Positions 1 through 64,000 of a stretch of DNA of 64,000 nucleotides are shown here, piece after piece. A program made the position numbers and the translations under genes. The notes under the pieces were generated by a model. The model made no database searches. It saw only the letters and a list, made by a program, of their open reading frames with translations, and was not told where the DNA came from. Numbering within the stretch: position 1 is the stretch's first letter; each line of letters starts with the position of its first letter. Source of the DNA: a virus; IMG/VR virus record IMGVR_UViG_3300027973_000030, positions 32,001 to 96,000 of that record. One strand, given 5' to 3'.

Positions 1-1
1 A

Positions 2-286
2 GACGGAGAGGAAATCACAGGTAAAATCATTGTGGTAGAGTCTCACGATCCATTTAACCCAGAAAATCCTGATAGAGATATCAAGATAGCTGGTGATACA
101 GGTGTAATTTGCCGTGTAGATGATCAAGCAATTTATCGTCAGACGTTCTTTACACCTAATGTAAACGCTCAAGACGAGCTTATTATGCATACTAATGCAG
201 AAGAAATTAAAGAAGTACAATCTGCACAACGTGCAATTGGTTCTTTAAATAAGTCTCGTTTAAAGGAATTACAAGCAGAACTATAA
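2..286 (+). CDS. hypothetical phage protein, 5'-truncated by window edge
   Basis: Frame is open from base 2 (DGEEITGKIIVVESHDPF...) to TAA at 284-286 and is followed by a terminator. Confidence 0.75.
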   Translation, partial: DGEEITGKIIVVESHDPFNPENPDRDIKIAGDTGVICRVDDQAIYRQTFFTPNVNAQDELIMHTNAEEIKEVQSAQRAIGSLNKSRLKELQAEL

Positions 287-311
287 TTGCATAGTGTGTT
301 ATAAACCCCCA

Positions 312-344
312 GGGAGCTTGGAGAAATCTGAGCTCCCATTTTTT
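312..344 (+). terminator. Rho-independent terminator
   Basis: GGGAGCTTGGA-GAAA-TCTGAGCTCCC, an 11-bp stem (2 GU) with GNRA loop, followed by ATTTTTT. Confidence 0.85.
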
Positions 345-372
345 ATCTATTCCATTACATAAATCCAGCTAT

Positions 373-882
373 ATGCACAATAATCAGAACAAAACCGTAT
401 CTGCAAACTCTAAAGGCATAGTTATATGTTTTAGAGACGTTAATAAACATAGGTTTATACCTTATGATAGCCAGTACGTAAAACAAATTCAGCTGTATGG
501 TACCACAAAGTATCAACAGATTGAAGCAGTAGTGTTTAACTCCACTCAAAGAAGGATATATGATGAAGCCTTATACGGGTTTGCCATATACTCTGCAGAA
601 GAGGTAAAAGCTTTTACACCTACTAAAAAGCATTTCATACAAAAAAACTACCATAGAGTACAAAGGTTTTTAGCTCGTTGGAAAGATGACATTATGAATC
701 AGCGTATAGACAATTTCTTGCTTAAGTTATTTCATAGATCAGATGTTGTAAAAGAATTTGTAAAAATTACAAGTTCAGAATACCAATTTTCTAATCCAGG
801 TGAGCGGTTATCAGATGATGTGATAGCACGTAAACTTGTTGAATTTAAACTTTTGCCAAGTAACTTTTTTAACTTAACTTAG
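373..882 (+). CDS. hypothetical protein
   Basis: 169-aa ORF, co-oriented and tightly packed in the operon. Confidence 0.7.
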   Translation: MHNNQNKTVSANSKGIVICFRDVNKHRFIPYDSQYVKQIQLYGTTKYQQIEAVVFNSTQRRIYDEALYGFAIYSAEEVKAFTPTKKHFIQKNYHRVQRFLARWKDDIMNQRIDNFLLKLFHRSDVVKEFVKITSSEYQFSNPGERLSDDVIARKLVEFKLLPSNFFNLT

Positions 883-888
883 AGCATT

Positions 889-1119
889 ATGCAATGTACA
901 TTTGTAATTAACGGTACAGCACAGTTAGTGTTGATACCAGAAAACGATCTAGATAAACTCTTATTAGATAGAGTGCTAGATGGAGGTAGTTTTATTGAAG
1001 CTGTAAGAATTACACAACCTATTAATATTTTAGGTAAACCCGTAACTGACAGTGTAATATTCAAGAAAAAAACACATTCAACACAAAATAGTAAAGAGGA
1101 TGATACAAGCGAAACTTAA
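889..1119 (+). CDS. hypothetical protein
   Basis: 76-aa ORF filling the gap between neighbours. Confidence 0.65.
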   Translation: MQCTFVINGTAQLVLIPENDLDKLLLDRVLDGGSFIEAVRITQPINILGKPVTDSVIFKKKTHSTQNSKEDDTSET

Positions 1120-1483
1120 GATGTGTGCCGGCTGTAACAAGTCTAAACACATATGGAAGTCTCACGGTAAAGAAAAATACTGTAAGGAATGCTGGTATGA
1201 TATTGAGAAACCAAAGTCTATAGCTCCTATGTCTAAAAAGATGAAGGAAACTGTAGATCAGTATTCAAAGATACGTACTGCATACCTTACAGTAAATACT
1301 TTATGTAAGGCTAAACTATCTGGCTGTACAAGCAATGCTACAGAAGTACATCATAAAGCAGGTAGAGGTGAAAATTATCTACGTATTGCTACATGGTTAC
1401 CTGTCTGCAGGAACTGTCACACATGGATAGAGCTTCATCCAGATGCAGCTAAAGAACTTAATTTATCAGAAAACCGATTATAA
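1100..1483 (+). CDS. HNH-type nuclease with N-terminal Zn finger
   Basis: CxxC...CxxC, then EVHHKAGR...LPVCRNCHTWIE (HNH core). Confidence 0.75.
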   Translation: MIQAKLKMCAGCNKSKHIWKSHGKEKYCKECWYDIEKPKSIAPMSKKMKETVDQYSKIRTAYLTVNTLCKAKLSGCTSNATEVHHKAGRGENYLRIATWLPVCRNCHTWIELHPDAAKELNLSENRL

Positions 1484-1484
1484 T

Positions 1485-1766
1485 ATGGAAACAAATTGGG
1501 AAGAAACTAGAAACAAATACAGAATGGCAGCAGTCCATTTTGCTAACAGATATGGAGTAGAAGTATCTGAACACGTAATTGACGTTATGATATCAGCAAT
1601 GATGACAAGAGATAACGTCTTACAAGGTGGTAGCTTTGTACAATCAGTAGTGGCTAACAATTTAAAAGATGCTATTAGTAATGCAGATGCAGACTGTAGT
1701 AAAAATTTAAGAATCATTACACTGTGTGCAAACTTTTGCTACGCTGAATACGAAATGAATGAGTAA
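1485..1766 (+). CDS. hypothetical protein
   Basis: ORF track 1443-1766; ATG at 1485 directly after the upstream stop is the likelier start (METNWEE...). Confidence 0.65.
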   Translation: METNWEETRNKYRMAAVHFANRYGVEVSEHVIDVMISAMMTRDNVLQGGSFVQSVVANNLKDAISNADADCSKNLRIITLCANFCYAEYEMNE

Positions 1767-2883
1767 AAGAGAAGAAATCCAACAAGAAGCTCTTGATATA
1801 GTTACCAAACATAAACGTTCAGGTCTAGCTATATCAATGGGTGTTGGTAAAACCTTAATAGGTTTGAAATATATAGATTTTTTTCAGAAAGCAAACATGA
1901 ATAAGCTTAAAGTGTTAGTAGTAGCACCAAAGCTTTCTATTTTTGATAGCTGGAAAGACGACTCTGTTAAGTTTAATATTTCACTTGATAATGTTGAATT
2001 TACCACTTACTTATCATTAAATAAATGTGATCCATTTATTTATGATATAGTTATAATGGATGAGTGTCACAGTTTACTAATTAATCACACTTTATTTCTT
2101 AACCGATATAAAGGTAGAATACTTGGTTTAACTGGTACACCGCCTAGACACTTACAATCTGAAAAAGGTAAGATGGTAAGTACATATTGTCCTATGATGT
2201 ATAAATACATTACAGATGATGCTATTGACGATAACATTCTTAATGATTACAGAATTATAGTTCATAAGCTTTCTTTATCTACTGATAACACAATAGCAGT
2301 AAATATGAAAGACAAACAGTTTTATACCTCTGAGCAAAAGAACTATGAATATTGGACTAAACGTCTAATGGAAGCACAGAGTAAAAAGATGGAACAAATA
2401 GCTTCTGTAATGAGAATGCGTACTCTTATGGATTTTCAAACTAAAGAGACTTATGCTAAACAGCTGATGCAAGATATAGAAGAGAAGTGTATTGTATTTT
2501 GTAATACACAAGCTCAAGCAGATAGAATTTGTAAAGATTCATATCATTCTACTAATCCAGATGCTGAAGACAATCTTCTTAGATTTAAAAACGATGAGAT
2601 AGATAAACTTTCATGTGTTCTTCAACTTAATGAGGGTGTAAATATACCTAATCTTAGAGCCGGCATAATTATGCATGCTTATGGTAACGAGCGTAAAAGC
2701 AATCAACGTATAGGTAGATTACTAAGACTTAATCCTAATGATACATCTATTATACACATACTATGTTATAAAAACAGTGTAGATGAACGTTGGGTTACAG
2801 AAGCTCTTAAAGATTTAGATCCTGCTAAAGTGAAACACTTTGATGTAAAAATTGAAACAGATGAATCAATCTTTTATAGGTAA
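1759..2883 (+). CDS. superfamily 2 (DExH) helicase
   Basis: Walker A-like MGVGKT, DECH, GLTGT, EGVNIP and QRIGRLLR motifs. Confidence 0.9.
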   Translation: MSKREEIQQEALDIVTKHKRSGLAISMGVGKTLIGLKYIDFFQKANMNKLKVLVVAPKLSIFDSWKDDSVKFNISLDNVEFTTYLSLNKCDPFIYDIVIMDECHSLLINHTLFLNRYKGRILGLTGTPPRHLQSEKGKMVSTYCPMMYKYITDDAIDDNILNDYRIIVHKLSLSTDNTIAVNMKDKQFYTSEQKNYEYWTKRLMEAQSKKMEQIASVMRMRTLMDFQTKETYAKQLMQDIEEKCIVFCNTQAQADRICKDSYHSTNPDAEDNLLRFKNDEIDKLSCVLQLNEGVNIPNLRAGIIMHAYGNERKSNQRIGRLLRLNPNDTSIIHILCYKNSVDERWVTEALKDLDPAKVKHFDVKIETDESIFYR

Positions 2884-3256
2884 ACTTATAAAAAAGAATG
2901 GGAGACTAGAGTTTTCTAGTCTTGCCCAATCTAAACAGTTTGAATATTATGCTTCAGATGTACCAGATGGTATGATAGTAGAATGTTTTTACGAAATGAC
3001 TCATGATGATGGCACGCTTCCACAGCTAGCCAAACTTCATGTAATAATTAGACAGCTTGCCAATCATATTGGTGAGACTGCAGAGAATATGAAAATTCTT
3101 ATTAAAGATCGTGCTGGTCTTTGTATATCTAGAGAAGTAGCAGGTAGAGAATACTTTTTAGCTAAAAGCTTTGGTGAGTGTTCTAAAGAAGACTTATCGT
3201 TAGCTATACAAGCAGCTATGGAAATAGGTGAAGAAATTAATTTTCCGGTAGGGTAA
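2861..3256 (+). CDS. NinB/Orf-like recombination mediator (tentative)
   Basis: TLPQLAKLHVIIRQLA...KSFGECSKEDLS resembles the NinB pattern; the start may be 2852 (TTG) or 2861 (ATG). Confidence 0.5.
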   Translation: MNQSFIGKLIKKNGRLEFSSLAQSKQFEYYASDVPDGMIVECFYEMTHDDGTLPQLAKLHVIIRQLANHIGETAENMKILIKDRAGLCISREVAGREYFLAKSFGECSKEDLSLAIQAAMEIGEEINFPVG

Positions 3257-3515
3257 TTTCTTTCTCTTCTAACTGTCCATCAGTTTCAGCTTTATCTTCA
3301 AGAGCTCTGATCAATAACACTACAGTGAATAAGTGAGCCATCCAGTCTTCTGTGATCTCTTTCTTTTCAATAATAGCAGTTTCAAATTCTTTAATTTGTT
3401 CATCAGTCTTGTCTTCTGTAAGATATACAAGAAGGTCTTTTAGCTTTAAATAAAAAGCTGTACCGATAGGGAGATGTATAATAGCATCACTCTTTAATAT
3501 TTTCATTTTTTCCAT
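3237..3515 (-). CDS. small acidic hypothetical protein (solitary antisense gene)
   Basis: 92-aa ORF fills the gap between + strand genes and has its own TAAATTTG element upstream on the - strand. Confidence 0.7.
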   Translation of the reverse strand: MEKMKILKSDAIIHLPIGTAFYLKLKDLLVYLTEDKTDEQIKEFETAIIEKKEITEDWMAHLFTVVLLIRALEDKAETDGQLEEKEITLPEN

Positions 3516-3532
3516 AATGTAGATTTATTCTA

Positions 3533-3540
3533 CAAATTTA
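3533..3540 (-). promoter_or_regulatory. Bacteroidota-type -7 promoter element (TAnnTTTG)
   Basis: TAAATTTG on the - strand 17 nt upstream of the ATG at 3515. Confidence 0.5.
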
Positions 3541-3550
3541 ATAAATTTTT

Positions 3551-4267
3551 ATGACTGAGACGATAAATCTTGAAGAAATAAAATGTAAGCTTATTGAGCG
3601 TCTAAAACCGTCAGGTTGGGCAGATAAGTTTAAAAGTTTTATACAATCTAGTGATTTTGATAATATACTAGAAACCCTATATAAACAAAGAGAAGACGGT
3701 AAACGCTTTACTCCTCCTCTTAAGCATGTATTTAATGCATTTCAAAACTGTCCGTTAAACGATCTTAAGATTGTTGTAATAGGACAAGACCCTTATCCAC
3801 AGTTTGGTGTAGCAGACGGTATGGCATTTTCTTGTGGTATCACTGGAAAACCTCAACCAAGTTTGCGTAACATGTTTGAAGCTATAGAACAAACAGTTTA
3901 CCAAGAGTTTCCTACGTATCAAGATCCTAATCTTGCACGCTGGGCTAACCAGGGCGTACTGTTATTAAATACAGCTCTTACCTGCGAGGTAGATAAGATT
4001 GGATCTCACGTAAATCTATGGCATGACTTTACAATGTATGTATTAGATATGCTCAACTTAACAAGTTCTGGTTTGATCTTTATGCTTTTAGGTAAGCAAG
4101 CTCAAGAACTAGAACCTTTCATCGGACAGAATCATTATATACTTAAAGCTTCTCATCCAGCTTCTGCAGCTTATACTAAAACAGTATGGGATTGTGGTGA
4201 TGTATTCAACAAAGCTAATGAGATCATTAAAGGTAATAATGGTCCTGAATTTACAATTAACTGGTAA
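3551..4267 (+). CDS. ung: uracil-DNA glycosylase, family 1
   Basis: GQDPY, GMAFS, QPSLRN, WANQGVLLLN and SHP motifs. Confidence 0.95.
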   Translation: MTETINLEEIKCKLIERLKPSGWADKFKSFIQSSDFDNILETLYKQREDGKRFTPPLKHVFNAFQNCPLNDLKIVVIGQDPYPQFGVADGMAFSCGITGKPQPSLRNMFEAIEQTVYQEFPTYQDPNLARWANQGVLLLNTALTCEVDKIGSHVNLWHDFTMYVLDMLNLTSSGLIFMLLGKQAQELEPFIGQNHYILKASHPASAAYTKTVWDCGDVFNKANEIIKGNNGPEFTINW

Positions 4268-4285
4268 AATTTTAAATACACAATT

Positions 4286-4702
4286 ATGGCAATCAACAAA
4301 GTAGAGATCTATGTATCTCAAATTCTAGAGGATTTAGACAATGGTCTAACCTGGTTAAAGAAAGACGACTTAGGATATGGAAGTATCCAAGATAAGTACA
4401 ATGCAAAAGAGCAACAGATCGCTATGATCCGTAAACATCCTGCTTTAAAGGATGCAGAAACTACAGTTACAGTATTTACTGTAATTGATGATACAAAAAA
4501 TAATAATAATGCAGGAACAACCACCAATGACACTAGTGTCAGACGAGATGAGATCAATTTGGAAAGCTTACCAAAGACTAATATCGGGGACACAAGATCT
4601 ACGGATACAAGCGTCATATCTCAAGGTAACAACCAGACTGCTATTAGAATCACAGCAGAGAGTGGTGCAGAATCCGACCTCGCAGCATTTGCAAACCTTT
4701 AA
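4286..4702 (+). CDS. hypothetical protein
   Basis: 138-aa ORF with a folded N-terminus and a T/N-rich C-terminal part. Confidence 0.7.
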   Translation: MAINKVEIYVSQILEDLDNGLTWLKKDDLGYGSIQDKYNAKEQQIAMIRKHPALKDAETTVTVFTVIDDTKNNNNAGTTTNDTSVRRDEINLESLPKTNIGDTRSTDTSVISQGNNQTAIRITAESGAESDLAAFANL

Positions 4703-4727
4703 CACACAACCCAAAAATACATTAAAA

Positions 4728-5864
4728 ATGTCTAAAGTAAAATCAATTACAAAAAAGTCTACGCAGGAAGTAAGAACTATTGATACATCATTAATCAATA
4801 AAGAAGAAGTATTTAAAATGCTAGCTCTAGCAGAATCTACAGGTTTACCCTGTTTATTAGTAGGTGCACCTGGCGTAGCTAAAACTAAAACAGTATTGGA
4901 TTATGCAAAAGCTTGGTTAAACAGAGATGGTAATATGACTGCACAAGACTTTGCTAATAAAATCTATATATTAGAGACTGATGAAGGTACTAAAGCATCA
5001 GAGATCAAAGGTATGCCTGATTTAGGTAAGTTATTTACTGAAAATATCTATGATCTTAATACACCAATTGCTGAAGCAGAGATTGTTATCATTAATGAGG
5101 TAGACAAAGCATCTTCAGCTATACGTAATGCTATGTTAGGTGTAATGAACGAGAAGTTCTTATTCAACGGTAAGCACAAAATCCCATGTAAGTGGAAGTT
5201 ATTCATTGCTACATGTAATGAAATACCGAAAGATGAGATTGGATCTCCTTTCTGGGATAGATTTATGTTAAAGCATACTGTTAACCGTGTATCTGCAGGT
5301 GAACTAGTTAAGTATTTTAACAAAGGGGCCCGTAACTACAAAGAAAAGTTTACAATTGGTATACCATCTAAAACTGAAATAGAGTCTTTAGAAGTACCAG
5401 TTAATAAGTTAGAAAAATATCTTGAGGTGGGTTACCAAAACAGTTCAGATCGTACGTTAACTTTCGTACCTAGTCTAACTAAAGCGGTATCATACATCTG
5501 GGACATTAGTATAGATAAAGCACTTGTGAAAACAGCACAAATTATGATTGGACAATCAGCAGGTTCTGAATTACAGAACAAGTTGATGTCTCCAGAAGTT
5601 AAAGCTGTTATGAGCAAAGTGGAAATGTTACATTCTCACAGTTCTAATGAGCAGTTAGAATTAGCTATTGCTGAAATAGAGAGCTTAATCAATACTTACA
5701 CTTCTCGTGGTATCATGGATGAAGGACAAGTAGAAGAAATAGAACTTTCTATGCAGTATATATTACAGAATCACCCTGCTCGTGTAGATAACCAAGGTTC
5801 AGAAGACTTTGAAGCTATGATGTCTGAATCTGAAGTAGAACAAGCCTCTGTTCAAGCTTTTTAA
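4728..5864 (+). CDS. MoxR/RavA-like AAA+ ATPase
   Basis: GAPGVAKT Walker A, IIINEVDKA Walker B variant, RNAMLGVMNE, ATCN and FWDRF; the likely start is MSKVK at 4728 because the ORF-track start overlaps the upstream gene. Confidence 0.88.
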   Translation: MSKVKSITKKSTQEVRTIDTSLINKEEVFKMLALAESTGLPCLLVGAPGVAKTKTVLDYAKAWLNRDGNMTAQDFANKIYILETDEGTKASEIKGMPDLGKLFTENIYDLNTPIAEAEIVIINEVDKASSAIRNAMLGVMNEKFLFNGKHKIPCKWKLFIATCNEIPKDEIGSPFWDRFMLKHTVNRVSAGELVKYFNKGARNYKEKFTIGIPSKTEIESLEVPVNKLEKYLEVGYQNSSDRTLTFVPSLTKAVSYIWDISIDKALVKTAQIMIGQSAGSELQNKLMSPEVKAVMSKVEMLHSHSSNEQLELAIAEIESLINTYTSRGIMDEGQVEEIELSMQYILQNHPARVDNQGSEDFEAMMSESEVEQASVQAF

Positions 5865-5932
5865 CACAGGGTTATAGATTGATAGCCAATAACTTTTATT
5901 GGAAAGATTCAAATTTATATAAATACAATGAA

Positions 5933-5981
5933 CTCACTAGCAAGATGGACTTATTTTGTTCATCTGCTGGTGAGCTTTTTT
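5933..5981 (+). terminator. long hairpin plus T tract between the AAA and vWA genes
   Basis: CTCACTAGCAAGATGGAC...GTTCATCTGCTGGTGAG followed by CTTTTTT. Confidence 0.6.
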
Positions 5982-6008
5982 AATTTATAATCCTTAAAAT
6001 AAATTAAC

Positions 6009-7526
6009 ATGGCACTGAAAAGTCTCAGTACAGGAAAGCAGTATAAGAATGTTTATACCATCCTAGAAAAAGTAAAGAAAGGAGAGATACAATCTCACTA
6101 TAAAGATACAGAAGGATTATTTGGTAAGCTTAACTTCTATAAAAAAGGAGATCTTATCAAACCTCACATGCATTATATAGATGAAGATAAACTTAGCTCA
6201 ATAGTAAGAGCTCATATTAATGATCCACAAGGAGTTAATACCGACTATAATAAATTTCAAAGAAGTGCTAGTTTTAATAAAATATCTGACGATAGAAAGC
6301 CTGATTTCCGTGCATTTTCTGAGAAATTAATAGAAACTTATAATAAGTTTCCTAAACATCTTAAGAATGACATCTTTAAGATGTTCTATCATAAAATGGA
6401 TAGACTAGACTTTGAAGAGCGTACAGATAAAAATTACGGTCAGTACAAATTTTTAGAAAGAGCTAACAATCCTGTTTCTAAAATTATGACAGAAACAAGT
6501 AATCTTAAGTCTTCAATTTTTGCAAGAAACTTAATGAGATATTTTGCTATGCAGCTAACTATGATGGAATATGTAGATCCAGATGCAGCAAAACAAATAA
6601 TGAATGGTCTTAATGGTAGTTCTGAGTTTGATAATGAAGACTTAGATAAATTAATGAAAGACATGCTTGATAATAAACTATCTAAAAATATGTTAGATGA
6701 TGCTGTAAAAGATGCAACAGAAACATGTAAATCTTTGGATGAAAGTATGCCTAAAGATATACAAGATAGCTTGTTTGAAAACATAAAAGATGGCGGTGGA
6801 GCTTCTAAAATAGGACCTGAGTATCTAAAACAGGTGGCTGAAGACATTAGACGTATTAATCTCTCTTTAGGTTCATTAAAAGAAAAGATTAAAAAACTTA
6901 TGGACAAATCCACGTCATACTTTAGTGCTAAAAAAGAGACTATATATGAAGACTTATTTAATTCTGATAATATATCAGCGTTAGATGATTATGTATTCTT
7001 ACATCCAAAGCTTAGAAAAGTAATGATAGAAGATATCATTATTAAAGACACTAAAGCTATAGGTAAGATTGATATATACATAGACATTTCAGGATCAATG
7101 TCTGGTAACTGTGGAGTAAAAGATAAAGATGGAAATAATATAGATAAGCTAGATTTCTGTAAAGCTTTTGCACTTAAGTTACAAGAACTAGATTTGTTAA
7201 ATAAAATCTACGTATTTAATGATCGTGTAAGAAGTTTAAAAACAGATATATTTACAATAGCTGCTTTAGGTACATCAGGCGGTACGTGCATAAACAATGT
7301 GGTTGAACATATCAATCAACATAGTACTAATGCATTAGTAGTGACAGATGCTGAAGACAGATGTCGTATATATTCCGACAAAGCTTTCTTTATAGGTATT
7401 AACGGTGCTAGATTTGATTACTTTAATGAATCAGTTATGCAACAATACTCTGATGCAGGTCAAGCAGTAGTCTTTGATGGTAGTAAAATCTATAAAGTAG
7501 ATAAAAAAGGTGAAGTTATAGGTTAA
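6009..7526 (+). CDS. vWA (MIDAS) domain protein, ViaA-like partner of the MoxR ATPase
   Basis: C-terminal IDISGSM, GGT and VVTDAE MIDAS motifs; adjacent to the MoxR gene. Confidence 0.88.
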   Translation: MALKSLSTGKQYKNVYTILEKVKKGEIQSHYKDTEGLFGKLNFYKKGDLIKPHMHYIDEDKLSSIVRAHINDPQGVNTDYNKFQRSASFNKISDDRKPDFRAFSEKLIETYNKFPKHLKNDIFKMFYHKMDRLDFEERTDKNYGQYKFLERANNPVSKIMTETSNLKSSIFARNLMRYFAMQLTMMEYVDPDAAKQIMNGLNGSSEFDNEDLDKLMKDMLDNKLSKNMLDDAVKDATETCKSLDESMPKDIQDSLFENIKDGGGASKIGPEYLKQVAEDIRRINLSLGSLKEKIKKLMDKSTSYFSAKKETIYEDLFNSDNISALDDYVFLHPKLRKVMIEDIIIKDTKAIGKIDIYIDISGSMSGNCGVKDKDGNNIDKLDFCKAFALKLQELDLLNKIYVFNDRVRSLKTDIFTIAALGTSGGTCINNVVEHINQHSTNALVVTDAEDRCRIYSDKAFFIGINGARFDYFNESVMQQYSDAGQAVVFDGSKIYKVDKKGEVIG

Positions 7527-8862
7527 TCTTAGATCCTATAACAGCAAAATATAACATGGGAACCTCGGGATTAGTAGAAATACTAGTCTTGAGTCCTATG
7601 TTTAACTTAAATCTCTTAGTAAAAGAGTAATCAAAACCAAAACCTGTAAGTATACCCATATCTGAAGACTCAGTAAAACTACCTTCTTTAGTAAGATATA
7701 TTAAAGGACTACCTGATAAATATATATCAGGAGATATAGATAACCGTTTACTTAGTGTAAATGGTTTAGTGTAGAATAATAAAATAGAACTAGTTAAACT
7801 AATTTGACTAGATGCATCTATCATTGGGTCCGGCTGGTACGCTGCTTCAGCAAAACTCAAAGTGTAATTGACACCAGTTACACCCCATTTTCCTAATGGT
7901 TTTATGTAAGCATATGTACCAAAACCAAACTTTGTACCGAAAGCATAAGCTGCTGTAAAACCAAAGTTAGATATACCTTGGAGTTTACCTTCATCAAAAT
8001 GCATTAAAGTATATCTAGAACTAATAGCAAACTGTTGTAGATTGCTCCACACCATACCGGTTACTCCCCAGGAAGATTGTCCAGTCATAGAAGACTGTGA
8101 TATCCCACCGGTCATAATAATACTGAAACTATTATCTAGACTTTGCCCACCAGTAAAGTCAGAGTTAAATAATATAGGATTTACTTTAGCAGGTCCCTTA
8201 GCGGCAGCTTTAGATTTAGATCCCCCAGATTTAGATGATGAACTTTTTGATTCAGATTTAGACTCAGACTTAGATTCTGAGCTACTTGATGAAGACTCTG
8301 ATTTAGAATCTGATGATGAAGAAGAACTTTCCCCGCTAGAGCTACTACTGCTAGACTCTGAGCTCGATCCTTGAGAATTGCTTGAACTAGAAGCAGAGCT
8401 ACTAGCTGAGGAAGACGCAGAAGAACTTGCAGATGAAGCAGCACTACTAGAAGCTGATGAGGCGGCTGAACTTGCTGCTGATGAAGCTGCACTAGCCGCA
8501 GCAGAAGAAGCTGCCGTAGAAGCAGCCGCAGAGGCTGCAGCACTTACTGCAGCAGAAACAGCACTGGCTGTAATCTGAGTACTAGTAGCTGTAGCTTGAG
8601 CAACAGAACAGGGAGATAACTTTCTATAATCTTCATAAACTTGATTGAGCCAACTATTAAAAGCCCCGCTCCTAACATCAGCAGACGTAAAGACTCTAGA
8701 CTTATTGTAAAAAACAATAACAGTACTACCAGTGATAGGGATAACAAACGTAGAGACCACTTTTGTACAAGGGTCAACAAATGTCTGTACAAGAGTTTGA
8801 GAGTATCCATAAAATGGTAGGATTACTACTAAAAATAGTAAAAATATAAACCGTTTCATCAT
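7516..8862 (-). CDS. exported protein with Ser/Ala-rich linker and predicted C-terminal outer-membrane beta-barrel
   Basis: Sec signal peptide, about 130 aa of S/A/E/K low complexity, and alternating hydrophobic/aromatic beta strands ending AVIGSKINL. Confidence 0.7.
   Translation of the reverse strand: MMKRFIFLLFLVVILPFYGYSQTLVQTFVDPCTKVVSTFVIPITGSTVIVFYNKSRVFTSADVRSGAFNSWLNQVYEDYRKLSPCSVAQATATSTQITASAVSAAVSAAASAAASTAASSAAASAASSAASSAASSASSSAASSASSSASSSASSSASSSSNSQGSSSESSSSSSSGESSSSSSDSKSESSSSSSESKSESKSESKSSSSKSGGSKSKAAAKGPAKVNPILFNSDFTGGQSLDNSFSIIMTGGISQSSMTGQSSWGVTGMVWSNLQQFAISSRYTLMHFDEGKLQGISNFGFTAAYAFGTKFGFGTYAYIKPLGKWGVTGVNYTLSFAEAAYQPDPMIDASSQISLTSSILLFYTKPFTLSKRLSISPDIYLSGSPLIYLTKEGSFTESSDMGILTGFGFDYSFTKRFKLNIGLKTSISTNPEVPMLYFAVIGSKINL
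8190..8590 (-). repeat. low-complexity Ser/Ala codon repeats (AASSA, SSSSES)
   Basis: Visible degenerate repeats encoding the linker. Confidence 0.8.
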
Positions 8863-9590
8863 TTAGTGAAGATTGCTTTCTTCACCATTCTATCTAAAAT
8901 ACGAGCACATGCTATATCTAGAGCTTTTTTCGTAGCAATAGAAATAGTAGATTGATTAAATTTTACAGGGTCTAAACTAGCGTCAGATAATCCTGATGTT
9001 TCTTTAGTACTTTTAGCTTCACCCAATCCAGAACCAGATATAATGGTACCCGTTTCAGCGTCAGTGAATCTCACTTGCAAACCGATACGAGTAACCATCA
9101 ACTGTTTTGTATCCCCCTTTATATACACAGATTCGTCTTCTGATATAGAGTAATCATAGCATTCTATAGTAACAAAGTACTTAGCTAGATTAATCTTACC
9201 ACGACCATCTAGTTTATTCTCAGATATCCCGGCAGCGGAAGCTTGAAACTGCTTCACCATACGGTTTTTAATCTCTGTTTTATCCTCAGTAAACTTGAAC
9301 CTATTAAGGTTCTCTAAATATTCCATAGATATGTTAGCTACGCCAAGACCTACACGCTTTTCTTTAAGCTCAGGGTATTGTTCGTACATCTCATCTGATA
9401 TACCACACTTAAGAATTTGTATAGGTATTTGCACACCTTCATAATCCATAAACTGACTAATGTCTATAGCTTTTTCAAAACTAGCTTTATAATTCTCAGT
9501 GGTAGTCTTAGCTATTTGTGAAAAACCAGTATGCCCTATTAAGAGCATACTGGATAGAAACACAAACCAAACAAAATATTTCTTAATCAT
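8859..9590 (-). CDS. CsgG/HfaB-family protein
   Basis: Signal peptide; GLGVANI..EYLENLNRFKFTE, AKYFVTIECYDY and IGLQVRFTDAETGTII match the CsgG-like fold pattern. Confidence 0.75.
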   Translation of the reverse strand: MIKKYFVWFVFLSSMLLIGHTGFSQIAKTTTENYKASFEKAIDISQFMDYEGVQIPIQILKCGISDEMYEQYPELKEKRVGLGVANISMEYLENLNRFKFTEDKTEIKNRMVKQFQASAAGISENKLDGRGKINLAKYFVTIECYDYSISEDESVYIKGDTKQLMVTRIGLQVRFTDAETGTIISGSGLGEAKSTKETSGLSDASLDPVKFNQSTISIATKKALDIACARILDRMVKKAIFTK

Positions 9591-9808
9591 GTTTTTAATT
9601 TAGTAGAGTATTTGGTAAGTAACCAATATAGCAGCCAAAAGACCCCTGACAAGCAGTAGAATATGATATCTGTAGCCCAGAAGCTCCCAGTAATATTTAA
9701 GAGAGTCTTGAATAAAAGATCGTATCCTAAAGGTAGGAAGAACATTGCCAGCATTAAGCTGATATCTTTGAGAGAATTCACGCTCCGTAGTCTGTTTCTT
9801 TTGTTCAT
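9587..9808 (-). CDS. small two-TM membrane protein
   Basis: Two hydrophobic segments; 4-bp overlap with the CsgG-like gene. Confidence 0.65.
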   Translation of the reverse strand: MNKRNRLRSVNSLKDISLMLAMFFLPLGYDLLFKTLLNITGSFWATDIIFYCLSGVFWLLYWLLTKYSTKLKT

Positions 9809-9832
9809 CAGGATCCATGGGAGTTAATTAAG

Positions 9833-10450
9833 TTAAACAATATCTTTTATCTTGCCACACTTAAGACATTCTAATTCACCGTCTCCATCAGCGTCACCCC
9901 AAACGTGTTCACACTGACGATGTGCAAAATATTCATCAATCTTACCATCACCATCAAAGTCTAGACCGTCCATTGTACCGTCACCGTCTTCATCAATTTC
10001 TACACCTTTCTTAACTGGTACAGCAATTGGTTGTTCTGCTTTAACTTCAGCTTTAGAAGCTTGTGATTGAGCATTAGCTCTATCAGCAGCAGCTAAAAAT
10101 GCAGGATCTACTAAAGGTGTATGATCTTTAGGAGACTCTTTCATATCGTTTGTATGAGATAGAGTTACACCATCTTCTTCATCCATTTTCTGTACTAACA
10201 TTTTATCTTTATCTGTATCAGAGAACCAATAATCAATAATTTTACCATAAGAGCCAATAAAAGCTCCTAGTAACAATAATAATAACTCTTTCCATTCTCC
10301 TGCAATAGCAGTACCGTATGTAATAGCAGTAAAAATACCTGCTATAATAAGCATAAAAGAACCTAATACTAACGCTGTAATAAACCAGCGTCTTTGCATC
10401 ATTTCTCCTAACAGTTGTTTAAATCCACCAGATTCTGTGTTGTTTTGCAT
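9833..10450 (-). CDS. two-TM membrane protein with DxDxDG Ca-binding-like loops and C-terminal CxH/CxxC
   Basis: TM helices ending GKIIDYWF; DEDGDG, DFDGDG and DADGDG; CEH...CLKC. Confidence 0.75.
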   Translation of the reverse strand: MQNNTESGGFKQLLGEMMQRRWFITALVLGSFMLIIAGIFTAITYGTAIAGEWKELLLLLLGAFIGSYGKIIDYWFSDTDKDKMLVQKMDEEDGVTLSHTNDMKESPKDHTPLVDPAFLAAADRANAQSQASKAEVKAEQPIAVPVKKGVEIDEDGDGTMDGLDFDGDGKIDEYFAHRQCEHVWGDADGDGELECLKCGKIKDIV

Positions 10451-10467
10451 ATATTTATATTAATTGA

Positions 10468-10770
10468 TTACCACTTTGGAGCTTCTTCTTTAAACTCATC
10501 ACCTTCTTTCTTTTTAACAGGAGCCACAGGTTTAGGATCTGCAGCTTTCTGATTAATAATAACAGTTTTACCTCCAGCAGCTTGAGACTGCTGATTAGAG
10601 TTAGTGATGTTAATAACTGGAGCAGGAGCTGGAGCAGCTGCTTTATCTTCTCCTCCACCAAATAAGGTTGAACCTAACCATGCCCCACCAGCTGTTACAA
10701 CTGTAGCTATAGTACCTAATATTGTTTTTTTTAAACTTGAGCCGGTTGACTCTTCTTTTTCTTCTGACAT
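10468..10770 (-). CDS. small single-TM protein with P/A-rich tail
   Basis: ILGTIATVVTAGGAWLG segment; tightly packed in the operon. Confidence 0.7.
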   Translation of the reverse strand: MSEEKEESTGSSLKKTILGTIATVVTAGGAWLGSTLFGGGEDKAAAPAPAPVINITNSNQQSQAAGGKTVIINQKAADPKPVAPVKKKEGDEFKEEAPKW

Positions 10771-10776
10771 AATATG

Positions 10777-11154
10777 TTATTTTATAATTATTGGATGTTT
10801 AACTTCTTTACCTTTTATATCTATAAAGATAAGATCATAATCTTGCTTAGTCAAGCCAGATAGATCATATACTTTTTTAGTTAATTCTTCTGTAGCAGTA
10901 AAACCCTCTTTCTTAACTGGGTCTTCTTTACCAAATGGTACAATCTGTACAGAATATTTAGCTCCAACTGTTGTCTCAAACTCAGCTGTAATGCTGTTAC
11001 CCACTTGAGTGATAGACTTGATAGCCGTAGACTCGGATTTAACACCTAAATTAATAGGTTCTGGAGCTGGGATATCTATTTTAGTACAAGCATATAAAAT
11101 GACTGTCACTATAATAAGAAGATATACCACTAATAGTTTACTAGTTTCTTTCAT
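10777..11154 (-). CDS. lipoprotein with T9SS C-terminal-domain-like Ig fold
   Basis: Hydrophobic leader with LYAC lipobox; YDLSGLTKQDYDLIF...GKEVKHPIIIK resembles the type A T9SS sorting domain. Confidence 0.6.
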   Translation of the reverse strand: MKETSKLLVVYLLIIVTVILYACTKIDIPAPEPINLGVKSESTAIKSITQVGNSITAEFETTVGAKYSVQIVPFGKEDPVKKEGFTATEELTKKVYDLSGLTKQDYDLIFIDIKGKEVKHPIIIK

Positions 11155-11155
11155 T

Positions 11156-13288
11156 TTAAAAATTGTTATAACCGGTTAACTTAATTTGTGTAGAGTTAAG
11201 ATTTATTCCTAACTGATTTCCTTTAGAATCTGCAGCATCCATAAGAGGTGAAACTTTTACAGATGTAACAATGTTTACACCTTCACCAATTGTGCTAAAC
11301 TTAAGTTTAAATGGAGTGTTAGTTCCTTTAATAAACTCAGAGTTATTCTTATCTAAACCTCCAAACTTTACACGTCCATCTTTAGAACTAGCAAATACAT
11401 ACCAAGTGTTTGGTACATTACTTGTAAGCTCTTCAAATTTTATTTTAGCTGGATCAAATGTAAATTCAAACTGTAAACCAGAAACACTAGAAGTTTTAGC
11501 ATCTATATTTACTGGAATCTCAATTGTATTAGAAGTAACTGTTAAGTTATTTAAGTTTACATCAATATAACTAATATCAGCCGTAGAATTCATTGAAGTT
11601 CCTGTAGACTGTGCTTGTATAGACATAGTTTTAAATGCTGAGTTAGTAGCTAAGCTATTTACAGCATTTGTTTGTACAGTTGCTGTACCTGCAGAGCTTG
11701 TAACTACCTGCGAAGAGTGAGATCTGTTTACATCACCCCATAAAAGATATTTAAGGTCTAAGAAGGCATTAGTACCAAGAGTACCTGTTTTAAAATAAGT
11801 CTTAGGATAAGTAATATTCTTCCAGTTAGCTGCAGTGATGGTCCCCCATGAATGGTTAACATCTACATCAAATTCAAATTCTGCTTTTAAAGCATAATCC
11901 ACACCTTGACCATTAATATCACGTATAGAACTTACATATAACGAAGTACCGTCTTTAGCTTTAATAAGTGTTGAAGGTACAGTGTATTGGGCCCAAGTAC
12001 CATCATTAGATACATATTCAACTGGTCCAGTGTATATATCAAATAACTGAACACTTTTAACAGTGCTAGCTACTGAACTACTAGGAAATTCTCTCATATC
12101 AATACGTAATGTACTTGATGTAGAACCAGGAGTTACATATCCCCATTCTGCTTGACCTGCAATAGTTGTAACATCAGATGCTTTCCATGTAGGAAGACTC
12201 ATATAACCACCGCTACCTGAAGTGTAAGTACTAGGTAACATCATTAGCGTATCTAAACCCGCCACTTGTGCAAGAAGTTTAGGAAGATCACCACCATCTA
12301 TTGTTCTACTACGATTAATATCTGCAGCGTATAATGACTGTCCAGTTTTAATACTCTGACCGTTAGATCCGTCCAGTCCCATAGATGTAAATTCACCTTG
12401 AGCTGTAGTAAAATCAGATATAGTGATTGCATTACTATACATAGTATACAATTTATCTAACTCATGCATTACAGTAACCTCATACACTTTATCAGCAGAT
12501 AAAGAAGCTTGATTGATATCAACTTCACCTGTAGACGTAACAGGGAACATCACTCCTGTATTAGTAAGAGTATCTCTAAATGATACTTTTACATTAGATA
12601 TGCTATACAAGTTAGTATTTAAATCTACTTTAGCTGTTACATACTTACCATAGTTTTGGTTCATGATAACTGCTGTAGATAATGGATTTTCCATTGTAGT
12701 ATTATCATATTGACCAGATCCGTTCCATCCAGCAACAAAGTTTAACTTAATAGGATTAAAAGTGTATGCAGTGGAAGCAGCTTTAAGTCTAAACTTAATC
12801 TTAATAAAATCACTATAACCACTATAAGGCATAGCTGATGTAGTAGACCAAGTAAGCGTAGTTCTTAAAATAGCATATGGATTAGTTGTACCATAGTTAT
12901 AATTAGCGTATTGATAGTTAGTAGTACCATTAGTAGTAGTATTAGCTGCATTACCTGTTGCTACAGGAATAAAATTATAACCAGGATAGTTATAATAAGA
13001 AAGGTTAATAGTAGAGTTCTGAGGTAAAATACCACCGTTTCCACCTGTACCTGTGTGATTAACAGATACTAACTCAAAAACATCTCTGTCATATTGTACA
13101 TCAAATAATAACTGACGAGTAGTGGCATTGTTCATACCATTACCATAAATCACATAATCAAAAACGTCTCCTCTATTAAGAGAAGACCCACCTACATAAG
13201 TAGCAGCTTTGAACTTTTGTTGACTATACGAAAATGTCGCAATAAGTACTAAAAGTGTCGTAAAAAATGTCGTAATAAATTTTCTCAT
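11156..13288 (-). CDS. secreted cohesin / dockerin-like domain protein
   Basis: Signal peptide; N- and C-terminal cohesin-like beta sandwiches (LLFDVQYD; VSGLQFEFTFDP...FKLKF); dockerin-like ADINRSRTIDGGDL and GDVNRS loops. Confidence 0.7.
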   Translation of the reverse strand: MRKFITTFFTTLLVLIATFSYSQQKFKAATYVGGSSLNRGDVFDYVIYGNGMNNATTRQLLFDVQYDRDVFELVSVNHTGTGGNGGILPQNSTINLSYYNYPGYNFIPVATGNAANTTTNGTTNYQYANYNYGTTNPYAILRTTLTWSTTSAMPYSGYSDFIKIKFRLKAASTAYTFNPIKLNFVAGWNGSGQYDNTTMENPLSTAVIMNQNYGKYVTAKVDLNTNLYSISNVKVSFRDTLTNTGVMFPVTSTGEVDINQASLSADKVYEVTVMHELDKLYTMYSNAITISDFTTAQGEFTSMGLDGSNGQSIKTGQSLYAADINRSRTIDGGDLPKLLAQVAGLDTLMMLPSTYTSGSGGYMSLPTWKASDVTTIAGQAEWGYVTPGSTSSTLRIDMREFPSSSVASTVKSVQLFDIYTGPVEYVSNDGTWAQYTVPSTLIKAKDGTSLYVSSIRDINGQGVDYALKAEFEFDVDVNHSWGTITAANWKNITYPKTYFKTGTLGTNAFLDLKYLLWGDVNRSHSSQVVTSSAGTATVQTNAVNSLATNSAFKTMSIQAQSTGTSMNSTADISYIDVNLNNLTVTSNTIEIPVNIDAKTSSVSGLQFEFTFDPAKIKFEELTSNVPNTWYVFASSKDGRVKFGGLDKNNSEFIKGTNTPFKLKFSTIGEGVNIVTSVKVSPLMDAADSKGNQLGINLNSTQIKLTGYNNF

Positions 13289-13932
13289 TATAATAGTTTA
13301 TTTACCAATGAAACAGAAGCTTTCTTTAGAGCTGAACTTAAATTTTGTTGGTTAAACTTACCTCCCTCATCTACAAGAAGAGCGGACATACTTACCTCAT
13401 CAGCAGATTCCTCAACAGTTACTTTCTTCTCAAGTTTACCATCTTTGTATAGGTATCCTCTAAGTCTAATAACAACTGACTCTTTATTATTATGTAATAC
13501 TGAAAAACTAGATTGTGTTTTTAATACATCTAGATATATAATTTCTGCTGTAATTTTTAAATTAGAAGCTTTATCTAGTTCATATTCTTTTTCTTGAACT
13601 ACTTCTTCTAATATATTCTTTAGACCAAACTCTAGATTACGATTACCAGCTAAAGAACCTACAACAACTTTATTAGTTACAGATGATATATCTATCTTTT
13701 TAGGTTCTTCATACCAAATATTACCTGGACTGTCTTTAAAGGTTCCATCAAATGTCCAACTAAACCAGTTAGAAATGGCCATAGTCTTTTCTACTTGTCC
13801 TGAAAAGTGCAGGTACACCATATAACCCTCAAAGGTTAATGCAAATGCTAGCCATAGTCCTACAAAGACTAAAAAAGCTTTACCTATTAGGTCAAATAAC
13901 TTTTGGCTGTAATTAATAACGAGTGCTCTCAT
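13288..13932 (-). CDS. membrane-anchored CsgG/TolB-N-like fold protein
   Basis: N-terminal TM; LEFGLKNILEEVVQ...ITAEIIY...SALKKASVSLV resembles a CsgG-like alpha/beta domain. Confidence 0.5.
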   Translation of the reverse strand: MRALVINYSQKLFDLIGKAFLVFVGLWLAFALTFEGYMVYLHFSGQVEKTMAISNWFSWTFDGTFKDSPGNIWYEEPKKIDISSVTNKVVVGSLAGNRNLEFGLKNILEEVVQEKEYELDKASNLKITAEIIYLDVLKTQSSFSVLHNNKESVVIRLRGYLYKDGKLEKKVTVEESADEVSMSALLVDEGGKFNQQNLSSALKKASVSLVNKLL

Positions 13933-13965
13933 ATCTCTATATATTTATTAGAGAGCTTAGTAGTA

Positions 13966-14091
13966 TTATCTACCCTGCCCTCTATATTTACTAACTTTTT
14001 TAGCTTTAGGACCATTACTTTTACGTAAACGTCCACCTTTTCTTTTTCCAAAAGTGACTTTTCTTGAGTCACCAACTTTAGTTTTAGCCAT
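13966..14091 (-). CDS. small highly basic peptide (KYRGQG type), not in ORF track
   Basis: Translated by hand: MAKTKVGDSRKVTFGKRKGGRLRKSNGPKAKKVSKYRGQGR*. Confidence 0.75.
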   Translation of the reverse strand: MAKTKVGDSRKVTFGKRKGGRLRKSNGPKAKKVSKYRGQGR

Positions 14092-14103
14092 TATTTGTTG
14101 GTT

Positions 14104-14703
14104 TTATGCAAGTAATGCATGATATTCTTGAAAGTGTTTGATACGATCAGGTAAACCTATAGTACCGCCATTAACTCTTTTAGTTATTTTAGTTACTACT
14201 TCAGAACTAGATCCTGTATCTGCAATTAGATTTAAACCATTCTTTTTCCAGAACCATGCTGCAGAAGCTAACGCATGCTTAGAAGAAACTAAGTCTGGAT
14301 TAGCAAGAATATCATCTTCTACGGCTAGATCAAATGCAGTGTAGTTTTGTTTACCAGTTAACTGAATATAACCTCTTCCACGGAATTTATAACCTTCACC
14401 TGAAGCTTCTAATCCATTACCCATTCTACCACCGTATACACGGTTAGCAATCTTTTCTGGTTTACGAGCGTAAGCATCAGCTAATGCTTGAGTAGGAAAG
14501 TATTTCTTAAAAATACCCATAAGACCTTTAGCTGAGTAGTTAAGGTTTTCTTGAGTAAGTCTGAATCCACCAGATTCATGACCACACTGTGCTAAAAAAT
14601 GTGCAAGACGTAAAGACGTATTTACACCAAACGTATCTATGACAGCCGGGATCTGTGCAATTACAGTATCCGGAACATGCCCCCTAAGCTTTTCTAAATT
14701 CAT
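14104..14703 (-). CDS. glycoside hydrolase family 19 endolysin
   Basis: AHFLAQCGHESGG, ENLNYS, FRGRGYIQLTG, AAWFW and ITKRVNGG motifs. Confidence 0.93.
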   Translation of the reverse strand: MNLEKLRGHVPDTVIAQIPAVIDTFGVNTSLRLAHFLAQCGHESGGFRLTQENLNYSAKGLMGIFKKYFPTQALADAYARKPEKIANRVYGGRMGNGLEASGEGYKFRGRGYIQLTGKQNYTAFDLAVEDDILANPDLVSSKHALASAAWFWKKNGLNLIADTGSSSEVVTKITKRVNGGTIGLPDRIKHFQEYHALLA

Positions 14704-14719
14704 ATGTATAGTGTGTTTA

Positions 14720-14863
14720 TTACTTCTTCTTCTTACTAGCAGTACCAGACTTAATCTTTACTGATGTTTTCTTAACTTCGTTAGCAACTTGAGCTGCAGC
14801 TACTGCTTTCTCAACCTTGCTACCAAATAATAACTTCTTAACTAATTCAATAATCTTTTTCAT
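14720..14863 (-). CDS. small basic protein
   Basis: MKKIIELVKKLLFG...SKKKK, with ATG at 14863 immediately after the upstream stop. Confidence 0.6.
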   Translation of the reverse strand: MKKIIELVKKLLFGSKVEKAVAAAQVANEVKKTSVKIKSGTASKKKK

Positions 14864-14864
14864 A

Positions 14865-15491
14865 TTATTTTGTTTTTTTACCAATCTTCCAGTATGTCTG
14901 GAAACCATAAGATATATTACCATTGACATCAGATCCGGCTTTTAAACCATAGATCTTGTCTGATTTAGTTTTTAATATTAATCCTGCTTCTGCAGAATGT
15001 AATCCTAATGTTTGTGTTGTATTAACACCACCACCTACGTATAACTGATTCTTTGGTTTAGCATAATTAGTAACCGTAACTGTTTTAGTAACAAACGGTA
15101 TCTTATAATTATACTGCCAGGATCTACCTATAATTTTATTTTCTCTTACAGAATCTGTAACTGAAACATAACCTAGTGTATCTAGCTTTACACTGTCAAT
15201 GTATATAGCTAATGCTGTATAACTTTTAACAAGATTATCAAACTGTATCTTTAGAGCTGCATAATTAGTATCAGCTAGATATTCAGTTTTACCTTCTATA
15301 AATAAGCTATCATGTATAATCTTAGCCGGCTTAGGTTTAGCAAAGATTAAGCTATCATGAACTGACCAAGTAGTATCATGTACTACAAGAGTATCAGACC
15401 CTTGATGACTAGCTCCACCTATACAACCTTTATTCTGTAAAAGAACAAAGACTACTAGTACACCTATAATGAAAAAATATATTTTATTCAT
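14865..15491 (-). CDS. spanin-like / lysis accessory protein
   Basis: N-terminal TM, DT/DS-rich Bacteroidota-type stalk and C-terminal beta strands ending YWKI; lies between the holin-like gene and the endolysin. Confidence 0.55.
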   Translation of the reverse strand: MNKIYFFIIGVLVVFVLLQNKGCIGGASHQGSDTLVVHDTTWSVHDSLIFAKPKPAKIIHDSLFIEGKTEYLADTNYAALKIQFDNLVKSYTALAIYIDSVKLDTLGYVSVTDSVRENKIIGRSWQYNYKIPFVTKTVTVTNYAKPKNQLYVGGGVNTTQTLGLHSAEAGLILKTKSDKIYGLKAGSDVNGNISYGFQTYWKIGKKTK

Positions 15492-15726
15492 CTACTTTCT
15501 TTTTAAATGAGAACTTATCTCCAGTGTCACCAATTAATGCTGCTATGCAGATGTACATTACTGACTCTACTAAAGCATCTGAAGGTTTAATATCACCATG
15601 AGAAAAGCTATTAGCAGTTAATGTAACACATAGAAACAGTGCACACATAAAACCTACAACAGGTTTAATGGATGTGGTTCCACGCTCATCTTTGAAAAGA
15701 TCTAAAACCCATTGTTTAAAAGTCAT
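15484..15726 (-). CDS. putative holin
   Basis: 80 aa, two TM segments, charged C-terminus, located in the lysis cassette. Confidence 0.6.
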   Translation of the reverse strand: MTFKQWVLDLFKDERGTTSIKPVVGFMCALFLCVTLTANSFSHGDIKPSDALVESVMYICIAALIGDTGDKFSFKKKVDE

Positions 15727-16024
15727 ACTTAATTGTTTTATAATATTTACCTTTTAACGTTTTGTTATCAGGCAGAACAGCTAGAACTTGTTGAAAATCA
15801 ATAAGTTGTTTAGTAGGTTCTTCTGGAACACTTGCAGTTTTAAACATCTGACGCTCTAAATTATCAATCCTGGTCTTGTCTATATTAGACTGAGCCATTA
15901 ATAACTTTACATCAGATTTTATTTCGTTTACATCATTCCATATGAGTAAACTAACTAAAGATACTAGTGTAGGAAACACCCACACTTTAAAAGCTGCTAT
16001 AGACGGGTTTTCTCTAGGAGTCAT
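15716..16024 (-). CDS. single-TM coiled-coil protein (holin/antiholin-like)
   Basis: N-terminal TM followed by a heptad region (RIDNLE). Confidence 0.55.
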   Translation of the reverse strand: MTPRENPSIAAFKVWVFPTLVSLVSLLIWNDVNEIKSDVKLLMAQSNIDKTRIDNLERQMFKTASVPEEPTKQLIDFQQVLAVLPDNKTLKGKYYKTIKYDF

Positions 16025-16033
16025 TGCATTACC

Positions 16034-16303
16034 TTATTTAGTAGGTTGAAACTCATAAACTAGACCAGCAGGCTTTTTTAAGCTAGCAATCAATGAGTTA
16101 GCAATGATTTTACCATTTCTGTCTTTACGTACAAAATATCTCATACTATTCTCACGAATGTTTTGAGGACTTGTAATAGTATCAGCAGCTGGAATCTCAA
16201 TAGTATCTACTGGAACTGGTTGTTCAGCAGAGATACTTTGCATTGTACCCGGAATAGGATATCCTAAATAATCCTTTTGGGCATAAAACTTTTTAGTTAC
16301 CAT
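16034..16303 (-). CDS. hypothetical protein, first gene of the - strand operon
   Basis: 89-aa ORF with an internal two-repeat look (FYAQKDYLGYPIPG / YFVRKDRNGKIIAN). Confidence 0.7.
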   Translation of the reverse strand: MVTKKFYAQKDYLGYPIPGTMQSISAEQPVPVDTIEIPAADTITSPQNIRENSMRYFVRKDRNGKIIANSLIASLKKPAGLVYEFQPTK

Positions 16304-16360
16304 GTTATAAACGATTTATATATAAACTTAGAATATGTAGAATTTCTATAATCCCTACAT

Positions 16361-16372
16361 TATAATATACAA
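16361..16372 (-). promoter_or_regulatory. candidate late-promoter motif TTGTATATTATA
   Basis: An identical 12-mer occurs at 55564-55575; both lie upstream of - strand late genes. Confidence 0.45.
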
Positions 16373-16390
16373 AATATCAGTCAGATTATC

Positions 16391-16398
16391 TACATTTG
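16391..16398 (+). promoter_or_regulatory. Bacteroidota-type -7 element TACATTTG
   Basis: TAnnTTTG 24 nt upstream of the first replication-operon ATG. Confidence 0.55.
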
Positions 16399-16422
16399 TG
16401 CATAAAACCTCAAAATTAAGTT

Positions 16423-16959
16423 ATGGAAAACAAAGAGTACGCCTACGCACTACAAGAAAAACTAGTTTCTGAGTTCAGGCAGACATTTTATGAAAAATTA
16501 GGTTATTACCCAATCATTATTACGGAAATACAGACATCTAGCGGTGAATATAAGCCGATAATGACACTAGAAAAGCTAAAAACTATGTTTGATAAGTTTC
16601 TACCAGAAAGACATAACATAAAGCTTAAACTAGAATGCAAACACAGATATAGAGAAATAGTAGAATTAAGACATATCTACTGCTACATAGCAAGAGGTAT
16701 GAAATATGGTCTTAAAATAATAGGTCAGACAATAGGAAACAGAGATCACACCACTGTAATCCATAATGTAAACGTTTTCAATGACTTATACGAAACAAGC
16801 TATGAGTTTCGTGCTAAATATGCAACCATCGTTAAATATATAAAAGATAATCATGAGCCTTCAATTATGGACTACGTGCAGAAAGTACAGCTTGACCCCG
16901 AACCAAATGTTTTTGCTGGATTGTTACAACAGCAGCATAATGCCGGGGACGCTGATTAA
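16423..16959 (+). CDS. DnaA C-terminal (domain IV) HTH-containing protein
   Basis: REIVELRHIYCY...IGQTIGNRDHTTVIH matches the DnaA signature RDHTTV. Confidence 0.8.
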   Translation: MENKEYAYALQEKLVSEFRQTFYEKLGYYPIIITEIQTSSGEYKPIMTLEKLKTMFDKFLPERHNIKLKLECKHRYREIVELRHIYCYIARGMKYGLKIIGQTIGNRDHTTVIHNVNVFNDLYETSYEFRAKYATIVKYIKDNHEPSIMDYVQKVQLDPEPNVFAGLLQQQHNAGDAD

Positions 16960-17461
16960 TGAAGATGCAGAATTACTACTGTGTCAGAAAATGGGAGTTA
17001 TAGACATGAGCGGAAAACTTACACCAATAGGTTTACAAGCTCTTGAAGAGTTCAAAACATTTCAAACAAAGACTAAAACTAAAGTAACCACTGAAGTTTT
17101 AGGTAAAGATTTCTTAGCTAAAGTAAAAGAGTATTTAAACATATTTCCAGACTCTACTAAGTTAAATGGAGGAAGAATACCTACATCAAAAGAACTTGCT
17201 AGACAAGGTATAGATGAAATAAAAGATAAATTTGTAAAATTTAGAAAAGCATATCCAAATTATAGTTGGGATCTTATACTAGACGCCACAGAATATTATG
17301 TGTATTTAAAGAGTTTAGATGATTATAACTATATGGTTACCAGTAGTTATTTTATTAGAAAAACAGATCCTCGTACAAAAGAAGTAGCTTCTAAATTAGC
17401 TGACCATTGTCAACTATTAATTGACAATCCAAATATTTTAAAAGATTTACAAGATAGTTAG
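16853..17461 (+). CDS. hypothetical protein, possibly replication initiator or helicase loader
   Basis: 202 aa with a wHTH-like N-terminus, upstream of DnaB. Confidence 0.6.
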   Translation: MSLQLWTTCRKYSLTPNQMFLLDCYNSSIMPGTLINEDAELLLCQKMGVIDMSGKLTPIGLQALEEFKTFQTKTKTKVTTEVLGKDFLAKVKEYLNIFPDSTKLNGGRIPTSKELARQGIDEIKDKFVKFRKAYPNYSWDLILDATEYYVYLKSLDDYNYMVTSSYFIRKTDPRTKEVASKLADHCQLLIDNPNILKDLQDS

Positions 17462-17511
17462 TTTATTTTTAGGAAAAGTAGTATATTTACAATACAAAAC
17501 ACATAAATACA

Positions 17512-17739
17512 ATGACAGAAAAAAACATCACTTCAGACGAAGAGGCTCAAATTCTTGAGCTCTATGAAAAAGTAACAGTAACAATCCCAGGACTTAACAC
17601 AGAAATTAGAGCTATCAGTTTTGATGGTTTTAAACTTGCTGTAGAACAAATGATGCAAATAGCTGACTTAAAAGGTAAGCTAGAAGCGTTAGATGTTTCA
17701 TTAAAAGCTATTAGATCAGCTAAAATAGCTGAACTATGA
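17512..17739 (+). CDS. hypothetical protein
   Basis: 75 aa; ATGA overlap with the helicase gene. Confidence 0.65.
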   Translation: MTEKNITSDEEAQILELYEKVTVTIPGLNTEIRAISFDGFKLAVEQMMQIADLKGKLEALDVSLKAIRSAKIAEL

Positions 17740-18812
17740 GTATAAAACCCATAGATGATAGAGCTTACGGTGCTAGAAACTATTCAGAAATTCTAGCAGA
17801 AGGTTTAGGTTATATCAATGACAGAAGACATGGTAGGATTAAGTCCTTTAAAACACCATGGTTAGGTTTTAACAGAGCCGGTATAAACGGATTAGAATGG
17901 GGGTCACTACTTACTATTGGTGCAAGACCTGGTAGTGGTAAGACAATGATTTCTAGTCAGATATTACGTGAAGCTCATAAACAAAACCCCGATCAAGATT
18001 TTAACATATTAGAATTCCAATTTGAAATGGGTGCTAAACAATCAGCATCTAGAGCATTTGCTGCAGAAGTAGCTTTGGATTATAATGTTGTGTTAAGTAC
18101 TGATCGTCAATTAGATGACTACGTATATGGATTGATGCAAACACATCTTGCTGAAGTTAAAGCAATGGAAGCTGTTGGCATACGTAGAATACAAATTAAC
18201 AAACCTCTCACTAACAAAGAGATAGTTGATGCTGTACATTTATATTATAATAAACTTGGTGGTAAGCCAATGATTATTACAATAGATCATAGCTGGTTAA
18301 TCAAGAAAAATGCAGACGAGAGAGAAAAGATTGCAACACTCTACAATACAGTAGAAGCATTAATGCAACTTAAGAATGAACTTCCTGTAATTATTATAAT
18401 GCTTACACAGCTTAATAGAACTATAGATGATCCATCTAGAAAAAATCCAGGTTCTGTAGGTAACTTTCCTACATCATCAGATATCTTTGGTGGTGACGCT
18501 CTTATGCAAGGTTCAGATATGGTTGCAGTTTTAAACCGTCCGTATAAATCGGACATTAAAATCTACGGACCAAAATCATATGAATGTAAATCTGAAGATG
18601 TATTCATGCATCTATTAAAAAACAGAAATAATTCAGATGATAACAATCTCATCTATTTAAAAATGGATGGTGTAAGACAGCGTATGATAGAAGTAGCAGA
18701 ACCAGTTTCAAGAAACGCTTCTGGTAACTCTGGTACAGGAAAACCAAAAGGAAGATCTATTGGTCAATTTACAACAGGTAATGTCTCTGCCGACATCGGG
18801 GACGAATTATAA
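17736..18812 (+). CDS. dnaB: DnaB-like replicative helicase
   Basis: IGARPGSGKT, FQFEM, ITIDH, LTQLNR, SDIFG and LLKNRN motifs. Confidence 0.92.
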   Translation: MSIKPIDDRAYGARNYSEILAEGLGYINDRRHGRIKSFKTPWLGFNRAGINGLEWGSLLTIGARPGSGKTMISSQILREAHKQNPDQDFNILEFQFEMGAKQSASRAFAAEVALDYNVVLSTDRQLDDYVYGLMQTHLAEVKAMEAVGIRRIQINKPLTNKEIVDAVHLYYNKLGGKPMIITIDHSWLIKKNADEREKIATLYNTVEALMQLKNELPVIIIMLTQLNRTIDDPSRKNPGSVGNFPTSSDIFGGDALMQGSDMVAVLNRPYKSDIKIYGPKSYECKSEDVFMHLLKNRNNSDDNNLIYLKMDGVRQRMIEVAEPVSRNASGNSGTGKPKGRSIGQFTTGNVSADIGDEL

Positions 18813-18843
18813 CAAAATACATTAACATTTAAAACAAAAGCAC

Positions 18844-19416
18844 ATGTCAAACTTTATGTCAGATGATGAACATAAGGAATGGAAAAAAGCTAAGCTTGAC
18901 GCCATCCGTGATTATCATCAAGAATTAATTGATGATCTTAAAATCTTAAGAACAGATTTTAACATGAAGATGCCGTTCTACAATTCTCGTGGTGAGATGG
19001 TAGTAGGTATCTTTGCATCAGAGTTTAAAAAAGAAAAAGGTTTCTTCTTTGAACTAGTAACTAGAGGTTTAGAACCTATCAACACTGAAAGAACAGTATA
19101 CAGAGTTCAACCAAGTGTAACATTTCAAGATGAATATGAACTAAATGAAAAAGGTTCGTATCTTGTGTCACTGGATGAATTAAGAACTGTTAATCCACAG
19201 TCAGTAGCAATTAGTAAATCTTCTGCTGTTACTAGCAGTGATAGATTTAATACTAAGCAACCAACAGCTCCTACACCAGATGTTATGTACAAAGCTCCAG
19301 CACCTATGGAAGACGCTCCTTATAGTGAAATGACTATAAGAGACTATTACGCTATACATACAGGTAAGCCTGTTAGTGTTAAAACATGGTTAAACGAACT
19401 TATAAAACAAAAATAA
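18844..19416 (+). CDS. hypothetical protein
   Basis: 190 aa with C-terminal MTIRDYYA motif. Confidence 0.7.
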   Translation: MSNFMSDDEHKEWKKAKLDAIRDYHQELIDDLKILRTDFNMKMPFYNSRGEMVVGIFASEFKKEKGFFFELVTRGLEPINTERTVYRVQPSVTFQDEYELNEKGSYLVSLDELRTVNPQSVAISKSSAVTSSDRFNTKQPTAPTPDVMYKAPAPMEDAPYSEMTIRDYYAIHTGKPVSVKTWLNELIKQK

Positions 19417-19417
19417 T

Positions 19418-20101
19418 ATGGGACAAGGAATTTTAGTAATTGCAGAATCAGGTAGTGGTAAATCCACTAGTATAGAAAAACTAGATCCAAAAGAAACGTT
19501 TATTATCAACATTGCTAATAAACCATTACCTTTCAGAGGTTGGAGAAAAAACTATACTATTTGGTCTAAGGATAATCCTGCTGGTAACATGTATGATAAA
19601 GCTTCACCTGCAAATATTGAGGCAGCTTTAAAATATATCAGTGAGAAACGTCCAGAGATTAAGAACATTATAATTGATGACTTTCAATACATGAGCTCAT
19701 TTGAGTTCTTTGAAAGAGTAGACGAGAAAGGTTATGAGAAATTCACACAGATCGGTGCACATTTAGCTCGTATAGCTAGACTACCTAAAGATCTTAGAGA
19801 AGACCTTATGATATTCATCTTAACCCATGCAGAAGAATCTACTGATATGGAAGGTAAAAAGAAGTTTAAAGCAAAAACTATTGGTAAAATGGTTGATGAA
19901 AAACTTACTTTAGAAGGATTATTTTCCATAGTTTTGTTTGGTAAAGTAAAAAAAGACAAAGACGGTAACATCAGATATGTATTTGAGACATCTAACAATG
20001 GTGAAAATACATGTAAGTCTCCTAGAGGGATGTTTGAGTCATTTGAGATAGCTAATGATCTGCAACTTGTAAAAGAAGCAATTACAGCTTATGAAAACTA
20101 G
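19418..20101 (+). CDS. AAA_24 / Sak4-like ATPase (single-strand annealing)
   Basis: AESGSGKSTS, IIIDDFQY, KTIGKMVD, LEGLF and KSPRGMF motifs. Confidence 0.85.
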   Translation: MGQGILVIAESGSGKSTSIEKLDPKETFIINIANKPLPFRGWRKNYTIWSKDNPAGNMYDKASPANIEAALKYISEKRPEIKNIIIDDFQYMSSFEFFERVDEKGYEKFTQIGAHLARIARLPKDLREDLMIFILTHAEESTDMEGKKKFKAKTIGKMVDEKLTLEGLFSIVLFGKVKKDKDGNIRYVFETSNNGENTCKSPRGMFESFEIANDLQLVKEAITAYEN

Positions 20102-20139
20102 TGTATAAATTAAACGTTTAATATTTAAATTCAAACAAC

Positions 20140-20751
20140 ATGTTCAGCACAAAAGGACAAGAAGTCAAAGCAACAGGTGGAGTACAAAAGTCTCTACAAT
20201 CAGGAGTAGTTTACGCACATATCTATAGTGCGTTAGTAAGAGATTCTAAAGGTACTGGTAAAAAGTCCTTAGAATTAGTTTTAGAAACCCCGCCTATAGA
20301 CGGTTTTGAGGGTTGGGCAATCAGTAAAGATGATTTAGAAGGACCTAAGTTTAAAGGTCAGTCATCAAGAGTATCTGCAAGTATCTGGATAGATACATTT
20401 AATGAGACTAGTCCATCTAAAAATGAGATTATGAACAAGCTTAGCGTTATTGCTGTAGAACTAGGTCTTAAAGACGAGTTAGATAAAATTAACGCATCTA
20501 GTATTGAAGACTGGGTTGCTCAAGTAGCAAACCTATTGAAAGGTAAAGATTTATATTTCTTCTTAAAAGGAACTGAAGAAGAGTATAATGGTAAGACTAT
20601 AATTAAATTATCTTTACCTAAGTATAAATTTGCAGCTGCAGATGAAGCTAAGTTAGATAAATTTGATAAGACTAATCAATATCATTATAAAGCTATGCAA
20701 ACTAAAGCTGTAGCTAGCTTTGAGCCAGCTAATGATGATTTTGAAATGTAA
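20140..20751 (+). CDS. putative ssDNA-binding protein
   Basis: Follows the Sak4-like gene; beta-rich with an acidic DDFEM tail. Confidence 0.6.
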   Translation: MFSTKGQEVKATGGVQKSLQSGVVYAHIYSALVRDSKGTGKKSLELVLETPPIDGFEGWAISKDDLEGPKFKGQSSRVSASIWIDTFNETSPSKNEIMNKLSVIAVELGLKDELDKINASSIEDWVAQVANLLKGKDLYFFLKGTEEEYNGKTIIKLSLPKYKFAAADEAKLDKFDKTNQYHYKAMQTKAVASFEPANDDFEM

Positions 20752-20771
20752 GTTGGATTAGTAAATATAAC

Positions 20772-20803
20772 GGGGGGTGTTTCTACACTCCCCTATTTTT
20801 TTT
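20772..20803 (+). terminator. Rho-independent terminator
   Basis: GGGGGGTGT-TTCT-ACACTCCCC followed by TATTTTTTTT. Confidence 0.85.
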
Positions 20804-20820
20804 AATTTAAAAACTGTGTT

Positions 20821-21801
20821 ATGTTTAAGACCAAAAACTTGGTACATGACATTAAAGATGTACCAGTAGCATGGATATTTGAACATTTCTGCAAATTAAA
20901 AGAAAAGCTTAATGGTCACGATGTAAAGATAAAGTCTCTCTTCAATTTGAAAGAGCGTACACCAAGTATGTGTATATATTATGACGCTAAGAAATCTTCT
21001 TACCGTTATAAAGACTTCTCATCAGGCAAAGGTGGTTCAGCAATAGATCTTGTAAAAGATATTGAAAACTTATCTTACTACAAAGCTTGTTCTTTAGTTG
21101 TAGAAAAGTACAATGACTTCGTACTTCACAACAATGGGGGTTATGACTTACAAGAATTTAAACAAGCATCTAAGTATAAGGTAACTACCTATATATTTAG
21201 ATCGTGGAATACCCAAGATCAATATTTCTGGACCCAGTTTAATATTGGTACTAGACTTCTTGAAGAGTATCAAGTGAGACCTTTATCAGCATACACTATG
21301 CACAAAGATAATGATGGCAGTCCTATAGACTTAACCATTAAAGGTAATTACTTATACGGTTATTTCAAGACAGACGGTACGCTGTATAAAATATACCAAC
21401 CTAAAACTTTAGATAAAAAGTTTATAAAGGTTGCAGATTATATACAGGGATCAGAACAATTAAAAAATCATAAGTGGTTGATAATCACATCCTCTCTTAA
21501 AGATCTAATGGCATTAAGAAGTCTTAAACTGCCTTTAGATATAATAGCTCCAGACTCAGAGAACACTGTTATACGTAAAGAAGTCATGGAAGGATACATT
21601 AACAAATACGAAAAAGTAATTGTTATGTTTGACTTTGATGACCCCGGTATTAAAGCTATGGAAAAGTACAAAGAACTGTATCCAGAGATTGAACATACTG
21701 CTTTACCTATGAGTAAAGACCCTGCAGATTCTATTAAAGACTACGGTGCCAAAGAAGTCTACTACCGTATAGTCCCATTATTAAACAAAAAAATTGTTTA
21801 G
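20821..21801 (+). CDS. dnaG: DnaG-like primase (crAss type)
   Basis: ERTPS...DFSSGKGG degenerate Zn-binding domain; TOPRIM SSLKD, FDFDDPG and KDPAD. Confidence 0.85.
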   Translation: MFKTKNLVHDIKDVPVAWIFEHFCKLKEKLNGHDVKIKSLFNLKERTPSMCIYYDAKKSSYRYKDFSSGKGGSAIDLVKDIENLSYYKACSLVVEKYNDFVLHNNGGYDLQEFKQASKYKVTTYIFRSWNTQDQYFWTQFNIGTRLLEEYQVRPLSAYTMHKDNDGSPIDLTIKGNYLYGYFKTDGTLYKIYQPKTLDKKFIKVADYIQGSEQLKNHKWLIITSSLKDLMALRSLKLPLDIIAPDSENTVIRKEVMEGYINKYEKVIVMFDFDDPGIKAMEKYKELYPEIEHTALPMSKDPADSIKDYGAKEVYYRIVPLLNKKIV

Positions 21802-21808
21802 ACTCACC

Positions 21809-21816
21809 TATCTTTG
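21809..21816 (+). promoter_or_regulatory. Bacteroidota-type -7 element TATCTTTG
   Basis: Intergenic TAnnTTTG 18 nt before the ATG at 21835. Confidence 0.5.
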
Positions 21817-21834
21817 TAAGAACAAATAATATTT

Positions 21835-22227
21835 ATGCCAAGAAAAATAGCTAGACCACGTAAAACTACAGTAGATAAAACAAGAAATGCTGGTACTATG
21901 ACAGAATCAGTTTTTTGGAGTTTTATACGTAGTACATTGAGACAAAAGTCAAGATGGTGGAAGCCAATTACACAATGTAAAATAGATGCTCGTAGACCTT
22001 ATAAAGGACCTAACAAACGGCAGAAGTTTGAATATGAATGTAATGCTTGTCATAAGTGGTTTCCTGAAAAGAAAATCAACGTAGATCATATAATAGGAGC
22101 AGGTAGTCTTAAATGTAGTAATGACCTTCCAGGTTTTGTAGATAGATTGTTCTGTGAACAAGAGAACTTACAAGTACTATGTGAAACATGTCATGATGCT
22201 AAAACTAAATTAGAAAAACTAAAGTAA
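21835..22227 (+). CDS. HNH endonuclease
   Basis: CNAC, VDHI and NLQVLCETCHDAKT motifs. Confidence 0.88.
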   Translation: MPRKIARPRKTTVDKTRNAGTMTESVFWSFIRSTLRQKSRWWKPITQCKIDARRPYKGPNKRQKFEYECNACHKWFPEKKINVDHIIGAGSLKCSNDLPGFVDRLFCEQENLQVLCETCHDAKTKLEKLK

Positions 22228-22228
22228 A

Positions 22229-22384
22229 ATGGAAGACCCAATTATTGAAGCTGTCATAGAACAGATGAGAAAAGACTTTGAGATGGATGACGTAACAGCT
22301 ATATATGAGTTGTTAGAGTTCACACCAAAGAAGAATTTACTAGGTTATTTACCAGAAGAAATTTCAGAACAATTAGAAAACTAA
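22229..22384 (+). CDS. small acidic hypothetical protein, not in ORF track
   Basis: MEDPIIEAVIEQMRKDFEMDDVTAIYELLEFTPKKNLLGYLPEEISEQLEN*, exactly filling the gap. Confidence 0.7.
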   Translation: MEDPIIEAVIEQMRKDFEMDDVTAIYELLEFTPKKNLLGYLPEEISEQLEN

Positions 22385-22389
22385 ATACT

Positions 22390-22626
22390 ATGGCAATATA
22401 TAGTAATGAAACAGACCCAAATGTTAATGATTGGGATAAGTCAGAAGATGCACAGATATCTAAGCAGGAACTATTAAATAAAGCTGCTGAGCTAAAAAAC
22501 TGTAATGACTTAATTAAAGAATTAGTAGCTCTCCTTGAATATGAGGAAGCTCTAACTGTAGATCCAAGATCCCAACAGAGGATGAGTGCTAAACTAATAG
22601 AACTAGGATTATGGCCATCAAGATAA
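22390..22626 (+). CDS. hypothetical protein
   Basis: 78-aa ORF in the operon. Confidence 0.65.
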   Translation: MAIYSNETDPNVNDWDKSEDAQISKQELLNKAAELKNCNDLIKELVALLEYEEALTVDPRSQQRMSAKLIELGLWPSR

Positions 22627-23111
22627 CTACAGAAGAAATAATAGCTAAGTATCCAAAGATATTTGAAGACTATCCTGGTAATCCAGGAAGATGTAATTGG
22701 CATGGTGTACCGACAGGTTGGTTACCAATTATAGATGACTTGTGTGGTTCTATACAAGAATACATAGATCATCATAGATACTCTATAGACAATCCTGATT
22801 ATATAGAAGGATCTACATGGAACTATGATGATATAACTACGCATAAATCTATAATGGTATCTCATGATCAAGTTACCTGCACACAGATGAAAGAAAAGTT
22901 TGGTGGACTCAGATTCTATGAAAATGGTGCAGATAAAAAAGTAGATGGTATGATACACTATGCAGAATACTTAGCTGATAATACATGCCAAGATTGCGGT
23001 TCTAGAGAAGATCTAGGAAGAACATCAGGTTGGATTTCTACAATATGTAGAACCTGTGCAATTGGTAATGGTGATAGAGCTATGGCAGCATGGAAATCTT
23101 TAAACGAATAA
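22611..23111 (+). CDS. conserved phage protein (QxKEKFGGLRFY motif, C-terminal Zn ribbon)
   Basis: GWLPII, QMKEKFGGLRFY and CQDCG...CRTC. Confidence 0.75.
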   Translation: MAIKITTEEIIAKYPKIFEDYPGNPGRCNWHGVPTGWLPIIDDLCGSIQEYIDHHRYSIDNPDYIEGSTWNYDDITTHKSIMVSHDQVTCTQMKEKFGGLRFYENGADKKVDGMIHYAEYLADNTCQDCGSREDLGRTSGWISTICRTCAIGNGDRAMAAWKSLNE

Positions 23112-23112
23112 T

Positions 23113-23469
23113 ATGGCAGATATAGATCAAGAAATAGATCATAACTCAGCATTCAGAAGACTGATGGCTGATCCTGAATATCAAAAAATGCAGCAAGATT
23201 TTCAGAAAAGACATGATGCAGAAATAGAAATATTAAGTAATGATATGACAGCTGATATGTTAGCTGATATCCGTGATTGGAGATGTGGTACAGGACCAGA
23301 TGATCCTAATACTCACTCATGGAGAGGTGTAGCAGCACAATTTTATGAAAAATATCCTGAATTTAGCTACTCACATAGTATAATGTCTAGTAATCAAATA
23401 TCAGGTATGATGTTATGTCAAGTGGCACAAGAGCTACTAAAACAAGATAACTCTGAAGGATGGAATTAA
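23113..23469 (+). CDS. hypothetical protein
   Basis: 118-aa ORF. Confidence 0.65.
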   Translation: MADIDQEIDHNSAFRRLMADPEYQKMQQDFQKRHDAEIEILSNDMTADMLADIRDWRCGTGPDDPNTHSWRGVAAQFYEKYPEFSYSHSIMSSNQISGMMLCQVAQELLKQDNSEGWN

Positions 23470-23481
23470 AACTTTAATGTT

Positions 23482-23895
23482 ATGAACGGACTAGAACAAA
23501 TTGTATATAGTACCGCTACATGTAAAAAATGTGGTGATGTACTAGTCTCTAGACACAGACATAATTATGTTATGTGTACTTGTGATAATAAAACCATGCT
23601 AGATGGAGGTACAGAATACCAACGTTATGGTGGTGCTGATCTTGATTTAGTAGACTTATCTGCAACTGTATATCTTACAGACGGATTTGAAAAATGTAGA
23701 ACTGCTCCATTATGGGGAACACACGGTATAAACGGTGATGAACCGTATAAACAAATGTCTGTATCAGAAATGAATGATGGACATTTAGAAGCTGTTATTA
23801 AAGAATACGGACACAGAATGGAAAAATGGAGACTCGGCCTCATGCTACAAGAAGTAGAGAAGAGAGCTGAAGAATTAAATAACTCAATACAATAA
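23482..23895 (+). CDS. Zn-binding phage protein
   Basis: CKKCGD..SRHRHNYVMCTC..LDGG motif, common in phages. Confidence 0.7.
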   Translation: MNGLEQIVYSTATCKKCGDVLVSRHRHNYVMCTCDNKTMLDGGTEYQRYGGADLDLVDLSATVYLTDGFEKCRTAPLWGTHGINGDEPYKQMSVSEMNDGHLEAVIKEYGHRMEKWRLGLMLQEVEKRAEELNNSIQ

Positions 23896-23899
23896 CAAC

Positions 23900-24931
23900 A
23901 TGGAACTAGAAGATTTAATGGAAGAGTCTATAAAAATTATGCAAGATGATTTTTACAATAAGAAGTTTTACTTCTCATACAGTAGTTTAAATAAACTTCT
24001 TTGGAGCCCTGCAGTATTTCATAGCATGTATATACTTGGACTTAAAGAAGAACGTACAGATGCTCACTTAGTACAAGGTAAGATTGTGCACGCACTTCTA
24101 TTAGAAGAAGAAAAGTTTAATGACAACTTTATTGTTAGTCCAGGTAAACTACCGGGTGATGGTGTAAGAGCTGTTGTAGATAGAGTGTTTGCTCATCATA
24201 TAGAATTATCACAAAATGGTGACTTACGTACAAAACTAGATGAATTTGATCAAGCAGTTCTTGATGTTATGAAAGATATGAATTATTTTCAAGCATTAAA
24301 AACAGATCAGCAACGTCTAGATAAAATTATCAGTACAGAAACTACTAACTATTGGGATTTCTTAAAGACTAAAGGTAACAAGACTCTTATAGATCAAGAA
24401 ACATTTGATTTCTGTAAGTCAGCGGTAGAGCTAGTTAAGACTAACAAAAGTATATGCAAACTTATTGGTTGTAATAAAACTGAGTTTGATAATATAGATG
24501 TTAGAAACGAGTTGTTCTTACAAACTGAAGCAGGAGAAAAACCTTTTGGTATTAAAGGAATTATAGATAACTTAGTAATCAACCATGATGAAAAGATTAT
24601 ATATATTAATGATATTAAAACAACAAGTAAAGAACTAAAAGATTTTCCTGAAACTATTGAGTTTTATTCTTACTGGTTACAAGCTATAATCTATTGTAGC
24701 TTAGTGGCTAACGAGTATAAAGCTCAAATTGAATTAGGTGGTTATGAATTTAAATTTAACTTTGTAGTTATAGACAAGATGTTTCAAACATACGCTTTTC
24801 CTGTATCAGATGCTACATTAGCAAGCTGGTTAATGAGAATGAGAGAGGTTATGAATAAAGCAGAATGGCATTATGTAAATAAAAGTTATGATCTTCCGTA
24901 CGATTTTGCTACAGGTTCCGTAACTTTGTAA
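23900..24931 (+). CDS. PD-(D/E)XK exonuclease (RecE/Cas4-like)
   Basis: FSYSSL, GKIVHALL, KGIIDNL...NDIKTT and YWLQAIIY motifs. Confidence 0.85.
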   Translation: MELEDLMEESIKIMQDDFYNKKFYFSYSSLNKLLWSPAVFHSMYILGLKEERTDAHLVQGKIVHALLLEEEKFNDNFIVSPGKLPGDGVRAVVDRVFAHHIELSQNGDLRTKLDEFDQAVLDVMKDMNYFQALKTDQQRLDKIISTETTNYWDFLKTKGNKTLIDQETFDFCKSAVELVKTNKSICKLIGCNKTEFDNIDVRNELFLQTEAGEKPFGIKGIIDNLVINHDEKIIYINDIKTTSKELKDFPETIEFYSYWLQAIIYCSLVANEYKAQIELGGYEFKFNFVVIDKMFQTYAFPVSDATLASWLMRMREVMNKAEWHYVNKSYDLPYDFATGSVTL

Positions 24932-24944
24932 ACAAATTGTACAT

Positions 24945-25502
24945 ATGATAGAGAGCTTATATGGTAAATACTTTCAAAAGTCTAGGTCTTTTTTGTACCC
25001 AGCTTTAGGAATTAAAAAGAGCAGTAGCACCCATCCTACAGGTACTTATCTATCCCTTAAAGGAAAAATAGGTCCTGAAGACATGAAGCTTATCTGCAGT
25101 TATAAAAATAGTGAGACTGAAGGGTTTAAAGCATTTGAGGAAAAGATGTTACTCACTAATCCTTTATTTGAACAAGTCATCCCTATTCAAGATTATAAGC
25201 TCTATGTATTTGATTTTCAAATATATAAAGATGACTGGTTCAACTTTTTACTTGGAAAATATTCTAATTTATCAAATGTTCTGAAGAGAGCTATTAAAGC
25301 ATACTATGGTGAGAAATCATCTGAATACAACTACATGGAGTCATATCTGTTTCCCGAAAGGTTCCACGGCTTGTACGCTAAACTTTTAGATGTGGATATC
25401 AAAACAATAAAGTCAAGCGGTGGTGAGCTCTGTGACCCATGTAGTATTGAAAAAGAAACTTTAAAAATTCCTTTAGAACATTTGGTAATGTTAGATAAAT
25501 AA
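24945..25502 (+). CDS. hypothetical protein (crAss-like)
   Basis: 185 aa with KSRSFLYP and GKYS, downstream of the exonuclease. Confidence 0.7.
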   Translation: MIESLYGKYFQKSRSFLYPALGIKKSSSTHPTGTYLSLKGKIGPEDMKLICSYKNSETEGFKAFEEKMLLTNPLFEQVIPIQDYKLYVFDFQIYKDDWFNFLLGKYSNLSNVLKRAIKAYYGEKSSEYNYMESYLFPERFHGLYAKLLDVDIKTIKSSGGELCDPCSIEKETLKIPLEHLVMLDK

Positions 25503-25511
25503 GTAAATTTG
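25481..25511 (+). promoter_or_regulatory. canonical Bacteroidota sigma-A promoter
   Basis: TTTG (25481-84) - 19 nt - TAAATTTG (25504-11). Confidence 0.65.
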
Positions 25512-25529
25512 TATACTAAAAAAACAACA

Positions 25530-25946
25530 ATGAATAAATCAATGATGCTAGTTACTTCTAGCTGGGGTCCTAGAAAAACCTTTAAACTTATGCCTATTAC
25601 ACCTGATGCTATCTATAACGAAGGGATATTTGACCCAGATAGCAAAGTGTTAGCTTTAATCGGTAAAGAGAAAAAACAGTCTTTACACATGTTAGCTAAG
25701 CTTAATGATTTAGGAGACCCACAAGAACTTAAGATTGGTAAAAGATCTAACGGTAAATCATATGCTGAAGAGCGTAAACCATTAGAGAGCTTTTATGAAT
25801 ACTATGTAGAGCATCCAGAAGAGATTGTTAATATTATTAATATGATTGCTATTAATGCAGACACATTTAATTATAAAGAACATATGGAATCTCCAGCTAC
25901 ACCTCCAGCAGGTCCAAAACATAGCGGGATTATTACAGAAGCGTAA
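25530..25946 (+). CDS. hypothetical protein
   Basis: ATG at 25530 is preferred over TTG at 25509, which lies inside the promoter. Confidence 0.7.
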   Translation: MNKSMMLVTSSWGPRKTFKLMPITPDAIYNEGIFDPDSKVLALIGKEKKQSLHMLAKLNDLGDPQELKIGKRSNGKSYAEERKPLESFYEYYVEHPEEIVNIINMIAINADTFNYKEHMESPATPPAGPKHSGIITEA

Positions 25947-25976
25947 TTACTACTACTAGCTCCATCAATAACAACT

Positions 25977-26002
25977 AAGGGAAGAGAAATCTTCCCTTTT
26001 TT
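25977..26002 (+). terminator. Rho-independent terminator
   Basis: AAGGGAAGA-GAAA-TCTTCCCTT followed by TTTT. Confidence 0.85.
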
Positions 26003-26046
26003 CAGCTTCATTAATACGGGGGGACAGCTTAACTGAACAAAAACTT

Positions 26047-28005
26047 ATGGCACAGACAGCATCACCTACCCATTGGGTAATGGACTATGAGACACTTACT
26101 AATTGTTTTATAGCCGTATTCCAACACTATAAAGATGATAATATCAGTGAGATATTCATTGTTACTAAAGATCAAAACGACATAGCTAAATTTATAGACT
26201 TTCTTAATAAGTGTGTAAAACAAAAGCAGTGGCATATATCATATAATGGTCTAGCATTTGATGCTCAGATTTCACAGCATGTGATTAATAATCAAAAAGA
26301 ATACTTAAAACTAGATGGTGAAGAAGCTGCTAAGCGTTTATATGCTTACGCTCAATCTGTTATTGATAAATCAAGTAAAGGGGAGTTTCTAGAATTTGCT
26401 CCTTACAAACTTAAGATCCGACAAATAGATCTATTCAAAATGAACCACTGGGATAACCGTGCTAAGATGAGTAGTCTTAAATGGATACAGTATAGTATGG
26501 ATTGGGAGAACGTTGAAGAAATGCCGCATCATTATTATGAAGATGTAGAAACATCAGAACAATTACAGGATGTAGTTCAATATTGTATCAATGACGTACT
26601 CAGTACTAAGATGATACTTGAACATTCTAAAGAGCAAATACAGCTCAGACAAACTCTTACAAAAGAATATGGTATTGACTTATATTCAGCATCAGAACCA
26701 AGAATTTCTAAAGAGTTATTTCTTTATTTCTTGAGTAAGAAGCTGGACTGGGACAAGTCTGAGATCAAAATGCTCAGAACGCCACGTAATTATATTGTAT
26801 TAGCTGATTGTATACTTCCTTATGTGAAGTTTGTAACCCCAGAGTTTCAAAAGATTCTTGACTACTTCCGTACCAAGGTAATTACATCTACTAAAGATGG
26901 TTTTAAGTTCACTCTTGAAAATAGAGGTGTTAAAACTGACTACGGTCTAGGCGGTATCCATGGTGCAGCAGATGCAGGAGTATATGAAGCTCAAACTGGT
27001 TATACAATTATGACTAGTGACGTTACATCATTCTATCCTAATCTAGCTATTAAGAACAAGTTTCATCCTGAACACCTACCACAAAAAGAGTTTGGTGATC
27101 TGTATGAATGGTTCTTTGAAGAGCGTAAAAAGATTCCTAAGTCTGATCCTAAAAACTACGTTTACAAGATTATCCTCAATAGTACATACGGTTTAACAGG
27201 TGATGAAAACTCATTCCTGTATGATCCACGTATGACTATGCAAATTACAATCAACGGTCAGTTATTATTATCAATGCTTTACGAGATGTTGTGTTTAGCT
27301 ATACCAGAAGCTATGCCTCTAATGCAAAATACAGATGGTTTAGAAATGATGATACCAACATCAGCTATACCTAAGTATATGGAGGTATGTGAAAAATGGC
27401 AAGTAATTACACAACTTAACCTGGAACATGATGAATATTCTAAAATGATCATTGGTGATGTAAACAATTATATAGCAGTAACTAAAGATGGTAAAACTAA
27501 ATGTAAAGGTAGATTTGAGTGGGAAGACTTAGAAAAAAAGAAAGTAAGTGTATTCCATAAGAATAAATCTTTCTTAATTATACCTAAAGCTATCTATGCA
27601 TTCTTTACAAAAGGTATAGAGCCCGAACAGTTCTTAGAAGACAATCAGTCTATCTTTGATTATTGTGCAGGTGTAAAAGCTAAAGGTGGCTGGTATTATG
27701 AGACTAGAAAACTTATTCATGAAAATGATGGGTCATCTATAGAAAAAACTAAACTACAAAAAATAGTAAGATACTATGTAGCTGAGAAAGGTACTAAACT
27801 AATGAAGTGTCACCCGGATGGTCGTGAAGCTCAAGTAGAAGCAGGACCTTGGATGCAAACAGTAGTTAATGACTTAAGAGATACTAATAAACCTCTTAGT
27901 GAATACGGCATTAACAAAGACTATTATCTAGAAAACATTCATAGACAAATAGAACAAATCAACAAGATAAAGCGTAAAAGCTTTACTCAGTTATCATTAT
28001 TTTAA
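26047..28005 (+). CDS. polB: family B DNA polymerase (crAss type) with 3'-5' exonuclease
   Basis: ExoI DYET, YNGLAFD and YCINDV; polymerase SDVTSFYPN, KIILNSTYG, NTDG and DVNNY. Confidence 0.92.
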   Translation: MAQTASPTHWVMDYETLTNCFIAVFQHYKDDNISEIFIVTKDQNDIAKFIDFLNKCVKQKQWHISYNGLAFDAQISQHVINNQKEYLKLDGEEAAKRLYAYAQSVIDKSSKGEFLEFAPYKLKIRQIDLFKMNHWDNRAKMSSLKWIQYSMDWENVEEMPHHYYEDVETSEQLQDVVQYCINDVLSTKMILEHSKEQIQLRQTLTKEYGIDLYSASEPRISKELFLYFLSKKLDWDKSEIKMLRTPRNYIVLADCILPYVKFVTPEFQKILDYFRTKVITSTKDGFKFTLENRGVKTDYGLGGIHGAADAGVYEAQTGYTIMTSDVTSFYPNLAIKNKFHPEHLPQKEFGDLYEWFFEERKKIPKSDPKNYVYKIILNSTYGLTGDENSFLYDPRMTMQITINGQLLLSMLYEMLCLAIPEAMPLMQNTDGLEMMIPTSAIPKYMEVCEKWQVITQLNLEHDEYSKMIIGDVNNYIAVTKDGKTKCKGRFEWEDLEKKKVSVFHKNKSFLIIPKAIYAFFTKGIEPEQFLEDNQSIFDYCAGVKAKGGWYYETRKLIHENDGSSIEKTKLQKIVRYYVAEKGTKLMKCHPDGREAQVEAGPWMQTVVNDLRDTNKPLSEYGINKDYYLENIHRQIEQINKIKRKSFTQLSLF

Positions 28006-28016
28006 AAAACAATTTT

Positions 28017-28838
28017 ATGCCAATAAAGACAGAGTTCAGAACTGAACAACTTATTAGACAAGCAGCTTTACCTACACATGGTAAAAGCTACACTGTTATT
28101 CCTCACGGTTACGTGATTGATGAAACTAAAAAAGAATTAGCTACTGCAGGATTTACAATTTCTAACGAGCTATACAAGACTAATTTAAATGGTGAAGTAG
28201 CACAAGGTGTCTATCATTTAAATTATGGTAATGATCCTGATATGGGTCTAATGTTTGCATGGTCTAACTCATACAACAAGATGATGAGATTTAAATGTGC
28301 AGTGGGTGCTCAAGTATTTGTATGTATGAATGGTATGGTATCGGGTGACATAGGTAGTTATGCCAGGAAACATACTGGTACAGCACTAGTTGATGTTACA
28401 CAAACTATTCAATATCAGATATCTAAAGCTAAAGAACACTATAATAACTTAATAGCTGATAAAGAAACATTTAAACAAATCACGCTAAGTAAGAAAGAGC
28501 AAGCTTCTATTATTGGTCAGCTATATGCAGATCAAGAAATACTTACTCTTTCTCAAGTAGGTATAGTTAAACATGAGTTAGATGCTCCAAGTCATAATTA
28601 TAATGCTCCTGTAGATTCTGCATGGACATTATATAATCACATTACTTTAGCTCTAAAAGATTCTCATCCAATGAGATATCTTGGAGATCATCAAAAAGTA
28701 CATACGTTCTTTCTAAACAATCTTGGATCTACTACTACAGTGAGTAATATAATTACTTCTCCTATCATAGATGATTTAGAAGAAGAAGCAGTATATGCAG
28801 ATATTGAAGAATCTATATTTGGAGTAACTTTTTTATAA
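28017..28838 (+). CDS. DUF932-like protein
   Basis: YTVIPH, NSYN...VFVCMNG, RKHTG and AWTLYN motifs. Confidence 0.75.
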   Translation: MPIKTEFRTEQLIRQAALPTHGKSYTVIPHGYVIDETKKELATAGFTISNELYKTNLNGEVAQGVYHLNYGNDPDMGLMFAWSNSYNKMMRFKCAVGAQVFVCMNGMVSGDIGSYARKHTGTALVDVTQTIQYQISKAKEHYNNLIADKETFKQITLSKKEQASIIGQLYADQEILTLSQVGIVKHELDAPSHNYNAPVDSAWTLYNHITLALKDSHPMRYLGDHQKVHTFFLNNLGSTTTVSNIITSPIIDDLEEEAVYADIEESIFGVTFL

Positions 28839-28843
28839 TTAAG

Positions 28844-28879
28844 ATGAGTGAGGGAGTGTAATACTTCCTCACTTATTTT
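28844..28879 (+). terminator. hairpin / likely terminator
   Basis: ATGAGTGAGGGAGT...ACTTCCTCACTTAT followed by TTT. Confidence 0.7.
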
Positions 28880-28890
28880 CAAGTTTACAT

Positions 28891-29226
28891 ATGTTAAATG
28901 AAAAATCTATAGGAAACTTATTTTCCTGTGTGCTTCAACACCTAAAATGTATAGAAATAAGACTAGAATATGCAAAAGCTGCTAGTACTCAAAAACAAAA
29001 ATACGCTCTGAGTAATGCAGCTCAAAAAGTAAAGGTGGCTATAGATCACTTATGTGGTTTACTACCTGACTCTAATCATATTTTAGAAGTAAAAAAAGAG
29101 TTAGACAAAGCTAACTTAGTATATGTAATGCTTCTCACTGAACAACTAATTAGTTTACCAGAAGAAGATTTAGAAGAAGTAATTGAATTAATAGAAACAC
29201 ATATTAATAATAAATACAAAGAATAA
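28891..29226 (+). CDS. hypothetical protein
   Basis: 111-aa helical ORF. Confidence 0.65.
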   Translation: MLNEKSIGNLFSCVLQHLKCIEIRLEYAKAASTQKQKYALSNAAQKVKVAIDHLCGLLPDSNHILEVKKELDKANLVYVMLLTEQLISLPEEDLEEVIELIETHINNKYKE

Positions 29227-29228
29227 TT

Positions 29229-29570
29229 ATGAAATGGTATAAACTAAATGAAGACCATACAGTGGAACTATTACCTGATGGTGTATACCCTCTACAAGGA
29301 GATTTAACAGGACCAACTAAACATGTTGGTAACACCTTTGTAGGTGAACAAAGAATATCTACAGTATTTCTACATTTTGATCACAGCTTAGATTTTGGAA
29401 TGAATACAAAATCTTCTAAACCAATATTATTTGAGTCTATGATCTTTGATGGTAGTAATGATGAATATCAGCGTAGATACTGTACATATGACGAAGCTTT
29501 AGAAGGACACAATAACTTAGTAAAAGCTTTAGAAGAAGAAAGACATCCTGACTTTTATTTTAATGATTAA
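29229..29570 (+). CDS. conserved phage hypothetical protein
   Basis: ISTVFL..DH, LFESMIF and RYCTYDEALEGH motif. Confidence 0.7.
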   Translation: MKWYKLNEDHTVELLPDGVYPLQGDLTGPTKHVGNTFVGEQRISTVFLHFDHSLDFGMNTKSSKPILFESMIFDGSNDEYQRRYCTYDEALEGHNNLVKALEEERHPDFYFND

Positions 29571-29573
29571 ACT

Positions 29574-29717
29574 ATGAACGAAACAATCAGCTTAGATATA
29601 GACTTAATATCAGAAGAACTATATCAATTATTATTACAAGAATTTTATAACCAACATCCTGAAATAGGAGACAGTTCTTTAGATAACTGGACTATTACAG
29701 CAGATGTAGAAAACTAA
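29574..29717 (+). CDS. small acidic hypothetical protein, not in ORF track
   Basis: MNETISLDIDLISEELYQLLLQEFYNQHPEIGDSSLDNWTITADVEN*. Confidence 0.6.
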   Translation: MNETISLDIDLISEELYQLLLQEFYNQHPEIGDSSLDNWTITADVEN

Positions 29718-29722
29718 ATAAC

Positions 29723-30433
29723 ATGATCATAGGAATTAACGGGTATTCCGGCAGTGGAAAAGACACTGTCGGTATTATCATACAATACTTATCTGTAAAT
29801 GATGACAACCAACCAACTACATCTTTAGAAGATGTATTAGAGTTTACAATAACACACGAGTGGTGGCTAGAAGAACAGTCTGGTTGGGAAATTAAAAAGT
29901 GGGCAGGTAAACTTAAAGAAATAGCTTCTACACTAACAGGTATAGCTAAGCATAAGTTTGAAGACCAAGAGTTTAAAAAAACTAACCTAAGTTCTGAATG
30001 GGATTGTAATCCTCCAGGTAAAGTAGGTACAATGCATAAACAACCTTTAACTGTAAGAGAATTCTTACAAAGATTAGGTACAGATGCATTAAGATATGGT
30101 CTACATGAAAACGCATGGGTTAATGCTCTTATGTCTGATTATACACCTACACAAGTACAATGGGCTCAAGGTCCTATTGGTGGTTATGAAGACGGTGATA
30201 TGCCTAACTGGATTATTACAGACACTAGATTTCCTAATGAAGCAGATGCTATCAGAGAAAAAGATGGTGTACTAATCCGTGTAGAAAGACCTGGCGTAAA
30301 ACCAATTAATGATCATCCTTCAGAAATAGGATTAGATCATTATAAGTTTGACCATGTTATTAAAAACAATGGTTCTATACAAGAGTTAGCAAATCAAGTT
30401 AAAAGTATACTACGTTTACACAAGATGTTATAA
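29723..30433 (+). CDS. deoxynucleoside monophosphate kinase
   Basis: IIGINGYSGSGKDT, REFLQRLGTD, IITDTRFPNE and HPSE motifs. Confidence 0.9.
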   Translation: MIIGINGYSGSGKDTVGIIIQYLSVNDDNQPTTSLEDVLEFTITHEWWLEEQSGWEIKKWAGKLKEIASTLTGIAKHKFEDQEFKKTNLSSEWDCNPPGKVGTMHKQPLTVREFLQRLGTDALRYGLHENAWVNALMSDYTPTQVQWAQGPIGGYEDGDMPNWIITDTRFPNEADAIREKDGVLIRVERPGVKPINDHPSEIGLDHYKFDHVIKNNGSIQELANQVKSILRLHKML

Positions 30434-30435
30434 TT

Positions 30436-31119
30436 ATGAAAATACTACACATCAGTGACACCCACGGGTTTCATAATGACTTCCCTAAAAATTATTTTGA
30501 TGGTATAGATATGGTCATACATAGTGGTGACTGTTCTAATAGTAATCTTCTACATCAATCAATTATTGAAATACAAAGTTTTCTTAACTGGTATGAAACT
30601 GTACCAGTTAAACATAAGATCTTTGTAGCAGGTAATCATGATACAGCAATTGCTAGAAGAGCTATAGCACCTGAAGATATCAGGCTTAGAGGTATTACAT
30701 ACTTAGAAAATGAATCTGTAGATATAGAAGGACTAAAGATATGGGGCTCCCCTATTACACCAACCTTTGGTGATTGGTCCTTTATGAAAGCTAGAGATAA
30801 AACCTTTACTGTATGGGACAAAATACCTGTAGGTACAGATGTCATCGTAGTACATGGACCACCAAAAGGTATACGAGATCTTTCGTTGGATAGACAGAAC
30901 AACTTAGAAATGTGTGGTGATAAGTCATTAGGTAAAAGAATTAAGATAATTAACCCACAACTAGTATGCTTTGGTCATATCCATAACTGTAAAGAGATCA
31001 TAAACCAAGGAGTATCAACTTATTATGGTACTCGTACTGTATTCTCTAACGGTGCTTGTGTAGATGATGGAAGATTTGACCGTGGTCTTACATCTTTTGG
31101 TAATATAATAGAACTTTAA
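30436..31119 (+). CDS. calcineurin-like metallophosphoesterase
   Basis: SDTH, HSGD, AGNHD, VHGPP and FGHIH motifs. Confidence 0.92.
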   Translation: MKILHISDTHGFHNDFPKNYFDGIDMVIHSGDCSNSNLLHQSIIEIQSFLNWYETVPVKHKIFVAGNHDTAIARRAIAPEDIRLRGITYLENESVDIEGLKIWGSPITPTFGDWSFMKARDKTFTVWDKIPVGTDVIVVHGPPKGIRDLSLDRQNNLEMCGDKSLGKRIKIINPQLVCFGHIHNCKEIINQGVSTYYGTRTVFSNGACVDDGRFDRGLTSFGNIIEL

Positions 31120-31146
31120 TAACTTTAATTTTTAAATCAATGACGT

Positions 31147-31374
31147 ATGAAAGATTGTTGCGTATCTTGCGGTGTAGAAACTGCATACGATGAATCAACT
31201 CATGTAGACATGAGAAACGGTTATATAGATGGATTAGGTCAATTATGTTCAAGCTGCTACCTTTATGGTAGTAACCGCAGACATATCCTAGTATCTGAAG
31301 CTACAATTATAAACACTCCTAATGACAATGAGTTAGGTAGTAAGGTAAGAAAAATATATCATGAAGCGAAATGA
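31147..31374 (+). CDS. small Zn-finger protein
   Basis: CVSCG...GQLCSSC. Confidence 0.7.
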   Translation: MKDCCVSCGVETAYDESTHVDMRNGYIDGLGQLCSSCYLYGSNRRHILVSEATIINTPNDNELGSKVRKIYHEAK

Positions 31375-31615
31375 TAACTTGATACAAATTATTATAGACC
31401 AAATGTTTATTATAGCCGGCCATAACGTTAGCTATAATGATATTATTGGTAGAAAAGATGACTGGTATTGTCAATGGACAATGACAGATGACCAACGTAA
31501 AGAATGGATAGACTGGGGCGTAACGTACATCCGTAAGAAAAAACGTTGGAGTAAAAAGTTAGCCGAAAGAGAAATGGCTTTCTTAGATTTATATTGTGGA
31601 CTTAAAAATGTTTAA
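31361..31615 (+). CDS. hypothetical Trp-rich protein
   Basis: 84-aa ORF. Confidence 0.65.
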   Translation: MKRNDNLIQIIIDQMFIIAGHNVSYNDIIGRKDDWYCQWTMTDDQRKEWIDWGVTYIRKKKRWSKKLAEREMAFLDLYCGLKNV

Positions 31616-31616
31616 A

Positions 31617-31886
31617 ATGAAAAAATATATAACAGCAGCATTAAGCTTAGGTACAATTACTTTATTGTTCTACACTATGTTTGATTTAAAAGAACAAGTA
31701 AAACAAGTGGACATTCTACAAAAACAATTAGATAGTGTTACAATATTAAAAGACAGCTTATATGATGTAAGTTTTGGAGCTCAAGTAGAAAATGGTAGAT
31801 ACCAAATGTCTCTAGAGCATTTAAAGACAGTTAATCCTAAAGCAGCTGATGAATTTGAAAACTTCTACGGTCATGAAACAGAGTAA
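31617..31886 (+). CDS. N-terminal TM coiled-coil protein
   Basis: MKKYITAALSLGTITLLFY...; ATG at 31617 preferred. Confidence 0.65.
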   Translation: MKKYITAALSLGTITLLFYTMFDLKEQVKQVDILQKQLDSVTILKDSLYDVSFGAQVENGRYQMSLEHLKTVNPKAADEFENFYGHETE

Positions 31887-31977
31887 ATGGAAATGGGATG
31901 TAATCTTTGTGTGGTTTATTATAGCTGCTACAAGTTTTACGCTCTGGTATAATATTATAAACTGGATAAAGAATTAA
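31873..31977 (+). CDS. small membrane peptide, not in ORF track
   Basis: MKQSKWKWDVIFVWFIIAATSFTLWYNIINWIKN*. Confidence 0.5.
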   Translation: MKQSKWKWDVIFVWFIIAATSFTLWYNIINWIKN

Positions 31978-31978
31978 C

Positions 31979-32260
31979 ATGAAACTATATACAGAAGAAC
32001 AAGTGTTAAATACTGTAAACGCTATACAAAGTTATATTGAAAAATTTGGTATTGATGGTGCACAACCTACAATCAAAAATCATTTAAAGATGCTTGCACC
32101 AATAGAACTACCAAGTGATGAGGATATAAAATCATATTCTGATAGATATTCAACAATGCATGAAGATGTGTCTGATAAACTAGGTCAATACCTTGTATCC
32201 GCTATTCATATAGATGGTGCTAAATGGATAAAAGAACAAATCATTAACCAAAACAAATAA
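31979..32260 (+). CDS. hypothetical protein ending in repeat-encoded NQNK
   Basis: MKLYTEEQV...PIELPSDEDI...GAKWIKEQIINQNK. Confidence 0.75.
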   Translation: MKLYTEEQVLNTVNAIQSYIEKFGIDGAQPTIKNHLKMLAPIELPSDEDIKSYSDRYSTMHEDVSDKLGQYLVSAIHIDGAKWIKEQIINQNK

Positions 32261-32263
32261 CCT

Positions 32264-32365
32264 ATGAAGAAATTATTATGTAAAATATTTGGTCATAAAT
32301 TAATACCATACCAAAATACAAATCGTATTCATTTTTGTAAAAGATGTGGATACATAAAATTATAA
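32264..32365 (+). CDS. micro-protein, DUF1660-like Zn-binding peptide
   Basis: MKKLLCKIFGHKLIPYQNTNRIHFCKRCGYIKL*; start and stop are both supplied by the repeats. Confidence 0.7.
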   Translation: MKKLLCKIFGHKLIPYQNTNRIHFCKRCGYIKL

Positions 32366-32381
32366 CCAAAACAAATAACCT

Positions 32382-32468
32382 ATGTCAGCAATACCATTAA
32401 TAATATTTTTTATAATAGCAATAATAATTGGCTTAAAAGTTGATGATGAAAAAAGAAAAAAATACTAA
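32382..32468 (+). CDS. micro membrane peptide
   Basis: MSAIPLIIFFIIAIIIGLKVDDEKRKKY*. Confidence 0.6.
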   Translation: MSAIPLIIFFIIAIIIGLKVDDEKRKKY

Positions 32469-32484
32469 CCAAAACAAATAACCT

Positions 32485-32619
32485 ATGAATGAGTTAGTAT
32501 GGTATCCAAAATCAGTAACATTTATTGTTAATGGTAAAAAATATGAAGGATATAAAACACCAATGAATTATTTAATAGCTTGTATTATATGGATTAATTT
32601 ACATAACCAAAACAAATAA
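32485..32619 (+). CDS. micro-protein ending in NQNK
   Basis: MNELVWYPKSVTFIVNGKKYEGYKTPMNYLIACIIWINLHNQNK*. Confidence 0.6.
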   Translation: MNELVWYPKSVTFIVNGKKYEGYKTPMNYLIACIIWINLHNQNK

Positions 32620-32622
32620 ATT

Positions 32623-33033
32623 ATGAAAGTAAGCTTTGATTTTGACGGTACGCTAGAGTTTCAAGATGTTCAAGATTATGCATCTGAACTTATAAAACAA
32701 GGCGTAGAAGTATGGGTAGTCACCACAAGGTGGGATGAAAACCATAAACATAAGTATCCTATGAACGCTACACTAGATGATCTATGGGAAGTAGTAGATA
32801 GATTAGGTATACCTAGACATAGAGTAAGATTTACTTGTATGGAATGGAAAGCCACTTATCTAAAAGGGACCAAGTTTATGTGGCACCTAGATGACAATGC
32901 TAGAGAATTTACAGAATGTAAAAGAACAGAAGGTTGTGCTGTACCTATGATTGATGTAATGGGTAATAACTGGAAAGAAAAATGTGAAAGACTACTACTA
33001 GAAGCTAATAAAATAGAGGAAAATAAAGACTAA
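32623..33033 (+). CDS. HAD-superfamily phosphatase
   Basis: SFDFDGTL, VVTTR, K and HLDDN motifs. Confidence 0.85.
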   Translation: MKVSFDFDGTLEFQDVQDYASELIKQGVEVWVVTTRWDENHKHKYPMNATLDDLWEVVDRLGIPRHRVRFTCMEWKATYLKGTKFMWHLDDNAREFTECKRTEGCAVPMIDVMGNNWKEKCERLLLEANKIEENKD

Positions 33034-33036
33034 TTT

Positions 33037-33483
33037 ATGAAAAAAGCGTTATATTTGGATGATGTAAGGACACCTACAGATACTATTCCAGGTTATGAAC
33101 CTTGGAATGTAGTAAGGAACTACGAAGAGTTTACTAGTTGGATACTAGTTAATGGTATACCAGACTTAATCAGCTTTGACCATGACCTAGCTACAGAGCA
33201 CGTAGAGGACTATTACAGACAGGTAGCTTCTCAGGGGTATCAACACCCAGATTATGATCAATATGAGGAGAAAACAGGTCTAGATTGTGCTAAATGGTTA
33301 GTAGAACTTGTACAAGCTAATCCAGATATGGTAATTAAGTCTTGTTCTATACATAGTCATAATCCTGTAGGAGCTAATAACATCCACGGATTAATTAACG
33401 GATTTAAAAAACACATGGGATGGCCCGAAGATTGTTATATTGGAAAGCACCCTTTTAAAGTGGAAACAACAAAAATAGAATAA
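33037..33483 (+). CDS. cyclic-phosphate-processing receiver-like domain protein
   Basis: LYLDDVR, ISFDHDL, KTGLDCAKWL and HSHNPVG motifs. Confidence 0.8.
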   Translation: MKKALYLDDVRTPTDTIPGYEPWNVVRNYEEFTSWILVNGIPDLISFDHDLATEHVEDYYRQVASQGYQHPDYDQYEEKTGLDCAKWLVELVQANPDMVIKSCSIHSHNPVGANNIHGLINGFKKHMGWPEDCYIGKHPFKVETTKIE

Positions 33484-33486
33484 TAT

Positions 33487-33654
33487 ATGAAAAAGTACGG
33501 AGTAGAAGTTCACTTGTTTAGTCCATCAAGAGTTTGTCTTGGTATAGACTTTATAGAAGGTGTGATACATGAAAAACATGGAGACAGTAACTATAAAGAA
33601 TTAGTCATAGGTTTCTTATTTTTTTATATAGAAATAACCGTAAGACAAAAGTAA
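33487..33654 (+). CDS. small hypothetical protein, not in ORF track
   Basis: MKKYGVEVHLFSPSRVCLGIDFIEG...LVIGFLFFYIEITVRQK*. Confidence 0.6.
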   Translation: MKKYGVEVHLFSPSRVCLGIDFIEGVIHEKHGDSNYKELVIGFLFFYIEITVRQK

Positions 33655-33657
33655 AAC

Positions 33658-33688
33658 AAAAGGAGAGACTAACAATCTCTCCTTTTTT
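33658..33688. terminator. bidirectional terminator between convergent blocks
   Basis: AAAAGGAGAGA-CTAACAA-TCTCTCCTTTTTT with A and T tracts on either side. Confidence 0.85.
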
Positions 33689-33695
33689 ATTATAT

Positions 33696-36600
33696 CTATC
33701 TGATGTAGAAACTCTTAACGTTATCAAATGCTTCCCATCTATTTAGCATACCTAAAGCTGGAACTACATCTTTTAATTCTTTCCAAGCTTTCAGGTCTCC
33801 TTTATGTGTACCACGCTCATAATAATTTTTATCATATGGTGGGAACGGTATAGAAGCAGCACTTGCTAGCACTTCACCGTAATCACGTAATGTAGTTAAA
33901 GCAGCTAATGGATTCTTAGCCATTTGATATTGTTGTGAAGTACCTAATACAGGAATAAAAGTTAATATCTCTTGTTGTTGACGTGTCTGTTGATAGATCA
34001 TAAAGTTAAGAAGACGTTTTACTTCTTTGTCATCATCATCTAAACCAGAAGCTAGCATCTTAAACAAGTAAGCCATTGCTACAGAAGCCATAAAGAACCC
34101 AAGTTCTGCTATGTTCTTATACATATTTCTTACTTCCATCTCTGACATGTTCTTATATGTCTTAGATCCCGGTACAAGTATACCAAGTAAACCACCAGTC
34201 TTAGCTAAGAAACCTTGTTCAGTTTGATAGACATGTTTCATTACATTCCAAAATGTTCTATAACGACCTTCTATCTCACCTAAGTTTTCATTATCATATC
34301 TCTTAACAAATCTAGCTCTAAACATAGGATACACCCACTTGTGGAACTGTGCTCCTAATTCACCTAACCAATGAGATTGTATAACCATACGATCTTCCCA
34401 GGCGTAGTTACCATGTATCTGTTTATTAACTTCATATACATAGTTAGTAACTTTAGTACGTAAAGCTTCGTCTATTTCAAATCCTGGTTTTAAAGTTAAC
34501 TCACCTGTATTCTCATCAAAGTTTAATGCATCAAAGATGCTCATCTTTTCACCTGTATTTTTATTAGTAAGCTCAAACTTACTACTCATAGTAACAGCTA
34601 TACCAGTTTTAGATTGAACGTTAAATTCACCACCTTCCTGGAATATGTAAGCTAGTTCTAAAGAGTTAACTTTACCTGAGTTTTCTTGATACTTACGTAC
34701 CATTCTAAAGTATTTAACTACTGCTTCATATTTAGAATTAGGTTTATGTAAGTCATAAACTCCATCTTTAGAACCCATACCTTTCATTAAACCCGGCATA
34801 TAGTCTTTATTATATTCACCAGTAGCTCTAAAATATGCAGGACGGTCAAAATAAACTCCTCCATATGCTTCTATAGCATTGTTTATTCTACCCATCACAT
34901 AGTTATTAACGGCACCAAAAACGTTAAAACCTATACCTTTTAATGATGTTATGTTTTGTAGTTTAGCAGACACTTGTGCAAATGTGCTATAGTCATACTC
35001 ATCATTATTATAATACACCATCTTAAACCATTTCTTAAGACGTTGGTTAGCTAAAGAATCACCTTCTTTTTTGTATACAGATTCACCATCTGTACCTTTC
35101 TTAGTGAATTTCTCTTCTATACTATTTGCTGCAAAATACTTTTTCTTCTCTACTGTTTTAGCTATAGCCAATAAAGAGCTTTCAATATCAGACATTTGCT
35201 CAAACTTCTCTGCCATCATTCTGAAAGCAATTAAGTTTTCTACTAGGTCTGTATTAATATCATTAAAATTAATCTTACCATTTTCAATAGCTAAAGATAA
35301 TTCTAACTTTTTAAGTTCTTGCTCATACACATTATTACTAATACTCTTTTCAAGTACATATGCGTTCTTAAGCTCAGTTATCTTTTCGTTTATTGCGTTT
35401 ATACGAGCTTCATTACGAGGATCGTTAGTATATAAAATAGGTAAATTATCTACAGGAACACCTTCATCATCAGTAAGTCTCTGTGTAGAATGCACTCTTC
35501 CAGATACATCAAACCAACTTCTTACAGATTTTGCTATAGCACCTAATGTAGAAGCACCATTTCTTTTAGCAGCATTAATGTAGTTATCTTTAACTCTAGC
35601 CACCTTACCTAACATCTTTTGTTGAATATCAATAGGAAGCATCTCAAGCGTAGCTCTCATCTCTTTATTAAACACTTCAAAGAACTCTTTCTGAGCACGT
35701 TCTACTTCTGTAGTAGGATTCATTAGTTTTACATAACGCTCATCACGCATCTCTTTACCAGCTAAAGTAGTTTCTCTAATCTCAATATACTTAGCTTTAA
35801 CAAAATATCCAGTTTTTAATTCTGTACGTCCTTTATATACACCGTTCTTTTCAAATACGGCACCCATATATTCTACACGATCATAATGTTTATCTCTAAA
35901 CTTTCTATAGGCTTCATCAGATACTGTAGATTTCTTAACCCAAGATAGAATACCACGCTTAGCAGAAGGACCATGGGGCACCTCATATAAAGCACGCTCA
36001 TTAATAAAGTCACTAGAGTATTTATGATGCTCACCACTAATTATATTATTATTGTCATCTAGCTGTTCAGCTTGTCTGAACTGTCTCACTTTATCTTTAC
36101 GTCTTTGAAGTTCTATATTATATAATACATCTTCACCTTTTGCGTCTTCAAGATTTTCAATAGGGATATAAGTCATCTTTTCACCCTTATCATCTCTAAC
36201 AAGAGCAAATATATCCTTCTTAAGATCATAATACTTTTGACCTATAACCTGTAAGTATCTTCCACTAAAGTTACCATCTTTATCATAGTTTAACATAAAA
36301 GAGAAATCAATCTTCTTTACACCAAACGCTGCAGCTAACTTATTACCTGCTGTTTTAATCTTACGCACAAACTCATCTGTACGATTCATAGCTTTTTGAC
36401 TAGCTTCTGTATATAGATTTGCTGCTATAGCTAAAAGTCTTTCTTTACTATTCTGAAGATCTCCTAAAGCATATTGATCTAAACTAATATCAAAACCTTC
36501 TTTAAGAATCTTTGTAATCTCTTCCTCAGTTAATGTACCATTAGACTTTTTAGCAATCAAGTCTTTCATGTATGATTCTAAAGCAGGATTTATCTGATCT

Positions 36601-38855
36601 TTTACAACATTAAGCATGCTCTGAACTTCACGCATAAGCTTATATTGTTCTTGAGATCCCAATCCTAACTCAGGAATTGCAGCTAAACCTCTATATGATT
36701 CTATAAACTTCTCAGCTTCTAACACTACATCTATATATCCAGGATTACCAACCTTAGTTGGGTCTGTGATATACTTATACATATTTGTTAATGTACTCTT
36801 TGTATAGTTAAGTAGTCTACCAAATGAGATATCTGGTCTACCAGCATCTTTCATTTCTATAGCAGATAACAATTCAGATATTTTATCAACGCTCTGCTCA
36901 CGACTCTCTTCAGAAAAAGATTCAAATCTAGCAGACTTATTTAAGTTCTTTAAATACAACTCACGTTGACGTAACTTGTCTACAAAAGTTTTGATAGTAA
37001 ACTGAAGCTTATCTAATAAGTCTCCAGGAATATCATCATCTGGTTGTTCTTCTTCACCATTAAGAAAGTCTTCATCATTAGCAGGGTTCTGTAAACCTAA
37101 AGCTTTTTTATATCCTTTAACTTTACTCTTAGAACCTTTAGTTTTTACTATCTTTTCTACAAAACTTACATTAGCACTCGGCTGGTGTACCTGGATACCT
37201 TCCCATTCAAAGTCAGTAACCTTTTGTTCTTTACCAACACCTTCTATAGAAAGTTTAATATGTAAAGTCTGTACTCCTTTAACAGGAAAACCATTAATTT
37301 CTGCAAGTCTTTTATAAGTACCAACTTGTATACCATGTTGTTGCTGAGTAGTAAGAGGACCTTCTAATACAGATTCTTCCCCTACCGGGAACTTTCTATT
37401 ACGATAGTTATCACTTTTGTAACTATTCTTAGAAACTTTTAGATCAGTGATAAAAATATCACCATTAGGTTTAACTATAAATATATCTAGAGATCCTGCT
37501 ATACCGCTCTGAGGATCTGAAAGAATCACCTGCGGTAGAATAATAGAACCATCTGACATTATACCAATAACATAGCCTTGTAAAGCTTCGTATGATCTTC
37601 TTGATATATCTTCTGATATAATACCAGTCATGTTTTCTTTAGCCTGGTCAAAGGTTTTACCTTCAATAATATCTTGAAGAGTTAAATCAAACTGAGAACC
37701 AAATAAACGGTTAAGCTCAAACATCCCTTCTGGGTCATCAAGCTTACCTTTGATAGCAGTAGTTACAGACTTATATGTTTGTCCTGTAACAGTATGTACA
37801 TAGATATGATTCTTCTCTTCTAAGATAACACGTCCTGGATCTTCCTGGCCCGCTTTAGCTTCAAAATAGACATCATCTACTATTTTCTTTTGTAGGTCAT
37901 TACCTAACTGTCTAATACGATTTTTAAAACCTCTTGTTCTATCATCTAACTGATATGATGGCGTAGCACTTACCGGCATCCCTGTTAGATCTATCTTACT
38001 TTCAGACATGCTTATCATATCTGCAATGTCTTGTAAGTTATAGTTTACTTCTAAATCAGATAACTTGATACTAAAAACATTATTAAACATTCTACGTAAC
38101 CAGTTTTTAAACTGGGTCAACATAGACTGTCTCACTCTAGCAACTTGACTATCAGATATATCACCTGCATCAGTCATGTTACCTGCAGCTAATTTACCAA
38201 GGTAACTAATCAAAGCTTCATCCATCTGATCTTCTTCAGATAAGTTACTGTAACCCTCAGTAGCTTTAACATTTTCAATCTCAGCTAATCCTTCTTCTAT
38301 AGACTGAAGCTCTTTCATAAGCTTGTCATATAGAGACTTATTATCAGTTTTTAATACACTTATGAACGGGTGTAGATACTCATGAAATGGAGTATCCTTA
38401 CTAATTTCTTTAGCAGAGTTAATATAAACTTTACCGTTTTGAAACTTAGCTTTCCACTCAGCATTTGGTTCACTAACCATTTGATAATCAACACCAAATC
38501 TTTCCTTAAGTCTATCAAGCATTTTAGTAGCTGTAGCCATATCTACTGGAACTTGTGGTGTTTCAATCTTAGGAGCTTCTATTGTAGGCTCAGATCCTAA
38601 GTATTTTCTAACTGAACTAATAAATGGCTCGTTATTACTATCTACTAAACCTTTAGCTTCTCCAGATTCAAAGTCACCAAAGTAAGCTTTAAAAGATGGC
38701 GTGTATGCAAGTAGATACATATCTACAGCTAACTCTTGATCTTTACCTACTTCAGGTAATGAGATGATGTCACTATACAATTTAGACTCAACACCATTAG
38801 GAGCCTTAACTGTTACAACTTCACCTTTATCATTTCTAAATATTTTACAAGCCAT
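33696..38855 (-). CDS. large virion/ejected polyvalent protein (zincin-like + PD-(D/E)XK nuclease)
   Basis: N-terminal APNG..S.L...TPSFK.YFGD motif, HEYLH (38370-84), SVTT...AGSLD...TDLK...QVGTY; follows the RNAP gene as in crAss-like phages. Confidence 0.8.
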   Translation of the reverse strand: MACKIFRNDKGEVVTVKAPNGVESKLYSDIISLPEVGKDQELAVDMYLLAYTPSFKAYFGDFESGEAKGLVDSNNEPFISSVRKYLGSEPTIEAPKIETPQVPVDMATATKMLDRLKERFGVDYQMVSEPNAEWKAKFQNGKVYINSAKEISKDTPFHEYLHPFISVLKTDNKSLYDKLMKELQSIEEGLAEIENVKATEGYSNLSEEDQMDEALISYLGKLAAGNMTDAGDISDSQVARVRQSMLTQFKNWLRRMFNNVFSIKLSDLEVNYNLQDIADMISMSESKIDLTGMPVSATPSYQLDDRTRGFKNRIRQLGNDLQKKIVDDVYFEAKAGQEDPGRVILEEKNHIYVHTVTGQTYKSVTTAIKGKLDDPEGMFELNRLFGSQFDLTLQDIIEGKTFDQAKENMTGIISEDISRRSYEALQGYVIGIMSDGSIILPQVILSDPQSGIAGSLDIFIVKPNGDIFITDLKVSKNSYKSDNYRNRKFPVGEESVLEGPLTTQQQHGIQVGTYKRLAEINGFPVKGVQTLHIKLSIEGVGKEQKVTDFEWEGIQVHQPSANVSFVEKIVKTKGSKSKVKGYKKALGLQNPANDEDFLNGEEEQPDDDIPGDLLDKLQFTIKTFVDKLRQRELYLKNLNKSARFESFSEESREQSVDKISELLSAIEMKDAGRPDISFGRLLNYTKSTLTNMYKYITDPTKVGNPGYIDVVLEAEKFIESYRGLAAIPELGLGSQEQYKLMREVQSMLNVVKDQINPALESYMKDLIAKKSNGTLTEEEITKILKEGFDISLDQYALGDLQNSKERLLAIAANLYTEASQKAMNRTDEFVRKIKTAGNKLAAAFGVKKIDFSFMLNYDKDGNFSGRYLQVIGQKYYDLKKDIFALVRDDKGEKMTYIPIENLEDAKGEDVLYNIELQRRKDKVRQFRQAEQLDDNNNIISGEHHKYSSDFINERALYEVPHGPSAKRGILSWVKKSTVSDEAYRKFRDKHYDRVEYMGAVFEKNGVYKGRTELKTGYFVKAKYIEIRETTLAGKEMRDERYVKLMNPTTEVERAQKEFFEVFNKEMRATLEMLPIDIQQKMLGKVARVKDNYINAAKRNGASTLGAIAKSVRSWFDVSGRVHSTQRLTDDEGVPVDNLPILYTNDPRNEARINAINEKITELKNAYVLEKSISNNVYEQELKKLELSLAIENGKINFNDINTDLVENLIAFRMMAEKFEQMSDIESSLLAIAKTVEKKKYFAANSIEEKFTKKGTDGESVYKKEGDSLANQRLKKWFKMVYYNNDEYDYSTFAQVSAKLQNITSLKGIGFNVFGAVNNYVMGRINNAIEAYGGVYFDRPAYFRATGEYNKDYMPGLMKGMGSKDGVYDLHKPNSKYEAVVKYFRMVRKYQENSGKVNSLELAYIFQEGGEFNVQSKTGIAVTMSSKFELTNKNTGEKMSIFDALNFDENTGELTLKPGFEIDEALRTKVTNYVYEVNKQIHGNYAWEDRMVIQSHWLGELGAQFHKWVYPMFRARFVKRYDNENLGEIEGRYRTFWNVMKHVYQTEQGFLAKTGGLLGILVPGSKTYKNMSEMEVRNMYKNIAELGFFMASVAMAYLFKMLASGLDDDDKEVKRLLNFMIYQQTRQQQEILTFIPVLGTSQQYQMAKNPLAALTTLRDYGEVLASAASIPFPPYDKNYYERGTHKGDLKAWKELKDVVPALGMLNRWEAFDNVKSFYIR

Positions 38856-38883
38856 GTGTTATGTGTATATAAATTAATAATTA

Positions 38884-41800
38884 TTATCCTGCTGCTTCAC
38901 AACCAGCGTCATCTTCTTTCTTACGCTCATCTAACTCTTTCCTTCTAGCTTCTAACAATATCTTCATATTTTTCTTAGCTTCTTCAGGATCAACTTCAAA
39001 GTTAGGAACTTTTATGTCAGTTTCCTCAGTAGCTTTAAAAGTATTTTTCATAGCTTTAGGTGACGTAGTTTCCTCTCTAGGAGCTTGATTTAGCATACGT
39101 AGTAACTCAGCAGGTTCTGTAATATCAGTTTGATATGGTGTGTTCTTACCATTTTCTACTTTAAAGAATGTAATCTTATTACCTATAAACTGAATACGAA
39201 TACCCCAATCTTGCTGTAGCTCATAAGCTTCTTGAGAAGTTAACACTGGATTTATATTTCCTATAATGTTATCTATAGATGCTTCAGCTTTAGATATAGA
39301 ATCATCAAGACCGTACTTCTTACTGTTTGCAGCTTGCCTATTTCTAAGAACTACATTAGTAGGCATCTCACCTGTTAAACCTCCAACCTTCCATTGTTTC
39401 TTAGAACCAGTGGGATCAAACTTCTCATAGATAGCTGTATTACTTAATGCTATAGTATCACCTACTTCTTTAATAAATGAACCAATACCTTCTGTAGGAG
39501 TAGACTTAGTAACAGTTTCTTGTAGTCTTGTAAGTTCTGCATTTAAATACTCAAATGTTCTAGGAGCTTTCTCTGAAAGTTTAGCTAATCCAACACCAAT
39601 TGGGGGAACTAATAATTTATTATATTTACCTGTATTCCAAGCTGCAATAATATTGTCTATATCTGCAGTAATTATACGTGCATTTTCTTCAAACTGATTA
39701 TCAGATTTAAAAGCAGAATCATCCATATTAGGAGCTTTCTTAGTAGAAATACCCATAGCATTAGGTTCTCCTCTCATCTCTTTAGCTTGACCACCCAAAC
39801 CACTTCTTTGATCATTATCTCCAAAGACATATAATGTACCTGGATTTTTCTTAAGATCTTCTCTTTTAAGAATTCTAGTAGTTCTTGAAAAAGCAGTAGC
39901 TGTATCTACTTTTTTAGCAGTGCTTCTAAGCTTATAGAAAATAGCCTTTTCATTAACTCCTTTTTGACCAGTTACAATTTTAATAGTATAAGGAAGTTCA
40001 ATATAGTATCTATTGTTACCTTTATCATCAGGACGATTTGTTAATTTAAAACCGTTAGCTTTAAGAACTTCTTTATTATAGTTTAACTTATCTAGGTCTT
40101 TTTGTTCAAATTTACCTGTAGCTATAACTTCATCTATAAATTCATTACCGTATTGATCAGTTAACAACATCATTTCTGGTTTACGAATACCACCAAACAA
40201 GTCAATTGCTAATATAGAATTATCTTCAGACTGCAGTATGACTTCAGGTACATATCCTTTAGGTTTATTCTTTTCAACCTCTGTTGAAGGTTTAGCACCT
40301 GCATAAACACGCTTGATATTAAATGCATTATTAATATTTGTAGTGTATAATCCAGTAAACTGATTAAACAACTCCATAGCTGTAGCACCAAATATTTCTT
40401 TATACTTCTCATTATCATTAATTAAAGCATCTTCTTTAAGTAATTGATGAGAAACTCCTGTTGCATCTAACAACTCTTTAAACATAGCAGGAGGAATAAA
40501 CTTAATAAAACTACCGCTCTTAAACTGACCACCGTCTTTAACTATAAGATAGTTAAACATGTTGTAAGCTAACTGTCTAGTCTTAGGATTACTATATATC
40601 TCAATAAAGCTATCTGCAATACGATTTTGTTCGTACTCTCCTAACTTAGCCCATGTATTAGACTCTACAGTGTTGATACCACCTCTAGACTTAGCATTGT
40701 AATATTCTTGACTGCTGTTAGCGTCATATAACTTTACAGGAATAATGTTTAAGAACTTATTAGCAAAGTAGTTCTTAGGTAATTGCTGTCTTATAGACTT
40801 AACTGTATCAATTATATCCATAAATCCATCACCTCTAGACACAGCTTCAGCATCATAAATCATAGCATTATCTAAACCGGCAAGCTTAGCTCCTTTACCA
40901 TTTACCTTTAAGTATTGTACATAAGCTTTGATACCTAGGTAAGCTATAATGTCACGCTTAAGTGTTGTGTTAAAAGTCTCAGTCTCTTTCTTAGTAACTT
41001 GTAAGTTGTTAAGAATTGTATTCTTAAGCCTTTGGAAGATGTAAGTCTTTTCTGTAAAGACACTCTTCTGAAGTTCTTTAATCTGATTCTTTATTCTTAT
41101 ATAGTTAGCTGTAATATTGTGATGTGGTTTAGCAGCTTCTTTACCTGTAAGTACTTGACGAACATCAAAAGGTATCTTACTCTTAGCAAAATCAACATCA
41201 CCCATATTCAAACCTAACATCTCTTCTTTCTCTTCTATCTTATCAATAGACTCATTACTTGTACCTAAACCTTTAGATAGTTTAAGTACTTGAGCTACAG
41301 CAGAATAGTATTCAGTTTGGTTATAAAACTGTAAGAAAGAATTGAATACTGCAAAGTCAACGTCTGAATTAGTACCTGCAGACTTAATATTATTCTCTAA
41401 CAAATCAGTAGTAATATCTTGTACTCCAGAATCTTTAGATAGTTTAGAAGCAAGTTCTTCTAATAGCTTATCACCCACTTGTGACTTAATTAACTTTTCT
41501 TCTTGAGTAGTTTTAATCTTTTTAGAAGCTACCTCAATACGTTTGTAGAACTCACGAACCGATGGCTGTAAGTTAAACATAAGTGCTGTTTCTAAAGGTA
41601 CACCTAGTGCCACCATATTAGATACAACACCTACAGCATTAATATTAAGACCAAGTCTAGCAGCTAAACGCTCTTTAGCGTTATCCGTCATAGCAGATAC
41701 TATAGCAGAAATATGATAGAATATACGCTCACCTTCGTAAGTGTCAGTATCTTTATTATATGCCTTATTATATTCATAACTGTTAAACTTATGACCATCT

Positions 41801-44800
41801 ATAGTAAGTACAAACATCTCTTCACCTGCACCATTAGTTTCTCTAATTCTAGTTTGTTTACCAAAACTATTCATAACAGAGTAAACCAACATAGAGTTTA
41901 CAGCTGGTCCAATATTACGAGCTCCTTCTTTATTATTTTTAAATGCTTTGTATTGACCAATCATTGAATCAACATCTGATCCAGTTTCAACAAGTACATC
42001 TCTTAATATAGGGAATCTATCTATAAAATTATCTACAACATCAATAAGAGGTTGAACCTCAGCTACTTGGAATGCTGATGGTATAGAACCATCTTTAGTC
42101 TTAGTAACTCCATCATTATTCTGTAGCTTTATTTTAGCTTCAAGAATACGATTGTTAAGAACACCGTTATTAAGTTCACCATATTGATCTACAGCTTTAG
42201 CATACTCATCAGCATTACTAGGTAATCCTAATTCTTTTAAAGCATTTTCAATCATCATTGATTCCAAAGACTTAGTTAATAAATCTTTAGCTAACTCTTC
42301 AAAGCTATCATAAATACCACCTTCTTCTGAATAGACTTCGTCATCTTGAGCTTCATCTCTAAGTTGTACAAGTTTAGTTTTAAAAGTTTTATTGTTAGCC
42401 TGTAAATACATTACATATTCTGTAAACTTTCCTTCTTTAGTTTTATCTGTACCGTACGCTACACGCTCTCCATCTTTACGATAAAAGTCCATGATTTGCA
42501 TGTACACCTTATCTATATCAAAGTCAGCTCCAGAGATCTCAATCAACTCATGAGGGAACACTGCAGTAGAACCATAGAATGCCGGTAAGAAATCTATAAG
42601 TTTAGTAGTAGCAAATGAGTGCTTATCCTGTGAAGGAATACGTACAGCAAATGCTTTTAAAGCAGCTTCTGAAATAGTACCATCTTCATTGTACATACGC
42701 ATATCTTCTCTAAAGTGAGGAGGCATCATATACTCTGTAAAGTAACCTGTGATATTACCTTGTTCATCAAACTCAGGTACATTATGTCTTAAATCATCTA
42801 TGTAAATATCACCAACTTTTAAACCATCAAACTCACGATCCATATCATTATTAAAACGCTTAGCTGCTTTTACTTCAGCTAGTAACGCTCTATCTTTTTC
42901 GTATTGACGTCTAGTAATAACTTCCCAACTTAATGGTTGACCATTCTCATCTAGTCTAGTTACACGCTTAGCAACCTTCATACCATAGTTAGAAGCTAAA
43001 GCTAAAGAGTGACCTGGAGCTTTCTCACTCATTACACCTTTAGAGAAATAAGCTAAGAACAATTGAGTAAACTTATCTAATGTAATAGGGTGGTTAAGAT
43101 CATACTTAGGAGTATACTCACCAGTTTCTTTATTCTTTATAGGAGTAAAGAACTCAATCAATTGAGGATCAGCACCTGTAGACTTAAGAGTTTCAACTTG
43201 TTTACTTAAGAACTTACCTAATGTAGGAGTAATCTGAGATTGTTTAAGAGACTTTTTAAGTTCTTTAAATGCTCCTTCAATATCAAACATCTCATCACGA
43301 GCTGAAAAGAAGTTATTCTTAACACGCTGTTCAGTATCAGATAAGTAGTTATCAATCACTTGACCTAAAGTCATCTCTTCTCCTTGGTAGTTAACTATAA
43401 GATCTCTTGACTGCTCAGCAATAATTAACTGCTTAGCTTGTGTAGGATCAGTAATTAACAACTTGTTAGAAGGGTTTTCTAACTGAAGTCTCCAGAAATT
43501 ATTATCATGCTCTACAAAATTCTCATTTGTAATTGAATTTACATCTGAAGCAATGTTTTGTTTAACCCCTTTAGAAGCAGACTTAGGTATAGCAAATGTA
43601 ATAGTCTCGTTAGCAGCTTCGTATCCTTCAAGTTTTTCTCTAAGTGTATGAAGTTCTTCGTAGCCTGGTCTTGCTATCCAACTATTACCTTGTGGAAGAG
43701 ATGTAAGTTGCTTAGTAAGTATAATACCAGAAGTTTTAATGTACTTTTTACCATCATTGTAAACAAGCTTGATTGAATTTGTCTGAGCATTATAAGTGAT
43801 AGATCCACCTCTTGTACGAGTGATGCCATCTTTATCTTTAACACGCTCTCCAAAAATATCTTTTACAGATACATCTTGACCTTTTTCAATCTTATCTAGT
43901 AATTCAGCTTGAGCTTGGTTTAATTTACCAAGTCCAAACAATGTATAGCGTAAAGCTTTTACAGACATCCACATCTGAGCATCTGCTTTCTCTTTATTCT
44001 TACCTGAAAACTTACCTTTGTATTGAGGATCAGTAATAGTAACTACGTGTGACTTAGTATTAGTATGATTGATGCCTAAGTTAGATGCTGTAACAACACT
44101 AGATATGTTATTACCAGAACCATTTAAACCTTTATTACGCTTAACTTCATCTATACCACCATCGTTCTTATAGTTCTCAGCAGCATCTCCAATAAACAAT
44201 TGTCTAGCTGACAATGTATTAATAAAGTTGTTTACTAGAACTTGACCAATGTTATGCTCAGCTGCACCTACTACCATGTTTAGCATGGCGTTTCTGTCTT
44301 TATCAGTTTTACCGTTGCTCTTAAATCCTTGGAAGACATAGTTATTAAGCAATTGACTATATAAAGTATCTTTCTCAGAAACTCCAATGATACCTTGATC
44401 TTTTAATAGTTTAACCATTTGATCAACTTGACCACCATCTCCCAACCAATATTTGTTGATTGCAGATAAGATCTCATCATTGTATTGAGCAATGTCTTCA
44501 CTATTCTTAGCAGCATCTTCTAAAGTAGAAGTTAAACTACCAAGCATATTACCCATCTTAATAAACTTAAGACCTCTCTCTTCACCATTATGATATCCTT
44601 CTATGATACCATTAGTATATCTACCGCTTTCTATTTCACTATTTACTCTAGCTATTCTCTCAAACTCACGTTTTACTTCGTTAAACAATATTTTTTCAGC
44701 ATCTTTAGTAAGAAGTATTTCACCTTTCTTATATTCAACAGATCTAATTACAGGCAAGTTTAACATATCTGCGGTATTAGATGCTTCTAAGACAGCTAAT

Positions 44801-47800
44801 AACACTGAAGATGTCATAAACTCTTTACGAGGCTGACCATCTGCAGCAGGGATCACATGCTTTTTATTGTTTGCATATAACTCAAATAGACTAATCAAGA
44901 ACTCACGGTCAGACATGCTACCGTAAGTAACTCCATCATTTTGGTTTACATTAAGACGCTTATCTTCTGTTAAAGTTCCATCTTCATTCTTAGTAAGACT
45001 AGATGCTTTAATACCATCTATACGAGAAACCTTAATAGTATCAGCAATATAGTTAAAGAAAGGACTATTTAATAAGTGGTTGGTAGCCAAGAACTTATTC
45101 TTCTTAAGTTCATTACGGAACTCTTCTTTCTGTAATTCAGCAGCTCTCACTAAATTAAATGTAGGTAACTGATGAGAGTATACAAGTTCACCTTCTGCAT
45201 TCTTATAAGAAGTAGAAGACACTTGTTCATCAAATACAGCATTACCAGCAGCTATCTTAGTCAAACGACCAATGGCAGCATCTACATCATCTTCAACATC
45301 TTCTTCTTGATTTTCAAAATCTTCTTCAGATTGAATCTTAGGTTCTTCAGCAGCAGTTAATGTAGAGACTTGTTGCTCAGATTCAGCAATCTTATCTGGA
45401 TCAATATTAGTACCAAATGGATTTTTACCACTTCTAATAGCAGCACCAATTTCTCTAGCGTCATCTTCAGTCATTACCTCAGTACCCTCAAATGCTTTAA
45501 GAATTCTTAAGTCATCATCTGTAAGATCTTTAGTATCTACACTTGATAGATAACTATACTTGACAAATAATGGAGATAAAGAAATACCTAACTCATCTTT
45601 TAAAGAAAGTATAATATTATCAATTTGAGTGGTAAGTACGTCTTTACTATATACATTTCCTTTCTTTAATATAGTAGCAAGCTTATCTAAAGCAACTGTT
45701 TTAGTCTTTATAAACTTAGAAAGACTCTCAGAATCTCTAGGCGTATCTGCATATTGATCTGCATACAGTCTCAAGAAAGCATTATACCATATAGAAAATT
45801 GATTTCTAGCAGCTCCTTTACGGTTAGCTTCACTAACTCTAGTTTCTTTCTTAGAGATATCTTTATTAATAAAGTAGTAATCAACAGAGAATTGATTAAA
45901 TCCTTTTACAACAGCTTGGAATAAATTAGCTTGATTCTTGTTACCGATATCTACAAAGTTTCCATCTTCATCATATTGTAGATCAACGTCATTAGAAAAC
46001 TTAGTCCAGAACTTTCTAGCTTCTGGATTATGCTCAGCAAATATTTTTAAACGCTCAAGCATCTGATACTGATCAGTAGAACCTGCTACAGCTTTAAGAA
46101 TACCATTATATAATACGTTTGCGTTAACAGCTTCAATTAATACTTCTTCAGTAGGAGCACCATCTTCAGAAACAAATCTAGTGTTACCAAACTCATCAAC
46201 TGTTTCTTCTGTAATAGTAGATAGGTATTGACGTAGTTCTTTAGATAGAGAACCATATCCTCCAATACTATAAGTTTCTTTCCAGTTATCTGTAGTTACT
46301 CTGTCTCCGTATTCATCTACTTGCTGGTCAAATTCATCAGATTCTAGCTCTTCTTGATAACCCATAATACGAGTATGCTCACGTATAGAATCTTTAAGAG
46401 TTTCTATTAACTCAGGATTACTAAATATTTTATATTTCTGATCTAATTTTTCTATAGCTTTTTGCATAGCTAAAGCATTTTCAAACCTTTCTACAAACTC
46501 ATCTGATTGATAGTAAGGGTTAATTCTTCTATCATATAGGTTAGCATAGTCAGCAAGTACACCATCCATGATATCTACACTATGGTCAGTTAATCCAGCT
46601 TCAGACATACGTCTATGATATATAGCTGCAATAGTAGAAGCTAATACGTCTCCTTCTTGTTGACTTAAGTATATAGGAATACGTTCTCTCTCACCATCTT
46701 CATTATCTATAACAGTATACCCAATCTGAATAGCTTTTAAAGCTGTCTGAGTAACTGCAATATTAGGACCAGTAGTAAATCTATTAGTAGCTAATGCAGC
46801 ATTCTTATAGTTACCTTTCTCTATAGATTGAAATAATCTATCTAAAGGAGATGCCTTAATGTTCTTGAAAAAGCTTCTAATAAAGTCTAATAACTTTCTA
46901 AAGAAACCTTTATTTTCTGCAGAAGTAGGAGTCTTAATATCAGACTTCCATGCATCAAACTTATCTGCTAAATATTCTTCATATACACGCTCTTCTAATT
47001 GTTCTTCAGTAAGCTTAGAATAGAACTCTGGTTTAGAAGCTATTAATTCTTGTTTAAGTTTAGATAAGCTCTTACCTTGTTGACGAAGCTCTTGCTTAGC
47101 AATATTCAAGTACTTATCAATCTGTTGATCAGTAAGAAGCATACGGAAAATACCGTGGAATGCTTCATGATATTTAAAAGGGGTATTTTTACCTACAGCA
47201 ATCTTACCTTCTAGTCTATTGTTTAACTCATTCATATGAGTATAAAACATACCAACTGTCACACCTTCTGCCTTCATCTTACGAGCCATATTACTAAGCT
47301 CTTCTACAGAAATAAATTCTGGTAAATGTTGTTGAGCCCACTTTCTAAACTCATTAATATGTACAGCGTCTTCTCCTGTAAGTCTATCTGACACTTTAAG
47401 AGCAGCACTGTTATTAATCTGAGCAATCTCTTGATTAACAGCAGCTACACGTGGATCAGCATTATAGTTATGCTTCATCACATCAACTCTTTTCATACCA
47501 GATTTAAGAAGCTCACCTTCTATCTCATTGATTAAAGCATCTTTCTTATCACTAAGTTCTTGTAATCTATCTTGAGCACTAGTTTTCTTTTGCTCAGCTT
47601 TACGTCTAGCTAAAAACTCTGCTTGTGCAGCAGCAATAGCTGGAGGTATAACCACACCTTCTAATGCAGCATCTGATGGTTCTTGATTTACTTTAGGTTT
47701 ACTAGTAGGTACTATAACATTGCTAGATGGAGAAATCTGTTGTTTCTTAGGGTATACAAATATACCTTCATTCTTAACTACAGGTTTATTTACACCCGAT

Positions 47801-50800
47801 ATTAACTGACGGTATACAGAAAGAGGAGCACTTTCGTCTAAAGAATTTTTAAAACTATTTTTGTTTAATTTAACATTACCAATCTTATCTACATATAGCT
47901 GATTATAGTCTTCTATAGCACGATTAATTCTTTCAATTAAATCTGTAGAATCTTTTAACTGTAAAGGTTTATTAAAATCTGTAGATTCTGAAATAGTTAA
48001 TTTCATCCTTTTTGGATTTTTTTGACCCTTAGTATAGAAAGCAAATTCTATTCTAATATTTCCAGAAGGGTGCATTTCAAAATTAACTTTAAGTCCACGT
48101 TTACCTGCTACAGCTATATAAATAGAGTCATTAATTTCAGAGTTTATATCATTAGCAGCTGTAGGATCAATAGGACCCATGTATTTTTTCTTAGTTTCAG
48201 GATCTGTCTTCTCTTCTATGTTATTCTCTTTCAATACTTTAGACTTCTTGTTTAATTTATCAACAAGAATATCTAAGTCTTCAGATGGAAGTACACTAGA
48301 CTGTAATTCTATAAACTTAATAGCACCATTAGGTAAAGCTACTACTGCTACATAACGACCATAGTTTCTAAGCTTATCTTCACCACCTTCAAACCTAGCA
48401 GCTTCAATTCTTTTTTCTAACTCTTCAGTATCAACAGCATTAGTATGTGGAGACACAAGACTTTCTTCATACATACCATTTCCTAAATACTTAGTTCTGC
48501 GGTCAATAATATATGTGAACCCATCAATAGTGCTATGATCTAATTCATCTAACGATACTCTAGCGTTTTTATCTGTAGCAAAATCATACTCACCGGCAGA
48601 TGGTACAATGTTAAACAATGTATTTACCTCATCATTAGTTAAGGTAACATCTGTAGCTCCATCAACTAACTTATTAGTGATAGCACTATAAAACTTCATA
48701 CCTGAAATATAGTTCTCCTTAAAAGTTTGGAACTCTTTATTTACATCTTTATTCTGAGTATCAAAGATTTGTACAAATTGTTCTTTAGTAATATTACTTA
48801 ATGCAACTGGTTTACCAGCATTATCTAAATAAGTGTACCTATTATAATATGTAGCAAACCCAATAGTTTGACCACCATACATAATCTCAACCATGTATGG
48901 TTCTGGGTTCTGCTGTAGATGTTTATTTGGATCTTGACCATCTTGACCTGCTGCTAAAGTAGTTTGACCTAATGTACTATTCTTAGTAATTTTAATAGTA
49001 ACACCAGACTGAAAAGCTTCTTTAGAAGTATTATAAATAAGCTCTCTTAATCTTTCATTAGCTTGTTCTTGTTCCTCGTTCTTATTTCTTTTAGCATAGA
49101 TTCTATTAAGTTCATTAACTCTTTTTAATCTAAAAGCGTTAGGGTTTTCTGGTTCTATAGCAGATTCAAATGCAGCTTCTAGTTTATATCCAGCAAGACT
49201 TTCAATAGTAGTTGTGGATGTTATACCCTGCATAGGTTGAATAGTAATCTTCAACTTACCTTGAATATTCTTAGGAGCTTTTTGTGTAAGCACTCTAAAC
49301 TTCCTACCTCTTGAGTCTACAAGAATATCACCATATTTCAATGTTTGACCATCAAACTGATATTCAGTATACTTATCACTATTAACTTCTGCTAAAGCAT
49401 CAAAGATAACTTTAGCTTCTTCTATAGTAGGATAAGTAACAGCAGCTTCATAACGAGGAAACTTTTTAGCATCTAATGTAATATCTGTAACAGGATCTCC
49501 AGCTTTATTAACAATGTAATAGAACTTCCCTGCTTTAGGATCTTCTTCTTCAATAAGATAAATACCATTCTTCTTTTCAAGAACTTTAGCAGCTTCTATT
49601 AAGCCGTCTGGTACATCTTCTGTAGTATCTCCAGGTTGTAAAGGATCTTTCTTTTTTACAGGAGGTTTTCCAGTAAACTCATTGTTTACTTCCTCAATAT
49701 GTTCTTCATTAAGTTTCTTACCTGTAGCATCTATAGCTTCCATTAATCTTTGGTGCACCTTTACAAACTGTATAGGATTAGCCATAATATTATAAGCATC
49801 TACATACTCTTTACTATCATTGTTAAGATCAATATACTCTGTAAGATTCTTATAGATCTCTTGGATATCATCAGCTTTTACAACAGCATCTATACCAGAC
49901 TCTCTATTCTTAGCATTAATATACTTTTCAAAACTCTTAGAAGCTTTATTGTATTTACGTTTCTGTCCAGGCTCCATGCTCTTAAGACTCTCATGATGTT
50001 CTAACCACTCTTGTAAAGATTCTAATTGTTCTTTCTTAGATTTAAGAAGCTCTCTTCCTGCAGCATCCTTTTTTGGTACAGCAGTTAGGCCCTCAATCTC
50101 AGCTTTAAGAATGTCTATTTCTTTCTGTGTGTTTTGAATAACACCTAAGTTACGAAAAGCTGTACCTACAGAAGCACCAATTTGTGGTGTATTTGCCATT
50201 TCAGTTTGTAACTTAACAGCACGCTGAGCTGCTTTATGAGACTTGTAATCATTAGTAGCCATTATTTCAATAGCATCATCTAATGCACGCTTAGCCATTA
50301 AAGCTGTCTTACGTTCAGGTGTACCCTCTTTGTACATATCAACTAGTACAGAGTCACCATATTTATCTTTAAGAGCTTTCCAGTTTTTATGGAATGTCTC
50401 TACATCATCTGCAATATTATTAAAGAACTCTTTAGTTGATTTAATATTATCTGTAGTTTTATCTAAACCAAAACCTTGTTTAAACTCTTCATCAGTAAAT
50501 GCTTCACCATAACTACGTAATGTATCAAGAACTGATTCTGCCATGTCTGTTTTAATAGCAGCAGAAACCATCTTAGCAAAACCTGAATTCTTATTATTAG
50601 TGTAAACATATTGGTCTCTGTTTGCAACAGCTTCCTCCATGTTACTAGCCACCTTATTTTGTACTTTAATATTAGCTATATGTTCTGGTAAGAACTTATT
50701 AGGGTTATCATAGTATGCATTAACTTCTTTTACAGCTTCATTAATATCTTTATACCGAGATGCTCTTTGATCAGAAGTAGTAGCAGCATACATTTTAGCT

Positions 50801-52422
50801 TTGCCTACAGTATAGTTTATAGGTGATAGCATACGACCTGTTAAAGCTCCCATTAAGAAAGTCTTTAAACCTTGTATATTAGCTTGAGAATCAATAGCTT
50901 TATCTATTGATTTATCCATACTTGTACCTTTGTACCCATGGTATAAATCATAATAGTAATCTTGTAACGCTACATTAGAACCTTCTTGGAATAATTCCTG
51001 AAGACCTTCTGAAGCTTCCCACTTGAATACATTTTTACCTATAGATTTAGTAGCTTGCCATGCGGCTGTACGCCCACCAAAATCTCTAGATACTTGACCA
51101 AGTAAACCTAATGTTCCTAACTTACCTTTTGTATATAATTTAGTTGTTTCTTCTGCTGCTTCTTTACCAACACGTCTTCCAGTAACTTTTAATACATCAT
51201 CTGCAAATTCACCAGTGGCTCCAAATAAACCACGACTAGCTCCAAATTTACTAAACATGTTATCAAACTGTAAGCGGTTACTTAACATTAAGATACCTGT
51301 ATTAACTGTAAAGTTATCTTGAGCTGCCGCTTGAGCAGAAGATTTCATACGTTCTTCTAAAGCAAAACTAGGAGCTTGTCCTGTTCTATGAAGTTCTTCA
51401 TCATATAGTTTAGTGTATAATTCTCCATAAGTACCAGCAGCTTCCATACGAGCTTCAGTCATAGCCATATTAGCTTCTGCTAAAGCACGTCTTACACCAC
51501 CTATACCAATAGCTGCCATCTGTCCAATACCAGCTCCAGCTCTACCATACTTAGATAACATATATCCAGTATCAGCAAAAGGAACAAGTTGTCTTGCAGC
51601 TTGTACAAAACCTTCTCCTACACTACGAGCTTTCCATACAGGATTGCCAAGTCTAACTAAATCTGTAGCAATCTCAGCTTTAGTTATTACTCTTCCAAAA
51701 GTTGCAGGAGCTCTGATACCAAGTTTAGCTAATGAAAATTCTGTAGATAAACCAAATGTAATTAACTCTTCTGATAAAAACTGTCCAATAGTACCTATAG
51801 CAAAACCAGATTGCTGTAACATATCACCAAAAAACTTACGGTTAAGAACACCACTCTCAGATTCAGGTGTAGAATAGATAGCATATCTATTCATAATATC
51901 TTTAGTAGCTTTATCTTGCTCCATTAAATGTTCTGGAGTACCTAATAAATCTTGTTTAGCTTCATCCCAACTAGTACTATATATAGCATCTGCCATATTA
52001 CCCCAACCTTTCCAACCTTCTATAAAAGTATTACCTGCTAATCTAAACATTCCACTTAGACCATTAGACCATACATCTCCCCAAGTTTGATAAGCTCCAT
52101 ATTTATACTCATTATTAGTTTGACCACTTGGATCAAAACCTAATGCATGAAAATTATCTGAACTTTTATATCTATCTACCTGTGCAGCATCATAATCAAA
52201 AAAAACAGGTGCTGATAATGTATCTAAACTAGTAGCTTGGTTTTTAAAAGCATTAAGACCGTTTTGTACAACATCACCTATAGGAGCATTATTAGATTGT
52301 GCGTAACCGGGGCTACCCATCAAATCTAACATACTTGTGTTATTTTGTGGTAATGAAAGTATAGGATCTTGAGAGTAAACTCCTTGTAATTCTTGAGGTA
52401 TTACACCAGTTTCTAATGCCAT
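38884..52422 (-). CDS. giant virion-packaged DNA-dependent RNA polymerase polyprotein (crAss-like)
   Basis: RIPSQ...GADFDIDK catalytic motif (42508-31), HEAFH zincin motif (47155-69), 4512 aa. Confidence 0.9.
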   Translation of the reverse strand: MALETGVIPQELQGVYSQDPILSLPQNNTSMLDLMGSPGYAQSNNAPIGDVVQNGLNAFKNQATSLDTLSAPVFFDYDAAQVDRYKSSDNFHALGFDPSGQTNNEYKYGAYQTWGDVWSNGLSGMFRLAGNTFIEGWKGWGNMADAIYSTSWDEAKQDLLGTPEHLMEQDKATKDIMNRYAIYSTPESESGVLNRKFFGDMLQQSGFAIGTIGQFLSEELITFGLSTEFSLAKLGIRAPATFGRVITKAEIATDLVRLGNPVWKARSVGEGFVQAARQLVPFADTGYMLSKYGRAGAGIGQMAAIGIGGVRRALAEANMAMTEARMEAAGTYGELYTKLYDEELHRTGQAPSFALEERMKSSAQAAAQDNFTVNTGILMLSNRLQFDNMFSKFGASRGLFGATGEFADDVLKVTGRRVGKEAAEETTKLYTKGKLGTLGLLGQVSRDFGGRTAAWQATKSIGKNVFKWEASEGLQELFQEGSNVALQDYYYDLYHGYKGTSMDKSIDKAIDSQANIQGLKTFLMGALTGRMLSPINYTVGKAKMYAATTSDQRASRYKDINEAVKEVNAYYDNPNKFLPEHIANIKVQNKVASNMEEAVANRDQYVYTNNKNSGFAKMVSAAIKTDMAESVLDTLRSYGEAFTDEEFKQGFGLDKTTDNIKSTKEFFNNIADDVETFHKNWKALKDKYGDSVLVDMYKEGTPERKTALMAKRALDDAIEIMATNDYKSHKAAQRAVKLQTEMANTPQIGASVGTAFRNLGVIQNTQKEIDILKAEIEGLTAVPKKDAAGRELLKSKKEQLESLQEWLEHHESLKSMEPGQKRKYNKASKSFEKYINAKNRESGIDAVVKADDIQEIYKNLTEYIDLNNDSKEYVDAYNIMANPIQFVKVHQRLMEAIDATGKKLNEEHIEEVNNEFTGKPPVKKKDPLQPGDTTEDVPDGLIEAAKVLEKKNGIYLIEEEDPKAGKFYYIVNKAGDPVTDITLDAKKFPRYEAAVTYPTIEEAKVIFDALAEVNSDKYTEYQFDGQTLKYGDILVDSRGRKFRVLTQKAPKNIQGKLKITIQPMQGITSTTTIESLAGYKLEAAFESAIEPENPNAFRLKRVNELNRIYAKRNKNEEQEQANERLRELIYNTSKEAFQSGVTIKITKNSTLGQTTLAAGQDGQDPNKHLQQNPEPYMVEIMYGGQTIGFATYYNRYTYLDNAGKPVALSNITKEQFVQIFDTQNKDVNKEFQTFKENYISGMKFYSAITNKLVDGATDVTLTNDEVNTLFNIVPSAGEYDFATDKNARVSLDELDHSTIDGFTYIIDRRTKYLGNGMYEESLVSPHTNAVDTEELEKRIEAARFEGGEDKLRNYGRYVAVVALPNGAIKFIELQSSVLPSEDLDILVDKLNKKSKVLKENNIEEKTDPETKKKYMGPIDPTAANDINSEINDSIYIAVAGKRGLKVNFEMHPSGNIRIEFAFYTKGQKNPKRMKLTISESTDFNKPLQLKDSTDLIERINRAIEDYNQLYVDKIGNVKLNKNSFKNSLDESAPLSVYRQLISGVNKPVVKNEGIFVYPKKQQISPSSNVIVPTSKPKVNQEPSDAALEGVVIPPAIAAAQAEFLARRKAEQKKTSAQDRLQELSDKKDALINEIEGELLKSGMKRVDVMKHNYNADPRVAAVNQEIAQINNSAALKVSDRLTGEDAVHINEFRKWAQQHLPEFISVEELSNMARKMKAEGVTVGMFYTHMNELNNRLEGKIAVGKNTPFKYHEAFHGIFRMLLTDQQIDKYLNIAKQELRQQGKSLSKLKQELIASKPEFYSKLTEEQLEERVYEEYLADKFDAWKSDIKTPTSAENKGFFRKLLDFIRSFFKNIKASPLDRLFQSIEKGNYKNAALATNRFTTGPNIAVTQTALKAIQIGYTVIDNEDGERERIPIYLSQQEGDVLASTIAAIYHRRMSEAGLTDHSVDIMDGVLADYANLYDRRINPYYQSDEFVERFENALAMQKAIEKLDQKYKIFSNPELIETLKDSIREHTRIMGYQEELESDEFDQQVDEYGDRVTTDNWKETYSIGGYGSLSKELRQYLSTITEETVDEFGNTRFVSEDGAPTEEVLIEAVNANVLYNGILKAVAGSTDQYQMLERLKIFAEHNPEARKFWTKFSNDVDLQYDEDGNFVDIGNKNQANLFQAVVKGFNQFSVDYYFINKDISKKETRVSEANRKGAARNQFSIWYNAFLRLYADQYADTPRDSESLSKFIKTKTVALDKLATILKKGNVYSKDVLTTQIDNIILSLKDELGISLSPLFVKYSYLSSVDTKDLTDDDLRILKAFEGTEVMTEDDAREIGAAIRSGKNPFGTNIDPDKIAESEQQVSTLTAAEEPKIQSEEDFENQEEDVEDDVDAAIGRLTKIAAGNAVFDEQVSSTSYKNAEGELVYSHQLPTFNLVRAAELQKEEFRNELKKNKFLATNHLLNSPFFNYIADTIKVSRIDGIKASSLTKNEDGTLTEDKRLNVNQNDGVTYGSMSDREFLISLFELYANNKKHVIPAADGQPRKEFMTSSVLLAVLEASNTADMLNLPVIRSVEYKKGEILLTKDAEKILFNEVKREFERIARVNSEIESGRYTNGIIEGYHNGEERGLKFIKMGNMLGSLTSTLEDAAKNSEDIAQYNDEILSAINKYWLGDGGQVDQMVKLLKDQGIIGVSEKDTLYSQLLNNYVFQGFKSNGKTDKDRNAMLNMVVGAAEHNIGQVLVNNFINTLSARQLFIGDAAENYKNDGGIDEVKRNKGLNGSGNNISSVVTASNLGINHTNTKSHVVTITDPQYKGKFSGKNKEKADAQMWMSVKALRYTLFGLGKLNQAQAELLDKIEKGQDVSVKDIFGERVKDKDGITRTRGGSITYNAQTNSIKLVYNDGKKYIKTSGIILTKQLTSLPQGNSWIARPGYEELHTLREKLEGYEAANETITFAIPKSASKGVKQNIASDVNSITNENFVEHDNNFWRLQLENPSNKLLITDPTQAKQLIIAEQSRDLIVNYQGEEMTLGQVIDNYLSDTEQRVKNNFFSARDEMFDIEGAFKELKKSLKQSQITPTLGKFLSKQVETLKSTGADPQLIEFFTPIKNKETGEYTPKYDLNHPITLDKFTQLFLAYFSKGVMSEKAPGHSLALASNYGMKVAKRVTRLDENGQPLSWEVITRRQYEKDRALLAEVKAAKRFNNDMDREFDGLKVGDIYIDDLRHNVPEFDEQGNITGYFTEYMMPPHFREDMRMYNEDGTISEAALKAFAVRIPSQDKHSFATTKLIDFLPAFYGSTAVFPHELIEISGADFDIDKVYMQIMDFYRKDGERVAYGTDKTKEGKFTEYVMYLQANNKTFKTKLVQLRDEAQDDEVYSEEGGIYDSFEELAKDLLTKSLESMMIENALKELGLPSNADEYAKAVDQYGELNNGVLNNRILEAKIKLQNNDGVTKTKDGSIPSAFQVAEVQPLIDVVDNFIDRFPILRDVLVETGSDVDSMIGQYKAFKNNKEGARNIGPAVNSMLVYSVMNSFGKQTRIRETNGAGEEMFVLTIDGHKFNSYEYNKAYNKDTDTYEGERIFYHISAIVSAMTDNAKERLAARLGLNINAVGVVSNMVALGVPLETALMFNLQPSVREFYKRIEVASKKIKTTQEEKLIKSQVGDKLLEELASKLSKDSGVQDITTDLLENNIKSAGTNSDVDFAVFNSFLQFYNQTEYYSAVAQVLKLSKGLGTSNESIDKIEEKEEMLGLNMGDVDFAKSKIPFDVRQVLTGKEAAKPHHNITANYIRIKNQIKELQKSVFTEKTYIFQRLKNTILNNLQVTKKETETFNTTLKRDIIAYLGIKAYVQYLKVNGKGAKLAGLDNAMIYDAEAVSRGDGFMDIIDTVKSIRQQLPKNYFANKFLNIIPVKLYDANSSQEYYNAKSRGGINTVESNTWAKLGEYEQNRIADSFIEIYSNPKTRQLAYNMFNYLIVKDGGQFKSGSFIKFIPPAMFKELLDATGVSHQLLKEDALINDNEKYKEIFGATAMELFNQFTGLYTTNINNAFNIKRVYAGAKPSTEVEKNKPKGYVPEVILQSEDNSILAIDLFGGIRKPEMMLLTDQYGNEFIDEVIATGKFEQKDLDKLNYNKEVLKANGFKLTNRPDDKGNNRYYIELPYTIKIVTGQKGVNEKAIFYKLRSTAKKVDTATAFSRTTRILKREDLKKNPGTLYVFGDNDQRSGLGGQAKEMRGEPNAMGISTKKAPNMDDSAFKSDNQFEENARIITADIDNIIAAWNTGKYNKLLVPPIGVGLAKLSEKAPRTFEYLNAELTRLQETVTKSTPTEGIGSFIKEVGDTIALSNTAIYEKFDPTGSKKQWKVGGLTGEMPTNVVLRNRQAANSKKYGLDDSISKAEASIDNIIGNINPVLTSQEAYELQQDWGIRIQFIGNKITFFKVENGKNTPYQTDITEPAELLRMLNQAPREETTSPKAMKNTFKATEETDIKVPNFEVDPEEAKKNMKILLEARRKELDERKKEDDAGCEAAG

Positions 52423-52451
52423 GAATATATCTTTATATAATTAATTTACTA

Positions 52452-55400
52452 CTACTGCTTTATTAGATGACTTAAACCAGCTTGTTTTAAGGCATTTTTA
52501 GGGTCCCAAACTGTACCGCCATTAGTTCCTTTTACTTTATCATATTCTAACTGTACCCTTCTATTCTCTTGCATATTTTCATAATATAAAGATTTTAACT
52601 TTCCAACAATTTCATCAGGTCCTTTAGCGTTTTCACCTGATAGATTTATTGTACTAAGATAAGACTTTTCTTCTACACTAGTATCTACTCGACCAGTTTG
52701 TGGATCTTTTTTATTATTTCTAACTTTATATCTTAAATCTACAGTAACATATTGAGGAGCTGCATCAAGACCTGTAGTATTAGGAGTAATTAAATATTTA
52801 AAACCAGCAGCTTCTAATATAGAATCAGACTTAATTTCTTTACCTCTAAGCATAGCACCATATACTTGATAACCTGTATTGTTAGGAAGTTGATCAAGAA
52901 GTGTACCAGTATTTTCTTTAAGTATAAAATTAACTTCTGTATCTTTAGTTATAGAACTTAAAGATTTACCTCCCACCTCATCTTTTGATTCTGAAGAAAT
53001 TGGTTTATTAAATATAAATCTAAAGGTTTTTTTACCATCAATACCTTGAGGTATATATTGTCCCACTCCATATTCTTCTAAATTCTTTTCACTTGATAAT
53101 AATGCTCTTACAGCAGTTATCATTTCAGTATCAAGTACTTTACCATCTTTATCAGTTACTTTATCAACATTACCTGATTGAACAGATTGGTACATTTGCA
53201 AAACTGCAATATCACCATTACCCATTGTTTTATTTGGCATTATATTAAAACTAAAAATACCACCTTGTCTACCAGTCATATTTTTGTACATTAATAAATC
53301 TGGTACTACCAACAAGTTTGCCGCTTTAATTTTTTTAGAAAAATCTTCTGAGGTACCAAACTTTGGAGTTAATACATTATTATACATATCATTCCATAGT
53401 GCTTCAGTATTACCTATCATGCCCCAAGCAGTTGATGATTCTTTACCATCAACTTTATTAATCCAATATATATTATCATCTAATACTATTTCACCTTGAC
53501 TAGTTTGATTTAACTTACCTTGCATATAATATCTAGCTACATCTTCTTTTGATAAAGTTTTTGTAGTTCTATCAGATTTATTAAACAATTCTAAAGAAGG
53601 CATATCAGCAGCTAATTCAGATATTGTTAATAAACTAGCTTTACCATTAGAATTCTTTTTAACTACCGATGCATACTCAGGATTATTAGCTAATCTATCT
53701 TGCATTAATTTTTGTCTATTATCTTCATTAGCATTATAAGTATCTAACTGTTCAACAGCTAATCCATATCTAATCAAAGCTTCTTGTTCTGATTCAGTAA
53801 ATGGAATATCAGAACCATCTGCAGCCACTGTACTACGTTGTTTTAAATAGTCTTCAGTATAAGCCATTAAAGCTCTTCTTACTAATCCTGTATCATCTAT
53901 AGTTAATTTTTTAGGATTAATTCCAGATACTTGTACAGCCTGACTAGTAAGTAAAGCTGCAGTTAATTTATTACCAGCAGCAGTTTGTGCTGCTGTAGCA
54001 ACATAAGCACCATCAGTAGCTACTTCTTTTTGCATCAATGTAGCTACTTCTGATATCTCCATTTGAGATAATCCTAGTTTAGTAGCAAAACCAAGAACAC
54101 CACGTTGATCAAATATTAAATTATGACTTTGTATAAAACTTTGTTTTTGTGTTTTATTCCAAGCATCATAAGCTGTTTCAGCATTTTTAGTAATATCTAT
54201 ACCAGAAAGTCCTATGTAACTTAATGAGTTATTTACAGGTTCTCCACCAGGTCCAGGTTTAGGAACTATGTTACCATTAGCATCTACTATTGTTTCACTA
54301 CCACCAACTTTTTTAGGGTTAGCCATTTCCCACAACTGTTTTTCTCTTTCATATCCAGCTTTCATTACCTCTAATTCAAATTTTCTATTATTTAAATCAG
54401 CAGTAGAAGCAGCTACCCAAGCAGAATTTTCTTTTATAAGTTTCTGATCTATACTTGCTCTACCTGAAGACCAGTTATTAACAAGACGTTGCTTAGCTAA
54501 TACAGCAAAATATTGATTAGGTGCATTACTTACATATTCAAGTGTTTTGTCTTTACCTTGATCAAACCCTTTATACTCTTCATTGATAACAGCTTTTTTT
54601 GCTATTAATTCTGAACGTTTTGATACAAGATTATCAAACATAGCTTTATTATTAGGACCACCAGTTTGACTAATAGAAGTTAATAAACTATCTATTCTAG
54701 CCATCTCAACATCAACTTCTTGATGTCTTTTAGTAAATCCTTGATTTAATTCAGCAACTGCATCTTTAGCAATTAAAGATTTAATTTCTACATCTGTAAG
54801 ATTAGGATTACTTTTTTTTAAAATTTTAATACGCTCTTCATTTTCTACTGTACCTGTTACATTAAACTGTCCTTGAAAGTTATTACCAATCATGGCAGTT
54901 GCCCATGTAGCATATTTCTTTTCAGAACGTTCACCATTTTCAGTTGAAATTAAATATGGTCCATCAGGACTATCATATTTAACTTCAAGCTTGTCAGCTG
55001 CAGCCATTTTTTGTAGGTAAGCTTCTATATTAGTAAAAGGTTCTGCTTTACGCATTTCTACAGCACTAAAAGCTTCAGGAGTTCTATCAGCATTTTGTAA
55101 CTTACTTAAACCATTCTGAAGATACATCATACCAATGTTATTGTACTTTTCACGATCTTCAGGTTTAGCTGAATCTTTCCAAGAAGCATACTTTTGTATT
55201 TCATTTTGATAAGACTTAGTCATAGCAGCATCTTGTACTATAAACTTGTCTTGCCAGAAAGGAGCATATATACTTTCAGCTGCATTTACATTCTCCATTA
55301 AAGAAAGATCAGATGAAGATAACTTAACAAGTTTTTCTTGTGCATCTTTAATATATTGATCTCTAAGAGGAATATTATTCTTATTAGAAAGTTGTGCATT

Positions 55401-55553
55401 TAGTACCGAGCTGTACGCTGATTTAACTTTACTAGCTCCCTGTTCAAACAGAGATTGCTTCCTCTGAAGCATCTTGTCATAGAAGTTAAAGTCCGGTTTA
55501 TATAAAGCCGGTTCAGGAAAGGTCTCTGGTATATAAGGAAGGTATTGTGCCAT
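52452..55553 (-). CDS. virion cargo / ejection protein
   Basis: 1033 aa with N-terminal YKPDFNFY..L..KQ and coiled coil; position upstream of the RNAP gene is typical of crAss-like cargo genes. Confidence 0.65.
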   Translation of the reverse strand: MAQYLPYIPETFPEPALYKPDFNFYDKMLQRKQSLFEQGASKVKSAYSSVLNAQLSNKNNIPLRDQYIKDAQEKLVKLSSSDLSLMENVNAAESIYAPFWQDKFIVQDAAMTKSYQNEIQKYASWKDSAKPEDREKYNNIGMMYLQNGLSKLQNADRTPEAFSAVEMRKAEPFTNIEAYLQKMAAADKLEVKYDSPDGPYLISTENGERSEKKYATWATAMIGNNFQGQFNVTGTVENEERIKILKKSNPNLTDVEIKSLIAKDAVAELNQGFTKRHQEVDVEMARIDSLLTSISQTGGPNNKAMFDNLVSKRSELIAKKAVINEEYKGFDQGKDKTLEYVSNAPNQYFAVLAKQRLVNNWSSGRASIDQKLIKENSAWVAASTADLNNRKFELEVMKAGYEREKQLWEMANPKKVGGSETIVDANGNIVPKPGPGGEPVNNSLSYIGLSGIDITKNAETAYDAWNKTQKQSFIQSHNLIFDQRGVLGFATKLGLSQMEISEVATLMQKEVATDGAYVATAAQTAAGNKLTAALLTSQAVQVSGINPKKLTIDDTGLVRRALMAYTEDYLKQRSTVAADGSDIPFTESEQEALIRYGLAVEQLDTYNANEDNRQKLMQDRLANNPEYASVVKKNSNGKASLLTISELAADMPSLELFNKSDRTTKTLSKEDVARYYMQGKLNQTSQGEIVLDDNIYWINKVDGKESSTAWGMIGNTEALWNDMYNNVLTPKFGTSEDFSKKIKAANLLVVPDLLMYKNMTGRQGGIFSFNIMPNKTMGNGDIAVLQMYQSVQSGNVDKVTDKDGKVLDTEMITAVRALLSSEKNLEEYGVGQYIPQGIDGKKTFRFIFNKPISSESKDEVGGKSLSSITKDTEVNFILKENTGTLLDQLPNNTGYQVYGAMLRGKEIKSDSILEAAGFKYLITPNTTGLDAAPQYVTVDLRYKVRNNKKDPQTGRVDTSVEEKSYLSTINLSGENAKGPDEIVGKLKSLYYENMQENRRVQLEYDKVKGTNGGTVWDPKNALKQAGLSHLIKQ

Positions 55554-55563
55554 AGTTTACATA

Positions 55564-55575
55564 TATAATATACAA
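55564..55575 (-). promoter_or_regulatory. candidate late-promoter motif TTGTATATTATA
   Basis: 10 nt upstream of the ATG at 55553; identical to 16361-72. Confidence 0.45.
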
Positions 55576-55611
55576 TAAAATCTTTAAAGTTTAAAACTAA
55601 ACCTTAAATGT

Positions 55612-57666
55612 TTACTCATTGTAAGGGTTAGGGTAGCCAAATGGGTATGCACTTTGAGCTGTTGGAGCCATATACTGAGCATTAATAGCTGCAGCATTAT
55701 TTGCATTCCTACGAGATCCAAAAGCATTAGGAAATTTTCTTTCCATTAACATATTAATTGTACCAGAATCTAATGATTTATCTGTTTTCAAACGAGCAGC
55801 ATAGTTTTCCATTTCTTGTAATGTAGCAGTATCAGTTAGACCTGCCTGACCAGTAACCATATTCATCCAACCATTTTTATCTTTCCACTTAATATACTTT
55901 CCTTGATTACTATCTTCTAAAGAGTAATAAGGATTAGTTTGATTAAGTACAGTTTGTTTACCAGCATTTTCATACTCGTTCATATCATACATATCTCTAT
56001 TTCTAAGATCCATTCTCATAGCATTACGATAAGCTTTGTCTTCTTGCTGACCGTTGTATACTAACTTATCTGCAGCATCAGCTCTATATGCCATTACCTT
56101 ATTCATAATATCTGTTTGTAAAGGACTAAACTGATTAGCTACTCCTACACTCATATTCTGATATTTACCTTGAGTATTACCAACTTGTTCAGCTCCTTGA
56201 GCATTTAAAGCATTGACTCTAGCAGAAAACTGTTGAGGATCCATTTGCTGCATGTAAGCAGCCATCATACTACGTTGTGATGCACCTTCAGCCAACTCTC
56301 TGTTAGGATCATAGAACGTAGGTTCTGGTATCATAGCATTAAGAGGAGCGGCATACGGTGTATAACGTTTAGAAGGAACCATAAACTGTTTACCAAAGAA
56401 CGGTCTTCTTCCACCTGGTGTTTCATCACCCCCACCTCCACCAGTTCCACCACCAGTAGGTATTTCATCATAAGTTATTTCAGCAGGAGGAGTTTCCCAT
56501 GATCTAATACACTTAGTAGGATCATTAGGATCTGGAGTATAATAATTCTTTTCTCCGTTAGGTCCATCTGGACAAGTTTTAGTCTCAGGTGTTCCAGGTA
56601 CTACATTTCCAGGAGCAGCCGGTGTATACTTTGGCATTTTACCATGAAGCATATCCCACAATCCTTTTTCTTTTTCTGGATCTGTAGCATCTTTAAAACC
56701 TTGCTTATTTAAGAAAGTATTGTAACAACCAGGTCTAGCTTTCATATCTGCTAGTGTATACTTAAGATTACCACAAGGTCCTCCACCTGTAGGACCACCT
56801 CTAGGAATATTATATCCTGGAGTTAATGATCCAGGTTTACCACCTGTAGTACTACCTGCTTTACCAGGAGTTATAATAATATCTTTACTATCTTTACCTG
56901 ACGTACCAGGTTTTCTCCAAATATTTGTATCACCTACTTTTTTATAACCTTCTTTTTCATATTTAGCAATCTCTTCCTTCTTAACTTTTTTAGGACTAGT
57001 AGTACCGCCACCTTGCATATAGTCTCCACCATCTTGATAGAAACCACCCATCTTAGCTAGTTGTTCTCCCATACCTTCAGGTAATATAGACTTAGCTACA
57101 TCAGGAATACCTTGAGGAAATCCTTTCATACCTTCTTGAACTAAAGCTAAACCACCTAACTTCTTTTCAAAGTTTTGAATCATCAAAGCTGCAGTGTTTT
57201 TAGACATCTTATCAGCATATGGATCGTCAAGGATTGCTTTATACTTGTTAACATCATATTGTTTAGCTAGTTCAGCAGGTGTGTATTTTTGTTTAGTCTC
57301 TGGAGACTTACCAAATTTACCTAGAACAGCACCACCAATACGTAACTTCTTAGTATCTGAATATATAAATGTACCTTCAGGAACTTTTAATGGTGTACCA
57401 CCTTGTGTATGTTTTTTACCACCGATGTTCATATGTTCATTATGACCATCGTTATTAAAGTCTCCATAAGCAGTCTCACCTTTCTCTGCTTCAATGTTAG
57501 CTTCATCTCTATCAACTGGTTGTAGAGTTGTGGATACTGAATCATATGGATTATTATTCATATCAGAGTAAACATTTCTCTGACCTAAATCTAAACCATA
57601 ATTACTTTGACCTCCATAAGCCATAGACTCTGGAGCACTTTTAATTCTTACTTTATATGTTTTCAT
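55612..57666 (-). CDS. virion cargo-like protein with xxGG motifs
   Basis: ANIEAEKGE...GKKHTQGG...FIYSD domain seen in crAss-like structural-region genes; G/P-rich middle. Confidence 0.7.
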   Translation of the reverse strand: MKTYKVRIKSAPESMAYGGQSNYGLDLGQRNVYSDMNNNPYDSVSTTLQPVDRDEANIEAEKGETAYGDFNNDGHNEHMNIGGKKHTQGGTPLKVPEGTFIYSDTKKLRIGGAVLGKFGKSPETKQKYTPAELAKQYDVNKYKAILDDPYADKMSKNTAALMIQNFEKKLGGLALVQEGMKGFPQGIPDVAKSILPEGMGEQLAKMGGFYQDGGDYMQGGGTTSPKKVKKEEIAKYEKEGYKKVGDTNIWRKPGTSGKDSKDIIITPGKAGSTTGGKPGSLTPGYNIPRGGPTGGGPCGNLKYTLADMKARPGCYNTFLNKQGFKDATDPEKEKGLWDMLHGKMPKYTPAAPGNVVPGTPETKTCPDGPNGEKNYYTPDPNDPTKCIRSWETPPAEITYDEIPTGGGTGGGGGDETPGGRRPFFGKQFMVPSKRYTPYAAPLNAMIPEPTFYDPNRELAEGASQRSMMAAYMQQMDPQQFSARVNALNAQGAEQVGNTQGKYQNMSVGVANQFSPLQTDIMNKVMAYRADAADKLVYNGQQEDKAYRNAMRMDLRNRDMYDMNEYENAGKQTVLNQTNPYYSLEDSNQGKYIKWKDKNGWMNMVTGQAGLTDTATLQEMENYAARLKTDKSLDSGTINMLMERKFPNAFGSRRNANNAAAINAQYMAPTAQSAYPFGYPNPYNE

Positions 57667-57687
57667 ATTCTTATAGATATTACAAAT

Positions 57688-59526
57688 TTATAGAAATTCT
57701 ACCTCACCACCTGAAGCTAGTATATGTTTTATTTCATCTTCAGTTAATTCATATACTCCGTCAGGTTCATATGATTTAGAATTAATAGACCCACCTTCAG
57801 CAAAAAGATTCATATCTTTTATTTTAGTATAAGCTTTTTTACCTTCCCACCTAGCAAATTCTTTAAAAAGCTTATCTTTTTCTGCAGGAGATAGATCACT
57901 TAACCTCTTATCTCCTCCCATATTTTTTACTATATCAGATGTAGAAGCATTAGGTGTATTACGATTACCACTCACCCATTGATTTCTAGCTTCAGATATA
58001 GTTAGACCTGAATAGTTAGGACCAAATAATAAATCTTTACCAGCTTGAATTCCTGTATTAAGATCTGGGAACCTACCTACATTTCCACCACTATCTTTAG
58101 CACCTTTAGTAGCTCCATATTTAGAAGTAAAATCTCCGTAATGAATGTTTAATGGATTGTTATGTGATAAAGCAACTTCATCACTATTGTCTGAACCTCT
58201 ATTAAAGCTTACATGAACATGATCAGTATGAGGATTATCTCCATTATATGGTCTCCAAGAATCAGATACAGATGGATTCCATATCTGCTTATTCCAGATA
58301 ATATATTTAACGTTCTTATCTTGAGCTTCTTTAATAAGCTTTTGAGCTATCTGAGTTCCTTGATCAACACCTAAGATACCAATATCTAAAGCATCACCAG
58401 TGTTATGATCACTTACCTTTTTTTGGTGAGCTTTATCTCCCCATATACCATAGTTCTTAACTCCTTGAAACTGAGAAGAAATCTCTTGCCAAGTTTGTTC
58501 AGCTATAGGATTAGCTCCACTACTTGCTGCTACTGGAGCAGAAGATTCATAAGCTTCACCTGTACTAACTGGATTAGTCAATGCTGCAGACAACTGAGTT
58601 TCTTCTATAGGCATAGTTAATGCATCAGGAATAACACCCCCACCATACTGAGCCATACGTGGTAAGAACTGACCTGTATACATTCCTTTATTTACAACAT
58701 ACTCATCAGGTCTAAACTCACCAAATCTACTACCACTAACTACATAGTCTCCACGATTACCTGACATTTCACTAGTAACTTCAGGAAATAATGAGTCTGT
58801 AGATGTTTGACGTCTCATATACTTATCAAAATCTTTCTTCTTTTTATATCCGTTAACTAACTGTGTACCAAGGTTTCCCCATGATACAAGTTGGTCCATA
58901 CCTTCAAAAGCTTTTTCTACAGGTTGTCCTATATTTTTATTATACCAACCAGCTGCTTGTGCAAGTTTACCAGGACCTTTAGCTTGTGCAGCTGCTGCAG
59001 TTTGTGGTGGTTGATAATTTTCTCCAGCAGGATCTGTATCAAAACCTTCATCATCCCACTCACTATGCCATTTTCTAGCAGGTTGTGGTGTAGTTATAGG
59101 TGCAGCTGGTTGAGCTGTACCCATTGGTTGAACTGCTGCAGGTAAAATATTATTAGATTGGCTAAATGGATTAATACTAGCAGCTTGCCCAGAAGCTGAT
59201 AAAGGTTTAAAACTTAAACTAGGAGCTTTAGGAGCTAATGATCTAAGAAGATTTACTCTATTATAATTAGGTGTTGTAAAGTTAGGCATTACAGACTTAG
59301 GTGTAGTCATACTAGTATTAAATGTATTAGTATTAAACTGTCCTTTAGAATCTAAAGCTTGTTTAAGTAAAGCAATACCACCAGGACTATTAGGATCTAT
59401 TTGCATACCATTGTATTGTACTGCACCATTAGACATACTTGTAGGCATACCAAACTGACTAGCTGGTAAACCATTAGTTCCAAATTGAGCTTTTGGCATG
59501 CTCCTACCTGTAATACGTATTTTCAT
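57688..59526 (-). CDS. modular protein with peptidase M15-like and lysozyme-like domains
   Basis: SDHNTGDALDI...YIIWN...HTDHVHVSF; HNNPLNI...FPDLNTG. Confidence 0.7.
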   Translation of the reverse strand: MKIRITGRSMPKAQFGTNGLPASQFGMPTSMSNGAVQYNGMQIDPNSPGGIALLKQALDSKGQFNTNTFNTSMTTPKSVMPNFTTPNYNRVNLLRSLAPKAPSLSFKPLSASGQAASINPFSQSNNILPAAVQPMGTAQPAAPITTPQPARKWHSEWDDEGFDTDPAGENYQPPQTAAAAQAKGPGKLAQAAGWYNKNIGQPVEKAFEGMDQLVSWGNLGTQLVNGYKKKKDFDKYMRRQTSTDSLFPEVTSEMSGNRGDYVVSGSRFGEFRPDEYVVNKGMYTGQFLPRMAQYGGGVIPDALTMPIEETQLSAALTNPVSTGEAYESSAPVAASSGANPIAEQTWQEISSQFQGVKNYGIWGDKAHQKKVSDHNTGDALDIGILGVDQGTQIAQKLIKEAQDKNVKYIIWNKQIWNPSVSDSWRPYNGDNPHTDHVHVSFNRGSDNSDEVALSHNNPLNIHYGDFTSKYGATKGAKDSGGNVGRFPDLNTGIQAGKDLLFGPNYSGLTISEARNQWVSGNRNTPNASTSDIVKNMGGDKRLSDLSPAEKDKLFKEFARWEGKKAYTKIKDMNLFAEGGSINSKSYEPDGVYELTEDEIKHILASGGEVEFL

Positions 59527-60956
59527 TAGTCAATAATTTCAAAATTATAACCACCTTGTTTTAACATTTGTAATTCTTCTGGCGTAACATCAAGTACATC
59601 ACCTTCTACTGGACCACCCATTTGCTTAGCAAAGTTCTTAGCAAAGTTAGCTTTTTTCCTCATAGCAGGACTATACTTTCCTTTAGGAGCGTTAAGTATA
59701 GTAGATGCAGCTTGTTGTACTCCCATGCCCATACGAGTTGCTTGAGCTTTAAATGTACCTTTCTTAGCAGGATCTAGATGTATACCACCATATGCCATTT
59801 CTCCATATTGAGGAATATATGTATCACTATCTGTTATCATAGAACCACCCACTTGATACCACGCATTACCACTAAATGTAGAACCACCATTCTTTCTTGT
59901 AGGAGCAACTGCTAATGACTTTTGCATAGCTTTACTAAACTGCATGTCATCCGCTACCTTTGTCATACGACTAAGATCTGTTTTGCTACTTCCAGGATGT
60001 GGATTAGTCATAATACAAGAAAATGTACCATCTCCATTACTATATTTAGTATAACCTGGAGGACAATCAAAACCACCTGGTCTAGGTATAGAACCTGCTG
60101 TGTTTGATACAGGGTAACCTGTTACATAATCTTTGTGATAAGCTGAAGGATACTTTTCAGCATCTGCAGCATTTTGTTCAAGTATAGAATTATAATCAGG
60201 TTGACCACCTTGTTGATAGTTAGCACCTGGCATTTCATTTTCTGGTTCTTGTTGTTCACCATACTGCATATAATCAGCTACAGTATTAAGATAGTCATCA
60301 GCTAATGTAATCTTAGAAGCAACCCAAGGATCAACTTCTGTATCAGCACTATTAATAAACTTTTGTAAACGAGATAACTTATCATGCATAGCAGCTATTT
60401 GACCCATAGCCATACCTGCATTACTTTCACCACCGTCTGCCATCTCACTCATTGGATTATAATGTCCACCATATCCCATATTACTTAAGATCTTAGCTTG
60501 TACATAATCAGGTAGTGCATCAAAACCTGCATTGTTAGTACCACCGTTACCATACACTCCACCATATGCAGCTTCTTGTGCACGAATCTTTGATTCTTGT
60601 TCTAGCATTTCTTTAGTGGGTTTTTTACCAGAACCTTTATTAGCTCTAATATTATCCCATAAACCACGTTTAGAATAAGAACCATCAGCTCTACGTATCA
60701 TTCCACCATCAACAAACATACCTGTAGTATATCCACCATATGCCATAGCAGCTTGTTCCATATCAGGTTGCTCTTGTTGTTGAGCACTACCTTGTTGTAA
60801 AGTCTGCATCATCTGTTGAATAGCTTGCTGTTGTTGTTCAGCGGGCATCTGTTGTAGCTTCTGCATTAACTGTTTAGGATCAATCTTATTCATCTGAGCA
60901 TACTGTTGAATAATCTGCATGATCTGAGCTTGTTGCCCACCTTGTTGAAAGTACAT
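59526..60956 (-). CDS. modular polyprotein-like protein segmented by about 13 xxGG motifs
   Basis: FQQGG, MAYGG, FVDGG, AAYGG, YGNGG, MGYGG, MADGG, YQQGG, RKNGG, YQVGG, MAYGG, KQMGG, LKQGG. Confidence 0.8.
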   Translation of the reverse strand: MYFQQGGQQAQIMQIIQQYAQMNKIDPKQLMQKLQQMPAEQQQQAIQQMMQTLQQGSAQQQEQPDMEQAAMAYGGYTTGMFVDGGMIRRADGSYSKRGLWDNIRANKGSGKKPTKEMLEQESKIRAQEAAYGGVYGNGGTNNAGFDALPDYVQAKILSNMGYGGHYNPMSEMADGGESNAGMAMGQIAAMHDKLSRLQKFINSADTEVDPWVASKITLADDYLNTVADYMQYGEQQEPENEMPGANYQQGGQPDYNSILEQNAADAEKYPSAYHKDYVTGYPVSNTAGSIPRPGGFDCPPGYTKYSNGDGTFSCIMTNPHPGSSKTDLSRMTKVADDMQFSKAMQKSLAVAPTRKNGGSTFSGNAWYQVGGSMITDSDTYIPQYGEMAYGGIHLDPAKKGTFKAQATRMGMGVQQAASTILNAPKGKYSPAMRKKANFAKNFAKQMGGPVEGDVLDVTPEELQMLKQGGYNFEIID

Positions 60957-60960
60957 AATG

Positions 60961-63900
60961 TTATTTTTTATAAGTTACTTTTATACTGTGTTTCTTTTCT
61001 AAATATTGTTTACCTAAAGCTACACCACCCATTTGTTTTTTAGGAGTAAAGTTTGGATTCTTAGAATTAAATGGTTGGTAATCATTAGTATTCCAAATAC
61101 GACCATACCAAGTATCATTATAATCACTATTAGGTACACCAGGAGCTGGGTTATTTATATTTCTATAATACCAATCTCTTCCTTTATTCATTAGAACTCT
61201 TCTTTGGTTTTCTGGAAGTTTACCTATTGTACCATCATACTCTTGATCAAATGAATATGGTGCATTTTTTCTACCTGCCCACTTACCATGTGCATCTAAT
61301 TTAGATCCATCATTCTCTCTATAGTATTCTTGTAAAGCAAACGCTCTAGGATCTTTAGTTATTTTATTATTAGCTTTATCCCACCCTGCATTAAATATAA
61401 AGTCCATAGCTTCACCAGCTTCCATAGCACTTGCGTTTGGTAATATTTTTTGTACTTCAGGATATATTTTATCCATAAGTATTGTTTTATACTTAGGGTC
61501 TCTATAATCAGGATTACCATTTGTACCATCTAAAGGTGCACTACCTGAACCTCCTCTTAATACTTCATATTGTAATATTTTATTAGCTTGATGTCTAACA
61601 CTATCTGTTTTACTAACTTGTCCTGCCATTTGATATGGTGGTATAGTACCGCCATCTTCCCAAGTCTTTCTAGCAAATGCTCTAAAGAATGGATTACCAG
61701 CTAAGTTACTTTTATGTCTAGCATAGAAAGCAGCTTTTCTTTTAGGATCATTAGGATGCTGTCCTAATTTAGAATCACCAAAGTATTTAACAGTTCCATC
61801 AGGTCCTGTCACTTTATGTGTCTTACCTTTTCTATCATGACTTCTAGTTACTACATATCCTCCACCTTTCATTTTATTTTTACTAGCAGTAAGTTTATCA
61901 TATTCTTTATCAGCTAATATTTGAAACTCTTCTCTCAATTTAGGTTCAATAATAGAATGAGCTTCATACTCTTGAGTACCTGGAGCATAATAGTTTTTAT
62001 CATACGCACTTTTCCATGAGTCTGCATTAAATATATCACTTAAACTCATATTCTTTAATGTGTTTAAGTAATCATTACCTATGTGTGATTTAATAAATCC
62101 TAGGTTACCTTTTTTATTTAATTGTACTTTATGAGCTAGTTCACTAATAAGTGAATCACCACGATAATCACTTTCAGGATTATGTATTTGTAAAGTGTCA
62201 CTGAAAGGAGTAACTCTAAGCATAGGTCTATCTTGCTTATCAAGCATCTTTATATCATGACCTTTATATTTAGTATACATCTGTTCTCCTGCAAGATAAG
62301 AAGACATAGGACTATTTACAGGTGACTCACGATCTTGCCAATCTTCAGCTTCTTTCCTCCATCTATCAAAATAAGCTTTAGCTGTAGGGTTTCTATGTCC
62401 ATAAACAGTTACTTCTGGAAGAGTATATCCACCAGTTTGCATCATAGGATATTCATCCACATGCTCAGCTTCACCAAAAGAATAATCTTTACCTGGATAC
62501 ATCATTTGCTTTTTACCATTAGAACCTATACCTAATACAGGATAGTTAACACCTTGCATAGTAATGTCTGATCCTGGTATACGTGTAACCTCACCTGGGT
62601 GAGCCCACTGACCCATTGGATCTACCACTGGACCACCTTGTGCATAATATCCTTTTTTCTTAAGTGCCTTTATAATACGATCATAGTCAATCTGATTAAC
62701 ATCCGGCTTACCTAATACTTCTTTATCTTTAGGGTTAGCTTTCATATAGTTAGTACGGATCTGCTTATGAGTAATAATACTATTTAAAGGTATCTTATTC
62801 TTCTTAATAATAGGACCAGCGTATTCTACAAATGAGTTAATCTGTTTGTCTGTAAGACGAGTCTTATCAGTATCACCTTGGAATTCTATACCTACACCAA
62901 AGTCATTTACATTATCTCTACCATTCATCATTGACTTACCAGCATGGAAAGTAACTTGATCTGGACGAGCGTAATTATAACGTGTACCATCAAAGTCAAT
63001 CACTACGTGTGAAGACTCACCAGGATTACTAAATTGTTTAGCAACACCTTGCATAGCTTTAGACATTCCTTTACTTACACCTGTAGTATCTGAGTATCCT
63101 GTATGGTGAAGAATAATAGCTTTCTGTTCATTAGTTAATGAGTGCCCCTTTTTAAAAGACTCATCATTCTTAGTCCTAATGTTAGGAGTATTCATTGGTA
63201 CATCTCTAAACTGAGTTTGTGGTGCCGCCTCGTTAGTACCTCTAGTATAATTACCTGGTTTTAAATATAAAAACGCAGAACCACTTGTATTTTCACCTTG
63301 ATAATCTTTAAGTTGTTGAGCTGTAATCTTTTGATTTTTATTTCTAAGACCCATAGCATAACTACCATTATCAAGCGTTATAGCTTCTACATATGGATTG
63401 TCACCTTTAATTTGTTTAAACGCTCTACGTATATCTTCTGCTGAACCTGATACTAAGAACTGTTCACCTTTAGGAGTTTTAAAAATAACACGTCCTCCAG
63501 TAATCTGACCAAATGATTTAGTGTCTCTATTCCCTTTAGGTATTAATAGATTTAAACTACCTTCAGTCATCTTACCATCATCACCCATTACTTTTACAAC
63601 AGGACTAAGATGTTTATTAGAAGCTTTAGCTTTTGAGTCTTTAAGTTTCATAGAGCCGTCAGCTTCATCTATAAAGTCAACAATCTTATTACCAAATGTT
63701 TTAGTAATTCTATAATCAGTATTTACAAAATCTGCCTTATTACCAACTTTGATTTTACCAGCTGCATCTACACCAATATAAGTTGAGTTGTTAGCATCTT
63801 TAGCATTTTTAGCAAAGTAGTCTTTAGCTTTCTCAAATGATTGGAATGTAGTAATATCTGCTGCTTCTGTATCAATATCTTTATATTCATCTCTATTACG

Positions 63901-63999
63901 TGTATCCCAATTAGTTTGATTAAGATCGATCATAGCTGGAATAACATAACGATTTTTATCTATGTTTATAGTATCTCCTGTAGATATAGCTGGTCTACC
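60961..63999 (-). CDS. large modular protein with N-acetylmuramoyl-L-alanine amidase (Amidase_2) domain, 5'-truncated by window edge
   Basis: Frame is open to the window end; IILHHT, SSHVVID, FHAG, GIEF and ITHKQI; further modules separated by xxGG motifs. Confidence 0.8.
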   Translation of the reverse strand, partial: GRPAISTGDTINIDKNRYVIPAMIDLNQTNWDTRNRDEYKDIDTEAADITTFQSFEKAKDYFAKNAKDANNSTYIGVDAAGKIKVGNKADFVNTDYRITKTFGNKIVDFIDEADGSMKLKDSKAKASNKHLSPVVKVMGDDGKMTEGSLNLLIPKGNRDTKSFGQITGGRVIFKTPKGEQFLVSGSAEDIRRAFKQIKGDNPYVEAITLDNGSYAMGLRNKNQKITAQQLKDYQGENTSGSAFLYLKPGNYTRGTNEAAPQTQFRDVPMNTPNIRTKNDESFKKGHSLTNEQKAIILHHTGYSDTTGVSKGMSKAMQGVAKQFSNPGESSHVVIDFDGTRYNYARPDQVTFHAGKSMMNGRDNVNDFGVGIEFQGDTDKTRLTDKQINSFVEYAGPIIKKNKIPLNSIITHKQIRTNYMKANPKDKEVLGKPDVNQIDYDRIIKALKKKGYYAQGGPVVDPMGQWAHPGEVTRIPGSDITMQGVNYPVLGIGSNGKKQMMYPGKDYSFGEAEHVDEYPMMQTGGYTLPEVTVYGHRNPTAKAYFDRWRKEAEDWQDRESPVNSPMSSYLAGEQMYTKYKGHDIKMLDKQDRPMLRVTPFSDTLQIHNPESDYRGDSLISELAHKVQLNKKGNLGFIKSHIGNDYLNTLKNMSLSDIFNADSWKSAYDKNYYAPGTQEYEAHSIIEPKLREEFQILADKEYDKLTASKNKMKGGGYVVTRSHDRKGKTHKVTGPDGTVKYFGDSKLGQHPNDPKRKAAFYARHKSNLAGNPFFRAFARKTWEDGGTIPPYQMAGQVSKTDSVRHQANKILQYEVLRGGSGSAPLDGTNGNPDYRDPKYKTILMDKIYPEVQKILPNASAMEAGEAMDFIFNAGWDKANNKITKDPRAFALQEYYRENDGSKLDAHGKWAGRKNAPYSFDQEYDGTIGKLPENQRRVLMNKGRDWYYRNINNPAPGVPNSDYNDTWYGRIWNTNDYQPFNSKNPNFTPKKQMGGVALGKQYLEKKHSIKVTYKK

Positions 64000-64000
64000 T

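Follow-up and report, generated by a model that had tools for sequence, protein, structure and literature searches.

The window is a 64,000-nucleotide (nt) stretch of viral DNA within a virus record of 131,294 bases that is rated 100% complete (G000 below). At 32245-32625 it carries an array of very short open reading frames (ORFs) separated by a 22-nt repeat that ends in ATG, here called the joint. A pattern search found exact copies of the joint (0 mismatches) on the plus strand at 32245-32266 (joint 1), 32363-32384 (joint 2), and 32466-32487 (joint 3). The sequence-only reading had counted a fourth copy; joint 4, at 32604-32625 on the plus strand, proved to be a variant with 2 mismatches, reading ...AAATAAATTATG where the exact copies have ...AAATAACCTATG. 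When the window was shuffled 100 times with its dinucleotides preserved, the joint was matched a mean of 0.00 times (maximum, 0). The 15-letter core of the joint occurs at only four places in G000, all of them in the array.

The coordinates give inserts of 96, 81, and 116 nt between the joints, and the ORF calls give ATG-started micro-ORFs of 33, 28, and 44 amino acids (aa), as had been proposed from the letters. The proposal that each stop is supplied by the next joint, in either of two frames, was also borne out. ORF1 and ORF2 end at the first TAA of the following joint; ORF3 and the 93-aa ORF upstream of the array have the C-terminal tail NQNK and end at the second TAA. At joints 1, 3, and 4 an A follows the ATG, and the resulting CTATGA adds a TGA in the third frame, so that the joint is able to stop all three frames.

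The array is bordered on the left by a resident gene for a small hydrophobic protein of 42 aa (31849..31977, plus strand), a homologue of which (MKQSKWKW...) occurs in two relatives discussed below, L132 and L133. The first gene of the inserted block is the 93-aa ORF (31979..32260, plus strand; MKLYTEEQ...PIELPSDE...GAKW.KEQI.NQNK, then the stop), the last four codons and stop of which lie in joint 1. It belongs to a group that we call family B, for which no Pfam or PHROG family was found. ORF1 (33 aa; 32264..32365, plus strand) is a Cys-rich mini-protein of the DUF1660 type. It matched PF07874 (E 2.4e-7; 31.6 bits, above the Pfam gathering cutoff of 21.4) over profile positions 2-27 of 63 only, and it matched phrog_2670 with an E value of 6.3e-7. 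ORF2 (28 aa; 32382..32468, plus strand) is hydrophobic toward its N terminus and ends in a charged tail, a composition that suggests a membrane peptide; it has no family match in Pfam or PHROG, and its copies in other contigs are 93% and 75% identical in protein sequence, the latter in L034. ORF3 (44 aa; 32485..32619, plus strand), with its NQNK C terminus, has nine homologues in other contigs. Apart from those in L124 and L105 there are seven, 51 to 93% identical in aa sequence, that keep the core WYP.S.T.IVNGK.Y, and this is still so of three that are just 51 to 57% identical. The resident gene at the right border encodes 136 aa (32623..33033, plus strand) and has only a weak match to phrog_1238 (E 1.9e-4). 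Pfam and PHROG profile searches returned no known function for the 93-aa ORF, ORF1, ORF2, or ORF3. The earlier suggestion that such cassettes are candidates for anti-defense or host-takeover peptides is speculative.

We examined the joint as a start site. It has AAAA at positions -14 to -11, no Shine-Dalgarno (SD) sequence, and no G before the ATG; position -3 is C and position -6 is T (U in the transcript). According to a study of Flavobacterium johnsoniae, adenines at -14 to -11, -3, and -6 favor initiation (PMC6847099). The AAAA block and the lack of an SD sequence agree with the earlier statement that the A-rich core fits SD-less initiation in Bacteroidota, but the C at -3 and the T at -6 do not. 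Of the features of the Bacteroidota SD-independent initiation region (Baez et al., 2019), the joint thus shares the adenines at -14 to -11 but not those at -3 and -6. Upstream of G000 genes in general, A peaks at -13 to -10, G is scarce, and SD-like motifs are lacking. Joint-bearing loci follow this pattern too, with SD-like 4-mers ahead of 5% of their non-joint genes. The predicted accessibility of the joints, 0.58 to 0.82, was not higher than that of the other G000 gene starts (0.59 ± 0.13). Since just four gene starts in G000 have the joint, gene expression as a whole does not require it.

Between positions 31000 and 33800 there were 12 promoter-like (sigma-70-like) sites, versus 14.7 ± 3.6 in shuffled sequences, and none on the plus strand in this interval was at a joint. 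TAnnTTTG, the -7 element of Bacteroidota promoters, was absent from the plus strand from 31677 to 33049. The only terminator-like hairpin, at 33658-33686, is two-way and follows the gene block. Given an array with no promoter- or terminator-like signal, the cassettes would be read from one transcript. A search for sequencing runs that contain the stretch turned up none of RNA or ribosome profiling.

The exact 22-mer was present in at least 120 IMG/VR stretches; among the matches listed, 80 rows represented 80 different contigs. The 120 listed stretches held 162 exact copies, and 252 copies, 1 to 6 per locus, were found in the listed loci when up to 4 mismatches were allowed and the ATG was required. 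Since a scan for exact matches favors perfect copies, the apparent invariance of the joint is partly a matter of ascertainment. Whole records of 34,251 bases (with direct terminal repeats) and 69,590 bases (with inverted terminal repeats) each had 5 copies of the core, and records of 127,624 and 73,158 bases had 1 and 2, respectively. In whole records the core copies lay on a single strand throughout and in most cases were clustered. The sequence-only reading depended on the repeat being found elsewhere; it is not found elsewhere within G000, where it is confined to the array, but across phages it is widespread.

Among 185,579 prokaryote species genomes the exact 22-mer was found in only 7 stretches, which lay on 5 short contigs of metagenome-assembled genomes (MAGs). 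Three of these were labeled Bacteroidota (Sediminibacterium, uncultured Bacteroidetes, and Draconibacterium). In GenBank phages, a search with a 40-nt query around joint 1 and the low-complexity filter on, by which a copy could be missed, gave no full exact 22-mer among 40 matches listed of 64 records, all being partial chance matches. The sole match to a 3-kb query against GenBank phages was 107 nt long, in Flavobacterium phage immuto. The joint-bearing pool probably consists of phages of Bacteroidota. The 652-aa DNA polymerase was uninformative about the host, since its counterparts in cultured phages that infect many hosts reach no more than about 35% identity.

A census of the genes next to 211 joints with up to 2 mismatches, taken from the listed loci, sorted the downstream proteins into 83 families and the upstream ones into 56; of 177 pairs, 132 were distinct. 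The second TAA of the joint stopped the upstream ORF in 140 cases, the first TAA did so in 39, and the overlapping TGA in 10; for the other 22 of the 211 we found no ORF upstream. A search for proteins ending in NQNK, suggested with the original reading, was productive: of the 140 ORFs stopped by the second TAA, 134 have this end. Downstream ORFs ranged from 4 to 683 aa, just 7 of them exceeding 154 aa, and an A directly followed the ATG at 179 of 211 joints versus 47% of G000 ORFs. As judged from these sequences, the joint is likely to be a gene-boundary linker common to the small accessory genes of uncultured freshwater phages.

Two families provide many of the joint tails: family A (MKTAMQELIE...EKEKEQI...YYNQTYNQNK) and family B (MKLYTEEQ...ILNQNK). 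Family B relatives of the 93-aa ORF are encoded in 161 stretches of viral contigs (tblastn E ≤ 1e-3). From these, 80 were kept and 78 were evaluated for the tail and a 3' joint; for the tail test, relatives were found by peptide patterns outside the tail and were 34 to 85% identical to the window protein. The NQNK C terminus was present in 17 of the 78 proteins, and in this protein-seeded set only 13 of the 78 genes had a 3' joint with up to 2 mismatches. In the NQNK tails of family B the Asn codons were AAC in 31 of 34 cases versus 32% genome-wide; because these sequences are related to one another, a binomial probability for this excess serves as a rough guide only. By this measure of codon choice, the joint letters in those tails appear to be under nucleotide-level constraint.

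Each of the three cassettes has a close copy elsewhere. Over 140 nt, the ORF1 cassette with both its joints (32245-32384) matches L081:6033-6172 at 97.9% identity, and the ORF2 cassette (32361-32492) matches L005:5843-5974 over 132 nt at 96.2%. The ORF3 cassette (32471-32628) has two such copies, in L124 (158 nt, 96.2% identity) and in L105 (155 nt, 94.2%). When L081, L005, and L124 were aligned in register with the window, identity dropped to random levels a few bases beyond the joints, and the genes flanking the matching cassettes differed between the window and all three loci. We counted the ends of homology blocks over the 120 joint-bearing loci plus 10 kb of the window. Of 869 block ends, 148 fell within 8 nt of a joint, a zone that makes up 0.79% of positions; this is a 21.6-fold excess, whereas at other ORF starts block ends were just 2.5-fold in excess.

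Comparison with relatives showed both empty and filled sites. Relatives of the 136-aa gene occur in 25 loci, at 52 to 91% aa identity. The joint was absent before the gene in all 21 relatives that could be read at this point (four others were unreadable); the best of them had 5 mismatches and the rest at least 9. In L133, where the 136-aa gene is 90% identical, the 42-aa gene directly abuts it and the site is empty. Because the resident genes abut in L133, the window carries an insertion at 31980-32622. In L132 the same spot is occupied by a different gene, of 114 aa, with degenerate joints. Thus, the cassette content varies among relatives; invariant content would have told against the original reading. 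Just before the 136-aa gene, L133 reads ...GATAAATATG and L132 reads ...ACAAATAAAATATG. Joint 4 resembles a composite in which the joint's left part continues into the start region of the resident 136-aa gene, and this appearance suggests a crossover inside the joint.

Six of the joint-bearing loci are relatives of G000, with 66 to 91% nt identity over shared stretches, many of which extend over kilobases. In five of the six, the joint and extra genes are present at two other sites that have no joint in G000, and in L124 the ORF3 cassette occupies one of these two sites. At the G000:19151 site a tRNA-like 3' end is visible, yet ARAGORN calls no tRNA in G000.

The complete 131-kb record had no match to the tyrosine recombinase profile PF00589, for which the control was positive in 14 of 14 genomes, and none to the serine recombinase profile PF00239. 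RecA, ERF, RecT, integrase, and resolvase were not found in G000 either. The record does encode, at 19418..20101 on the plus strand, a Sak4-like single-strand annealing protein (phrog_2872, E 1.4e-63; PF13479, 32.1 to 32.5 bits with a cutoff of 27). This protein is a candidate catalyst of short-homology exchange and may act at the joint. Given the lack of a recombinase, the presence of a Sak4-like annealase, and the lack of an inverted repeat, short-homology exchange appears to be the most economical mechanism; against it, 22 bp is short for homologous recombination.

We propose that the joint is a linker that combines a stop with an SD-less start and is also a point of short-homology crossover; from comparisons of assembled contigs, we give this reading a probability of roughly 0.7. 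On the mRNA, the joint would close the upstream frame, by TAA in two frames and, if an A follows the ATG, by TGA in the third. For the gene that comes next it would form a start region that is rich in A, free of G, unstructured, and independent of an SD sequence. The tightly packed genes of a single transcript, the micro-ORFs included, would then be translated in succession. At the DNA level, these letters border numerous unrelated genes in numerous phages, so that the joint would serve as a short homology patch for the in-register exchange of whole genes between coinfecting phages. Such exchange would proceed by general homologous recombination or single-strand annealing and would need no site-specific recombinase. 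In the window, a block of four genes (93, 33, 28, and 44 aa; 31980-32622) would have been inserted in this way at the start codon of the 136-aa gene. The idea that the joint is portable and lets small genes be gained, lost, or shuffled thus has comparative support from its spread, the homology breakpoints, the relatives, and the absence of recombinases.

The joint might instead be conserved only for its function in RNA, as a strong start region or as a sequence bound by a translation regulator of host or phage, without itself being a site of crossover. It would then travel as the leader or tail of genes that move by illegitimate recombination, and selection would keep those junctions that fall at gene boundaries. 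The overlap with the start codon, the adenines from -14 to -11, and the conservation of synonymous sites in the NQNK tail all accord with this, as do insertions that have a joint on one side only, such as those in L019 and L039 at the counterpart of G000:33483. The start-associated sequences of Cluster K phages are a precedent for conserved repeats linked to starts (PMC3203893). However, a leader or tail alone is harder to reconcile with homology that in all three cassettes spans both flanking joints and stops a few bases beyond, with the much greater enrichment of block ends at joints than at other ORF starts, and with the hybrid look of joint 4. We consider an RNA site alone to be unlikely, but a role as an RNA site and our linker reading are not mutually exclusive.

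It is very improbable that a dedicated enzyme, either an unrecognized site-specific recombinase or a homing-type nuclease, recognizes the joint and moves the cassettes. In its favor, a 22-bp stretch kept letter for letter across many lineages matches in length what a nuclease or recombinase would recognize, and many neighboring genes have no known function. But G000 has neither a tyrosine nor a serine recombinase, no inverted repeat recurs at the four joints, and no one gene family was seen at all joints, the downstream genes falling into 83 families. Furthermore, with no G before the ATG on the upper strand, attC-like folding is impossible. Least probable of all, to the point of being hardly credible, is that the array is a local accident or artifact. 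A tandem duplication of a gene start is ruled out because the inserts are mutually unrelated, and each has a closer copy elsewhere. A chimeric assembly at the repeat is suggested by the contigs of two other samples, which break at joints and lead into other genes (X3: 32094-32262 and 32490-32653), so that the repeat does confuse assembly. However, the array is whole in single contigs of 77,675 and 5,826 bases from two runs (possibly the source runs), the 22-nt repeat is shorter than a read, the ORF2 cassette with both joints is only 125 nt, and the same pattern recurs in hundreds of independent contigs. The breaks at joints into other genes indicate that joint-bearing phages co-occur. Parts of 32263-32489 were uncovered in the X3 and X4 contigs, a gap that carries no weight as evidence. 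The sole listed junction, from 32129 to 32216, came from the family B gene of another phage, with 38 other letters between the two sides, and the assembled Logan contigs included no listed cassette-deleted or circular form.

We compared the joint with known systems. Integron cassettes are promoterless small genes with attC sites that are moved by the IntI integrase and vary in content. The array resembles them in that small genes are separated by a recurring site and the content is variable. It differs in that G000 has no IntI-type tyrosine recombinase and the joint has no attC-like imperfect inverted repeat and overlaps coding sequence and a start codon. Consequently, the earlier comparison to an integron without an integrase fails on mechanism, there being neither a recurring inverted repeat nor an integrase. 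In lambdoid phages, conserved boundary or linker sequences lie at gene junctions and are part of the modular theory of phage evolution. Like the joint, they are short gene-boundary sequences for which homologous exchange between unrelated modules has been proposed. However, those linkers belong to one related group of temperate coliphages, whereas the joint occurs in phages of very different genome sizes and is one exact 22-mer that doubles as a stop and a start signal.

The closest parallels are two other phage elements. The PeSLs (promoter-early stem-loops) of T4-type phages consist of a sigma-70-like promoter and a terminator stem-loop and act on transcription; mini-circles have been shown for them (Arbiol et al., 2010, PMC2839356; Comeau et al., 2014, PMC4122927). 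PeSLs are reported to be short conserved regulatory sequences between small nonessential genes in variable regions, and recombination between copies inserts, deletes, and replaces genes without a dedicated recombinase. Copies of the joint, too, mark points of insertion, deletion, and replacement between related phages. But the joint has no promoter match and no stem-loop terminator, it overlaps stop and start codons and is partly coding (NQNK), and it extends over just 22 nt. In Cluster K mycobacteriophages the start-associated sequences (SAS) are 13 bp long with an AGGAG core (the SD core), lie 3 to 7 bp before the start codon, and occur in that one phage cluster (Pope et al., 2011, PMC3203893). 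They are also asymmetric, in one orientation, and absent from the host genome, and a role in translation initiation has been proposed for them (PMC3203893). The likeness to the joint is that of a conserved repeat just before the ATG of nonstructural genes of different families, in a single orientation. Unlike SAS, the joint has no SD or AGGAG core, includes stop codons and the start codon, is common to records of 34 to 131 kb, and marks homology breakpoints. In short, the joint works like PeSLs and sits like SAS, but by defining features it belongs to neither class, nor to the integrons.

It has long been asked how phages gain and exchange their many very small genes with no assigned function. 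The published recombination linkers are either transcriptional (PeSLs) or confined to single phage groups, and the literature searched, with subscription journals and supplements outside its scope, yielded no description of such a joint. If our linker reading is true, in-register gene exchange can rest on a translation signal and can work in hosts that ignore SD sequences. The joint would also be a sequence tag for mobile small phage genes in metagenomes, and it is a compact natural start region for trial in Bacteroidota genetics.

A second type of joint became apparent from family B. Some genes of this family end in YGGGEQ, followed by a GGAGG-containing 22-mer before the next ATG. This 22-mer was present in at least 120 stretches, and those listed held 156 joints, of which 133 had the YGGGEQ end and a TGA overlapping ATGA. 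The genes downstream of GGAGG-type joints are diverse and include families common to the first pool. The two types were never in the same locus (0 of 120 listed loci each way). It is possible, although we hold this only tentatively, that the joint is a community-wide connector standard, kept letter-identical because it is plug-and-play between unrelated phages of the same hosts, with the dialects defining the swap partners. If so, cassette exchange without an integrase would partition the accessory-gene pool of phages. There is a weak indication in the sequences that the GGAGG dialect may belong to SD-using hosts. In loci with GGAGG-type joints, 12% of the other genes have an SD-like 4-mer upstream, versus 5% in loci with the G-free joint.

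At a variable spot in the phage (window 1483-1505, or 33483-33505 of G000, the complete 131-kb record that contains the window), the two flanking genes are separated by one base. At the equivalent spot in the relatives L019, L039, and L118, there is the window's joint with an additional gene of 133 or 122 aa, placed exactly 3' of the upstream stop codon. A further site lies about 12.8 kb ahead of the window start, where a tRNA-like 3' end (G000:C1:~19155-19200) stands directly 5' of a gene of the 94-aa family; the same site in the relatives L124 and L027 holds the joint and other cassettes. ARAGORN called no tRNA in the whole G000 genome.

A second exact joint, also of 22 letters, has GGAGG six bases 5' of the ATG. 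It was initially met in L183, L194, and L196, among others, and is found in the viral contigs L237 to L356. The upstream tail that it encodes is YGGGEQ, and its TGA overlaps the ATGA. Among the at least 120 stretches with this joint, the downstream genes are diverse, and it was never found in one locus with the window's joint. We also observed a conserved N-terminal leader, MTNNKQQTA, ahead of different protein bodies at these loci, including the body of family B (MTNNKQQTAMKLYTEEQ...). Because the leader is common to different bodies, the GGAGG joint may run on into the coding part of the gene that follows it; another possibility is that alternative starts exist.

A possible third form, TAA followed by ACTATG, adjoins distant homologues of ORF3, the 44-aa gene of the array, in L361 (~250-420) and L363 (~1460-1640). 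The genes after it start MAQQTA..., which is family A-like.

The 652-aa DNA polymerase (window 26047-28005) shares no more than about 35% identity with its counterparts in cultured phages, which places the phage far from any deposited genome. A cREC_REC domain (PF20274, E = 2.3e-19) is present in the 148-aa product of the gene that lies two genes 3' of the array (window 33037-33483). A two-way terminator-like hairpin (window 33658-33686) lies between the end of the plus-strand block of small genes and a converging 1719-aa gene on the minus strand.

What the first reader, a model, noticed from the sequence alone, without database searches (positions are those of the whole stretch)
55612..63999. 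Four adjacent late proteins punctuated by a recurring [M/Y/F/K]-x-x-G-G motif: candidate diglycine-processed polyprotein or cargo-tagging system
Seen in sequence: more than 20 copies of a short motif sit at module boundaries. In the 476-aa protein: FQQGG, MAYGG (twice), FVDGG, AAYGG, YGNGG, MGYGG, MADGG, YQQGG, RKNGG, YQVGG, KQMGG. In the >990-aa protein: YAQGG, MQTGG, MKGGG, WEDGG, YQMAG, KQMGG. In the 612-aa protein: AQYGG, FAEGG. In the 684-aa protein: MAYGG, AKMGG, YQDGG, MQGGG. The motif is not enriched in the much larger 1033-, 4512- and 1719-aa proteins downstream. Established knowledge: adenovirus protease cuts (M/L/I)xGG|x and the ASFV protease cuts GG|x in core polyproteins. Inference: a phage maturation protease (outside the window) may cut these proteins into separate packaged enzymes and peptides. 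Alternatively the motif is a head-targeting signal and recombination junction that lets new cargo modules be swapped in.
Basis: partly seen in the sequence, partly recalled or inferred. Interest (0 to 1): 0.88.

Follow-up and report, generated by a model that had tools for sequence, protein, structure and literature searches.

The report
Gly-Gly seams in crAss-like cargo proteins
Four neighbouring proteins that this crAss-like phage probably packs into its particle and injects are strings of small swappable modules, each preceded by one short conserved peptide ending in Gly-Gly; the pattern is real and apparently undescribed, and nothing shows that the strings are cut there.

Summary
His pattern [MYFK]xxGG is 8.5 times denser in the four proteins than in the other 123 ORFs of this 131-kb phage. 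The motif is bulky residue (M/Y/F/W), x, x, G, G. It is kept in a family of more than 1,200 metagenomic homologues. It lies in predicted disordered joints and marks the borders of modules that change order between relatives.

The phage is crAss-like: Pfam finds Crass_capsid, CrAss_Ring_1 and CrAss_Ring_2. The block sits where crAss001 encodes cargo protein gp45, and it shares one module with gp45.

New here:
- Stand-alone copies of two modules keep a short N-terminal leader ending in the motif, and have no motif behind them.
- Genes fuse and split exactly at these joints.

Cutting is not supported. No maturation protease was found in 125 of 127 ORFs scanned. In the crAss001 cryo-EM model the chain runs uncut through the GG that follows the shared module. 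Cutting is not excluded either.

My reading (0.5): an uncut, recognised seam in extrudable cargo proteins.

The scan found the same motif before on at least 10 other crAss-like genomes. The follow-ups that exist (9) drew the same conclusion.

The parts
60961..64000 (-). C-terminal 1012 codons of a 2048-aa cargo-block gene; it runs off the window and is complete at genome 92961-99107. Six of the listed motifs lie here.
   Evidence: the full length was scanned
62740..63123 (-). Amidase_2 (N-acetylmuramoyl-L-alanine amidase) domain inside the 2048-aa protein, residues 271-398 of the 990-aa ORF
   Evidence: Pfam PF01510, E 1.4e-17; PHROG amidase/endolysin families
59526..60956 (-). Confident mini-domains at residues 8-56, 180-234, 396-444 and 459-476.
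60936..60956 (-). The first seven codons of the 476-aa gene already form a motif (MYFQQGG). The same motif precedes the Q-rich module where that module is internal in relatives.
59529..59612 (-). C-terminal end-module of the 476-aa protein (residues 449-476). It is found at true C-termini only.
   Evidence: 99 of 120 listed homologues end with this pattern; 0 of 53 fused relatives have it before an internal tag
57688..59526 (-). 612-aa protein: N-terminal tag MKIRITG, a cell-wall peptidase-like domain, and a C-terminal end-module
58201..58431 (-). Probable zinc peptidase domain of the Hedgehog/DD-peptidase kind (residues 366-442). S372-x-H-x-x-G-x-A-x-D381 and H436-x-H438 are invariant in 3 relatives.
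   Evidence: phrog_32486, E 2.1e-9; weak Pfam Extensin-like_C, E 0.0047, below cut-off; invariant columns. Reading the motif as VanY/M15-like is from memory.
57691..57759 (-). C-terminal end-module of the 612-aa protein (residues 590-612), the same type as that of the 476-aa protein
55612..57666 (-). 684-aa protein: disordered N-terminal tag, confident domain at residues 45-200, GG-rich joint at 204-223, long helical C-terminal part
57610..57666 (-). N-terminal tag of the 684-aa protein (residues 1-19, ending MAYGG). It is conserved although predicted disordered, and it is internal in fused relatives.
   Evidence: I8 36/38, P12 34/38, G18 34/39, Q20 32/39; pLDDT about 42; internal in 53 of 62 representatives where a tag was found
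56998..57057 (-). Joint with three motifs in 20 residues (residues 204-223), pLDDT below 50. The first GG is kept in 41 of 42 relatives.
33696..55553 (-). Downstream giant genes of the same operon (1033, 4512 and 1719 aa) without the motif rule. They sit at the position of crAss001 gp46 and the polymerase-associated proteins. Homology was not shown here.

Best explanation
This is the cargo block of an uncultured crAss-like phage. The four proteins are carried in the particle and pushed out through the tail at infection. They are chains of small, independently folding modules: wall-digesting enzymes, small basic units, and Q-rich and acidic helical units.

Each module is preceded by a short conserved peptide: bulky residue (Met/Tyr/Phe/Trp), x, x, Gly, Gly. 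This peptide lies in a flexible stretch. I read it as an uncut seam. A Gly-Gly hinge keeps neighbouring modules folding and unfolding on their own, so the chain can be stored extended and threaded through the portal and tail. A conserved bulky residue makes the hinge a recognised handle rather than a plain linker.

Any module with its seam fits anywhere in the chain. That explains why modules are shuffled, inserted and lost at seams, and why genes are fused or split there.

**Shown:** enrichment, conservation, position in predicted disorder, coincidence with module borders, the motif in front of stand-alone modules, fusion and fission at seams, and crAss-like identity and gene position.

**Inferred:** packaging and ejection, absence of cutting, and the existence of a binding partner for the handle.
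For: **1. Enrichment.**

**2. Conservation in homologues.**
- 1,203 homologues of the 476-aa protein at E<=1e-3; 120 were listed.
- In those 120 there are 671 distinct GG contexts. Position -3 is M 39%, Y 21%, F 8%, W 5%. Position -2 is A/Q/E/K.
- In 150 representatives of the 684-aa family (at most 50% identical to each other), 35% of 1,435 GG runs have M/Y/F/W at -3, against a 12.6% background.

**3. Disorder (AlphaFold2).**
- 476-aa protein: 12 of 14 GG runs lie in segments with pLDDT below 50, which make up 38% of the residues. The other two directly follow helices.
- The disordered motifs are nevertheless conserved.

**4. Module borders.** Among 1,510 internal BLAST segments between the 120 homologues:
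- 27% end exactly at the end of a GG run, against 3% for random positions.
- 68% of ends and 64% of starts lie within 5 residues of one, against 28%.
- Module order differs between relatives.

**5. Selection acts on the protein, not the DNA.** The same motif is written with different codons, and GG codons follow the genome's Gly usage.

**6. Uncut in the one solved relative.**
- The shared module sits at gp45 375-428 in crAss001.
- The resolved portal-bound segment 425-552 starts before its GG and continues through two more (paper passages; PDB 7QOG and four more entries).
- That paper's main text has no occurrence of cleav-, proteoly- or protease.

**7. No maturation protease found**.

**8. 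crAss-like identity.** Crass_capsid E 2.4e-30, CrAss_Ring_2 E 2.1e-21, CrAss_Ring_1 E 8.2e-12. The ring genes lie just upstream of the block.
Against: - **Leaders on stand-alone modules fit a propeptide at least as well as a seam.** The motif stands right before the module in 49 of 52 occurrences of one module and 37 of 39 of the other. 43 of 46 proteins of 100 aa or less have no GG in their last 12 residues.
- **Three of the four focus proteins, and crAss001 gp45, have the motif 7-29 residues from the start**. A linker is not needed there.
- **Pro directly after a canonical motif is rare:** 4 of 492 distinct contexts, against 26 of 673 for all GG. Cleavage sites would show this. The contexts are homologous, so the count is not independent.
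- **The crAss001 GGs inside the resolved segment do not have M/Y/F/W at -3.** The canonical gp45 motifs (ending at residues 21, 265 and 563) bracket the resolved pieces instead of lying within them, so their state is unknown.
- **No partner for the 'handle' was identified.**
- **The protease search has limits.** It is by Pfam models only, 2 ORFs were not scanned, and 9 of 34 families were not displayed. A host protease cannot be tested.
- **A plain global-alignment test was weak.** For insertions of 12 aa or more, both ends lay within 5 residues of a GG in 22% against 6.5% at random, and exactly at a GG in 0%.
Confidence: 0.5

Rival explanations
1. Processing sites. The proteins are polyproteins or pro-proteins cut after Gly-Gly by an unrecognised phage protease or a host protease. 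Cutting would release small basic proteins and enzymes and remove N-terminal leaders, as in adenovirus and African swine fever virus cores or double-glycine leader peptides.
For: - Short N-terminal leaders of 6-48 residues end in the motif in front of stand-alone modules, and no motif follows those modules.
- The motif lies 7-29 residues from the start of three focus proteins and of gp45.
- The sites are exposed in predicted disorder.
- Pro is rare after canonical motifs.
- The modules exist as free small proteins elsewhere: DUF5872 and DUF5754/Tlr6F. Tlr6F is reported in polinton-like viruses, giant viruses and phages (passages of PMC12220804 and PMC4642659).
Against: - No C48, C5, C39 or S78 match at E<=1, and no other maturation protease in 125 of 127 ORFs by Pfam.
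- The crAss001 chain is continuous through three GGs, one of them the counterpart of KQMGG.
- Many inter-motif pieces are only 4-12 residues long, which would be odd products.
- Some GGs sit inside confident domains: 684-aa residues 82, 89, 111 and 171.
- The 'peptidase' next to a stand-alone module gene in phage cr10_1 has no peptidase family by Pfam.
Confidence: 0.25
2. Loading signal. The motif, alone or with the conserved tag MKIRITG...GG, is a multivalent address that binds the inside of the procapsid, the portal or the tail lumen and so brings the modules into the particle. Modules travel with it because an address is all they need.
For: - The motifs are dense and often tandem, for example three in 20 residues of the 684-aa protein.
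- They are conserved although disordered.
- The motif is kept even at extreme N-termini, where no hinge is needed.
- In crAss001, twelve copies of two gp45 segments are bound to the portal and the tail barrel. The portal-bound one begins with a GG-rich stretch (map).
Against: - The 1033-, 4512- and 1719-aa proteins of the same block lack the rule, so it is not a general cargo address.
- No partner was identified.
- Three stand-alone copies of one module start without any motif.
Confidence: 0.15
3. By-product. The motif only reflects helix ends followed by Gly-rich linkers in Met/Tyr/Gln-rich proteins, spread by common descent, and has no role of its own.
For: - In the 476-aa model, 5 or 6 of 14 GG runs directly follow a predicted helix.
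- Position -2 favours the helix formers A/Q/E/K.
- The four proteins are richer in Met, Gln and Gly than the rest of the proteome.
Against: - Composition-preserving shuffles do not reproduce it: 0 of 2000 for the 476-aa protein.
- The motif stands in leaders and at N-termini with no helix or module before it.
- It is kept across families that are at most 50% identical.
- Gly-rich fibre proteins of the same phage lack it.
Confidence: 0.1

Closest known systems
Cargo protein 1 (gp45) of Bacteroides phage crAss001 and its crassvirus homologues (PDB 7QOG, 7QOI, 7QOJ, 7QOL, 8CKB; Bayfield et al. 2023, PMC10172136, passages read)
   Same: - Same place in the genome, after the tail ring and muzzle genes and before the giant genes.
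- Shares one basic module. tblastn of the 476-aa protein hits the gp45 homologue of Dulem virus 41 at 72.7% identity over 44 residues, E 2e-11. That protein matches gp45 at E 3e-39.
- gp45 itself carries the motif near its start and around its resolved segments.
   Different: - No Pfam crAss_CARG1 match anywhere in this genome at E<=10.
- The 684-aa protein is only weakly like the portal-bound domain: hhalign probability 32%, E 4.9e-4. A profile search of PDB sequences found no gp45.
- Here the string is spread over four genes with far more motifs, and it carries enzymes (amidase, peptidase).
Gly-Gly-directed maturation of viral core proteins (adenovirus protease, ASFV pS273R) and double-glycine leader peptides cut by C39 peptidases.
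   Same: - A short site ending in Gly-Gly with a bulky residue a few positions before it.
- Short N-terminal leaders ending in GG.
- Small basic products would result.
   Different: - No such protease gene.
- The bulky residue is one position further from GG.
- At least one homologous site is uncut in crAss001.
- Tailed phages are not known to me to mature polyproteins this way.
Polyvalent proteins of phages and conjugative elements (Iyer et al. 2017, PMC5512222; only the search listing and the start of the abstract were seen)
   Same: Many unrelated domains in one polypeptide that is delivered with the DNA; domain shuffling.
   Different: - Here most units are 5-85-residue mini-modules, not enzymes of conflict systems.
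- They are joined by one fixed peptide, which I did not find described.
Ejection proteins of podoviruses (T7 gp14-16, P22 gp7/16/20, N4), as discussed in PMC10172136
   Same: Packed inside the particle, expelled before the DNA, and include cell-wall hydrolases.
   Different: No sequence relation was found, and no repeated joint motif is known to me in those proteins.

Membership tests
Crassvirus (crAss-like phage) | Crassvirus-type major capsid protein and tail ring proteins | tested here: met
   Pfam Crass_capsid E 2.4e-30; CrAss_Ring_1 E 8.2e-12 and CrAss_Ring_2 E 2.1e-21, all above cut-off
Crassvirus cargo protein C1 (gp45, Pfam PF25725 crAss_CARG1) | Match to the crAss_CARG1 model (portal-bound domain) | tested here: not met
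   No match at E<=10 in six frames of the whole genome. No Pfam family for the 684-aa protein.
Crassvirus cargo protein C1 (gp45) | Fold of the portal-bound domain | tested here: inconclusive
   hhalign of 684-aa residues 90-182 against gp45 466-544: probability 32%, E 4.9e-4. Foldseek and VIA-align on the whole 684-aa model were dominated by the long helix. The N-terminal domain was not searched alone.
Crassvirus cargo protein C1 (gp45) | Gene position after the ring and muzzle genes and before the giant polymerase-associated genes | tested here: met
   Gene order here against crAss001 gp43-gp47. The 1686-aa protein resembles muzzle protein gp44 only weakly (BLASTP E 0.014).
Crassvirus cargo protein C1 (gp45) | Presence in the virion and ejection | not testable with these tools
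   Uncultured phage; inferred from position and from the wall-hydrolase domains
GG-specific viral maturation systems (adenain C5, Ulp1-like C48) | A protease of that clan encoded by the virus | tested here: not met
   PF00770 and PF02902: no match at E<=1. Pfam over 125 of 127 ORFs found none.
GG-specific viral maturation systems | Polypeptide ends after GG in virions | not testable with these tools
   Needs proteomics. The only structural datum, crAss001 gp45 425-552, is continuous through three GGs.
Double-glycine leader / C39 peptidase systems | C39 peptidase domain | tested here: not met
   PF03412: no match at E<=1. A host enzyme cannot be tested.
Double-glycine leader / C39 peptidase systems | Short N-terminal leader ending in GG before the mature part | tested here: met
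   Stand-alone modules: the GG end lies 6-48 residues from the start in many of the 49 of 52 and 37 of 39 cases (sequences). The spacing of other leader residues was not compared.
HK97-type prohead protease | Peptidase_S78 domain between the portal and capsid genes | tested here: not met
   PF04586: no match at E<=1. The 426-aa gene between portal and capsid has no PHROG or significant Pfam family; its fold was not predicted.
Polyvalent proteins (Iyer et al. 2017) | 2 to 15 domains in one polypeptide of a phage or plasmid (abstract start) | tested here: met
   Amidase plus mini-modules in the 2048-aa protein, and a peptidase plus modules in the 612-aa protein. The paper's signature domains were not looked for.

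The most novel reading that the evidence does not exclude
The seams are cleavage sites of a Gly-Gly-directed processing system in tailed phages. Cargo polyproteins and small pro-proteins with GG-ended leaders would be cut, by a protease not recognisable with current models or by a host enzyme, into free small basic proteins (relatives of Tlr6F and DUF5872, families shared with giant and polinton-like viruses) and enzymes. This would be a phage counterpart of adenovirus and ASFV core maturation. It would also mean that the two crAss001 gp45 pieces seen in capsid and tail need not be one chain.
Probability: 0.22. Interest if true: 0.9.

Novelty: new variant of a known kind. Interest (0 to 1): 0.62.

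Why it matters
Crassviruses are the most abundant phages of the human gut, and their marine and freshwater relatives are common. How they load and expel more than a megadalton of protein is not known.

A single short peptide rule covers thousands of cargo proteins, including gp45 of the cultured and structurally solved crAss001. That gives a direct experimental handle:
- mutate or mass-map a handful of sites;
- learn whether cargo is processed, how it is addressed to the particle, and why its modules are so freely exchanged.

The rule also helps annotation. It marks cargo genes and delimits mini-modules, among them the long-unexplained Tlr6F and DUF5872 units shared with eukaryotic viruses.

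Tried and rejected
- **DNA-level repeat or recombination signal: rejected.** The same peptide is written with different codons, and GG codon pairs follow general Gly usage.
- **Helix cap only: rejected as the sole cause,** because of leaders and N-terminal motifs.
- **Global-alignment indel test: weak**. I replaced it with the local-segment test, whose 1,510 segments come from 120 related proteins and are not independent.
- **Homology of the 684-aa protein to gp45: not established.**
  - BLASTP was not significant.
  - hhalign with 4 rows gave probability 2.7%.
  - hhalign with 42 rows gave 32%.
  - A profile search against PDB sequences gave no gp45.
- **1033-aa protein against gp46:** nothing.
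- **PDB sequence searches with the 684- and 476-aa proteins:** chance hits only.
- **tblastn of the 684-aa protein in 50,697 phage records:** no match.
- **tblastn of a homologue with Tlr6F and YkuD modules:** only the shared basic module was found, in 20 records that are crAss-like or uncultured gut phages.
- **Foldseek 'pdb' and VIA-align 'pdb_via_wide' on the 684-aa model:** no informative match. The lists were filled by the long helix at about 446-528.
- **Complex prediction** of the 612-aa C-terminal end-module (residues 560-612) with the 684-aa N-terminal tag (residues 1-50): no verdict, score 0.15 against a mark of 0.32. This is no evidence either way.
- **The listing of cluster members:** only 'hypothetical protein' names.
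- **The 'peptidase' annotated beside a stand-alone module gene in phage cr10_1:** Pfam gives only a weak aRib domain.
- **Literature.**
  - No paper in the held library joined diglycine, double-glycine or Gly-Gly with crassvirus cargo or ejection proteins.
  - Searches covered the DUF families, gp45, Tlr6F, prohead protease, virion gels and polyvalent proteins.
  - The crAss001 gel bands are listed in PMC6235969, but the figure assigning them and all supplements were not visible. They may bear on whether gp45 runs at full size.

Full report
**What is there.** The window is bases 32001-96000 of a 131,294-base virus record rated complete. On the minus strand a run of very large genes ends the late operon: 1686, 2048, 476, 612, 684, 1033, 4512 and 1719 aa. 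All 24 motifs he listed are present.

**Is it more than chance?**
- His own pattern [MYFK]..GG occurs 25 times in the 3,820 aa of the four proteins and 29 times in the 37,688 aa of the other 123 ORFs.
- Composition-preserving shuffles (2,000 each) reach the observed count as follows:
  - 476-aa protein: 0 times (10 observed, 1.27 expected).
  - 684-aa protein: 25 times.
  - 2048-aa protein: 57 times.
  - 612-aa protein: 128 times.
- A pattern sharpened after looking, [MYFW][AQ].GG, gives 13 against 2.
- Gly-rich fibre proteins of the same phage have many GG but not the motif.
It is strongest for the 476-aa protein and weakest for the 612-aa one.

**What phage and what block.**
- Pfam finds a crassvirus capsid protein (E 2.4e-30).
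- Just upstream of the 1686-aa gene it finds crassvirus tail ring proteins 2 and 1 (E 2.1e-21 and 8.2e-12).
- PHROGs find terminase, portal and head protein.
- In crAss001 the order is ring/tubular gp43, muzzle gp44, cargo gp45, cargo gp46, then polymerase-associated giants. The block here has the same place.
- The 2048-aa protein holds an amidase (E 1.4e-17).
- The 612-aa protein holds a probable zinc wall peptidase (phrog_32486, E 2.1e-9). Its motif S-x-H-x-x-G-x-A-x-D with H-x-H is invariant in three relatives; I read it as M15-like from memory.
- Wall-digesting enzymes at this position fit proteins that are expelled at infection. That step is inferred.

**The motif in relatives.**
- The 476-aa protein has 1,203 homologues at E<=1e-3, of which 120 were listed.
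- In the listed ones almost every GG follows a bulky residue three places before it.
- Over 671 distinct contexts, position -3 is M 39%, Y 21%, F 8%, W 5%, and position -2 is A/Q/E/K.
- The 684-aa protein has 1,655 cluster representatives at E<=1e-3. In the best 150, 35% of 1,435 GG runs have M/Y/F/W at -3 against a 12.6% background.
- The proteins read as strings of units of 5-85 residues that end in the motif, and the order of units differs between relatives.
- One unit lies in the 476-type protein in two related contigs but in the 2048-aa protein here.
- Units include halves of DUF5872, DUF5754 (Tlr6F), DUF3597 and a YkuD domain.
- Tlr6F is described as a conserved protein of unknown role in polinton-like viruses, giant viruses and some phages (passages of PMC12220804, PMC4642659 and 10.1101/2022.07.28.501842).

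**Do borders fall on the motif?**
- Of 1,510 internal local-similarity segments among the 120 homologues, 27% end exactly at the end of a GG run, against 3% for random positions.
- 68% of ends and 64% of starts lie within five residues, against 28%.
- These segments are not independent.
- A cruder test on global-alignment insertions was much weaker: both ends within five residues in 22% against 6.5%.

**Structure.**
- The AlphaFold2 model of the 476-aa protein (49-row alignment, mean pLDDT 61) has confident mini-domains at 8-56, 180-234, 396-444 and 459-476.
- 12 of its 14 GG runs lie in the low-confidence stretches, which are 38% of the residues. The other two directly follow helices.
- Four GG runs lie inside the confident domain at 45-200. 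Not every GG is a seam.
- The disordered motifs are conserved, for example G207-G208 in 41 of 42 relatives and G18 in 34 of 39.

First, the motif belongs to the front of a module.
- A search for shorter relatives gave 2,118 hits, of which 120 were listed.
- Many are small proteins with a single module, some on contigs of 55-100 kb.
- In those that start with Met, a GG stands just before the module in 49 of 52 occurrences of one module and 37 of 39 of another.
- The three and two exceptions mostly start at or near the module itself.
- 43 of 46 proteins of at most 100 aa have no GG in their last 12 residues.
- One such 75-aa gene lies between the portal and capsid genes of the crassvirus cr10_1, where it is annotated as a transcriptional regulator.

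Second, genes fuse and split at seams.
- The start of the 684-aa protein and of the 612-aa protein is a conserved tag (MK, a short strand, Pro, then the motif).
- Among 150 representatives, 91 have the anchor after the tag. In these the tag was found at the N-terminus in 9, inside a longer protein in 53 (48 of them with a GG within 16 residues upstream), and not found in 29 (examples).
- The 476- and 612-aa proteins end in a shared end-module.
- 99 of 120 homologues of the 476-aa protein end that way. None of the 53 fused proteins has it before the internal tag.
- The same arrangement recurs in two related contigs.

Third, the selection is on the peptide, since codons vary.

**Cut or not cut?**

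For cutting:
- the GG-ended leaders;
- the motif near the start of three focus proteins and of gp45;
- exposure in disorder;
- rarity of Pro after canonical motifs, 4 of 492 contexts (not independent).

Against cutting:
- No Peptidase_C48, C5, C39 or S78 at E<=1 in the complete record.
- Pfam over 125 of 127 ORFs shows only a tail-fibre chaperone peptidase (nine weak families were not displayed).
- In crAss001 the basic module shared with our 476-aa protein is gp45 375-428. The portal-bound segment resolved by cryo-EM is 425-552, which starts before that module's GG and runs through two more (passages).
- The paper treats gp45 as one chain reaching from capsid to tail, and its main text does not mention cleavage.
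- Many inter-motif pieces are only 4-12 residues long.

The canonical gp45 motifs bracket the resolved pieces rather than lying in them, so their state is open.

**Verdict.**
- The finding is real.
- The module-junction reading is supported.
- The protease reading is neither supported nor excluded.
- I favour an uncut, recognised seam in extrudable cargo proteins (0.5), over processing (0.25), a loading address (0.15) and a by-product (0.1).

**Earlier notes of this scan.**
- They report the same motif on at least ten other crAss-like genomes. The follow-ups that exist (9) drew the same conclusion.
- I reached the gp45 link independently.
- I took from those notes the leads to PF25725 and the PDB entry, which I tested.
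- I found no description of the motif in the held literature.

Noticed in passing
window 39538-39876 (-), residues 4183-4295 of the 4512-aa protein: The only Pfam family in the 4512-aa giant protein is DUF7831 (E 1.4e-35) near its C-terminus. No polymerase family was detected, so its presumed virion RNA polymerase role is not shown.
   Followed up: no
L004 2942-6688 and 6694-8277: DUF5872 is split and permuted across a gene border. Its C-terminal half (model positions 48-111, E 3.5e-12) ends the 1248-aa protein, and its N-terminal half (positions 1-45, E 0.0034) starts the next gene. The two halves behave as separate shuffled modules.
   Followed up: partly
P0265-P0349 (fused relatives of the 684-aa protein): Where the N-terminal tag is internal, its Met is still there (53 internal tags found with a pattern that requires Met). 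This could mean internal translation starts in the fused genes, or only a hydrophobic requirement.
   Followed up: no
L012 5715-7246 (phage cr10_1, MT774382.1): A 75-aa gene annotated 'transcriptional regulator' is a stand-alone copy of the basic cargo module with a GG-ended leader. The neighbouring 'peptidase' (432 aa) has no peptidase family in Pfam, only a weak aRib domain.
   Followed up: partly
genome 12245-13525 (outside the window): The 426-aa gene between the portal and capsid genes has no PHROG family and only a sub-threshold Pfam hit. It could be a scaffold or an unrecognised protease. It was not folded.
   Followed up: no
window 7516-16303 (-) and other late genes: Late minus-strand genes include a class I chitinase/GH19-type lysin, a cohesin-domain protein, a GNAT acetyltransferase and DUF5856. 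Early genes include a bpMoxR ATPase and a cREC_REC domain. The table does not say which ORF carries which family.
   Followed up: no
genome 1-3618 (-): A 1206-aa Gly-rich ORF runs off the start of the record, so the 'linear' record is probably cut inside a gene of a circularly permuted genome.
   Followed up: no
L005 6155-11215 (1686-aa protein), residues 130-146: A short stretch near residue 130 resembles the same position of crAss001 muzzle protein gp44 (15 of 39 identical, E 0.014). This is weak support that the 1686-aa protein is the muzzle.
   Followed up: partly
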